A DNA stretch of 64,000 nucleotides from Macrostomum lignano (lineage: Eukaryota), in contig NIVC01000591.1 in NCBI GenBank assembly GCA_002269645.1, forward strand, positions 186,001-250,000, read 5' to 3'. The translations under genes and the position numbers were made by a program. Positions 1 through 64,000 of this stretch are shown here, piece after piece (position 1 is the stretch's first letter; every line of letters starts with the position of its first letter). The notes below the pieces were generated by a model. It saw only the letters and a list, made by a program, of their open reading frames with translations. It was not told the origin of the DNA and made no database searches.

Positions 1-1
1 C

Positions 2-250
2 ATCCTGGCATACAAAGCTAAACCTGGCCATGTCTCAAAGGTCCACATGCTGTTGCAACATGTGTTGGCCTTCTGTATTGGCACCAGTGGCTATGCTCTC
101 GGAAAGTTTAATGAGCAGGCCTTTGAGTCAGTCCATCATGATTTTAAGCTCACGTGGCAAAGGTACACAAAGCTGGTTTAGTATCCCGAATATGCAGTCA
201 TAGATGCCTTTCTACAGGCTGTGGTTGCCTACAATAGCTTCTATTTATGA
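2..250 (+). mobile_element. Degenerate C-terminus of a Transib/Chapaev/RAG-like DDE transposase
   Basis: Frame 2 reads ILAYKAKPGHVSKVHMLLQHVLAFCIGTSGYALGKFNEQAFESVHHDFKLTWQRYTKLV*YPEYAVIDAFLQAVVAYNSFYL*. The K-x-H-x4-H and EQxxESxH motifs resemble this superfamily's Zn ligands and catalytic Glu. One internal TAG; cut off by the window start. Confidence 0.55.
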
Positions 251-1489
251 CATTGACCATGTTAATTACTGTTGTCTGTTTGTGTATTATGTTGGTTTAA
301 AGAAAATTATGTTGAGATTGTAGAGTGCCGAGTCCTAAACTAAATATAGTAACAAGCAAAAAAGGCAAAAAAAATAATATTTTCTACAAAAGCAAAAGCC
401 ATTATAGTCATTATTACACAATGCACTCTAGATAATTAGCAGAAATTTAGTAGCCAATGATTGTAGGAAGATAGTAGCAAAATGTGCATAGCCAAAGGGA
501 AAAGAATGTACTTAAGAGAATACATTAATACTTTTTAGTGTGCAATTCTACTGCCATATGTATTTTTTGTTTAACAGTCAGTATCTTATAGTTATGCAAA
601 GAAACAAGAATGTATGCCTCTATGAAATCTAACTGTTTGATACTTTGATTAAAATATAATGACTGCTAAAAATGAAGACAGACACCCTGATTTCAATCAG
701 TAATGAAAAAATTCCTTTAAGTGTGTCTTTACTGTAAAGGTATATTTTGCTTTAGTTATTTATGATGTTTCTTTGTAAATGTGGTAAAAATTTTGAATAG
801 CTTCCATCTTTTGTTTAGCATGCTAATTACCTTTTTCAAAACTAGAATCAGTTTGAATTGGAGAAAATAATATATTGTTGTCCAATCCAATATTGTTCAA
901 TTTCTAGTAAAACTAAAGCTGCAATCATTAAACATATTGTTCAATTCCATAACAATCTTACAGAAGGTCCTGAAGAAGACAGTGTATTTGAACTGAAACC
1001 CAAGGAATCTATGACTATAGGTTTAGAATCATTTCAGACTAATCCATTGGCTTCAATTTCTAGTAATGATACTATATCCTCAACAGATTCTAGGGAGTCT
1101 AATGTTATCAATGATTTTAATGTTTAAAATAAAATCCCATCCTATTCAAATGATCTATCACAAAGTACCTATAACAGATGTAAGCCTATCTAATTTGAGT
1201 TTTATTAAGAAGACAGAAAGTGCATGGTAATTAAGAGAAGATTTGAAAGAAAGTATTGCACAAGATATTGTTCATTTTTTATAATATTTTATATTTTATA
1301 ATATTTTATAATAATATATTAGCTTAAAAAATTGAATCTATTGAAAAGTTTTTATATCTAGATACATTTTTGATACTTGTTTTGATATATTAGTTAGTGA
1401 AGCTCGACTTATGGGATATATCAAGCCAAGTTTCCATTTGTAGATTAAAAGCTACAGCCCATTAAAATCCCAACATAGGATATAAAGAA

Positions 1490-2050
1490 TGATATTATAT
1501 ATGTTCCAATTGGAAATAGTATTGAAGCAGCATTAAAAAATATTGATTTTATAAAATTGGTTTTAGAAAGTGAATTGTCAAGTAAGTCTCCTTTTTGTAT
1601 TAGTCAATACTTTAAAGAATATATTGCCCCTTTAATTAAAGACATGAATTGAATTAAATTGAATTGACTTAATTGAAGACAATTGATTGCTAGAAATGGA
1701 TTCATGCTTTATCAATTTAAGCAAAGGTGCTTAATCCAAACAATTTTTTGGATTGCAGCTGTCTTGTCAGCATTATTCAGGAGTCAAATCATTGGACGGG
1801 AGTCCGCATGTCAATGAGCATTGTGAAAACTGAGTTGACAATCGAGTCCATTTTTGATACATCATGGACTTTCTAGCCTTGGATTTGAAACATGATTGGC
1901 AAATGGAAAATGTCAATGAGACTGTTGAAATTTTTCTGAAGCTCCAAAATCCAAAGCAGGCTACTAATCAATTGATTAGGTCTGGTTAGCATTCTGCCAA
2001 TATAGAACATAAACTCAAATTATCTATGCATCTCCCTGCATGCAAGCATT
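1490..2050 (+). mobile_element. Possible highly degraded EnSpm/CACTA-like transposase fragments
   Basis: Short peptides (DIIYVPIGNSIEAALKNIDFIKLVL; ETVEIFLKLQNP...HKLKLSMHLP) loosely recall animal CMC transposases. Many stops; weak similarity from memory only. Confidence 0.2.
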
Positions 2051-2759
2051 TGCAATGAATTAACATTTTATTTGTATTTTTAGGTATTGCTTAAATATCC
2101 AAAATATCCACAATGCATAGTACTGCATATGTCAAGGACCTTATGTGCTGCTATTAGGCCTATGTGCTGCATGTGCCAGGGACCTCAGTGTGCACCAGAA
2201 TTTTCTATGACAAAGGCCACCTTCTTGACTATAGGGTGCACACTGAGGTCCCTGACATATGCAGTACTATGCACAACTTTGGTGTATAAGGAATCAGAAT
2301 AGAATCTTTATTAGCATAAAACTGGCGTAGCATATTGAGTCTGCATGAATTCTAAGAATTTTGTAAATTTGTCATAATTTGTTAAAATTATATAAAATAT
2401 GTTAAGTTAAATAAGGGCATAGACATGTCACACAGATGGTGCACAGACGGCACACAAATGGCACATAGACAGTGCATAGATGGCACACAGATCGTCCCAA
2501 AAAAATTATTCCGGCACACAGTAGGGCCTATGCCACCTTCCTGACTATGGTAGGCCTATGCACATACATGCGCAACTGCTGGCCGACCTGGCCGATCCGG
2601 CCACTGTAAATCGTGGCTGACCAGGGGTAAGTCGCAAAATTGAGTCAACCAAAAACAGAAAAACACAAGAACCAAGAAAGGCAAGAGGAATGCGAAAGAA
2701 AGTGTAGTTCAGGGAAAATGGTGAAGCAAAAGAAAAACAATTCGCAAAAGAAGCAAACT

Positions 2760-2892
2760 AAGTCGCAAAAAGGATCAGGTAAGTTGCAAAAGGGTTAGGT
2801 AAGTCGCAAAAAGGATTAGGTAAGTTGCAAAAAGGATTAAGTAAGTCGCAAAAAGGATTAGGTAAGTCGCAAAAGAAGCAGCTAAGTCGCAA
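2760..2892. repeat. ~21-bp tandem repeat (AAGTCGCAAAAAGGATTAGGT)
   Basis: About 6 degenerate units; the AAGTCGCA motif recurs at 2630 and 4320-4355. Confidence 0.85.
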
Positions 2893-3035
2893 TAAGAGGG
2901 AAGTAAGTCACAATCAGAGGCAATCAGGGGGTAGTAGGTGCAAGTGTGGCAGGAGAGCAAAAACAGAATAGAAGCCTTCAACAACAGACAAGATCTTTGA
3001 AATCAGAAGCCCGCATCATTTCTTAAACTCTGGAG

Positions 3036-3110
3036 CAGGGGTTGGCAAACTCCGGCTCGCGAAGCCCCTCTATCTGGCCCTCGCCCCTCGGGTTCTTTGA
3101 AACTTCCTAA
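3036..3110 (+). mobile_element. Left end of a hAT/Charlie-like non-autonomous element
   Basis: CAGGGGTTGGCAAACTCCGGCTCGCG...TCTATCTGGCCCTCG...TTCTTTGAAACT; homologous sequence at 21322-21400. Confidence 0.5.
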
Positions 3111-3124
3111 CCAGCAAGGTTGGT

Positions 3125-3805
3125 GTCTCTTCAACTCTCATCTCTCTCTTCTTCTCTACCTTGCCTCCCCTCTTCTCTCTCTCCCCCCTTTTCCCTCTTC
3201 TCTCTCCTCTCTTCTCCCCCTTTCTCTCTACCCTTTCTCCTCAATGCCCTCTTCTCTCCTCTTATCTTCAGCAAAAATATGTGCATATTTTCTTACTTCA
3301 AAGTAGAGGGAATAGAAGATTAGAGATAAGCAAACAAAGGGGAGGCGAGCGATGCGATGGGAGAAAAGATAGAAGAGGAGAGAAAAGCTGAGGGAGGAAA
3401 AAGAGATGGAGAAGAGGAGATTAGAGGAAAGAGGAAAGAAAAGATGATGGATGAGATCAGAAGAGAGGAAAGAGGAAAGAGGAGAGAGTAGATGAGAGAA
3501 GAGAGGATAAAGAGGAGATGAGAGGATAAAGAGGAGATGAGAGGAGAGTGAAGAGAGGAGAGATGAGAGAGTAGAAAAGAGAGGAGAGATAAGATAAGAG
3601 AGTAGAGTGGAGAGAGACGAGAGGGAAGATAAGATGAGAGAGTAGAGTGGAATGGAGAGAGACGAGAGAAGAGATAAGAATGTAGAGAGGAGACAGAAGA
3701 GATAGGAGAGGAGAGGAAAGAGAGGAGAGAGGAGAGGAAAGAGAGAAGGGATAAGGGATGAGAGAGAAAAGAAAAAGAGGATGAGAAGATTGAGGAATGG
3801 AGAGA
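3125..3805. repeat. CT-rich then GA-rich low-complexity tracts
   Basis: Pyrimidine tract 3125-3265 and purine tract 3360-3805; these explain the S/L/P-rich ORFs in the track. Confidence 0.9.
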
Positions 3806-5696
3806 ATTTGCAAAGGCCTCAAATCTTAGTTTAACATGCATTACTCCCATCTTTGCCTTTTTCCTAACTGTTAACAAGTTTTTGTTTGAGCATGACTTCA
3901 AATTTAGAATCTATGCAAAAATAGTTCCGGGAATTAGAATTCAGTGGTTTAAAAATCTATGGGTTTTCACAGCTTGTATCTCTACTGGATTCGTATTCTG
4001 CATCTGATGAGCCATCTGAATCAGGGCTCTCATCTTCCATGCCAAATCGTCTAGCAAATCGTTCTTGAGCTATAGGTCACACTGTATTCACTTCACTTAC
4101 TTCTGGACATTCATGAATCATGACTTTTGTAGTATGCTCACTACACTGTACTGACAATTTACTAATTGCTTCATGCCGCCACTAGATGACACTGATTAGC
4201 TGTTATAAAAACGCGGAATCTGCACGCAGCACTAATTAGCTGGCGAGGCATTTAGCTTTAAAAATATGGTCATAGTTACTCCTGCCGTTTACCTAAAGTT
4301 TTTGCTTGGCTCTTTCATAGGTAAGTCGCATTTTTTATCGAAAACTAAGTCGCACGGCCAGCGTAATTTCAGAAGTTGCGCATGTATGCCTATGCAATTT
4401 GTACCCTGAAATTGGGCATAGGATATGATTTCATACCTTATCTTAGCTCTGGCAAAAAACCCTGGCCTGATAATTTTTAGTCTTCAAGTAACTTATGACA
4501 ACTATAATAGTGCATTACTATGCAACAATATATAATAACAGACTTTCCAAAGGACTAGGGCCTAGGCCTACTACTACTACCTTGTCAGCCTTGTCTTTAC
4601 TTAGACTTCTTAAGCATTTTACAAGGCAGCCATGGCATTACTAATACTAACCTTGTTTCTACAACTTGTTTTGATATAATTGTCAAAAAATTCTTATAAT
4701 AGGCATATTGCCAAAAACAAATTTTATTCAAAGAGTAGACTAGGCCTAGCTATTGTTTATACAATTTATACCAGTATCTACTCATTGGCATTAGCATAGC
4801 ACTGGACTTTATATGTATAGGCCTACAATTAGCCAGCTTTTATCAAAACTATTCTGTATTTTCTAGATCAATCAATGCTGCTTTTAGCTAGGCCCTATCC
4901 AAAATGTGAGCATTATAGAAAATCAATTAAGGTAGGTTTAACTAGGAATGATAGAAAGATCGCGTTATAATGGTTTAGGTTTGATAACTCTATAATTAGA
5001 AGCAGATGTATTTTTAAACTGTAGTAAAGATATTATTCCTTAGCTGTTATAAGAATATGCTTCAATTCATTCTAGGGTAGGTCCTACATTATTGTGTTAA
5101 CTAGGGTTTCATTTCCAAGAAATTTGACGAATTCGTCATGTTCAAATATACGACAGCGATATAAGACAGCTTTACCATACCAGCTACTATACATAATTAC
5201 ATGTAAAGCTGCTTCCAATATATACATTATTCAATCAGTGAATACTTAAAATTAGAAACTAGAAAGCGCGGATATAATTTTATCACTATTCTTTCGGCCA
5301 CCGCGTGCTCGAAGAATGCACTGCCAGCTAGACTTGATTATACCTATCAGTAAAGTAATTTAAACTGATATTTAATATTTTTAAAATGAATATTCACACT
5401 AAAAGAATAACACTAGTAGAAAGCAATTTACTGAAGCAGCATTGACAAATATTTCTCACTTAACGATTTGTTATAAATTACCGTCTCCAAATGTAGAAAA
5501 CAGGTTTAGACTGACTATCTACCCATTTAAAATTTTAAACTAGGTTTTTACAACCCTTAAAACATTGTGTATGAATACTTACCGGTTTTTAAAAATGAAA
5601 TTTTGTCATTTGTTTTGTTTTACTGAGGACGTTAAAATGACGCTTAAACTCATTTTAAGTCATTTTAACTTATTTTAAGCCACTCGAACGCACCCT

Positions 5697-6265
5697 AGGT
5701 CACTGGTCAGATCGTCATATTCCATTTCGTCATATTGGATGACGAAGTGATCAAAAGCAAAGTAGCTTGAAAAATAATATGACGAAGTGACCAAATATTT
5801 AGTTATGCTGGATACTTCGTCATCAACCAACGCAATCTGTGTGGGATTCGAGTTCGTGTAAACTATTTTTTTTTAATAACGATAAGTTGCGGCAAGCAGA
5901 ACCAATCGATCGACAGGTTTTATCAATCAAGATGACAAAATGACTGGGATCATTAGGATTCCAAGATATGTTTGATTGTTACATTAATTCACTTGAAGTT
6001 GGAACTATTGTGATCGGTAGATGACGAAATGACTCTCTTCAGGTAGTGCATGTTAAGATGACGAACTGACCATAGTTGAGGTGAGCACCCCAGACACCCA
6101 GATGACGAAATGGCACATGACGAAATGAATAGGAACCAAATGTTAAAGTCGGTCACCATGGTCAGATCGTCATATTCCATTTTGTCATATCGGATGACGA
6201 AGTGACCAGGAGCAAAGTAGCTTTGAAAAATAATATATGACGAAGTGACCAAATATTTATTTATT
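5697..6265. repeat. ~110-bp direct duplication with repeated (T)GACGAA motifs
   Basis: GGTCAC..GGTCAGATCGTCATATTCCATT...GACGAAGTGACCAAATATTTA at ~5697-5808 and ~6151-6265, with many GACGAA/TTCGTC motifs; possibly a transposon subterminal array. Confidence 0.7.
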
Positions 6266-6842
6266 TGGACAATTAATTTAAAATTTTCATATCGCTTATA
6301 AACGCGTTGTCCTAATGATGCCTGACCCTCTGCTAATAGCCTAATATGACATTCGATCATTGAGTTAAGCGATGCAAGTTCAACACAGATTCTACTGGAC
6401 ACTGGGAAATTTGGGGCAACACTATCGTTCCTGTTTATAGATTTTTTGTAGTATATTTTCACGTCCAATTAAAAAATAAACAGTTAATGCGTTAATGATA
6501 TAAGAAGCGCTTGCCAGAAGTTAGTTTTGAACTTATACATATGTAGTCGCCAGTAAGGCTTATATGTAACAAATTATTACGAAGGGCACGAAGGAATGAA
6601 CTGTAGATAGTCAGATTAGAAAACAGGCTTCGGTTGTGACAGATGAAGAATTGTAGAAAATTATTTTTTGTTTGAAAAGCTTATATGGTTTCCTATACTT
6701 GACAAATTGTGTCTATAGATAGTGAAGACTTTCTATTTTAGATGTCGGATACTTTATAAGTTGTTTCAGTTTGCTCATCAGAATCCGCGGGTAATTAAAC
6801 TTCATAACTTAATTTTTTCATTCAGGACACTGCTCAAGATGT

Positions 6843-7623
6843 TTACTGGAATGGGTCGACGCACTCGCACATAAAATTTCTGGCGCAGAGATTATGCTAT
6901 TTGGGATATCGTTCAGTCCGATGGTGTGTCCCATAGCAGTTGTCCAGATGCTGACTTTAGGACCGTCGCCACTTGGCTCGCCAGGAGTCTTCCAGATGGT
7001 CGCGGCGAAGGTCGTTTTGCAGGCCTCCTAGATCCAGGTGCCCGTGTCGAAGTCGCCAATCCTGTAACCACCAATAAAGTAGGGAGTGTCGTTCAGACTA
7101 GTCTTGATCCAGTGAAAGTGAAGGCCGTCTCATTTAAATCGTTGGCGTCGGCAGATTTCACGAGTCCCGGCTCTGAGTTGCACTTGGCGAGGCCGTCATT
7201 CCAGTCCGAAGCGTTGAGCAGCTTGTAAACTGACGTGCCGTACTTCTGTCCGTAGCTGCTGGGACATGCAGTTGTCCATCGGGCAAGCCATTGTATTTTC
7301 TCACGTAGGCGCGCACGGTAGGGCAGGGTCCGCCGATTTTGTTGGCAAAGTTGCTGCACTTGTCGAACAAGAACAGCTGGCAGATTCGGCTCTCCGGCGC
7401 AGAAACCTGAAGCCGTGGCAGCTAACGAAATTCGAGCAACTTAGCGAACATTCGAGCTCTCTATCAGATTTAAGCTCCAGTTTGAGCGGGTGCTCCGCGG
7501 CTTCAGACAGAGGCGAATATCTCTCAAGGTGAACTTGGCCGCTTCGTAGCAACTCACCAGGTTTGTTGTTTCTAAAAGCAACAGTAGCAACGGTAGCGAG
7601 TAGTTGATCAGAGTCATATCCAT
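6843..7623 (-). pseudogene. Secreted PAN/apple + C-type lectin pseudogene
   Basis: Signal peptide MDMTLINYSLPLLLLLL; PAN-like ECSLSCSNFVSCHGFRF; CTL segments CPSSYGQKYGTSVYKLLNASDWNDGLAKC, WIKTSLNDTPYFIGG, WKTPGEPSGDG, LNDIP, NFMCECVDPFQ*. These lie in different frames (at least 4 frameshifts) with an in-frame TAG where Trp is expected. Confidence 0.7.
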
Positions 7624-8263
7624 GGCTAGGAGACTACTAGGACTAAGGCTTGTTGTGCGACTAGGAGAGCGCGGTACGGTAGCTCTGTCAATTGTATCAG
7701 TATATATATGTTAATTTTTTGGGATAGCCCACCGTTTCCAAATGCAGCATGGGGGTGAAATAGGCAGTCTGGATAGGATTTGGTATGCTGGTTGCCAGCA
7801 AGCTTCCCAGCCTACATGTCCATGTGATCTTCTCGTCCAATTATCAGCTTCTCTGCAGCGTACGTCTAACGCCGTTTCCTAGGGCAACTATTGGAATGGA
7901 AAAATTATATTCATGAGGGTTGTGGGTGCGCACTGGCGCAATGCATTGGGTGCTACTTTAATGTATCGTCCCGCTACCAGCGGTGAGAGGCAAATTCTGT
8001 CCACATCTGCTGCCTCTTGGATTCACACAGGGTACGTAGCTCGTACAGCGGGCCTTAAACTTTCCAATTGTCAGGCATGTACATGTACACTCTCTCGATC
8101 TGTGCCTTGGGGGTTGGCCCTCATGGCTGTAAATCGCGCGACTCTAACCAGTTAGAACCTGCCAATTTTTCGTCTAACTACAAGCAGCAAATTAATGAGG
8201 CCGTACAGTACGGAATCGACCCAGGACGACTAAAGCAACGTACCCGGCAAAAAAACGTTGAAA

Positions 8264-8347
8264 ACTTTCAAAGTCAGGACTGGTTACTTTGTACATGCAT
8301 GCGATACTTTCAAAGTCAGGACTGGTTACTTTGTACATACATGCGAC
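8264..8347. repeat. 42-bp tandem duplication
   Basis: ACTTTCAAAGTCAGGACTGGTTACTTTGTACATGCATGCGA x2. Confidence 0.85.
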
Positions 8348-9271
8348 ACTTTAGAACTTCATACCAACAAGGAAAACTTTCAAAGTATTGAGGAGTACTG
8401 GTACTTGTCACGTTTTGTCAATGTCTACTTTCCAAGTAATTTCCAAGTATTCAACGTATTTTTGTCGGGATAAGTACTTATAAGTAGTCCTTGGGCAAAG
8501 TTTGTATTGTAAACCAATCTGTCATATATATTCATGAGCGTCTTTGTGCAATTTACTAAGCATAGGGTAGGTATAAATAGCCAATAAATGATGAACAAAC
8601 TCTGTTGTTGAGGCGCATGTCTGCCCGAGTAATGCGTAATTGAGTAGTAGTATACATCGAGCTGCATGCTAAGTGGTCGCAAAAATTCTATTTGTTACTT
8701 ATAAAGCAATATACGAGCTCTCCAAAACAGAAAAAAAGTCTCACCTGCTGAGTCTACGCTAATGGAGACTGAAAAAATAATTAACCAAGCTTATAATTGG
8801 CAGCACACATAGCGTAAGTGGATGGAGGGTAGCGCAAGCCAAATGAAAAGAAAAATAATGTAAGAAAGCTATATACTGTCTAACGGCTGTCTGCACGTTG
8901 CTGCGGTGCTACAAAAGCTTCTCCATTCGGCAAAGAGACTCGAATATAGGCGCGCACAGCTCCAAAGGCGAGTCTGTTCTCTCGAATTGTGCTCAGCAAT
9001 AGCCACAGTTCTGTATAGAGATGCTAAACGAAGCCCTACTAGTTGAGGTGAAAACTCTAAAAGCAACCAATAGGAAACTGCACAGCCGCAGAAATTAAAG
9101 GTGTATGAATTCGATTGTACACAGATTTGGGGAGGGTTCTCAGACGATTAAATTGTTGCAAAGCGACAGACAGTGAGGCAGCTGATACACTTGCAAAGTT
9201 CTTCGTCTGTCTCTCAGACAAGCAGGCAAGATTTGGAGCGTCTAGATTTCAGTTTTTAGTCGCTGGTTGCC

Positions 9272-18524
<9,253 letters not shown>

Positions 18525-18694
18525 TGTCGATTTGGCACACGAATGATTCTTCGTCAGTAATGAGAAATTACTAAGGAATGTCTGTTTTAATTTATCACTC
18601 ACAGTTTGCAGATAGAAAGAAGATTAATCCTTATCTTTTTTAAACAATGACTAACGCCTCTTGTGGCTGATAACTGATTTTCAAGCATTGAGTC

Positions 18695-19610
18695 CCCTGC
18701 TCACACCCACCTCTACAATGCTATGAGCACTGCTCACACCCACCTCTACAATGCTATGAGCACTGCTCACACCCACCTCTACAATGCTATGAGCACTGCT
18801 CACACCCACCTCTACAATGCTATGAGCACTGCTCACACCCGGCCAACATAGATCGATTCTTGCTGCAGTATCGGAATGCAAAGCACGCTGCCACAGGGAA
18901 AACTCCACACCTCTACAATGCTATGAGCACTGCTCACACCCACCTCTACAATGCTATGAGCACTGCTCACACCCACCTCTACAATGCTATGAGCCCTTGC
19001 TCACACCCACCTCTACAATGCTATGAGCCCTTGCTCACACCCACCTCTACAATGCTATGAGCCCTTGCTCACACCCACCTCTACATTGCTATGAGCACTG
19101 ATCACACCCGGCCAACATAGATCGATTCTTGCTACAGTATCGGAATGCAAAGCACGCTGCCACAGGGAAAACTCCACACCTCTACAATGCTATGAGCACT
19201 GCTCACACCCACCTCTACAATGCTATGAGCACTGCTCACACCCACCTCTACAATGCTATGAGCCCTTGCTCACACCCACCTCTACAATGCTATGAGCCCT
19301 TGCTCACACCCACCTCTACAATGCTATGAGCCCTTGCTCACACCCACCTCTACATTGCTATGAGCACTGATCACACCCACCTCTACAATGCTATGAGCCC
19401 TAGCTCAACACCCACTTCTACAATGCTATGAGCCCTTGCTCACACCCACCTCTACAATGCTATGAGCCCTTGCTCAACACCCACCTCTAGAATGCTACGA
19501 GCACTGCAGTCACACCCACCTCTAGAATGCTACGAGCACTGCAGTCACACCCACCTCTACAATGCTATGAGCACTGCAGTCACACCCACCTCTACAATGC
19601 TACGAGCACT
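18695..19610. repeat. 30-bp minisatellite (CTGCTCACACCCACCTCTACAATGCTATGAGC core) containing a 269-bp duplication
   Basis: Tandem units; ORFs 18860-19060 and 19129-19329 give identical peptides, offset by 269 bp. Confidence 0.95.
18842..18907 (+). mobile_element. Ty3/Gypsy integrase C-terminal fragment, copy 1; copy 2 at 19111-19176
   Basis: Translates ANIDRFLLQYRNAKHAATGKTP, matching the xxFLLxYRxTPHxTTGxxP motif of Gypsy integrases. Confidence 0.65.
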
Positions 19611-20166
19611 GCTCTTCCGCATGCAACGATCTCACAAATACAAAAGTACTTGTAAAACGAACTGGATCCACTTAGTAGTTTGGATAGATATGCCCTGTAT
19701 GTGCGCCTGTCACTAGAGCACAATAAAATAATTACTTTTACACATAATTATAATTTGTATGCGTAAGCCTATCTGTAACATTAATTAATACTAATGCAGA
19801 GCTATTTTAAATAAAAATGTTTTTGCAAAATACGCTTGTAACTACTTTGTTATACTTTTTTTAAAATTAAAAGCACATTTATGAAGACACTTCTTCATTG
19901 AACATTTAGGCTATTGACACCGCTTTAGTACAGTTATATTGTGAATAGCTATAATATAATAGAAAATGCCATAACCAGCAGATACACACGTAAAGAAAGA
20001 AAGTTTTCAAAAGAGCATTTATCAAATTGATTTGTTCATAAACAGTTAGCATTATTATTGGTGCAAAAAATGCCGATAAAACTCTAACGCACTAAGAACA
20101 CCAAGGGCTTCAGTTCAATTGAAGAAGCAATTAAAAAACTTAGTTTTGCTTTGGCACCTACAAATC

Positions 20167-23100
20167 TTAAAATTTTGAACTAAAACTTCTTAGCAACAGG
20201 CAGAGAAGCAGACCAACAGCAGCCAAGCTGTGTACAGCTAGCAGCAACCTGTTGGCATGGCGACCAATCACAGACGACTTCAATCTGTTTATTGCTGGCA
20301 GCTGCGAGGCCAGGGTTGACAAGTCGGACTCGAAAGCCAAGCAGGCCGTCACCACCAGGAGAAAAGCGTTGGCACCCATGGTCAGGTGGCACAGCTGACT
20401 GGATGGTCGGTGGTCACCGGTGAAGGCCTGAGATGGGAGAGGGACAGTGACGTCATAGATGGAAGATGAGATATTTCGATAAGGTTCTATTGAAAGCGAC
20501 TCAACAGGGGCTTTTTAGAAACTGAGTTTTTTGTGGACATTCTTAGAAATCAGTAGACCTATGATAATTCTTAGAAATCAGTAGACCTATAATGATTCTC
20601 TAAATGAAAGTAGGATATATTTTTCTAGAAACAGATTTACCAGAAAGCTAATCGTGTTTATTAGAACACATATTTTAAAGTTATTAATTGATTTAAAAGA
20701 TCGGATTATTGGTTAAATTTATTAGAAAATCAGGTCAGACACCACTCACCAAATTAGAGCAGCAGGTAACCACAAAAGCTCCAATCATCACCAGACGAAC
20801 TTGCCGACACGGCAGCAGCCAGCCAACAACTCCATGAACATCATCTTTCCCTCGAACGTATCTGCCGGCAAACACTAGACTAGAAGCAGCCCTCAATCCA
20901 ATGTTAACGCAGTTAGCCAGCACAAAACCTGCGCAAGCTAATTCCTCTCCAACGCCAAACAGAGCCGGGCCAATTCGACGTATTGCGGTGGTGGCAGCCA
21001 CCGCGGTAGCTAAGAAGGCTACGGAATACCCGACCAGTCTGCGGTTGTGCGAGTCCACCTGAGGGTATGTGCGTAGGCGGTTGCTAGCTGTTGCTCTTAT
21101 CAATAGTCTATGGCCCAAACCTAGGGTACATTAGCGCTGTCTGTTATATTGAGCTACCGCATCGCCCATCACACTGCTAAGCCAATTAAGAGTCAATTTG
21201 AGGCGTTTTTTTGTCTGCGACTCTAAAACGACTCTGGGGCCGTAGAGTCGTATTTGAGGCGTGCTGGAGTCGCTGTAGAATCACTGAGTTGCCTCTAAAG
21301 CGCATCTGCGTCAATTTATGACAACGGTCGGTAAACTCCGGCGCGCGAGCCACATGCGGCCCGTAAAGCTTCTCTATCCGGCCCTCGGATTCTTTGAAAC
21401 TTTACAGTAGCAATCTGGCCCGCTCAAGCAGTGTTGCCACCGACTCTTGGCTCGCAAAAATCGCATGGGAAATAAAAATCGCAACTGCTTTGAAATAAAA
21501 AACATTGTTTCGAGCATGATTATTACCCCCCAGAATCTCACGATTTTTACCCCCAGAATCTCACGATTCTTACCCCCAGAATCTCACGATTCTCACTCCC
21601 AGAATCTCACGATTCTTACCCCCAGAATCTCACGATTCTTATTCCCAGAATCTCACGATTCTCACTCCCAGAATCTCACGATTCTCACTCCCAGAATCTC
21701 ACGATTCTTACCCCCAGAATCTCACGATTCTTACCCCCAGAATCTCACGATTCTTACCCCCAGAATCTCACGATTCTTACCCCCAGAATCTCACGATTCT
21801 CACTCCCAGAATCTCACGATTCTTACCCCCAGAATCTCACGATTCTTACCCCCAGAATCTCACGATTCTTACCCCCAGAATCTCACGATTCTCACCCCCA
21901 GAATCTCACGATTCTCACCCCCAGAATCTCACGATTCTCACCCCCAGAATCTCACGATTCTGACCCCCAGAATCTCACGATTCTCACCCCAGAACAAAAA
22001 GTAGCTGATAATTGCTGAAAAGAACAAAAAATCGCTCAGTTATTTAAAATCGCCCAGCAATTAAAATTCGCTGGGGTGGCAACACTGCGGCTCAAGGTCT
22101 CTTCTCAACTCTCTTACCTCCTTTCTCCCCTCTTCTCTCCTTTCTCCTCACCAATTTAATCTCTCCTCTCCTCTCTTGCCCTCCCTCTTTTCTCTCGTCT
22201 CACATCTGCTCTTCTCTCTCTGATGTATTCCCTCTCCTCTGCTGTTTCATCTGGCCCTTGAGGTAAGAGGCAGTTACGCCCGTATAACAACTCTATTTAG
22301 TCTATATGAGTTATTAAAAAGTTGAGCGCTAAAAAATGACTCTTGGGCGACTATTTTACAATTCTACAACTCAGACGATGCACTCGCGACTCAAAAGTTG
22401 CCTCTCTGTTGCATTACGCTCGTACAGTCGTTTGAGTCGTTAAAAAGTCACAAGAGTCGCCCCATGCAGAGTCGCTAGAGTAACTAGCGACTGTTTTGAA
22501 ATGACTCTTTAGCGATTCTTGTCACTTCAATGGAAAGAAGTTTTTAATGTGGGCCTTCAGCAATATAAAAATACGCTAAAGCCAAGTAACGCACCTCAAC
22601 TCTGGACATTGTAGCAAACATGAATGCCTCAGAAACGCCATTCCAAGCCAACAGCAGCACGTAGCAACTAAACAACCGAAGCAAATTCGGGCCCTCGCCT
22701 TCGCTCAAAGTGGCGCCGCTGTACAAATGAAGCAGCTGAGTGGAATAGGGCACGGAGAACAGAGCTACCGACCAGCCAATCAGGGACACTAATCTTAGCG
22801 CGCCACGCAAGTAGATCCCAGCCAGCGTGACCCGGTCCGGGTCCTGCTGCTCCGGCGATTGACCTCGACGCAGCGACTTGCCAAAGAAATGATAGGCGCC
22901 CTCTTCGACAGGCTGCAATAAAATTATTTGATGGTGTTGGCGCTGCTGATAGTAGTCGACAGTCACTGCCGAAAATCAAGGCGACAAGCAAGAAGACTCG
23001 CAACTTGCATTTTTAAAGAAGCTGTCACAAATTCCCTAACAATTTCGCTTTAGATTTTGGAATCGATGAATTGTTTCAATATGTTAAATATTGAATGTGA

Positions 23101-25361
23101 AAACTCAAATTCGAACTCAATACGCCGTCGTGACCTCTCCTCTCTATCACACTCTCTCTCTCTCTTTCTCATTAGATATGAGCGTCTCTCCCTCTCCCTC
23201 TCCCCATCTCAATCTCTCTCCTCTCTCTCCTTTGTTCTCTCTCTCATCTCTCAATCTCTCTCCTCTCTCCCTTGTTCTCTCGCTATCTCTCCCTCTCCCA
23301 GATCTCAATCTCTCATCTCTCAATCTCTCTCCTCTCTCCCTCTCCCCGATTTCAATCTCTCATCTCTCAATCTCTCTCCTCTCTCCCTCTCCCCGATTTC
23401 AATCTCTCATCTCTCAATCTCTCTCTCCTCTCTCCCTTGTTCTCTCTCTATCTCTCCCTCTCCCAGATCTCAATCTCTCATCTCTCAATCTCTCTCCTCT
23501 CTCCCTCTCCCCGATTTCAATCTCTCATCTCTCAATCTCTTTCCTCTCTCTCTATCTCTCCCTCTCCCCGATCTCAATCTCTCATCTCTCAATCTCTCTC
23601 CTCTCTCCCTCTCCCCGATTTCAATCTCTCATCTCTCAATCTCTTTCCTCTCTCTCTATCTCTCCCTCTCCCCGATCTCAATCTCTCATCTCTCAATCTC
23701 TCTCCTCTCTCCCTCTCCCCGATTTCAATCTCTCATCTCTCAATCTCTCTCCTCTCTCCCTCTCCCCGATTTCAATCTCTCATCTCTCAATCTCTCTCCT
23801 CTCTCCCTCTCCCCGATTTCAATCTCTCATCTCTCAATCTCTCTCCTCTCTCCCTCTCCCAGATCTTAATCTCTCATCTCTCAATCTCTCTCCTCTCTCC
23901 CTCTCCCCGATTTCAATCTCTCATCTCTCAATCTCTCTCCTCTCTCCCTCTCCCAGATCTTAATCTCTCATCTCTCAATCTCTCTCCTCTCTCCCTCTCC
24001 CCGATTTCAATCTCTCATCTCTCAATCTCTCTCCTCTCTCCCTCTCCCCGATTTCAATCTCTCATCTCTCAATCTCTTTCCTCTCTCCCTATCTCTCCCT
24101 CACCCCAATCTCAATCTCTCATCTCTCAATCTCTCTCCTCTCTCCCTCTCCACGATCTCAATCTCTCGTCTCTCAATCTCTCTCTTCTCTCTCTATCTCT
24201 CCCTCTCCCCGATCTCAATCTCTCATCTCTCAATCTCTCTCCTCTCTCCCTCGTTCTCTCTCTCTTCCTTTATCTCGCTCGCACACCCAGTACCAGTGGC
24301 TAACTGTATCTGTGGCCAACTTATTTTATTGTCAGGAAAATGCACGACACGGCAGATTCTTCACTCAACGGTCAATGGCCAGCAGCTTAAACTCTCACCT
24401 GAAACAGCAGTCGTGCAGCCAAGGACCCCAAATTGGACACACTATCCAGTAGTCCTTGCTCGGCCAGACTTAACAAATTAGTAAACGTCAACACGTACTT
24501 TTCACCCTCTGTTAGCAACTGTTTCACCGCGCATTGGCCTAGAAAAGATCGCACTAACGCCGTCTGAGCCGGGTCCAACGGTTCGGAGTTCGAATTTGGC
24601 GAAGCCGTTTCAATCGAAGACGCCGAACCAACCGTGAGTGCCGATCTGGCAAAATGCCAAGGCAAACGGAGCAGATTAGGCGACACAAGAGGCACCCCAA
24701 GCAAGCCGGCAAGACGTCTCTCTCCGCCCTCGGCACCCGGCCGAATCATCCTTCGAGCGCCTGCCCACATCACCGCCAGCAACACGCAGCCATAGATCAG
24801 CTGACCAACTGAATAGACCCTGATTGACCAATCTGGCGAGTGGGACAATGTCACGCCCACGCCGACAAAGACGCACCTGGCTAACTGGGCCCAGCCCTCA
24901 GCAGCTACGCGTCTACCCATCACCAAGTGAATCTGTAACAGAATCTGTAACGGCTCTGTTAACAGTTCGACCATAGCTGACCCGGCGTACAGACACACTT
25001 CCATAGTTGGCAGAGACAAAGACCACAGCGGGATCAAGACTACAGACCAGGCTAAACCGAACCAAGGTGCCAGCCAGAGTAAATCTATCAACGAGCGCAA
25101 TTGACTTTGAGTACTTGGAGCGCTGACGCAGGCCTTGCGAAACGGTTCCCTGGCAAAGAATGTCACAGTGGAATACAGCAATGTCAGCTGAGCCGCCTGG
25201 CCCAGTACCGACTTGGTCACGTGACGCAATACCCATGCATTCAAAATGAAGGTTGACAATCGGAATAAGGCATTCAGCGCGGCATTGAACACGGTGTGCT
25301 GCAAGGCTGAACTGAACAAGTTGCTGGTAGGGGAGGAGGCTGTAAACTCGGCTGGCTTCAT
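20167..25361 (-). CDS. RFT1: Protein RFT1 homolog (Man5GlcNAc2-PP-dolichol translocation)
   Basis: Exons 25361-24399, 22912-22595, 21058-20750, 20427-20167, all phase 0 with GT-AG. Motifs LFRLSTFILNAWVLR, LTLLYST.FFAREPFRKAC, KQLLTEGEKYV, NLGSLAARLLFQPVEE, LLLAWNGVSEAF, GFVLANCVN. Confidence 0.93.
21322..22284. mobile_element. hAT/Charlie-like MITE in RFT1 intron 2, hosting a nested MITE
   Basis: Left end CAACGGTCGGTAAACTCCGGCGCGCGAGCC (homologous to 3036). Right end TCTGGCCCTTGAG...AGTTACGCCCGT is a degenerate inverted match. No TSD found. Confidence 0.45.
21429..22087. mobile_element. MITE with CAGTGTTGCCACC TIRs (hAT-like) and an internal 23-bp array
   Basis: Perfect 13-bp TIRs CAGTGTTGCCACC / GGTGGCAACACTG; flanks CCGCTCAAG / CGGCTCAAG (9 bp, 1 mismatch). 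About 20 copies of CCCCCAGAATCTCACGATTCTTA at 21527-21992. Confidence 0.8.
23130..24275. repeat. CT-rich compound minisatellite in RFT1 intron 1
   Basis: Repeating CCGATTTCAATCTCTCATCTCTCAATCTCTCTCCTCTCTCCCTCT; source of the S/L-rich ORFs 23057-24303. Confidence 0.95.
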
Positions 25362-25502
25362 CTTGCGCTTGCTTGGTGCAACTGTATTTAGTTACAGTAA
25401 TAGAAGCCGTGCTTTTGACAATTGAACTGTTTTCAATTGCATCATGCAATAAATTTATGAGTTCATTGTCTTTCAATTACAATGCTTTTTTTGGCCGACA
25501 AG

Positions 25503-26320
25503 CTTGAGGATCTGAGAGGCTGGCCCAGCGACTGGATATCTGGGAGGCTGGCCCAGCAACTGAGGATCTGGGAGGCTGGCCCAGCGACTGGATATCTGGG
25601 AGGCTGGCCCAGCAACTGAGGATCTGGGAGGCTGGCCCAGCGACTGGATATCTGGGAGGCTGACCCAGCAACTGAGGATCTGGGAGGCTGGCCCAGCGAC
25701 TGAGGATCTGGGAGGCTGGCTCAGCAACTGAGGATCTGGGAGGCTGGCCCAGCGACTGAGGATCTGGGAGGCTGGCCCAGAACTGAGGATCTGGGAGGCT
25801 GGCCCAGAACTGAGGATCTGGGAGGCTGGCTCAGCAACTGAGAAACTGGGAAGTTGGCACAGCAACTGAGGAACTGGGAAGCTGGCACAGCAACTGAGGA
25901 TCTGGGAGGCTGGCCCAGCGACTGGGGATCTGGGAGGCTGGCCCAGCAACTGAGGATCTGGGAGGCTGGCCCAGCAACTGAGGATCTGGGAGGCTGGCCC
26001 AGCAACTGAGGAACTGGGAGGCTGGCCCAGCAACTGAGGTTCTGGGAGGCTGGCCCAGCGACTGGGGATCTGGGAGGCTGGCCCAGCGACTGAGGATCTG
26101 GGAGGCTGGCCCAGCAACTGAGGATCTGGGAGGCTGGCCCAGCAACTGAGGATCTGGGAGGCTGGCCCAGCAACTGAGGATTTGGGAGGCTGGCCCAGCG
26201 ACTGGGGATCTGGGAGGCTGGCCCAGCGACTGAGGATCTGGGAGGCTGGCCCAGCAACTGAGGATCTGGGAGGCTGGCCCAGCAACTGAGGATTTGGGAG
26301 GCTGGCCCAACAACTAAGGA
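25503..26320. repeat. 28-bp minisatellite ACTGAGGATCTGGGAGGCTGGCCCAGCA, array 1, upstream of RFT1
   Basis: About 29 units; bracketed on the minus strand by GTCAGT (26338) and TACAG (25382). Confidence 0.95.
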
Positions 26321-26795
26321 TCAGGGAAGCTGACTGACCTTCAGTAAAACTGATCAACTAAACTATTGATAGTTTAATTATTTGATAGAGTAATCCAAAA
26401 AACTGACACTGATGCATATCTATTATCTATTAATATATATTCTTATCAAAGACACATGTGAAGTTACACTGAGGAAGGAAACGCATCAATAATAACAGAG
26501 AATGTAATGAAAACTGTAAGCACCAAAAGAACTAGGTAAAAATGTATAAAATCAATAACTAATTTAAAAGACTAAATATAGCCAATCTGCCACCAAATTA
26601 TTTTAAAAAATCATGGAAAAATCTAGGAAGTTACTTCATTGTCCAATACTGAGATTCTTACAAGATCTATAAAAAAATGACTAGCGGATTCTACAACACA
26701 CCAAAGCCAGAGAAATGAATAAATAAATTTGACTTTTGTTAGCAGTCTAAATTGAAGCAATTCGCCAAACAAACAATTCAGTTATACTGCATCAA

Positions 26796-28583
26796 TTAGG
26801 CAGATGAAGATGCGACTCGACTTTCAATGATGGATTTCAACGCTTGTCCATCATTCTCGGTGTGCAGCGTCCAGATGCAGGTCTGGCCAACTCCGGTCAT
26901 GGCCGACACCCGGTAGCCCAGCAGGTGCAGGCGGTCCAGCACTTGGCGGGGGCACATCAGGGTTGTCCATTGGTAGCTGCGGTGGTGTATGGGGGCTTTG
27001 GTTAAGGCTTTTAGAATTCCTCAGCAACTGAGGATTAGTACCTGCAGTTGAGGATCTGGGATCTGTACATATGAGGATCTGGGAGGCTGGCCGAGCAACT
27101 GACACTCTGGGAGGCTGGCCGAGCAACTGACACTCTGGGAGGCTGGCTCAGAAACTGACACTCTGGGAGGCTGGCCCAGAAACTGACACTCTGGGAGGCT
27201 GGCCGAGCAACTGACACTCTAAGAGGCTGGCCCAGCAACTGGGAATCTGGGAGGCTGGCACAGCAAATGGGGATCTGGGAGGCTGGCCAAGCAACTGGGG
27301 ATCTGGGAGGCTGGCCCAGCAACTGGGGATTTGGGAGGCTGGCACAGCAACTGGGGATCTGGGAGGCTGGCCCAGCAACTGGGGATCTGGGAGGCTGGCC
27401 CAGCAACTGGGGATCTGGGAGGCTGGCCCAGCAACTGGGGATCTGGGAGGCTGGCCCAGCGACTGGGGATCTGGGAGGCTGGCACAGCAACTGAGGATCT
27501 GGGAGGCTGGCCCAGAAACTGGGGATCTGGGAGGCTGGCCCAGCAACTAGGGATCTGGGAGGCTGGCCCAGCAACTGGGGATCTGGGAGGCGGGCCAGCA
27601 ACTGGGGATCTGGGAGGCTGGCACAGCAACTGAGGATCTGGGAGGCTGGCCCAGAAACTGGGGATCTGGGAGGCTGGCCCAGAAACTGGGGATCTGGGAG
27701 GCTGGCTCAGCAACTGGGGATCTGGGAGGCTGGCACAGCAACTGAGGATCTGGGAGGCTGGCCCAGCAACAGGGGATCTGGGAGGCTGGCTCAGCAACTG
27801 GGGATTTGGGAAGCTGACCCAGCAACTGAGGATCTGGGAGGCTGGCAAAGCAACTGGGGATCTGGGAGGCTGGCAAAGCAACTGGGGATCTGGGAGGCTG
27901 GCAAAGAAACTGGGGATCTGGGAGGCTGGCTCAGCAACTGGGGATTTCGGAAGCTGACCCAGCAACTGAGTATCTGGGAAGCTGACCCAGCAACTGAGGA
28001 TCTGGGAGGCTGGCAAAGCAACTGGGGATCTGGGAGGCTGGCAAAGCAACTGGGGATCTGGGAGGCTGGCAAAGCAACTGGGGATCTGGGAGGCTGGCAA
28101 AGCAACTGGGGATCTGGGAGGCTGGCAAAGCAACTGGGGATCTTGGAGGCTGGCAAAGCAACTGGGGATCTGGGAGGCTGGCCCAGCAACTGAGAATCTG
28201 GGAGGCTGGCCCAGCAACTGGGGATTTGGGAGACTGGCACAGCAACTGGGGATTTGGGAGACTGGCACAGCAACTGGGGATTTGGGAGTTAGGTTTTGAT
28301 TAAGGATTAATGCCTGCACTGCCCAAGACAAAACAATAAAAACGGCTCACAAGTTATTGCCATCCTTCTTCTCCTTTTTGGCCCCCAAGAACTGCATGAG
28401 CACAGGGTCGCTCCACTCGTCCCCAACAAGAGTGGGTCCGCTTTCCTAACAAAGTGAACGCAAATTTTTCATATATGAATCAATCTCTGTATCAAATTCT
28501 CAGCAGCATTAAAATACTTCAATCATGGCAAACTATTAAGAACTTACCAGACGAACTTGACAGCTAATTAACAGGTAGGACAT
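26796..28583 (-). CDS. GCHFR: GTP cyclohydrolase I feedback regulatory protein (~103 aa)
   Basis: Exons 28583-28548 (MSYLLISCQVRL), 28445-28351 (ESGPTLVGDEWSDPVLMQFLGAKKEKKDGNN) and 26976-26796 (FYQWTTLMCPRQVLDRLHLLGYRVSAMTGVGQTCIWTLHTE + 19-aa tail). Canonical splice sites; hallmark MTGVGQT..W.LH motif. Confidence 0.95.
27040..28290. repeat. 28-bp minisatellite, array 2 (same family as 25503-26320), GCHFR intron 2
   Basis: ACTGGGGATCTGGGAGGCTGGC(C/A)(C/A)AGCA units. Confidence 0.95.
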
Positions 28584-28621
28584 TTTTAATTTATGACTTT
28601 AAAACTTGACAGGTGAAGTAT

Positions 28622-28834
28622 CTGAAACAATTAGAAATTATTATAACTGAAACTTGCGAACAATAATAATTTATAATTTTACTAAGTCAAACTCAGACAA
28701 AGTCAGACGAAAATTAGAATTAAAAGTAAAAAAATAATGCCAAAATTAGTTAATTACTTTTAATTATTACAATTATAAATAAACAAAACTGTCAATAAAA
28801 TCTTTTCTAAATCAAGCTAGTATATTGATTTATT
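28622..28834 (-). promoter_or_regulatory. Putative inter-cistronic region: poly(A) signal, U-rich tract, then splice acceptor
   Basis: On the minus strand: AATAAA at 28834-28829 after the MPST stop, ~200 nt of U-rich sequence, then TTCTAATTGTTTCAG (AG at 28623-28622) about 38 nt upstream of the GCHFR ATG. Confidence 0.5.
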
Positions 28835-28952
28835 AGTAGAGCACAACACAACAACCAGTATTAATCAACGAATCATTTCATGAAATTTCTTGCACAGCAA
28901 CAAAATAATGACATTAGAAAATGGGATATCCGGGATGTCAAATCAAGTCAAA

Positions 28953-31900
28953 TCAAGCGCCTCGCTCAGGTCCGGAGCCCACGGCTTTCAGATCCGATGG
29001 TCCCCTGGTAGCGAACTCCTCCCAGCTGCCATCGTAGACAGCTGCATCGGAGTTGCCAAGCACGTGAGCAGCCAGAGCCACGTGACAGGCCGTGATACCC
29101 GAGCCGCAGGTGGTCACCAATGGCCGGCTGGGGTCCAACCCGCTGGCTAAGAATTTCTTTCTAAGCTGATCCTCGGTGAGCATCCGGCCGCTCTCGGAGT
29201 CGTACAGGCTGCGGAAGAACAGGTTGGCTGCGCCTAGCGGGTGGCCAGCGGGGAGGCCGGCTCGGGGCTCCGGCTCCTCTCCGCGGAATCTCGCTGGGGA
29301 GCGGGCGTCCGCCACCTGCGGAGTGGTGGGGACGGGTGGGAGATAAGGCTGCTGTGTCCGGCTTGCTGGCTCTGGGTTTATCGATTTTTTTTCTTGCACA
29401 TCTACTGACCGGCCTACCCACTGTAGCTCGTGTCTATCTACCCCTTCTATCGTGTGTCTATCTACCATCTCTATCCCGTGCCTATCTACCCCTTCTATCG
29501 TGTGTCTATCTACCATCACTATCCCGTGTCTATCTACCATCTCTATCCCGTGTATATCTACTCCTTCTATCGTGTGTTTATCTACCAACTCTATCCCGTG
29601 TCTATCTACCCCTTCTATCGTGTGTCTATCTACCATCTCTATCCCGTGTCTATCTACCCCTTCTATCGTGTGTCTATCTACCATCTCTATCCCGTGCCTA
29701 TCTACCCCTTCTATCGTGTGTCTATCTACCATCTCTATCCCGTGTCTATCTACCATCTCTATCCCGTGTATATCTACTCCTTCTATCGTGTGTTTATCTA
29801 CCAACTCTATCCCGTGTCTATCTACCATCTCTATCCCGTGTATATCTACTCCTTCTATCGTGTGTCTATCTACCATCTCTATCCCGTGTCTATCTACCCC
29901 TTCTATCGTGTGTCTATCTACCATCTCTATCCCGTGTCTATCTACCCCTTCTATCGTGTGTCTATCTACCATCTCTATCCCGTGTCTATCTACCCCTTCT
30001 ATCGTGTGTCTATCTACCATCTCTATCCCGTGTCTATCTACCCCTTCTATCGTGTGTCTATCTACCATCTCTATCCCGTGTCTATCTACCATCTCTATCC
30101 CGTGTCTATCTACCATCTCTATCCCGTGTCTATCTACCATCTCTATCCCGTGTCCATCTACCCCTTCTATCGTGTGTCCATCTACCATCTCTACTCTATC
30201 TACCATCCCTATCCCGTGTCTATCTACCATCTCTATCCCGTGTATATCTACTCCTTCTATCGTGTGTCTATCTACCATCTCTATCCCGTGTCTATCTACC
30301 ATCTCTATCCCGTGTCTATCTACCCCTTCTATCGTGTGTCTATCTACCATCTCTATCCCGTGTCTATCTACCATCTCTATCCCGTGTCTATCTACCCCTT
30401 CTATCGTGTGTCCATCTACCATCTCTACTCTATCTACCATCCCTATCCCGTGTCTATCTACCATCTCTATCCCGTGTATATCTACCCCTTCTATCGTGTG
30501 TCTATCTACCATCTCTATCCCGTGTCTATCTACCCCTTCTATCGTGTGTCTATCTACCATCTCTATCCCGTGTCTATCTACCCCTTCTATCGTGTGTCTA
30601 TCTACCATCTCTATCCCGTGTCTATCTACCCCTTCTATCGTGTGTCTATCTACCATCTCTATCCCGTGTCTATCTACCATCTCTATCCCGTGTCTATCTA
30701 CCCCTTCTATCGTGTGTCCATCTACCATCTCTACTCTATCTACCATCCCTATCCCGTGTCTATCTACCATCTCTATCCCGTGTATATCTACTCCTTCTAT
30801 CGTGTGTCTATCTACCATCTCTATCCCGTGTCTATCTACCATCTCTATCCCGTGTCTATCTACCCCTTCTATCGTGTGTCTATCTACCATCTCTATTCCG
30901 TGTCTATCTACTCCTTTTATCGTGTGTCTATCTACCATCCCTATCCCGTGTCTATCTACCATCTCTATCCCGTGTCTATCTACTCCTTCTATCGTGTGTC
31001 TATCTACCATCTCTATCCCGTGTCTATCTACCATCTCTATCCCGTGTCTATCTACCCCTTCTATCGTGTGTCTATCTACCATCTCTATTCCGTGTCTATC
31101 TACCCCTTCTATCGTGTGTCCATCTACCATCTCTACTCTATCTACCATCCCTATCCCGTGTCTATCTACCATCTCTATCCCGTGTATATCTACTCCTTCT
31201 ATCGTGTGTCTATCTACCATCTCTATCCCGTGTCTATCTACCCCTTCTATCGTGTGTCTATCTGCCATCTCTATCCCGTGTCTATCTACCCCTTCTATCG
31301 TGTGTCTGTCTACCATCTCTACTCTATCTACCATCCCTATCCCGTGTCTATCTACCATCTCTATCCCGTGTCTATCTACTCCTTTTATCGTGTGTCTATC
31401 TACTACTCTCTATCCCGTGCCTATTAACCATCTCTAGTCTATCTATCATCTCTATCCCGTGTCTATCTACCATCTAACCATTTTATCTCCTATCTAGCCT
31501 GCATATATCTAGCTAATCTAATACCAAATCTAATCTTTTGAGTCACACAGTTCGACTGTAGCATATCTATCAGCACCGTGTACATCTCCCGTACCCAATT
31601 TACGCCATGCACCTTATTTTCCTCACCTGCACAGACGCAGACTGCAACGCCTTGCAAAACTCTTCAAAAGACCGATACAGAGCACTTTTCTTATCTTCGC
31701 TAGCTTGAAATTCAACCGACTGATAAACGGTTTTTAATGGGCCGCTGGTCACTCGCCGACCCTCGGCAACCCAGGCAGCCAGGCCTCCATCTAACACGCT
31801 GACAGCCTCGTGGCCAAACATGCGAAACATCCACCAGACCCTTGGCGCAAACATGCAATTATCGTAGACAATAACATGGCTATCATTGCCGATACCCAGG

Positions 31901-32157
31901 CGTTTGCCAACGTACTCGGCAAACTGAGCAGAGCTGGGCAAAGTGTTTGAGAAGCCAGTTTCTCTGGCGCTGCATTCTGGCACGCTGAAATGTCTGGCAC
32001 CGGGAATTCTTGGCGCCGCGGCGAATGAGGTTTCCACTGGGGCCGGGTAGCCGCCGGCATCAAGTATTCGAATTTTGTTATTAGCGGCATTGGATAGTCT
32101 GCTGGCCAGCCATGAACTGCTGACCAGAGCTGGGGTGACCGCCTGTCTGACTGCCAT
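28953..32157 (-). CDS. MPST: 3-mercaptopyruvate sulfurtransferase (two-domain rhodanese, 297 aa)
   Basis: Exons 32157-31627 and 29315-28953, joined Q|VADARS. Motifs PRIPGARHF, HVIVYD, APRVWWMFRMFGH..VSVLDGGL, active-site CGSGITAC (MPST-type) and VYDGSWEE. Confidence 0.92.
29425..31475. repeat. ~2-kb compound minisatellite (GTGTCTATCTACCATCTCTATCCC / CCCCTTCTATCGT) in the MPST intron
   Basis: Alternating related units; source of the 660-800-aa repeat ORFs. Confidence 0.97.
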
Positions 32158-32885
32158 GAAGTTATTAACAGACTTTACTACTGAAGGTGATATATAATGA
32201 AGATAATTTTTTGCAAATATTTATTCAATAAAACATTAAACTATCACTGAGATATCTAGACTTATGGGGGAATTGCTGAGATGGTAAGGATCATTTGGAA
32301 GTTGTTGGTAGGCAAAGCCAAAGTTAGATCACAGGACAGTTGGGGTTAAGGCATGAGTTAATGCATGCCTCACAAGTAGGGCACTGATTGCTGGTAGTAA
32401 CAAGTAAAATTTAAATGCAGGTTATGAAACCCAATAATCCTATTAGATTCTTATAGTCAGTTTTGAATTTTAAGTTTATTATAAAACAATATAAATTAAA
32501 AACAAATTTGTTTTAAAATGGTAGTGTTAATAAGTAAGAGAGTTGATCCTTTGGAAAAAATTGCCTTGCTAATGATAATGACTATTATAGCAACAATAAT
32601 ATTATAAATACATATTTATGAAAATAGCTAACTAAAAGGAATTTGACCCTCTATAATTATGAAGATATTGTGATAAAAAGCCATAGTTTTGCCTATAGTT
32701 GTCTAAAGGAGCCCACTAGATATTGCCAATGGAAATTAAATTTATAGGCCTACTAAGTACTATTAAGAAAGTAGACAAATAAAGATTTAAATTGTTAGAT
32801 TTCTTATATAACCAAAAATATTATCATTAAAAAAGGCAAGATAAAAGTTACATCTCTTTCACTTAAATTTAGGGAATACACTGAA

Positions 32886-33419
32886 CCCATTAGAAAAGTT
32901 ATGCACCTATATAGGCATAAAAGGTGAGCAAGATGCACAAAAAAGGCACATTAGTGGCCTATTTTATGCGTGTTGTGGAAATGTACCTGAGTGCACCTTT
33001 TATGCCTAAATTTCACCAATATTTTTGAAAAGAGGCATGAAAGGTGTACAATTGGTGAAGTGGTTAGGCATTAGGGGAATTCTCAATTTTGATTGGTTGA
33101 GGCAATAGGGGTAGTAAAGGTGTGTAAGGGGCATTGGAGGTGCATAAAACATGAACAATAGGCTCACAAGTGAGGCAAAGCAGGTGCATGGGAGGTGCAG
33201 TAGGGGCACAGAAAATGCATGAAAGGTGAATTTGAGAGGTGGGTGTATATATTTCTAATTAAACTATTTTTTCAAAAGAGAATTAAGTCATGACAGAATA
33301 AATAGGTGCATATATATGCATTTCCAAAACACACACAAAATAGGCCAATAAATATAAGTGCCTCTTGTGCACCTTGCTAACCTTTTATGCCTATGCAGTT
33401 GCATAACTTTTTCAATGGG
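32886..33419. mobile_element. MITE with ~110-bp imperfect TIRs and CCC...GGG ends (EnSpm/CMC-like)
   Basis: CCCATTAGAAAAGTTATGCA...AGGCATAAAAGG vs CCTTTTATGCCT...TGCATAACTTTTTCAATGGG; AA on both flanks (possible 2-bp TSD). Confidence 0.7.
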
Positions 33420-34843
33420 AATTAGTAATAAAAATTAACTGAGTTATATACTCCTATATTGCAAGCACAGATTGAACATAAAAAGCTTTATTTATACCTA
33501 TACAAATTGCTGCTATCCCCTTCCTGATTCTCTAATCTTAAGAATGCCTAAGACTAAAAAGATGATATGCAATACATATACCAGTAGAATATATACCACT
33601 CAGGCCAGAGATTTACATATAATGCTACCAGATCTAAGTAAGAATGCTATTAATAATATAGGGTGAAAATACCATTAGTAAGAATGGAATCTGCAGATAT
33701 ATATATATATATATTCAGAGCAATACTTAGACAGATTCATAGATACTCAGATAATCAGACTTATATATATACTAAGAACAGTTCACAGACCAATTCTAAG
33801 AAAGTAGAGAATTAGATCTAGAACAGTTGGTGGTAGCTTTTAGGATATTTACAAACACAAAAGAAAAACCACTATTATAACTTGGTATTACAATTAGACT
33901 ATTCTTTAAGTTTAAAGACAGGGGGAACAGCACTGTCACAACTTTGGTAGCATCAGTACATCAGTAGGATTATTCTAGAAGGCAGAAGTAACCCCTACAT
34001 CATTATATATTGTATATAAAGCCAAGGCCTTATACTATATTTATAAATAAAATGTATACAGATAGGGGGGGGGGCCTAAATGTATAAATATATAGACCTA
34101 ATGTATAATGCATGGAATATACATATTTTAGTTAGCCTAGGCATGTTGAAATAGGCCAACTTCAATAAGTAAAAAACTTGTATGCATATAATGTAGCTCG
34201 TACTAGTATGTATGCTAATGTGGGGGCTCTGCCCCTACACCCCCAAAAAGGGCCCCTTTGAACCTGCTCTCTTTTGACTTTGCCATAGACAATTCCAGTA
34301 GGCCATGAAACCTACTGAATACATAGGAATAAATGGGATTTTACCATAGACAGTCTCAGTGGGTCTGCTAACTATAACACTAATATGGATAGGCTGCATC
34401 AGGCAGAAATGAGCTGACACTTCTCAGCGTTATAGCTCGTTTCTGCCTTCTGTGGCCCATCAATATTGGTATATTGTGAATAATTTAACACAGTAAACTA
34501 GAAGATTGCCTAAGTAATAGTAACAAGTCTTAGATATTTGCCAATTTAATTAGTTAGGCCTAATTTTTTGCATTTACAATACAAGATTAATTAAATTATA
34601 AGAATTTGATATTTTATCAGTTTGGCACTTGGCACCCTTGGTGCATCTTTCTTTGTTTTAGTGTGGCATTTGCTGGTTTCCTAGTTTGGTTCTTTTAGTA
34701 AACTTAGTCCTATCCTAGCCTCTTAAAGAGTTGAGACTAGGTTTTATATCAAGTTAGAATTTATGTCCAGATAGTATCCTCAATTGTGGATAAACAAAAT
34801 ATTATTATTTAAAAACATGAACAAGCCCTATTCTTAGCCTAAC

Positions 34844-35413
34844 CGGCAATCCTACATTTCCGTTCGGTAAATTATTTTAACATTTGAATTCGTACCACCG
34901 AGTCAAATGACGTCAATTGGCAATGTGTCTATGGCCAAAAGTTTGAGCGAACAGAGTTTAAGGGGGTGTCAGTTTAAGGGAGCTGTTGCTTGTGAGCTGC
35001 TTGTTTTTTGAGCTTCAATTTCTCATTTCCCATCAGCTGCACTTCGTAAATCCAGCAGACCCAACAGTCCACACCAACACCATGGAGGGCACATAGGCCC
35101 ACGCAAAGTGCAAGATCTGCAACATGCATAGCACGAGCGATGCTCACTTCAATGCACACATTGAGGAATTCCTCTGGCATTGTCTATATCCCCGATGTCC
35201 ATTTGGGGCTATCCTGTACTGGATTGGACATTACTAATACTATCCATTATAGACACCTTAATGACCTGCAGACACACTCTAAGTGACTATGCACTCTAAC
35301 AGACTGCTACCATGTTCCACTGTTTCAGTTTTGTTTGGTTACATTGTTATTTAACACGCCTGTTCAAAATTCAGTGTCAAAATAATTTACCGAACGGAAG
35401 TGTAGGATTGCCG
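34844..35413. mobile_element. Non-autonomous TIR element with a 6-bp TSD (CCTAAC)
   Basis: TIRs CGGCAATCCTACA(T/C)TTCCGTTCGGTAAATTATTTT at both ends (~45 bp, few mismatches); CCTAAC at 34838-34843 and 35414-35419. Confidence 0.8.
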
Positions 35414-36221
35414 CCTAACCTAATCATCAGACAGAATAACTCTCATGCCTGCCTAGTGATTCATTTTCTTTTTCAGTTTTTATCTAAGAAAGTCTAATCG
35501 CGGAAATAAAAATTCTTAGAAACGCTTGATTCCAAGTTTAAAATATCCGTATATTGGAACTCTACACACACTTTAAATGAATTTCCTATTCCAGAGAATT
35601 TTTCCCATATGCTTAAAATGAGTTGTCTGTATGTGTGAGATAGATTTCAGAAAAAACAGCTTAACCGATTTTGTTAAAACTTGCACCATTCGATCAGTAA
35701 GTTTTCCCGTGACGGTACAAGCACCGGGGGCTAATAAATTGCTAAATGTAAAATTGATTAAACATTAGAAAAAACATGCTTTTTGCGGAAGTCAAGCAGC
35801 TCTTTCGACTTACATGCATTGTAAGAATGCTAGAGAAAAAATGACTGGTTAAATTCTGATTCTGAAATACATGTAGATTGCATCACAATAGGCTTTTATC
35901 TATTCAGTCTGTGTACTGGCTGAATTTTTACACTGAATTGAATTGCGTCACAGTAGTGAAAACGCAGCGTGAAAGCATACCTAAAGATCTGATTTATATA
36001 GCGTAACGATATTGTTAACTTTAACTGAGACTGATATTGACTGGCTGCGAAACTGATTATGTCCCATAACTGACTTGGTGTGAGTGTTATATAAATTATA
36101 AAGTGCTACAAATTCATTAATAAATTCGATGAGAGCTAGCCTAGATGCGAACAGACTAGACTGCTAATGCAGCGATCAGCTGGGTTCGAATCTTAATTCG
36201 AACTAATTAAAAAGACCAGAA

Positions 36222-36390
36222 TTATTGCACTTGATAAGCCGAGGATTATTGCACTTGATAAACGGAGGATTATTGCACTTGATAAGCCAAGGATTATTGC
36301 ACTTGATAAGCCATGCCAGGATTATTGCACTTGATAAGCCATGCAAGGATTATTGCACTTGATAAGCCATGCAAGGATTATTGCACTAGC
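36222..36390. repeat. ~22-27-bp tandem repeat GATTATTGCACTTGATAAGCC; degenerate continuation to ~37010
   Basis: About 7 units, interrupted by the hAT MITE at 36396. Confidence 0.9.
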
Positions 36391-36395
36391 TCAGA

Positions 36396-36743
36396 CAGGG
36401 GCGTCGCCAACGAACATGTTCCCACTTGTAAAAAAGATCTGGGAGGGCATGCCAATGCTTTGTCCCCCCACCCCATATACCTTATGACCCGTTATGGAAA
36501 TTAATAATTTTGCTGCAGGGCGACAAAACATAGCGCCGGTGGCGCTAAAATAAGTGCCCGGGCGCCAAAATGAGTGGGCCTGCGGCGCCAAAATGAGTGC
36601 TTGCGGCGGCGCTAAAATGAGCGCTGACAGCACCGATTCTGAAAATAATGTACATGTAGGAATTTAGCTATGTACGAGCGTGCATGTACATGTATAATTG
36701 TTGGCTTTGTCCCGCCACCATAAAATCCATGGCGATGCGCCTG
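36396..36743. mobile_element. hAT MITE, 348 bp, with an 8-bp TSD
   Basis: TIRs CAGGGGCGTCGCCA / TGGCGATGCGCCTG; perfect TSD AGCTCAGA at 36388-36395 and 36744-36751. Confidence 0.85.
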
Positions 36744-37184
36744 AGCTCAGATGAGGATTATATTAATATGTTAGCTGAAAAAAGGAATTATTAATATTGC
36801 GCTAGCTGAGACATTGATGTATTGCACAGCCTGAGAAAGCGTAGCTTAGAGAGGGATTATTGCACTAGCTGAGACCGATTTTTGCACTTGATGAGTTAAG
36901 GATTATTGCATTCGATAAGAAAATAATTATTGCACTAGCTGAGAAGAGGATTATTGTACAACCTGAGAAAGCGATTTGCGCATTAGCGGAGGAAATATTT
37001 GCACTAGCTATTCATACTTGCTGTGTGGTGTATGCTTTCTATTAAATCTGGGGGGGGGGTGCTTAATATTGTATTTGGAGTCGGGGGTGCTTTCTCTCGA
37101 GGGGGGGTGGGGGTATTTGTTATTTGACAGAGAGGGGTACTAGCTGCATGTGTCTATATGTATGAGATTCTTTCTGTCCAGGGA

Positions 37185-37335
37185 TGCTTGCCATCTGCAG
37201 GATTCTTGCTATCTGGTGGATGCTTGCTATCTGGGGGGATGCTTACTACCTGGGGGGATGCTTGCTATCTGCGGTTGCTTACTCTTGGAGGGTGGGGTGC
37301 TTGCTGTCTGGGGATGCTTGCTGTCTTGGGGATGT
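37185..37335. repeat. Degenerate ~17-bp tandem repeat GGGGATGCTTGCTATCT
   Basis: About 8 degenerate units. Confidence 0.75.
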
Positions 37336-38002
37336 TTTCTATTTACGGGGAAGTCTGCTATCTTTATGAAAGCTAATTTATTTTGTTGCTTTTTGGCTAA
37401 ATAAAAAAGAGATTCATAGCAAAATCTTTGTCCGTGACAATTTTTAATTGAATAAGGTGATTTTTAAAACTGAAGAAGGAATTGGTTCTTAAGAAAATGT
37501 GCCTTTTAATTTTTTTCATGAATAATTTTTGCTCCTTACTTTTTGGGCGCTCCGAAGGGGGACACTAGATTGCTAGTGCAAAACTGAAAGCGCAAATTTC
37601 TGTTAAAATCGAGCATTCCGTAATAAGGTCATGCCAGCTGACCAACCCCAGACCTCTGAAGGCTTCCGTGAATTAATTGCTGCAGACAATCACCGCAAAA
37701 GAACAAAGGGCCACGGACAGTGCCTATATCATGTAAAAGGGCAGCTGCCGCCCCTCTGTGGCTCTACCCCCCCTCGTTTTGCTATGCATAGACAGGGGCG
37801 CCCACCAAGAGGCAGGGATGGGACACCAAATATTCCCCCCCCCCCTCGGCGGTCCTCGGCGGTTCGCGGTCCTACCCAACAATTAAATGTGGTCAGTGGT
37901 CACACTCCAAAGACTTATACGATTATAGCACACGTTTGGTATCAAGAGAGGTGTTTGGTATTGCTGGATATATATATACCTCTCTTGATGCATATGTATC
38001 GG

Positions 38003-40050
38003 CTTGACTTACTTGACTTACTTGGCTGTCCCAGAGGGACACAGCGGGAAGGCGCGAACACCCATTCTGCTAATCCCTGAATGGCCGACGCGTCGCTATA
38101 GATGAAGGGTTGGCGCCGCCCAGGGAGGTCCCCCAGTGTCGCAAGCAGCTATAGTGCTCTCTGGAAATGAGAGTTCAGCCCTGCGGGTGGCCCGAAGGCA
38201 GCGCATGAGCTGATTAAAGTTTTCGGGTTTGCACGCTTCAGTAATAGATGTGTGTGACCCGAGGTAAGTGAGTCTGGCTCGCGTAAAGGCGGGACAGATG
38301 CTGACGAAATGCTCAGCGGTTTCGTCACCTGAGTTACAGAAGCTTCAGGTGGCGTTGGTGGCGTTGCCCTGCAGGTACTGGTGCCTAGAGAAGCAGCCGT
38401 GACCTGAGAGGGTCATGGTGGCAGCCCGGATGTCTCTGCGCGAGAGGCTCAAGAGGAGCTTCCGGAGCTGGTGAGAGGGCTGAGGGACAGCGCCTCTGGA
38501 TTGCCTGCAGGTAGTGCAGTTCGCCCAAGTCGAGCGGTGCTGGGTCCTGATCCACGTTTTGATTCGCGAGTCAATGACACAGCCAGGAATCGGGACAAGG
38601 GGTTCGGGACCGAGAGAGGAGCCGGAGGCGCCAACTTTTGCAAGGGCGTCAGCCAACTCATTTCCTCGGATCCCCATATGCCCCGGAATCCGTTTAAGGG
38701 TGATTTTGTTGGTGGAGATCAACACGTTGAGGAGTTTGATACAGTCGAGGACTGTATCAGAATTGGTGCTGCAGCCACTGATGGCGTGCAAGGCAGCTTT
38801 GCTGTCCGAATGGAAAATGATGTTCTTACCGGTAACGCCAGTGGCGAGGACCTCTGCGATGCGGGAGCTGATGGCGAGAACTTCATTTTGGAAGACACTG
38901 GAGTTGACCCCAGTGTACTGAGCGTGGGTTGCGATGACCCTTCCGTTCAGGAAGATTCCAACACCAAAGCCGGTGTTGGCTGACTGTTTAGAACCGTCGG
39001 TGTAGCAATGAAGCTCACCAGGGTTCCAGTGGTCATTGATGGTATCGCATGAGTCGATAGCTACAGAGTAGCGTTGTCTCAGGTTGAGCGTTGAGGCAAT
39101 GCCATCGGTGAAGACGCGATTGGCCTGACACTCGTTGAGAATGTTGAGGCACAGGTCGCTATGCGGGACGAGGTTCCGCTTAGCAGGTGCCCTCATGTAA
39201 AGGAATTTGACACCGGCATCGAGTAAACGCCGCGTCGTTCTAGCCGCCTCACCCCTGACGAAGAGGTCGAGAGGCGGTAGATTAAGGAAGGCCCCCATGC
39301 CGGCAAAGGGCGTGGACCTGGTGGCGTTGCAGATAAGCCTACACGCTCTGCCCTGGATCGTGTTGAGCAAATCTGCATGACTTTTGACCTGGGTAGCGCT
39401 GACCCAGACAACCGAGGCGTACGTAATGGCAGGTCTAACTACGGAAGTGTAGATCCACCAAAGTCGCTTTGTGGATAGACCCCAAGAGGTGCCAAGTGCT
39501 CGTCGGAGCTGGGCCAGGATGGCTGAGGCACGCTTGGCATTTGCTTTCACGTGGAAGGACCAGTTGAGCCGGTGGTCAAGTATGACCCCGAGACATCTGG
39601 TCTGGTGCGCGAAGGCAATATCTCTGCCGTATAGCTGCAGAGGTCGTATGTTCCAGCGTATTCTGTGGGTGAACATATGGCAACAGTTTTGGGCTCAGAT
39701 AGTTCCAGACCGTTGTCATTGGCCCAGGATTCTGCTTTGCGGATAAAGCTCTGCATCAGATCCCTGAGCGTGCTGGGGGATGGCCCTGCCACAATGGCAG
39801 TGACGTCGTCAGCATACCCGACTTTAGGACGGGATCAGGTCGGGAGTCGCCCAGAAGAGCGTCCATGACCAGGTTCCAGAGCGTCGGGGTGTGGACTCCG
39901 CCTTGGGGTCCGCCCTTACAGACTCTGGCGGAGGCAGTTTGCCCGAGAAGTTGGGCAGTGACCGTACGGTTAGAGATCATGTACATGATCCACCGTATGA
40001 GGGTAACGTGAGCTTTGCGGTTTTGAAAGGCCCTCGCCCTTCAAATATCT
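38003..40050 (-). mobile_element. 5'-truncated non-LTR retrotransposon (R1/LOA-like, I group): RT C-terminus + RNase H + CCHC
   Basis: RT motifs LDI.GAF (broken), GPQGGV..PTLWNLVMD, YADD, LGVILD..LNW. RNase H: YTDGSK, SDSKAAL, PGHMGIRGNELADALAK. CCHC knuckle broken by TGA at 38345. Tail (CAAGTAAGT)2. Candidate TSD TGCATATGTATCGG (37989-38002) / TGCATACATGTATCGG (40077-40092). Several frameshifts. Confidence 0.92.
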
Positions 40051-40981
40051 AGTTATAGCTATAGCTATAGCTATAGTGCATACATGTATCGGATATACTC
40101 GTACATGTATGCACGTAACCACACCCAATATTGTAGATCACGTTACCCACATGCTTGTTCATAGGTTTCTGAATAGAAACTCGAGCCGCCTTTGAATTGA
40201 ACTACATTGGCTGAATAATTGAACGCACAGTATATAGCTAAGCGACTTAATTTCGCTGTTTATTAGTATACGCGAGCGGAAATTTATGTCAGGAGTTCAA
40301 TTCTGTCCACGAGAATTGCCTGCCTGCGTAGGGGTGTCTTCGCTATATATTAACATGCAATATATAGTTTGCTTATTTCGGATCCCATTTTGAGCCCAGT
40401 TGCTCATGCATGTAGATTAGCTCGTATTGAGTCCGAAATAAGATACAGGGGGGGGGGGGCGCTGCATTGAGTCAAAGCAACTGCAAGGCCACGGGTTTTT
40501 TTCAGAGTGAGCATTCTCAGTCCACATGAGTTTGCATTAAATAATTCTGGCATGATATAGTGCTGTATTTACTCAGGGTGGTTATGAAATGCTTGAGCTT
40601 AATAATGTACCAATGTGAATTATAGTTGAGCAATTGAAAAGAAGGGATCGAAGTCATTTAATATGAGAATGTGAACTCCCGGTACAGCTGGTTAACTCTC
40701 GATCCGGGGTTGAGCTTACAGTTTTAATCGCCTATAATATTTTTGCGTAACAGATCGCGCACCCAATAATTTCCTCCGATTATATAGAGCAGTGCAGGAC
40801 AAGGCGGAGAAGAATTCAAAAAAGCTATAGTTAGGGTGCCATAAAAAACCCAGAGCAAGATCCACAAGCTCCTAAACTGAACATTTCTCGCTTAAGACGC
40901 CACATACCAGGTATTTTACCGATCTACACATCTATAAAACTAATTAGAAACTAAGTTTCCGGCGCAGTGTTTTCTTCACTA

Positions 40982-42514
40982 ATGGATGATACTAAGCAGC
41001 AACCGGAAACGGTGAAAAATGTCTGCATGACGGAGACTTCTCGGCGAAAATGCCTTCTGCTAATGAGCGCCTGTTTAATTCTGATGATGGCTGGCCAGTG
41101 TGTCTCAGGCCCTATATTTGCCAATTTCATAAAGTTCAGCTATGGACTAAACCAGAGACAACTGGACTTTAGCGTTGCTCTACTGTACCTGGGAACAGTG
41201 CTAATCTTTCTCAGCGGACTCTTTTACGACCGTTTTGGTACGAGAGCTTCGGTCGTCTTCAGTGGCGTCCTCTCCACGCTGTCCATGACTTTTGTTGCCG
41301 TCGCAATGGCGTATCCAGAGCCGCTGCGCCAGAACTTATGGCTGCTGTTCATTCTGCTGTTCCTGTACGGTCACAGCTTCAACTACAGCTACGTGGCTGC
41401 GATTGGTTGCTGCATGAAAAGTTTCTCATCGAGTCAACGTGTCTTTGTCATGACGCTGGCGGACAACTTCTTCAGTCTGGGTCCCCCAGTTGTGGCCTTC
41501 ATCTACTACGTGGTCTTCGACAATATGCACAGAAGTAACACCGACCAGAGACCTGTAGGCACCCGGATCGTGCTCCTAGTTTTAAATGCCACTATTCATG
41601 TGTTCGCTTTTATCTTTCTAACACCGTTCGATGATTCTTTGGATAAAGAAAAACCTAGCGAATCGAGCCCTATTCTAGACAAACAGCCACCGGAACAGGA
41701 TCGACAGAAACTACAGGATGCATTCAACTCTAACATGAACGAAACGCATACTGCGACGGCTGAGACGATCGACACTCGACCGCAGGACGGTTTCCTGACG
41801 CAGACACAATACTTTTTTACCGTGTGCTGCTCAGATCGCTTCATGCCTCTCATGCTGGGCGTTGCTCTGTCCATCGGAGCAAACCTGACAACCTTTCTAA
41901 ACCTGACTAGCGTCACTCGAAGTTTGTCGCTGACTCAATACGACGTTTACTATTTTTGGTTTCCAACTCTGGTGGGCATAGCTTGGCGCTGTCTGATTGG
42001 GCTTCTTACTGACAGACACCTACCGAAGGCAAGTCATCGATCTGCTGTTTTGCTTGCCAGCGTGGTCTGCTTCGGCGCTCCTTCGACGCTGCTTCTTAGC
42101 GTCCCACTGCTTCCAGGCGTGTCAGCTTTTGGTATTACGATTACGGCCTACGTTTTTGATAGTATCAACAACGCCACCCTATTCACCATTCCACCCGTGA
42201 TCATCTCTATGACTGAAAAGCCGCACCTGTTCGGACGGCTCTACTCTTCCTGTCTTCTTTTAGCTTCAACAACTGGCCTGCTTCTTATTCTGCAATTCGG
42301 CGCTCTGTACGACGCTCAAATTCGAACAACTTCCGGTGATAAGACAGGCGGCGTCGCGTTCAATTCCACGGCCCCTGGGACTGCTGCTAGCATACCGGAG
42401 TGCTTTGGCTACGTCTGCTACATGTACGGAGGCGTGGCAAGCACTGTGTGCCAGCTTGTGTCCATCGTTTGCTTCTCCTACTATACAATTTCTTTGCGGC
42501 GGGCCAACTTGTGA
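40982..42514 (+). CDS. Intronless MFS transporter, nodulin-like/MCH1-type
   Basis: Open frame of ~510 codons from ATG 40982, about 12 hydrophobic segments with a central hydrophilic loop. FIKFSYGLNQRQL...GLFYDRFGTR and GLLTDRH match the MFS motif A repeats. Confidence 0.85.
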   Translation: MDDTKQQPETVKNVCMTETSRRKCLLLMSACLILMMAGQCVSGPIFANFIKFSYGLNQRQLDFSVALLYLGTVLIFLSGLFYDRFGTRASVVFSGVLSTLSMTFVAVAMAYPEPLRQNLWLLFILLFLYGHSFNYSYVAAIGCCMKSFSSSQRVFVMTLADNFFSLGPPVVAFIYYVVFDNMHRSNTDQRPVGTRIVLLVLNATIHVFAFIFLTPFDDSLDKEKPSESSPILDKQPPEQDRQKLQDAFNSNMNETHTATAETIDTRPQDGFLTQTQYFFTVCCSDRFMPLMLGVALSIGANLTTFLNLTSVTRSLSLTQYDVYYFWFPTLVGIAWRCLIGLLTDRHLPKASHRSAVLLASVVCFGAPSTLLLSVPLLPGVSAFGITITAYVFDSINNATLFTIPPVIISMTEKPHLFGRLYSSCLLLASTTGLLLILQFGALYDAQIRTTSGDKTGGVAFNSTAPGTAASIPECFGYVCYMYGGVASTVCQLVSIVCFSYYTISLRRANL

Positions 42515-43479
42515 ACTTGACGATGGAGGCCAGAACTCACAGATAGTATGTATGTATTTGAAGTGCGTAATATATATGGTATCTATTAATATTTTACCTC
42601 TGAATAAATGGATACTTGAAACAAGCACTTCCTTTTAAAATTCTTCCAGAGATTAAAAACTACGAGCTGCCTCTCGGACTAATAATCAAAATAATTTTAA
42701 TTTATAACTTATATAACTAGCTAAGTATAACAGTCTTCCAATTAATAGTTACCATTTCCTTCAGTCCAAAGTAACGTTACGAGTAACGTTAGATCCTGGT
42801 TGGCATTTGGTTAGTTTTTTTCACGTTAGTAATACTGCTTGAAACTAAAGTTATTCAGACGGAAGGAATATTTCCTTTACTGATATAAAAAACGTAAATA
42901 AAATACTTTTCTATCTATTTTAAATAGTTTTAAAAAGCACGCTATCATTCAAAATGACATTTACGAGGTGTTTTATGGATTTCCAGCGAATTCTAAATAT
43001 TTTGTCCTATTAAATACAAGCGTGCAAATGGCCGAAATTTATTTTTTAACTGCATGCCACTGGCAGAGTAGCTGTATGTAAGTGATTTCATTGACTTCAG
43101 ATCAGTAAAATATATAATTTCCTACGTCTAATCAATTTAATGAATGCATTTTTTTGCATTCTGAACCCATACGTTCTCACACAATCTAAATCTGCAAATA
43201 CGTAACAATGGTGGCTGAAAACTTAAAGATTGTACATGTAGTAAATTATAAATGAATTGAGTTCAAGATTCACAAACACTAGTACTTACTAAAGTAGTTT
43301 GCGTTGTTTTAAAATAAGACAAAAACAACAATAATATTAATGAATTGTAAGATTATTATAAGATTAGTATATAAGATAAGATTATATAAGATTAATTTAA
43401 GATTAATAAATTGTAATTTCGTATTATTAAAGAAAAATGCGAATGTTCGTGTTTGCTTTCGTTTTCTTGGCTTTCCTCA

Positions 43480-44620
43480 AACGAGATGTACCTTACCTCG
43501 ACTCTACGTTGTACGAGAAAGATATGTTTTCAAAGGAGGCTGTAGCCAAGCGCGTTGTTAAGTTGTCCAGCTTACATCAAAATTCTGTTTTGCTAGCACC
43601 ACTAACGCAACAAAGTCTTCGGTGTGAGCGCAAAATCTGTTTGATTGATTTCGCGCGAACTTCCAATCGGCGAAGGACTGCAGGAAACAGCAAAGCATCG
43701 GCCCGTCGGGCGCCCGCTGACTGATAATTCAGACCCACTGTCACCTGCCGATCCGGTCACCTTTTGCTGACGCTGTCGTTCTGAACTCAACAGAGGAAAA
43801 GGTCACATCTGCATAATCACATAAAGGCGTGCCAATCTTTCTGAGCAGCTGTCAATGGACAAGCGTGGAGCTGAGATTCTGGCGCCGAACAGACTTTGCG
43901 GATCCAATTTCTTCAGAGAGGTTCAGCAAGTTTCAGTGGGACCTGAGGCTAAGCCAGCGGCAAACTAAGCAGGCGGCGCAGTAGATACGCGAATGACAAG
44001 GAGGCTATTCAATTGAGCCGACATCTTGAGCAGAAACTCCGAGAGATTGACATCATTACCCTGGAGTTTTTCGAAGTTGCACAGATTTCGTTGCAAATTA
44101 AGAGAGACCCAGCAAGAGCTGCGAATCGTTGCGTACTGCACAGATGTTGGTAATAATGGAAGACCGACGGATGGATCCTTCTGAGACTGCATAGCAACCA
44201 TTGGAATCGATGGCGGCGGATTCTTTTGCAGCATATACTACTGACGGCAGCATCCTGGACAAGACAGCTGAACATCTTGCCGGCCAAAGCAACATGACGG
44301 AACAGTTCTCCATTCCATGCGTTGCCTAATGTGAAGCGCATGTGCTTTGGCAATGAGCCATACTGCCTGGATTGAAGCAAGCTATTTCGGAATTTCCCAG
44401 ACCAGCATTACATCAACATAACTTAAACTTAAAACTTCAACATTAGTCCAAAGGTGCATGCACTACTAGCACATGTTCTAGAGTTTCTTCAAGCAGAAAT
44501 TGAGAAGCAAAACCATCGCCTGGAGAACGGGAAGCAGCCTCGATATCGCGGCTTTGGCTTTTGGTCCGAAAAGGTTTTCATTCACCATAGGCTAAGAACT
44601 GAAATTACCCAGCAAATAGG
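43480..44620 (+). pseudogene. Unidentified, frameshift-riddled coding-like segments
   Basis: Protein-like runs in shifting frames (DVPYLDSTLYEKDMFSKEAVAKRV; RYANDKEAIQLSRHLEQKLREIDIITLEF; LLAHVLEFLQAEIEKQNHRLENGKQPRYRGFGFW) with candidate splice sites. Family not recognised. Confidence 0.3.
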
Positions 44621-45178
44621 TTTTCTGCTATCGATTTGGTTTAGCTCGTATTTCACAAACATCAAACTCAATAGTACCGGTCACGCATGCATTCACTCTG
44701 CTCTCTCTCTCTCTCTGTACAACAGACTGATTTTAGCGTATGGTCCTCTCTGTGCCATTTCTCTACTTTAGCCATGGCTTCCAGCTTTGGCCTAAATTGC
44801 TTGCAGTTAAAACCAAGCAGATTTCCGTTGTCTATGGCTTTCTCTGTTCTGTCTGCGTGCCGCAAGATCTCTACCAACTGCCACGTCGTCAGTCCTGCCG
44901 AAGATCACGCACCAATTTGAATGAAAAACCAAATACGCTTACTTGTACCGACGAGTTTCAGAAGCGTATCCGCGACACGTTAAAAAACAAAAAATCTATA
45001 AAAATAGAAAGCTTCCAAAAATTTCTATTCACGTTGAAATTAGAAGTCCCATTATTAGGCTGACGTACTCAATTTCCAGACAATCTGAAGAATGATAGAA
45101 TTAGATTGAAAATAAGTCCTGATACAATTATTCTAAATTAAGAGTTCATGCACGAGTGCCAAAGCAGTAAAACGCACT

Positions 45179-45515
45179 AACAACAACAACAACAGAGTAC
45201 GCTGCCGGATCGCAAAAGCAACGTCAGATGGCACGCTTCGAAGCTTGGGCGCGAACAAAGGCCGCACCGCCGGTAGAGTCCGGGGCGCCGGCGTCAGCCA
45301 GCAGACAGTCGACGTAGCGCCGTGTCCTCGCTTGTCCCCGCCGGTAGGGTGCCTGCAACGTAAGTAGCAGCACCTCCTGCACCGGCTCCGGACAGTAGGC
45401 CTCGGCGCGGATGACGTGGCCTGCCAGCTGGAGTCGCCGACGGTGCAGCAGATCGCTAGGACGGGCCAGGCCGGCGCGATGATAGAGCGCCGTGTTGGTG
45501 ACTCGCTCGTTGCCT
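45179..45515 (-). mobile_element. 3' end of an RTE-clade LINE
   Basis: ERVTNTALYHRAGL..SDLLHRRRLQLAGHVIR...RRGQARTRRYVDCLLADAG...* (stop 45224), short 3' UTR and (TTG)n tail. Confidence 0.85.
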
Positions 45516-46349
45516 TACGTTAAAGGCTTACGTGAAATCGCAGCAATGTTTATAGAAGCGTGAATGTTGCAGGTGTAGTACTCCAACTATAGTTAGTTGA
45601 ATTTGGAACTTTTTCTGGAACATTCTTGCTTCCAGAATTTTTCAATGGAAAAAGCTATAAGTCTAAAGCATTTGCAATCAAACTATTGCTAACTTTACAC
45701 AAAATTTTATTAATGAAAAACAATATCGATTTTTTAAACACTCAATTGATAGAATTCAAAGAGCCAGTGTGATACATGTTACTCACTTTGTCACGTTTAT
45801 CTCAGACCCCAGGTGCAATATCGAGCTCAATATCTTCAAGATGAGCCAGCAAGAACGGTTGCATTGGGATTCCATAAAAAGGATGAGTACAAAAACCAGC
45901 AGAGAGCAATAAAAAGTGTTCTATACTGCAGCTGTCAATCAAGCATTCAGACTCTTAGCCCTGGAATCATGCATGAATTTTTGAAGCATCCATTCCAAGA
46001 CTAACGCACTATTTGCCTTGTCTTTTAGTTGTCTTTCGGTTGTCTTTTGCCTTGTCTTTTGGCAACACGAAAGAAGATGAAGAGGGTAAAAAGTAAATTA
46101 TATGAAAAGTGCAAATCAAACTTCAAAACCCAAGCGTCGCCCAGATAGACGATTCATAAATCTCGCACGTTATTAATGGTTTCATAAATCAGATCTATAT
46201 TTGAGAACACTGCAAGAATATAAGCTAGTCTGCAAATAGCGGTATTGCATCAGCTAAGATTGCACTGCGAAGGGATAGCTAATTTTTTGTCATAAATCTT
46301 CAATTCCTTTTGGTGAATTCGGAGGTAGCAACGACAGTACTTCACTAAA

Positions 46350-47510
46350 TTAGCACTGCTCCTCAGTGGAATTAAACTGTTTCAAACTAGGAATAACTGT
46401 GAAAGCATTAAACAAAGGCCCGTGCAGAACTAAACCCTTCTGTCTGTTCTTAGACGACTTTCTCTTCTGCTTATTGGTGCTGAAGTGCCGGAAATCGTGG
46501 ACCGCAAATGTTTTCTGTGTGAGCCTTCTGTTTGCAAACCTGCGGTAAAGCAGACTATTGCAAAGTCGCCGCTGTTGGTTTTTTAAAGTCCTGTAGCGCC
46601 GAATACAGGTGTACCGGATGCGACGCTTCTGGCTCGTGTCGTAGTTCGGACTGAATTCGTCCGGCTTAAACAGGTGCACTGAGCAGTTGACCTGTTCGGC
46701 TGGGCACAGACCGAGCTGGGTGTAGTTCTCGTGCACCTGCTTCATCAGAATCGGACCCGTGATGTGAGTGGCTTCGAAGTTGGTCCTCATGCGGTTGGGA
46801 CTCGGTGAGAGGTTGCGGATCTTGGCGAGCATCTTGCACACGTAGTAGTAATAAAACGGGTGCTTTGGAATGCCGAACATCACGGCGTTCGACACCAGCG
46901 ACTTCAAGTTGTACAGGAAGACGGCGTGCTCTTCCGGCTCCTGTGCGACCATGGCGCCTCTCATCGGATTGTCGAACAGGTGCTCCATGCTCCTGACTGG
47001 GAGAGTGTCCATGTCCACGTACAGTCCTCCGAAGTGGTACAGCGCCAGTGCTCGGATGAAGTCTGACCGCTCCAACGGTGTCTGCAGCTCGCTCTCGAAC
47101 TCTTCAAGCAGCTCCGGATAGTGAAGTCGCAAAAGGCACAGAGCGTCTGCATCTCGCCACAGGTAGAACGTAAAGTTAGAGTAGCTTTCGTACCACCGCT
47201 TCAGGTAGCGCTTGTAGTTGTTGAGCATGAACTCGCTCTTGGCGGTGAAGTGAATGATTCTGGGAATCTTCAGATTTGAGGACAAGTCCTTGAACACCAG
47301 CCGGTTCTCGCATGGCAGAGCCGGAGCGCTGACGGGTGCTCGATCGCGCAGCTTGGGACCGCCGCTTGAGTTGGAGAGCGGCCGGTTTGAAGGAAAAAGT
47401 ACATCCGGGTTGAGCACAATTCTGGCTACCGACAGCAGAGTAACCCAGAGCATCAGGGACGCAGCCAGTCTGCGTTGAACGATAAGGCAGGTTAGTCGTC
47501 TCGGTTTCAT
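46350..47510 (-). CDS. GT32-family (DxD sugar-binding) glycosyltransferase, copy 1, type II membrane
   Basis: ATG 47510, N-terminal TM helix, IPRIIHFT, W.DAD, RSDFIRALALYHFGGLYVDMD, SNAVMFGIPKHPF, TGP. Intronless. Confidence 0.9.
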   Translation of the reverse strand: MKPRRLTCLIVQRRLAASLMLWVTLLSVARIVLNPDVLFPSNRPLSNSSGGPKLRDRAPVSAPALPCENRLVFKDLSSNLKIPRIIHFTAKSEFMLNNYKRYLKRWYESYSNFTFYLWRDADALCLLRLHYPELLEEFESELQTPLERSDFIRALALYHFGGLYVDMDTLPVRSMEHLFDNPMRGAMVAQEPEEHAVFLYNLKSLVSNAVMFGIPKHPFYYYYVCKMLAKIRNLSPSPNRMRTNFEATHITGPILMKQVHENYTQLGLCPAEQVNCSVHLFKPDEFSPNYDTSQKRRIRYTCIRRYRTLKNQQRRLCNSLLYRRFANRRLTQKTFAVHDFRHFSTNKQKRKSSKNRQKGLVLHGPLFNAFTVIPSLKQFNSTEEQC

Positions 47511-49539
47511 TCCGTTAAGTGGCAAGCAGCGAGCATATCTTGCATCTGACAGACATTTAACCTAAGCTAAACCAAGCTTAACTAACACTGGCTTGAATTC
47601 CATTGGCTCTGGCGCACCATTCAGTGTAGTGCCTTTCAAGGGCTGAAACGCAACAACGTTAAATCAAATAATTTAAGGAAGTAAAACAGGCATTTACTGG
47701 CTTGAGAGCTGCAGTTTTGGCAGATAGTTTATTCATGAAGGCTTAATGCTACAATTCAACTTTTGTGAGAGTTCATCTTATTAGCCAAGTCAAAGATGAG
47801 TTTGCCTGACAAGTAATGATCTTGAAAAGTCGTTCACATTCTACGGGATACTTGATCAGCCGTGCAGTAAATTATTTATAGGTTACTGCGATAAACTGCT
47901 TGAGAATTCAACTCATTTTTATTGTTTATCCGCCTCGCCAGTTCTGTACTTTTCTGGTTCACTGAGGAGACATGTTTTCCAAGAAAACTAGGTTTTTTTT
48001 CCTTTGCTTTGTTCCACTTCCTTTTTCTCAACTTTGCAATACTGAAAATTGGAAATTAAATATTTATTTTTCCATTGAGCAATAAGATAAATATGAAGAG
48101 TTAAAAATAGATAATCAATGCTCAATGTCATAAAAGCTAAAAACCATTGTCTTGCAAATAAAATCAGAATATTGGAATCAAGCAGGAATTTCTAAAAAAT
48201 ACATGCATAATTTTAACAGTTTCTCCTTCGTCTGCAAAAATATAAAATTAGCTAAAAAATACAATTGGACTACTCAAATCTGAGGGAAAACTACGTTTCT
48301 GGGAATATTTTAGGAGGTAGGTTTCACCGAAAAAGCATTACGGATCAAGATAAGAGGTTTTTTATTTTTAATTCAGTACAAAAAATGTTGGCTATCGCTT
48401 TTGATTGGAAACAGACTCATTGTTCATCTTTTGATGTCAATTGCCTTTATTATAGCTTTTCATTTTTGAAACTAGGATCCTATGTTAATTTTATATGCTG
48501 CCTACAATCCTACATGTACTGCACCGTACATGTAGTCATTATCGATTTTATGATTTTTAGCTTAATGACGGTGTAAATATGTGTAACAGCTAATAATAAA
48601 AATAGATTCACAAAACTAATGAATCTTAATGTTGTGCCATTTTTAATGATTTTTAGGCATACAACATGCACTTAGGATATAATTTCGAATGTAGTTTTTC
48701 GGTAAAAAAACGATTCCTACAAATTTCTCAAGAAACATAGTTATTTCCTGTCCTTCTGCTTGAGTAGTCTTTGCCTTAATACCCTGCGGTTGACAGCTTT
48801 GGTACAAGCATGAGAATAGGTTCTACCGGATATATGAAGAATCCACGGATGATAGAGCAAGAAGAAATTTTCTACAGAGTCGATCCGTCTGCTGTAGGGT
48901 GTCCCACCGCTGCTCAGTATGACCTGCTGCCCAAATACTCGCTCAGCGAGTATGAGTTTACCCTCTCCTGTAGCAACTGAATAATAATGCCAGAATGTAG
49001 GCATCCTGCAGTATCTTGCATGCAGGGTAGCTAGGCAAGTGTAGAAAACCTTTGTGCTAGTGTTTAATCTGGGTAGAAATCACCTTTCTTATTATTTAGT
49101 GTACATGTAAATGGACTGAATTACAGTTCTTACTGCCAGTAAACCTGCGTTCATCATTGCCAATTTAGAGGTGAACTTTTGGCACCTGCTCAGTGCCACT
49201 GCATGCCAATTATCCAGTGCACAAGATGAACCAGATCAATGCATTTGTTCACCTTATAACGACTTGTTTACTAATCAAACATTGAGTTGGTAGAATGCTT
49301 TAAAAATTCTGGCTTTATTCTCCATATTACATTTTCAGCTTCAAGCACCTCCAGTTTGGATAACCTTTATACTGAAAAATTGCAAACTTAAAGTACTACT
49401 ATAAGTGCTACAAATGCAAGTAGTAGGAAACGTTTTATGGAGACATATTTTACTAAAGCGTAAGCCACAGTGGCAGAGGGGCGCAACACGCCCCCTCCCC
49501 TAGTAAGCTGACAAAATGATTTCACACCTCAGCACCTAC

Positions 49540-50035
49540 TCTGGCGCCCTTGTGCTGGCGCCCCTTGGTGCTGGCGCCCCTTGGTGCTGGCGCCCCTTGG
49601 TGCTGGCGCCCCTTGGTGCTGGCGCCCCTTGGTGGCGCCCCTTGGTGCTGGCGCCCCTTGGTGCTGGCGCCCCTTGGTGCTGGCGCCCCTTGGTGCTGGC
49701 GCCCCTTGGTGCTGGCGCCCCTTGGTGCTGGCGCCCCTTGGTGCTGGCGCCCCTTGGTGCTGGCGCCCCTTGGTGCTGGCGCCCCTTGGTGCTGGCGCCC
49801 CTTGGTGCTGGCGCCCCTTGGTGCTGGCGCCCCTTGGTGCTGGCGCCCCTTGGTGCTGGCGCCCCTTGGTGCTGGCGCCCCTTGGTGCTGGCGCCCCTTG
49901 GTGCTGGCGCCCCTTGGTGCTGGCGCCCCTTGGTGCTGGCGCCCCTTGGTGCTGGCGCCCCTTGGTGCTGGCGCCCCTTGGTGCTGGCGCCCCTTGGTGC
50001 TGGCGCCCCTTGGTGCTGGCGCCCCTTGGTGCTGG
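49540..50035. repeat. 16-bp perfect minisatellite GGTGCTGGCGCCCCTT
   Basis: About 31 units between a GTAAGC donor-like site (49503) and a CTCAG acceptor-like site (50040). Confidence 0.97.
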
Positions 50036-50040
50036 CTCAG

Positions 50041-50420
50041 ATCTTCATCGAATTTTCATCGAGCTGGCGCTTCAAAAGCAGTTTGAGCAGCGTGAGGCAT
50101 GAGCATTGCGGAATGGGCGACGCTCGCCTCCACGCTGCGTCTTCGGACCGCCATGCAGCTAAGAGGCATGAGCAATTTTCAACTCGTTTATGTACTACAA
50201 GGGTCGACATGTTTCCTACAATATTCCATGCTGGACGAGTGTCTGTACGCTCCCAGGCTCTCCACTTCCACCTCGAAGTGTCCGTACGCCTCGGGGGTCG
50301 CCAATCTCTCGCCTATCACACCCGGCAAGCTCTGGGCAGTCCGACCCCCGAACCCCCGATCACCCCGTCTGCGGCCCACACGGACGGAAGCAAAAAATAC
50401 AACACTAGCACTTGCAACTG
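50041..50420 (+). pseudogene. Exon-like, frameshifted coding-like segment of unknown identity
   Basis: Follows an acceptor. Peptides LHRIFIELALQKQFEQREA / SIAEWATLASTLRLRTAMQLRGMSNFQLV / MYYKGRHVSYNIPCW lie in successive frames. Confidence 0.25.
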
Positions 50421-51113
50421 CAAGTACTTTTACGTGTATGAAGGAGATATTTTCCAGACTTACGAGTATAAATTCAGGTCTGAACGTGAAAACGATAGAT
50501 TAAATTATATAGCTTGAATTCTGGGATAGACTCAGATATACAGACTCAGAAAGTCAGACCAGCATGACGGCTCACACACGTGTGCTTGCCTAATTGTCTG
50601 CGGAATTGTAAAGCCTCCTGCTAGGCTGTCAGGTGATCTCAAAAACAACTCTGAAAATGAGTTTTGCTCTGAGCATTTAGCCGGGTGTGTAGACGGGTGA
50701 AGGCGTTTCTCATTATCAATACAGTTTTTTCTATCTAAATTGGTATTAAAATAAATTTTCCAGCAGCTCAAATAGTGTCTCAATGAAAAAAGTTGAAGAT
50801 AGGCAGAAAAGCACGTATCAAATAAGGAATCCAGTAAGACTGAAGATTTTGGACGATTGTCATTTTGTATTCGCTATCAATATAAAAAATGAGAAGATAT
50901 CTGAAGCATGCATATGCAGTGAGGCAGTTTAGAGACATCCTGTTTGCAATTCACGACCGTTCCACTCGAAGACACCAGCCACAAGACACCAATTAAACTA
51001 TTGCATTCACAGAAAAGAAAATATAGTACTTCATTAGATTACAAATGTACTCATACTCAGAATTGCCTCTTCTAAGCAATGAACGAAAGATTAATTGAAT
51101 CACAGTTAGGAAA

Positions 51114-52257
51114 TCAGCACTGATTCTGTGTAGAATCGTACCATTTTATCGGCGGAATGACCGTCAATATATTAAAGTAATCACTGACCAACACCTGGCT
51201 CTGATTCTTCTTCACATCTAAAGATTTTGGCTTTCGTCGGTACCCGCTTAAGTGCTGAAATTCGTGCACTGCGAGCGTCGGCAGACTGAGCCTTCTGTGA
51301 ATAAACCGACGCTCTAATAGACTGTTACAGAGCCGTCTCTGTTCTCTATTGAGCAGCTTGAAGTACCGCACGCAGATGTTTTGGATGCGACGCTTCTGGA
51401 TCGTGTCGTAGTTCGGACTGAATTCGTCCGGCTTAAACAGGTGCACTGAGCAGTTGAGCTGTTCGGCTGGGCACAGACCGAGCTGGGTGTAGTTCTCGTG
51501 CACCTGCTTCATCAGAATCGGACCCGTGATGTGAGTGGCTTCGAAGTTGGTCCTCATGCGGTTGGGACTCGGTGAGAGGTTGCGGATCTTGGCGAGCATC
51601 TTGCACACGTAGTAGTAATAAAATGGGTGCTTCGGAATGCCGAACATCACGGCGTTCGACACCAGCGACTTCAAGTTGTACAGAAAGACGGCGTGCTCTT
51701 CCGGCTCCTGTGCGACCATGGCGCCTCTCATCGGATTGTCGAACAGGTGCTCCATGCTCCTGACTGGGAGAGTGTCCATGTCCACGTACAGTCCTCCGAA
51801 GTGGTACAGCGCCAGTGCTCGGATGAAGTCTGACCGCTCCAACGGTGTCTGCAGCTCGCTCTCGAACTCTTCAAGCAGCTCCGGATAGTGAAGTCGCAAA
51901 AGGCACAGAGCGTCTGCATCTCGCCACAGGTAGAACGTAAAGTTCGAGTAGCTTTCGTACCACCGCTTCAGGTAGCGCTTGTAGTTGTTGAGCATGAACT
52001 CGCTCTTGGCGGTGAAGTGAATGATTCTGGGAATCTTCAGATTTGAGGACAAGTCCTTAAACACCAGCCGGTTCTCGCATGGCAGAGCCGGAGCGCTGAC
52101 GGGTGCTCGATCGCGCAGCTTGAGACCGCCGCTTGAGTTGGAGAGCGCCGGTGTGAAGGAAAAGTACATCCGGGTTGAGCACAATTCTGGCTACCGACAG
52201 CAGAGTAAGCCAGAGAATGAGAGACGCAGTCAGTCGGTGTAAACTAAAGCGGGTCAT
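51114..52257 (-). pseudogene. GT32 glycosyltransferase, copy 2, frameshifted just after the TM helix
   Basis: ATG 52257 (MTRFSLHRLTASLILWLTLLSVARIVLNPDVLF). Two 1-nt deletions relative to copy 1 at ~52147-52163 shift the frame; the catalytic ORF downstream is intact. Could be an assembly error. Confidence 0.75.
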
Positions 52258-52904
52258 GAGTCTGATGTGTTGGATTTCAGTTGAAAACTCCAGCATCAGA
52301 GTGTATTTCAACAGGCATTTATCTGCCTGCTGAGATAATACAATATACCTGAAAAAACACGTGAATTTCATTGGCTGCTGATGCTTGCATGGCTTCATGA
52401 CATCCCTGACGCCATTTAGTGCCCAGTCATAAATAGATGCATAATAGTGATACAAAAGGACGCTGCACTGGCTAAATCGTGCAATTTTCTACGCTGCTTT
52501 TCGCCTCAAACTCTATTAGCGATATTGGAAGCTTGCATTATCATTGTACAAGCTATAAACTTTTCCATTTAGTAATTGCAAAATTCAGCAAGTCCATTCA
52601 TGCGTATGTTTATCCGAGGTGCACTAACATGTTTTTCAAGAAAAAACTATCAAATGCATTCGAGGCTGTCAAAGCTCATAATGAAGTTGTGGTTCTTAGA
52701 TCGCACATTCTGTCTGGAAAGATTGATACATAGCGTTTCAAATTTAGTCAACTGGGTTTCCGTCTTAGGTAAAAACTCCGACTTGAGGCAGATTGTGGCT
52801 AATAATCGGCAGGAAAATGGCAGCTGATCGATGCAACTGAAGGTCAGGGGAGGGGGGTTTGCGAAGTTTGAAAACCACAAATTTTCTGCAATGAAAATAA
52901 TTAT

Positions 52905-53178
52905 TAATTGATTACACCTGCTCCAATGGGCAGATTTGCAACGGCGACAGCTCAGCCGCAGCTGCGTACGGCTGTTCAGTCCAAGGACTGGGGGGGGGGG
53001 GGGCGCAGACACCCACAATTACCCCAGCTAATGCTGGCACCAATTTTACAGCTGGATGAACTGAAGCAATGCAGAGTAAAGTTTCTTGCTCAAGGACACA
53101 AATTGTTCCTGATTGGGTCGAGAATCGAACCCCCGACCTTTCAGTCGTGAGTCCGACGCTCTAAACACTAGGCTGCAA
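52905..53178 (-). mobile_element. tRNA-derived SINE copy
   Basis: Reverse-complement match to the 56988-57282 copy, including the A/B boxes and the GTGTCCTTGAGCAAG domain. Confidence 0.85.
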
Positions 53179-53696
53179 CACTTAGAGCAATTCTTTTAGG
53201 CAATTAAGATTTTATGCAAGCTACTTGAAGTAACAACTGTAAAAAAGCTATGTGCTGCTAGTCAGAGTCTACTTATATAAATTTTTTTAGAACTACAGCC
53301 TTTGAGTGCTAAATAATTTAAATGCATTCTGTTCATCTGCAATGAAGTTTAAGACGAGCGCGAGCATTGCTTTACATATATAATCGCGTAACATTTAAAA
53401 ATCCGCCCATTTCATCACAAAGTTTTGGCGATCGCTGAAAAATTAATGAGTCAGCCGCTTGGATCTGTCTTGGCAGAGCTTGAACTGAAAACAGTTTTTG
53501 TTAGGATGAAGTCGATATGCGATGCAGGATGTTGGACCTGAATTTAGGACAAGTAAAGTATCCTGTCCTGTCCTGCCCAATTTGAGTTTCCCAGTTTCCA
53601 CTAGACTCACAAGGCTGGGAAGTCTCTAGACTTAGAGAAATACCCGGGCTTTCCGCGCATCCTAATTCAAACGCTGGGAGGCCTTGACGGCAAGAA

Positions 53697-56600
53697 ATGG
53701 ACGACTATAGCAGCAAAAATGAATCAGACCAACAACGTGCCGAGGACAACGGAAATCGTAGAAACTTTTACAGGTGAATTTCATGAAAATCTGGTGATAC
53801 CTCTGGTTGTACGCAAAGTTTTCTTAATTTGAATTCGCTAGCGACCATTCGCTTGCAGACGCCTCGCTGGCCTCGTCACGTTTGACGAGTCGCTCAATGC
53901 AGTCGATCTGGATGACAGGCCTCAGCAGATGTCAACCGTCAGGCGCTCAAGTCGCCAGTCGGTCAGCCGGGCCGGTGTCCTGGAGAACCTTCGGCTTCAA
54001 CTGAGCAGCAACTCTCGACAGTCGTCTGGGGATAATTTAGTCCAGGCCTACCTGCTTCAGCGGCAGGCCTCTCTGACGGCTTCCCTGTCGTCGTCCGCAG
54101 GCGGCGGTACGCTGCTGAGTGACAGCCTGCAGCGGGCGCGGCTTGGCTACCTGATTCAGGAGCGCCAGCTCTCCTGCTCTCTGCGACGGAGGCGATCTTC
54201 GGCTTACAGACGCGAGAACAGCCTGTCAGTGATGGTTGCCAGGCAGAAACCCGGCGACTCAATTCGGGAAGAGCTGGGCTGCGACAGCGAAGAATTGGAA
54301 GCAAAGAGGCAGCGAATGGTAATGCAGTTTGATACGAATTTTACCTGCTAAGCCTTTTATTTTTAATTTATTTTGGGGGGGGGGTGGTCGTGCACGAAAT
54401 TGACAGCCATGAAAGCCAACTACCCAAGGCACAGAGAGTGTACACGTCTGACGATCGACGCAGAATTGCCTTCAACGCTGATTGATTGTCACCAGTCAAT
54501 TGTGAAGATGTCACCAAAAGGCGTTGCGCTAGGGTGTCTACAGCCCTCTTTTATTATTCGTCATAACTGGCCATTCGAAGGTATCTTTTGAATGCAGACA
54601 TTTTCCATAGCCTACACCTCGTCATTTTGCATTTTTCAGAAGCAGCTGCGGCTTCAGTTGAACTTTTACTATCGTCTAGTGATTGCCGTGTTCAGGCTGT
54701 GCTGTCAACACCGTCTGACTTGGTGAGAAATCTATCTTGTTCATAATCGTGTCGATTTATACCATCTTCAAATTGAATTTTCTTGCTCTGTATGAAACAG
54801 AAAGTCAGACCGTAGCCCCGTGGTCTAGCGTAGATCTCTATATGCGTATTTGCCAGCGGCCCAGGCTCGATTCCAAGTGCAGTCACATTAATTTGGAGCT
54901 GAATTGGAATATCGGCTTGGCTCTGCTCGTGCAATTAACGGCCTTGAGGGCCAACCCCCAAGGCACAGTGAAGTGTACATGCCTAACGATAAATAAAGTT
55001 TGTGCCGCTGTACACTCCTGTGTGAGTGTGTGCCTGTTCGTATGACTGCGTACGTATCCGCCCGCTCGTGTGCCTGCTCAGGGTAGTCTTTATAAAAGAG
55101 CTGTCGCCAATCCCCTCGTTGCAGCCGCAGATTGGGCAACACGTTCCGCTCGCAGCAGCAGACCATAGACTTGAGCCGCAGCAGCAACAGTAGCTTCGGC
55201 GGCGGTCGCTACTCGGTGTTCAACAAGGCCGAGTTCAAAGCCAACCGGCAGATGCGGCTGTCAGCTGAGACGCGAAGAGTTTTGGCCAAGTGTCCGGAGG
55301 AGCGCAGTGAGGAAGAGATTAACTATGTTAGTGACATCGGGCGGAGTTAATGCAAATCAAAAGTGCAGGATGTTTTTTGGCAAATCTAAAAAGCTTATTG
55401 CTATCGGGGGATGCTTTGCTCGGGGGAATAGCTGTGTCAAGTCTGGGAGGGAATTGCTAAGATGTCACGGCTTACTGGGGAATTGCTAAGATGTCAGGGC
55501 TTGCTGAGGAATTGCTGAGATGCCAAGGCTTGCTGGGGGGAATTGCTGAGATGTCAAGACTTGCTGAGGAATTGCTGAGATCTCAAGGCTTGCTGGGGGA
55601 ATTGCTGAGATGTCAAGAATTACTGGGGGAATTGCTGAGATTTCAAGGCTTGCTGGGGAATTGCTGAGATGCCAAGGCTTGCTGGGGAGAATTGCTGAGA
55701 TGTCAAGACTTGCTTAGGAATTGCTGAGATGTCAAGACTTGCTGAGGAATTGCTGAGATCTCAAGGCTTGCTGGGGGAATTGCTGAGATGTCAAGAATTA
55801 CTGGGGGAATTGCTGAGATTTCAAGGCTTGCTGGGGGAATTGCTGAGATGCCAAGGCTTGCTGGGGAGAATTGCTGAGATGTCAAGACTTGCTGAGGAAT
55901 TGCTGAGTTGTCAAGGCTTGCTGGGGAGAATTGCTGAGATGTCAAGACTTGCTGAGGAATTGCTGAGTTGTCAAGGCTTGCTGGGGGAATTGCTGAGATG
56001 TCAAGGCTTGCTGCGGGGAATTGCTGAGATGTCAAGGCTTGCTGCGGGGAATTGCTGAGATGTCAAGGCTAACGGGGGAATTGCTCAGAAGTCAAGGCTT
56101 GCTCGGGGGAATTGCTGAGATGTCAAGGCTTGCTGGGGGAATTGCTGAGATATAAAGGCTGAAGTCAGGAGATACATGTAGTTTACTTAAAATTAATTCT
56201 TTTATTACATTCTTTTTGTTCTCTTCAACGGGGGGCGTATATTGCTACTCTAAAAGGCTTACAAATGAATTCAGCAAAATGAAAGGACCTTTGGTGAGTT
56301 TGTATGTACTACTTCATTAAATAATAAATGTTACTTGAAGGCCCAAAGTTAAGAAAAACTTGTGTGAAAAATTCAATCAGCAAAAGTGCTAGCTTTTATG
56401 TCTGTAATAAAAATATGAGACCGTATAAACAGGAGGCAGTACTGGCTAAACCCCGACATTTTGTAAATCCGTGAACTGCTCATTTCCAGGCGGTGATTGC
56501 GCTCAGAGGCATTCAGCAGCTGGCTGACTATCCGGTGCGGATGCAGCGGAATCTAGCCCGAATGGGAGTGCTGGAAAGGTAAACTCGCGGTGGCTTGATT

Positions 56601-59600
56601 CCATTCGAACTTTTATTTAGCTTATTAGAAATTGATCGGCCGTTGACAGCTATGAATCTGGTCGAGTTATTGTGCGGCAGAATGACCCGGCTCACGCGTT
56701 CTACTTCATCACCTATGGTGTTGGTGAGTAAACTTTCTATGCAGATTGTAAAGAGATATTTTGTAAAAACGTTGGAGGGTCCAATTGGTGAGTTGCTTTT
56801 GTCCTGCGGAAGCGATATTTTGAGTGTTATTAGTATCACGGAAACTTTACTAGCAAGAATTTACACTACTTGACTTTTCTACACTGTACTAAAGCCTCTA
56901 CGGGCAACATTTTAGGTAGAAATTTAATTACCTTGCTCGTGGTCATTGTTGCTTGCAGTTGTTCATAGTTTGTTGGTTAGTACTCTAGGGGGCTGTAGCC
57001 TAGTAGTTAGAGCGTCGGACACACGACTTGAAGGTCGTGGGTTCGATTCCCCATTACACAGGAACAATTTGTGTCCTTGAGCAAGACACTTAACTCTGCA
57101 TTGCTTCAGTTCAACCAGCTGTAAAATGGGTGCCAGCATTAGCTGGGATAACTGAGGGTGTGTGTGGCGACCCCCCAGTCCTTGGACTGAACAGCCGTAC
57201 GCAGCCTTCAGATGCGCCGCGCAATAGCTGCGGCTGATCTGTCGGTTGCACATCTGCCCATCAGGGCAGGTATAATCAATTAGCGGAACAGCCGGAGGGA
57301 GAGAGCAAAGGCAACAATTGGAGAGCACGAGCAAAACATCTTACCGCCTTCTACAATAACATATAACATCTTACAATCCTGCAGTTCTGGTGTGCGTTCT
57401 GGACCAGTCAGCTGACACTGCTCACACCGTGGTTGAGTTGAACAAAGGCGACAGCTTCGGCGAGTTGGCGATTGTCAATCGGAGTCAGCGACAGAGCACG
57501 GTTGTCTGCAAGACCGACTGCGACTTTCTTGCCATCGATATTCCGGTAAGAGTTTAGTTTAGTCACACAGGGACAGATTGAAAATGCAAGCGGGATGAGT
57601 TTGTGCCGAAACACTCAGTATTTCATGTACAGAGTTATAAGCTGAGAAACATAATTATAGCCTAATTAAGTAACAACGAAAGAGACTAAAATCAGACCTA
57701 ATTCCCTATGCACTTGTTAAATAATTTCAAGTCATCAGTCCGGGGTAGCAGAAGTGAGTGTTGTGGTTAGTTCCATAGTCGTTTGGGTTCCGCTGCAGAA
57801 AAGCCGTGTTGAACACTGCTTATTTTAAATAAACAAGGCGATAGAAGCCCTTAATTTCAGGGTTTACAGCGGCTCTGAATTTCTAATCTTCAAGCATGTA
57901 CACTCTCTGTTCCTTTGGGGTTGGCCCTCATGGGTGTAAATTTTGTGCAAGACGACTCCCGACGAATTTTTCAGGCTTACGAAGCAATTTTTATGCAAGG
58001 AGGGCAAAAAACCGTTACAGACCCGGATCACGAAGAATTTGTCAGGTAACGCTTTTGGAGACTTGATCTCTGCAGTGACTCTGGGGAAGCATTGAAGCAT
58101 TGGAGTTAAAGTTTTATTATTGACTTTGCAGGAGTCTGGATTTCCTACGCGGCTGGCCGATTCAGCATCTGCAGAAGCAGCATGCCAAGTTCATGTTCTG
58201 CTACTTTAAGTAGGGCGTCGCAGTTTCTTTTTTAAGTTTGAGCCGTTTTCAGACAGGCTAGTCATCTTTAATCAACACAATCTGTTGCAGAAGATCCGTT
58301 GTAATGGTAAAGAACAGCCGTGCATCCCGATGGATCTACATTGTCAAGTCTGTGAGTGCATTGTGCTCTTTGCAACATTTACATATTACTGTGGTTTTCC
58401 GGGTTTTCGTTTTGAAAAAGAAAGAATAATAAAAATAATAGATGTGACAATTTGGCTTAGAAACAGAAATGTTGCTCACATTTATCTGGAAATAATATGT
58501 ATGTTTATCTCGGGCAGTAAAATTTATATTTAAACGATGTTTTTTACGATTGTTTATTCTACCGTTTATCGGCTGTTTATCGACTGTCAATCAACACGGG
58601 ATGAGCCTTCAGATGCCTTCAGATGCGCCGCGCAATAGCTGCGGCTGAGCTGTCGGTTGCACAGCTGCCCATTAGAGCAGGCTGCGTTTATAGCTGGTTT
58701 TAATGCACCTTATTACGTTACTGAATCATCTAATTATTAACAGAATTTTGCCTTTTTTTCGCCGATATCAAGGGCAGCGCTCAAGTACTGTTTGCTCTAC
58801 AAAAGACGCAACCGCTAGTGGCCAACGCATCCGGTGAGCTGCTGCAAACCAGCCACCAGCGGCGCCTCATTGAAGAAGCCGCGCCATATTTGTGGCAGTT
58901 CTACGACAGCACTGGGATGTTCCGACTGGCCAGGTCGGCACTGCCGGCCGGCGCTGAGAGCAGACAGCTACAGTTGGTTGACCGTCCAGACAGACCGCTG
59001 ACGGTAGCTGCCGCGACTTTGACTTCGCAAAATGCTGCGAGTATCAGAGGCGCGAGAGCTCGCGGCTCTGCGGCTAAATCCGCCGGTAGAGTCAGGCTGA
59101 AGCAGCAGCGACCGTTGAGCGTTGAGACTAAGAGTCAAGCAATGGTGGGCGCTTGAACATTTGTGACTTAATCGAATTTGTTTTAGAAGAGTTTACACAC
59201 AGATCAAATATTTAATAAACTATCTCATTTAAACACTTTCAGGCCAACTTTTTCTCCAAGGAGGAGTCTGGTGAGTGAGCTGGACGTTCATTTTCAAACT
59301 AACTGCGACTGACAGGTTTGAAGCAAGCTCGCGGTACATGGGTCCAACACCAACTCCAACGTTTTGCGACCTGCGATTTACATCGAAGAGGGCTTGATTT
59401 AACTTAATTTTAGCCATGATCCACAGAGAGTGTACATTATCTTCACTCTCTTACATGCCTTCCATGCTACATGTAAACTCGCCTGACAAAAATGTGTCTA
59501 CCTTCATAACAGCGTTCATTATCATCGATACACTTTACTCTGATGCGTTTCCAGTTCAAGGCCAAGACGGTTCAACAACCGTTCGAATGGGACGAAAGAC

Positions 59601-60907
59601 GTTCTATGACGAATTGGACGACGGAGTGCTGGTGAGTGACGTCATCTAACCAACTCAGTGATTGTACTAAGAGAATCGGATAAATTCAATTATTTTGGCT
59701 TTGATTTGAGAAACTTAACTTCCTGTGTCTGATTCATCTTGCATGACCACAATCATGTTTTCTGAGAACTCTTGAACCATTGAGCTCCTTAATTCAAAAG
59801 GGGATGCCTGCGTCGTGGATAAACAAGACAGCAATCTAGGTTAGAGAAGAATGAAACAATTATAGCATTTTTTAGGATTAAAAGTCAAATAGTTATAACA
59901 AATTAATTGAAGACACCATTTTCACACAAAAAGTTAAAAAATATAGTTCGGCTTCAATTGTAGCACTTTCTAAGTTTTCTAGGAAAACGATGCAATTTTA
60001 ATTAAATAAAACACTTCAATTGTAGCACTTTCTAAGTTTTCTAGGAAAACGATGCAATTTTAATTAAATAAAACACTTCAATTGTAGCACTTTCTAAGTT
60101 TTCTAGGAAAACGATGCAATTTTAATTAAATAAAACACTTCAATTGTAGCACTTTCTAAGTTTTCTAGGAAAACGATGCAATTTTAATTAAATAAAACAC
60201 TTCAATTGTAGCACTTTCTAAGTTTTCTAGGAAAACGATGCAATTTTAATTAAATAAAACACTTCAATTGTAGCACTTTCTAAGTTTTCTAGGAAAACGA
60301 TGCAATTTTAATTAAATAAAACACTTCAATTGTAGCACTTTCTAAGTTTTCTAGGAAAACGATGCAATTTTAATTAAATAAAACACTTCAATTGTAGCAC
60401 TTTCTAAGTTTTCTAGGAAAACGATGCAATTTTAATTAAATAAAACACTTCAATTGTAGAAAGCTGCGTACATACTCTTTCAGCAGCAGAAACCCGTGTT
60501 TACTAAGCCATTAACCATAAAAAGATACTTCCTCGCAGGAACTGCCGGCATCGGGTAGTCCTGAGTTCGTTCGCCTGTGCACCCTGACCCGTGGTGGCGT
60601 CTTCGGTCTTCAGCACCTGTTCCAGCAGCCGACGGGCTCGTCGCAGCGCAACCAACAGCCGAGCCTGTGCGTGGTTAGCAACGGGGCGGAATGCCTACTG
60701 CTCGACCGGCAATTCTTCATCGAGCAGGCGCCCAGAAAGCTGCTGGACAGGCTGCGCAACCAGATCGATCAGTTTCCGAGTCGCGAGGAGCTGCAGCGCC
60801 GGCTGCAGTCAGCCATGGATTGGGAGGCCTACAAGCGGATGCTGGTCGAGGCGTTGATGGAGGAGAAGAAGCTCACTCGTCCGCTGACAGGCGTTGATAG
60901 AAAGTGA
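53697..60907 (+). CDS. CNBD2: CNBD2-like cyclic nucleotide-binding domain protein, paralog B
   Basis: Exons 53697-53773, 53859-54318, 54640-54722, 55125-55326, 56490-56578, 56650-56723, 57385-57545, 57975-58045, 58132-58209, 58291-58351, 58773-59144, 59243-59270, 59555-59631, 60539-60907. Motifs FKANRQMRLS, ALRGI..LADYP.RMQ, YESGRVIVRQ, KGDSFGELA..RQSTV, WIYIVKSGS, GGVFGL, VVSNGAECL, FPS.EELQ..LQ..DWEAYK. The symbol denotes family likeness, not proven orthology. Confidence 0.85.
55445..56160. repeat. ~28-29-bp minisatellite AATTGCTGAGATGTCAAGGCTTGCTGGGGG, intronic
   Basis: About 25 units inside intron 55327-56489. Confidence 0.95.
56988..57282 (+). mobile_element. Full-length tRNA-derived SINE (V-/Meta-SINE-like central domain)
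   Basis: A box TAGCCTAGTAGTTAG and B box GGTTCGATTCC (57040-57050), then GTGTCCTTGAGCAAGACACTT..CAGCTGTAAAATGGGT and an AT-rich tail. Lies in an intron of paralog B. Confidence 0.85.
58605..58683 (+). mobile_element. 3' fragment of the same SINE
   Basis: GCCTTCAGATGCGCCGCGCAATAGCTGCGGCTGAGCTGTCGGTTGCAC matches 57205-57260. Confidence 0.8.
59952..60460. repeat. 61-bp essentially perfect tandem repeat, intronic
   Basis: About 8.3 copies of CTTCAATTGTAGCACTTTCTAAGTTTTCTAGGAAAACGATGCAATTTTAATTAAATAAAACA; no spacers. Confidence 0.97.
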
Positions 60908-61089
60908 TTTTTAAAATCGGTTCTGGGCTGAACAAATTTTTCATACAGGAAGATTATGACTCAATTTGTTTACTTTGGATTTGAGTGGGTATTAATTTCA
61001 GTTCCTGATTAATGGAAATAAAATAAATCTAAAGTGTTCTGTCTGCTTAGTTATAAAATACAAGCGAAGCTTAATGATCCATTACAACA

Positions 61090-61750
61090 CTGTGCTCTGA
61101 GACACTGAGACACTGAGACACTGAGACACTGAGACACTGAGATACTGAGACACTGAGACACTGAGACACTGAGACACTGTGACACTGAGACACTGAGATA
61201 CTGAGACACTGAGACACTGAGACACTGAGACACTGTGACACTGAGACACTGAGATACTGAGACACTGAGACACTGAGACACTGAGACACTGAGACACTGA
61301 GACAATGAGACACTGAGACACTGAGACACTGAGACACTGAGACACTGAGACACTGAGACACTGAGACATTGAGATACTGAGACACTGAGACACTGAGACA
61401 CTGAGACACTGAGACAATGAGACACTGAGACACTGAGATACTGAGACACTGAGACACTGAGACAATGAGACACTGAGATACTGAGACACTGCGACATTGA
61501 GACACTGAGACACTGAGACACTGAGACACTGAGACACTGAGACACTGAGACACTGAGACACTGAGACACTGAGATACTGAGACACTGAGACACTGAGACA
61601 CTGAGACACTGAGACACTGAGATACTGAGACACTGAGATACTGAGATACTGAGGCACTGAGTTACTGAGATACTGAGACATTGAGACACTGAGACACTGA
61701 GACACTGAGACACTGAGACACTGAGACACTGAGACTCTAAAACACTGAGA
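61090..61750. repeat. (GAGACACT)n 8-bp microsatellite
   Basis: About 80 units; source of the SQCLSVSV ORFs. Confidence 0.97.
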
Positions 61751-62237
61751 CGCAAGTCTTTAACGTTTTTGGCTCCCAGACTCTCTCGAATGACGATAAA
61801 ATGTTTCACGCTTTTGCCTGTGAGAGATTCCGTTTAAAGGGCACTTCAAACTGCCAATTTTTTGGAAATGAGAAACTCTATGAGTATCTAAAATGTTTCT
61901 GTCAATTATTTTATGTCATTAGGTATCAGTCATTGTGTTTGTGTCTCCCATGTTGGCGCAACCGTAACCTCTTCTGAAATATCCAAAATATTGGAGATTT
62001 TGTTTTTGGTCATTCATCTATTTCGAAGTCTAGCAGATCCATTTTTCATGATAGTCAGAGTGGTTTCCGAACTGCCTTATAAAATTGCTTGATGGATTTT
62101 TTTCATTTTATGGAGCATTTTCAAGCACTCGTGGATTAGATAAATACGATAACCTATAACGAGCAGATAGGACACCTAAAAGCTTTACAATTCGTCCCAC
62201 TAAAAATCGTCAAAACCTTTAGCCGAGTGACTGGAAA

Positions 62238-62696
62238 ATGCGTTTGCTTTCAATGAATATTTGGTTTGCAAATTTCCTGCCACTGGCATTCGGTAATTTG
62301 TGCCCCCAGCCTTACAGCCTCCGGGCTGGCAAGTGCGTCCATATTAATGAGTTAAACAGTCACACGTGGTGCAAAGCGAACGCTGAGTGCATCTCAATCG
62401 GAGGGGAGCTCATCAGCAACTACGGCACCCTGATCCTGCTTGGCAGCATGTCAATTTCGGTTCCCAATCATCTTTGGCTTGGAGTCACCGACTTGCCTGA
62501 CGAGAGAGACAGGAGCAGGTCTGGCTGGCATTTGATCAACAACAAAGGAGTTCTGCCGCTTAATGATACATTGTGGGGGACCGAGGAACCTAATAATATT
62601 GACAAAAACCAGGACTGTTTAATCATGCAGCAAAATGCTCCGGGCAAGTTGGCTGATCTCCCCTGCTCGAACCTGCGCGGCTTCATGTGTGAATAA
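62238..62696 (+). CDS. Secreted C-type lectin (EPN motif)
   Basis: Signal peptide, CPQPY..KCVH, WCKANAEC...GGEL, LWLGVTD, WGTEEPNN..QDC, DLPCS...FMCE*. Intronless. Confidence 0.85.
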   Translation: MRLLSMNIWFANFLPLAFGNLCPQPYSLRAGKCVHINELNSHTWCKANAECISIGGELISNYGTLILLGSMSISVPNHLWLGVTDLPDERDRSRSGWHLINNKGVLPLNDTLWGTEEPNNIDKNQDCLIMQQNAPGKLADLPCSNLRGFMCE

Positions 62697-62978
62697 GTCG
62701 CCGCGCTGCAGACTGCAAATTCGAGTCAAACCACTTGGAGACCAGCAGCTTTCAAGGCTCGGCACTTCAACCGCAACACTGAGTACTGCTATAGCGATCT
62801 GAAGAAGGTGAAAAATTCGGTCGCTTGCGTGGCCGCCTGCATGCGAGCGAGAACCTGCCGACATGCGCTGTACCACAGGAAGCTGCACGACTGCCGCCTG
62901 CTGCTGTTCACGGATGCCCAAGTGGAGGAGAGCATCGAGACGAACCCAGACTGGGTGAAGTACAGCCTGCAGAACTAA
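62697..62978 (+). other. In-frame PAN/apple domain continuing beyond the lectin TAA
   Basis: 93 stop-free codons: ...FKARHF...YCYSDLKKVKNSVACVAACMRARTCRHALYHRKLHDCRLLLF...WVKYSLQN*; the C-x3-C-x5-C...C pattern is intact. Confidence 0.75.
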
Positions 62979-63721
62979 TGTTGAACAACATTGACAACTC
63001 AAATGTGAACTTTATTTATTAATTCACTAATCTTTCCAGCAATTTTTAAAATCAAAATTACCTGTTCATATTTGCGAACTTTTTAGACAGAAGTTAAACC
63101 TCAATAATAAATTATTCTATGTAAAAATAGCATATTTTGTTCATCTATCCGAAGTTTTCTTCTGAATTCTTTTTCAATATACTGTGGCGGACGAGTGCAA
63201 GCGCACCTGAGGACGGCCGTTTAGGTGCCCTCGCGCCCACCTCATCACGCCGCGTCTATGCTCCACCCACCCCGGAGATTAGGGGTGGGGGTTCGCCCAA
63301 CCAGCCTGAGCTACGTGGGGGTTGGGGTTGACTGACTAACTAGCACGTTGGCCTATTTAACCTGATTGTGCGCACATGCTTGTAAGAACTTTTTGCTCTC
63401 CGCAAATACAATTTCAAGTCTGCAAGCAGTAGCAACTGCCCGCTTCAATACGATATTACGAGACTGACAATCCAAGAGAACAAAAACAGCTAAAATTTCT
63501 TCAAATATTTACCTGCTTAGGTGAAAATTCTAAGGAAAACGGTTTAATAAAGTTTATGGATCAAGACGCACACATGGTTCAATATAAGTTTTGAAACTTG
63601 AAGTTTTCTAGTACGTCAAAGCATTAAGATGGTAGATTGTGTCTATGGTAAAACCATATGCATAAGCACATTTTCACATGTTTTAACGTGTATAAATAAT
63701 ATTAATATTAATAATAATTTC

Positions 63722-64000
63722 ATGATTACACCGGCCCTATTGGGCAGACGTGCAACCGACAGCTCAGCCGCAGCTATTGCGCGGCGCATCTGAAGGCTGC
63801 GTACGGCTGTTCAGTCCAAGGACTGGAGGGAGGGCCGCCACACGCTACCCCAATTAACCCAGCTAATGCTGGCACGGCAACCCATTTTACAGCTGGGTGA
63901 ACTGAAGCAATGTTTATTTAAGTGTCTTGCTCAAAGACACAAATTGTTCCGAATTGGGTCGAGAATCGAACCCCCGACCTTTTCATGAGTCCAACACTCT
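63722..64000 (-). mobile_element. tRNA-derived SINE copy, running off the window end
   Basis: Reverse-complement match to 56988-57282. Confidence 0.85.

What the first reader, a model, noticed from the sequence alone, without database searches (positions are those of the whole stretch)
20167..32181. Candidate polycistronic (SL trans-spliced) operon MPST -> GCHFR -> RFT1
Seen: three intact conserved genes on the minus strand. Only 370 bp separate the MPST stop (28953) from the GCHFR ATG (28583). That gap holds AATAAA (28834), a U-rich tract and a strong acceptor TTTCAG 38 nt before the ATG, with no canonical GTRAGT donor. GCHFR to RFT1 is 1.4 kb, over half of it satellite, again ending in an acceptor 21 nt before the ATG. 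MPST also has an acceptor (32181) just before its ATG. Established: poly(A) site + U-rich spacer + unpaired acceptor is the architecture of nematode and flatworm operons resolved by spliced-leader trans-splicing. Inference: one transcript would couple persulfide/H2S metabolism (MPST), BH4 feedback control (GCHFR) and N-glycan precursor handling (RFT1). I know of no description of this trio, but cannot search.
Basis: partly seen in the sequence, partly recalled or inferred. Interest (0 to 1): 0.75.

Follow-up and report, generated by a model that had tools for sequence, protein, structure and literature searches.

The report
Flatworm operon: MPST, GFRP, maybe RFT1
This stretch comes from the published genome of the flatworm Macrostomum lignano, an animal known to pack genes into spliced-leader operons; the first two genes are already annotated there as one transcription unit, so this is an ordinary example, not a discovery.

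Summary
Three intact minus-strand genes (MPST, GFRP/GCHFR, RFT1) lie at the stated coordinates, with a 369-nt spacer and a 1,434-nt spacer that is 58% satellite. The stated AATAAA and AG acceptor motifs are present.

The window is 100% identical to scaffold NIVC01000591.1 of the Macrostomum lignano Mlig_3_7 assembly. This flatworm has one 35-nt spliced leader (SL). About 30% of its genes are trans-spliced and about 15% sit in operons.

In the public annotation MPST is Mlig032028.g1 and GFRP is Mlig032028.g2. By the authors' naming rule, these are two genes cut from one assembled precursor transcript. Two independent gene models also fuse them. So the first pair is effectively already catalogued as an operon.

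RFT1 (Mlig000671.g3) is annotated as a separate unit. Its membership is plausible but unproven: once the satellite is subtracted, the spacing is about 85-145 nt, close to the species' roughly 100-nt mode.

I could not reach any SL-bearing reads, so trans-splicing is inferred, not shown. Functional coupling of the three genes is unsupported; trematode RFT1 has a different upstream neighbour.

Side finding: SL-like bases at the MPST start codon and upstream of RFT1 may be scars from polishing the assembly with RNA-seq. If so, they mark the true acceptors.

The parts
28953..32157 (-). MPST (3-mercaptopyruvate sulfurtransferase; BOX15_Mlig032028g1). Exons 32157-31627 and 29315-28953 including the TGA stop. 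297 aa with two rhodanese domains. The active-site motif reads TCGSGITAC.
32181..32186 (-). CTTCAG acceptor-like motif 24 nt upstream of the MPST ATG. It is identical in all four M. lignano copies.
32155..32160 (-). TTCATG at the MPST start codon, a variable site. The other Mlig_3_7 copies read TGCATG, which equals the last 6 nt of the SL. The ML2-based model P0149 has Gln (CAG) here, which would give a TTCCAG acceptor. A related species (L002) has TTGCAG| with no ATG. This is the likely real trans-splice junction, with the AUG donated by the SL.
32369..32373 (-). GTGAG donor-like motif 192 nt upstream of the 32181 acceptor. A non-coding cis 5' exon is therefore not excluded.
29429..31475 (-). 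24-bp satellite (about 87 copies) filling MPST intron 1.
28584..28952 (-). MPST-GFRP spacer: 369 nt, 25% GC, U-rich on the RNA, no GTRAG donor. The three paralogous copies carry about 165 nt more just after the stop (537-539 nt against 372 nt).
28829..28834 (-). AATAAA, the probable MPST poly(A) signal. It lies 182 and 207 nt upstream of the two candidate acceptors.
28647..28652 (-). Distal TTTCAG acceptor candidate for GFRP. It fits the M. lignano trans-splice motif [T/C]TNCAG and is intact in all four copies.
28622..28627 (-). Proximal TTTCAG acceptor candidate for GFRP, 38 nt before the ATG. It reads TTTCTG in copy L003.
26796..28583 (-). GFRP/GCHFR (GTP cyclohydrolase I feedback regulatory protein; BOX15_Mlig032028g2). 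Exons 28583-28548, 28445-28351 and 26976-26796 including the TAA stop. 103 aa.
27075..28288 (-). 28-bp satellite in GFRP intron 2. It is the same family and orientation as the array in spacer 2, so transcription of GFRP must pass through this repeat.
25362..26795 (-). GFRP-RFT1 spacer: 1,434 nt, or 606 nt once the satellite is subtracted.
26373..26378 (-). ATTAAA, the only canonical-type poly(A) signal after GFRP, 41 nt before the satellite. It is not conserved in copies L001 and L003, so the GFRP 3' end is uncertain.
25505..26332 (-). 28-bp satellite array (about 30 copies) inside spacer 2.
25443..25455 (-). AATTTATTGCATG, an exact copy of the last 13 nt of the M. lignano SL. It ends 81 nt before the RFT1 ATG on the sense strand. 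It may be an SL scar marking the RFT1 trans-splice junction at 25443|25442.
25382..25387 (-). It does not fit the [T/C]TNCAG motif.
20167..25361 (-). RFT1 (Man5GlcNAc2-PP-dolichol translocation protein homolog; BOX15_Mlig000671g3). Exons 25361-24399, 22912-22595, 21058-20750 and 20427-20167 including the stop. 616 aa. Its introns hold further satellites. The next gene downstream is convergent.

Best explanation
The window is Macrostomum lignano, scaffold NIVC01000591.1 at positions 186001-250000 of assembly Mlig_3_7.

MPST and GFRP are two cistrons of one RNA polymerase II transcript. MPST mRNA is cleaved and polyadenylated about 20 nt after the AATAAA at 28834. About 165-190 nt further on, the single 35-nt M. 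lignano spliced leader is trans-spliced to a TTTCAG acceptor (28647 or 28622). This gives GFRP its cap and 5' end.

RFT1 is probably a third cistron of the same precursor. Its spacer is inflated by an 828-bp satellite. Without the satellite, the distance from the likely GFRP 3' end to the RFT1 5' end is only about 85-145 nt.

The unit ends at RFT1 because the next gene is convergent. It starts at MPST because no same-strand gene is annotated within about 10 kb upstream. The grouping reflects shared transcription of conserved housekeeping genes, not a shared pathway.

Shown here: the gene models, the organism, the spacing, the motifs and the shared transcriptional-unit name.
Inferred: trans-splicing at these particular acceptors, and transcription through spacer 2.

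My estimate is about 0.75-0.8 for the MPST-GFRP pair and about 0.5 for the full trio.
For: 1. The window is 100.000% identical, without gaps, to 25,195 bp of GCA_002269645.1 scaffold NIVC01000591.1.
2. M. lignano has one SL. About 30% of genes are trans-spliced and 15% are in operons. The operon rule is same-strand neighbours, a trans-spliced downstream gene, and a repeat-adjusted distance under 1 kb, with a mode near 100 bp. Repeats are known to inflate operon spacers and to split assembled transcriptional units (PMC8629364).
3. The GenBank names are MPST = Mlig032028g1 and GFRP = Mlig032028g2, with adjacent accessions. On the paralogous scaffold they are Mlig004516g1 and g3. Supplementary Fig. 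5a of PMC5730564 shows that genes MligN.g1 and MligN.g2 are cut from transcriptional unit MligN.1 at SL and poly(A) peaks.
4. Two independent chimeric MPST+GFRP models exist, UniRef A0A1I8H258 and A0A1I8GYW8. Chimeric models are a recognised sign of flatworm operons (PMC12582326).
5. Spacer 1 holds AATAAA, two [T/C]TNCAG acceptors and no GTRAG donor.
6. The same gene order and spacers occur in paralogous copies L001 and L003. Copy L004 runs off its contig just after the GFRP start, so it shows only MPST and spacer 1.
7. The MPST ortholog in a related species has no ATG. It has an in-frame acceptor exactly at the start-codon position, which implies an AUG donated by the SL.
8. The last 13 nt of the SL lie on the sense strand, ending 81 nt before the RFT1 ATG.
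9. The spacer-2 satellite is the same array that is transcribed within GFRP intron 2.
Against: - I examined no SL-bearing read, poly(A) tag or transcription-start data.
- RFT1 sits in a separate transcriptional-unit cluster in the public annotation.
- The RFT1-proximal AGs (ATACAG, AAACAG) do not fit the trans-splice motif.
- The acceptor motifs are only mildly improbable by chance: 7% for the last 70 nt of spacer 1.
- Spacer 1 is very AT-rich and holds a TATAAAT about 25-50 nt upstream of the acceptors, so an internal promoter cannot be excluded.
- Transcript assemblers can merge close neighbours through read-through.
- The SL-like 13-mer is significant only as a suffix-anchored match. A whole-SL local alignment is not significant (8 of 60 shuffles). 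By ungapped 17-nt identity it scores 14/17 against two other sites at 13/17.
Confidence: 0.72

Rival explanations
1. Only MPST and GFRP are co-transcribed. RFT1 is a separate gene with its own promoter, lying in or just after the satellite. It may or may not be trans-spliced on its own outron.
For: RFT1 has a different transcriptional-unit prefix (Mlig000671) in all three annotated copies. The raw spacer is 1.4 kb. No [T/C]TNCAG lies within about 1.1 kb of its ATG. In trematodes RFT1 has a different upstream neighbour.
Against: The authors of the M. lignano operon study state that transcriptional units split at repeat-rich operon spacers. The repeat-adjusted spacing is about 85-145 nt, at the operon mode. 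The same satellite is transcribed within GFRP intron 2. The SL-suffix 13-mer upstream of RFT1 points to trans-splicing.
Confidence: 0.3
2. These are three independent, closely spaced genes, each with its own promoter. The shared transcriptional unit and the chimeric models are assembly or prediction artefacts caused by read-through and by the short gap.
For: The AT-rich spacer holds TATA-like sequence. The acceptor motifs are not strongly non-random. Gene predictors often fuse neighbours. I saw no RNA evidence directly.
Against: A gap of roughly 180 nt between the poly(A) signal and the next gene is typical of trans-spliced pairs in this 764-Mb genome, and atypical otherwise. The published pipeline (TBONE) cuts units only at experimental SL or poly(A) peaks. 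Of genes conserved with human, 45% are trans-spliced in this species.
Confidence: 0.13
3. The three genes are grouped because their functions are linked: persulfide/H2S metabolism, BH4 feedback control and N-glycan precursor flipping. The operon would exist to co-regulate them.
For: Only the co-location itself, which is kept in the recent paralogous copies.
Against: No pathway connects the three. In Schistosoma japonicum and Opisthorchis felineus, RFT1 instead follows a small HLH gene on the same strand, and no rhodanese or GFRP gene is called within the 10 kb fetched on either side. The paralog copies are too recent to show selection on gene order. In M. lignano, operon genes are simply enriched for conserved genes.
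Confidence: 0.03

Closest known systems
Macrostomum lignano multi-gene transcriptional units and operons (Wudarski et al. 2017, PMC5730564; Ustyantsev & Berezikov 2021, PMC8629364). The published example is unit Mlig030697.1, which holds genes .g1 and .g2.
   Same: Same organism and same assembly. The naming pattern is the same (Mlig032028.g1/.g2). The genes are same-strand neighbours with a short AT-rich spacer and a [T/C]TNCAG acceptor. A repeat inflates one spacer.
   Different: None in kind. RFT1 is not joined to the unit in the annotation. I could not see the SL and poly(A) tracks for this locus.
Caenorhabditis elegans SL2-type operons
   Same: A poly(A) signal, then a U-rich spacer of about 100-200 nt, then an unpaired 3' splice site ahead of the downstream cistron. 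Partners are functionally unrelated housekeeping genes.
   Different: M. lignano has a single SL and no specialised SL2. The spacers here tolerate kilobase-scale satellites. The flatworm SL ends in AUG.
Trematode and cestode candidate operons and chimeric gene models (PMC12582326). The HLH-to-RFT1 pair seen here in Schistosoma japonicum is an example.
   Same: RFT1 lies downstream of a same-strand gene. In S. japonicum the gap is 167 nt with a TTACAG acceptor 27 nt before the ATG. O. viverrini has a chimeric HLH+Rft-1 model.
   Different: The upstream partner differs (HLH, not GFRP). The MPST-GFRP-RFT1 order is therefore not ancestral to flatworms.
Flatworm SL 3'-terminal AUG used as the initiator methionine (Cheng et al. 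2006, J Biol Chem 281:733, cited in PMC12582326; also noted for Macrostomum in PMC10468722)
   Same: In the related-species contig L002, and in the ML2-based model P0149, the MPST reading frame starts directly at an acceptor with no ATG of its own. The SL's AUG would be in frame.
   Different: In this window an ATG is written at that very position. Whether it is real or a polishing artefact is open.

Membership tests
SL-resolved operon, M. lignano definition (PMC8629364) | The organism carries out spliced-leader trans-splicing | tested here: met
   The window is 100% identical to M. lignano Mlig_3_7. The SL and its usage are documented.
SL-resolved operon, M. lignano definition (PMC8629364) | Immediately adjacent genes on one strand, with no opposite-strand gene between them | tested here: met
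   Gene models and the public annotation of the same scaffold.
SL-resolved operon, M. lignano definition (PMC8629364) | Repeat-adjusted intergenic distance under 1 kb | tested here: met
   From coding end to coding start: 369 nt, and 1,434 - 828 = 606 nt. Using the likely UTR ends, the spacings are about 180-200 nt and about 85-145 nt.
SL-resolved operon, M. lignano definition (PMC8629364) | The downstream gene carries the SL (a peak of SL reads at its 5' acceptor) | not testable with these tools
   No M. lignano RNA reads or contigs were reachable. Only indirect evidence exists.
SL-resolved operon, M. lignano definition (PMC8629364) | One precursor transcript spans the cistrons - MPST-GFRP pair | tested here: met
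   Indirect. The two genes share the transcriptional-unit prefix Mlig032028 (.g1/.g2), and Mlig004516 (.g1/.g3) on the paralog. Chimeric models appear.
SL-resolved operon, M. lignano definition (PMC8629364) | One precursor transcript spans the cistrons - GFRP-RFT1 pair | tested here: not met
   RFT1 is in a separate unit cluster, Mlig000671.g1-g3, in all three copies. The authors warn that units split at repeats, so this is weak negative evidence.
SL-resolved operon, M. lignano definition (PMC8629364) | Acceptor of the [T/C]TNCAG type with no upstream cis donor | tested here: inconclusive
   GFRP: two TTTCAG and no GTRAG (met). MPST: CTTCAG, but a GTGAG lies 192 nt upstream. RFT1: only ATACAG and AAACAG are near the ATG. 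The published motif was found at only 9,551 of 21,754 sites.
C. elegans-type SL2 operon | A specialised second SL (SL2) is used for downstream cistrons | not tested
   The literature reports a single 35-nt SL in M. lignano. This locus therefore works like an SL2 operon but should not be filed as one.
3-mercaptopyruvate/thiosulfate sulfurtransferase (tandem rhodanese) | Two rhodanese domains with the catalytic Cys loop CG(S/T)G(V/I)T | tested here: met
   PF00581, two matched stretches, E = 2.8e-22. The loop reads TCGSGITAC in exon 2. Identity to vertebrate MPST is 41-48%.
GFRP (PF06399) and RFT1 (PF04506) | Full-length match to the family profile | tested here: met
   GFRP covers profile positions 2-83 of 83, E = 1.6e-33. 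Rft-1 covers 4-506 of 512, E = 1.2e-96.

The most novel reading that the evidence does not exclude
The SL-like bases at two of the three 5' ends may be real genomic sequence. These are the ATG/TGCATG exactly at the MPST start codon and the 13-nt SL suffix 81 nt before the RFT1 ATG. They would be fossils of trans-spliced mRNA copied back into the genome. Such fossils would turn an SL-donated AUG into a genome-encoded one, and they differ between very recent paralogs of one genome.

The more likely and less novel variant (about 0.4) is technical. The same bases were written into Mlig_3_7 when it was Pilon-polished with RNA-seq reads. That would create false start codons and erase true acceptors at trans-splice sites.
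Probability: 0.12. Interest if true: 0.55.

Novelty: already known. Interest (0 to 1): 0.12.

Why it matters
It matters little as biology. It is one of thousands of predicted operons in a species where operons are documented, and its first two genes are already annotated as one transcriptional unit.

Two practical points follow.
1. It illustrates that M. lignano operon spacers can hide kilobase satellites. Raw intergenic distance and assembled transcriptional units therefore under-call operons, and RFT1 is a likely example.
2. If the SL-like bases at the MPST and RFT1 5' ends are RNA-polishing scars, users of Mlig_3_7 should distrust ATG codons that coincide with trans-splice sites. Such scars could also be mined as markers of trans-splice acceptors.

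Tried and rejected
- **Rfam scan of the window:** no hit, so no SL RNA gene is present. The SL 5' 20-mer is absent even with 3 mismatches.
- **Exact-protein look-ups for RNA contigs:** The single-exon ORFs of MPST and RFT1 are not on record. No transcript 5' ends of M. lignano could therefore be inspected.
- **Literature and supplement searches:** searches for Mlig004516, Mlig032028, Mlig000671, GCHFR, RFT1, MPST and SRR28338166 returned nothing. No per-gene trans-splicing table was reachable.
- **Whole-SL local alignment against the window:** the best hit is the site upstream of RFT1, but it is not significant (8 of 60 shuffled SLs score as high). I kept only the narrower suffix-anchored observation, as suggestive.
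- **A second SL-like spot at 40354 (-):** it shares 9 nt of the SL suffix and has GCGAAGAC nearby. I read it and dismissed it as chance; it has no SL RNA architecture.
- **CDS starts of the 5'-partial MPST models:** I tried to use them to locate the annotated mRNA 5' end. Copy L001 fits a start right after the ATG. The other three copies start 14-15 nt further in, at no AG. This stays unexplained.
- **Transcriptional-unit numbers as a length rank:** I dropped this idea as inconsistent with the data.
- **Conservation among the four M. lignano copies:** uninformative, because the copies are too similar.
Full report
**What is in the sequence.**
The region holds three minus-strand genes with canonical GT-AG introns.
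- MPST has exons 32157-31627 and 29315-28953 (297 aa).
- GFRP/GCHFR has exons 28583-28548, 28445-28351 and 26976-26796 (103 aa).
- RFT1 has exons 25361-24399, 22912-22595, 21058-20750 and 20427-20167 (616 aa).

Pfam confirms the families: Rhodanese 2.8e-22, GFRP 1.6e-33, Rft-1 1.2e-96. Several introns and one spacer are filled with tandem satellites.

- The first spacer is 369 nt, with AATAAA at 28834.
- TTTCAG ends at 28622, 38 nt before the GFRP ATG.
- The first spacer has no GTRAG donor.
- The second spacer is 1,434 nt, and 828 nt of it is a 28-bp satellite.
- ATACAG ends at 25382, and CTTCAG ends at 32181.

I add two things. There is a second TTTCAG ending at 28647, and a GTGAG donor at 32373, upstream of the MPST acceptor. 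Taken alone the motifs are weak. In simulated spacers of the same composition, a YTNCAG falls in the last 70 nt 7% of the time.

**Which organism.**
The best MPST relatives were Macrostomum lignano proteins. Their apparent 80% identity came from frameshifted N-termini in the deposited models.

Fetching the RFT1 locus of scaffold NIVC01000591.1 (assembly GCA_002269645.1, Mlig_3_7) gave 25,195 bp that are 100.000% identical to window 35361-10167, without gaps. The window is therefore that scaffold, at positions 186001-250000.

My hand-built GFRP and RFT1 proteins equal PAA80279.1 and PAA80278.1 exactly. MPST residues 7-297 equal PAA80280.1.

**What is known for this species.**
M. lignano has one 35-nt spliced leader, CGGTCTCTTACTGCGAAGACTCAATTTATTGCATG. 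About 30% of its genes are trans-spliced and about 15% are assigned to operons.

The operon rule is same-strand neighbours, a trans-spliced downstream gene, and a repeat-adjusted intergenic distance under 1 kb, with a mode near 100 bp. The enriched acceptor motif is [T/C]TNCAG. The authors note that repeats inflate operon spacers and split assembled transcriptional units (PMC8629364).

The Mlig_3_7 annotation assembles 'transcriptional units', many of which are precursor RNAs. It cuts them into genes at experimentally mapped SL and poly(A) peaks (PMC5730564). Supplementary Fig. 5a of that paper shows the naming rule: unit Mlig030697.1 contains genes Mlig030697.g1 and Mlig030697.g2.

**The first pair.**
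On this scaffold MPST is BOX15_Mlig032028g1 and GFRP is BOX15_Mlig032028g2, with adjacent accessions. On a paralogous scaffold they are Mlig004516g1 and Mlig004516g3. Two unrelated proteins can share a prefix only if they come from the same unit. The published annotation therefore already treats MPST and GFRP as one precursor cut into two mRNAs.

Two ML2-based UniRef models (A0A1I8H258 and A0A1I8GYW8) independently fuse MPST to GFRP exon 2. Chimeric models of this kind are a recognised symptom of flatworm operons (PMC12582326).

The anatomy fits. The distance from AATAAA to the two candidate acceptors is 182-207 nt, the tract is U-rich, and there is no cis donor. Paralogous copies L001 and L003 keep the full gene order; L004 ends just after the GFRP start. 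All three carry about 165 nt more just after the MPST stop than the window does (537-539 nt against 372 nt). One copy has the proximal acceptor as TTTCTG, while the distal one is intact in all four.

I rate co-transcription with SL resolution of this pair at about 0.75-0.8. The remaining doubt is that I saw no SL read, and that the AT-rich spacer could hide a promoter.

**RFT1.**
All three annotated RFT1 copies belong to a different unit cluster (Mlig000671.g1-g3). The public annotation therefore does not join RFT1 to GFRP. That is weak negative evidence, because an 828-bp satellite lies between them.

With the satellite removed, the distance from the only ATTAAA after GFRP (26378) to the RFT1 5' region is about 85-145 nt, at the species' operon mode. 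The same satellite, in the same orientation, fills GFRP intron 2, so the polymerase demonstrably reads through it.

The AGs nearest the ATG (ATACAG, AAACAG) do not fit the motif. However, the last 13 nt of the SL (AATTTATTGCATG) occur exactly once in the window. They lie on the sense strand at 25455-25443, ending 81 nt before the RFT1 ATG. A suffix match of that length is expected about 0.002-0.01 times in 128 kb (my own estimate). A looser whole-SL alignment test is not significant, and by ungapped identity the site is only marginally the best. I treat it as suggestive.

I rate the full trio at about 0.5.

**The 5' end of MPST and a possible assembly artefact.**
The MPST start-codon site varies in a telling way.
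- The window reads AACTTCATG|GCAGTC.
- The three other Mlig_3_7 copies read AACTGCATG|GCAGCC, and TGCATG is the end of the SL.
- The ML2-based model P0149 reads ...NNFQAVRQ. It has CAG where the window has ATG, which would make a perfect TTCCAG| acceptor.
- A Logan contig from a related species (SRR28338166, 78% identical protein) reads AACTTGCAG|GCAGGC. It has an in-frame stop upstream and no ATG at all.

In those versions the SL's terminal AUG would supply the initiator in frame. This mechanism is known in flatworms (Cheng et al. 2006, cited) and has been noted for Macrostomum.

Mlig_3_7 was polished with Pilon using RNA-seq reads as well as DNA reads. SL-bearing reads could therefore have overwritten a few bases upstream of trans-splice junctions. 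That would explain the same-length 3-nt or 6-nt substitutions at MPST and the 13-nt SL suffix before RFT1.

Alternatively, the bases are real. I could not test this, because no raw DNA reads or M. lignano contigs were reachable. Either way the pattern argues that MPST and RFT1 mRNAs carry the SL.

One detail stays unexplained. The GenBank MPST coding sequence on this scaffold is 5'-partial and starts at Val7 (window 32139), despite the in-frame ATG.

**Limits of the unit and context.**
The gene after RFT1 is convergent: an 880-aa product on the + strand. No gene is annotated in the roughly 10 kb upstream of MPST. Un-annotated ORFs there are an RNase H/retroelement fragment at 38345-39676 (-) and an MFS transporter at 40967-42514 (+).

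**Function and conservation.**
Nothing links the three functions. In Schistosoma japonicum and Opisthorchis felineus, RFT1 follows a small HLH gene on the same strand. The S. japonicum gap is 167 nt, with a TTACAG acceptor 27 nt before the ATG. O. viverrini has a chimeric HLH+Rft-1 model.

RFT1 is thus often a tightly spaced downstream gene in flatworms, but with different partners. The MPST-GFRP-RFT1 order is not ancestral, and a functional reading is unsupported.

**Verdict.**

This is a known kind of system and, for the pair, an already catalogued instance, so interest is low. The one thing worth passing on is the possible RNA-polishing scar at trans-splice sites in this assembly.

Noticed in passing
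window 32155-32160 (-); L001 about 9995-10000; L002 52-60: The MPST start-codon site reads ATG in the window and TGCATG (the SL's last 6 nt) in three paralogous copies. It is CAG in an ML2-based protein model, and a bare TTGCAG acceptor with no ATG in a related species. This suggests an AUG donated by the SL. Since Mlig_3_7 was polished with RNA-seq, SL bases may have been written into the assembly.
   Followed up: partly
window 25443-25455 (-): There is an exact 13-nt copy of the SL 3' end (AATTTATTGCATG), ending 81 nt before the RFT1 ATG on the sense strand. Copy L003 is less SL-like at the same place. It could be an SL scar marking the RFT1 trans-splice junction.
   Followed up: partly
window 32139 (-): The GenBank MPST coding sequence on this scaffold (PAA80280.1) is flagged partial and starts at Val7, although an in-frame ATG lies 18 nt upstream. 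The paralog models start at other nearby positions, and none follows an AG. Where the annotated mRNA 5' end really lies is unexplained.
   Followed up: partly
window 27075-28288 and 25505-26332 (-): The same 28-bp satellite, in the same orientation, lies on both sides of GFRP exon 3 and its 3'UTR. The exon looks embedded in one array. Array lengths differ between the paralogous copies.
   Followed up: partly
window about 28940 (-), versus L001 13382-13558: The window copy has about 165 nt less sequence just after the MPST stop than the three other M. lignano copies (spacer 372 nt against 537-539 nt). This probably explains why its transcriptional unit has a separate cluster name (Mlig032028 versus Mlig004516).
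   Followed up: partly
L006 9585-10001 (S. japonicum); L007 (O. felineus); P0211 (O. viverrini): In trematodes RFT1 sits directly downstream of a small HLH gene on the same strand. The S. japonicum gap is 167 nt with a TTACAG acceptor 27 nt before the ATG, and one species has a chimeric HLH+Rft-1 model. This is a candidate trematode operon with a different partner.
   Followed up: partly
window 38345-39676 (-) and 37631-38080 (+): A GC-rich island holds a 443-aa ORF with an RNase H domain, a retroelement fragment, in the otherwise AT-rich region upstream of MPST. It is not annotated in GenBank.
   Followed up: partly
window 40967-42514 (+): A single-exon 515-aa ORF for a major-facilitator (nodulin-like) transporter lies divergent to MPST, about 9 kb away. 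It does not appear among the annotated genes of the paralogous locus.
   Followed up: partly
window 46350-47525 (-) and 51114-52184 (-): Two near-identical paralogs encode a DXD-motif glycosyltransferase (Pfam Gly_transf_sug). A short secondary Pfam match covers only the generic DXD segment. This is a tandem duplication about 4.8 kb apart.
   Followed up: no
window 62238-62696 (+): An ORF encodes a C-type lectin domain.
   Followed up: no
window 9272-10069 (+) to about 18.5 kb: This is the start of the convergent 880-aa gene downstream of RFT1. Its first exon is very acidic and has no Pfam match. Its introns carry many different satellites (periods 4, 15, 20, 22, 30, 33 and 48 bp).
   Followed up: no
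window 40320-40365 (-): A 9-nt SL suffix (ATTGCATG plus one base) has GCGAAGAC, another SL fragment, 14 nt downstream. I read the region and it has no SL RNA gene architecture, so it is probably chance.
   Followed up: yes
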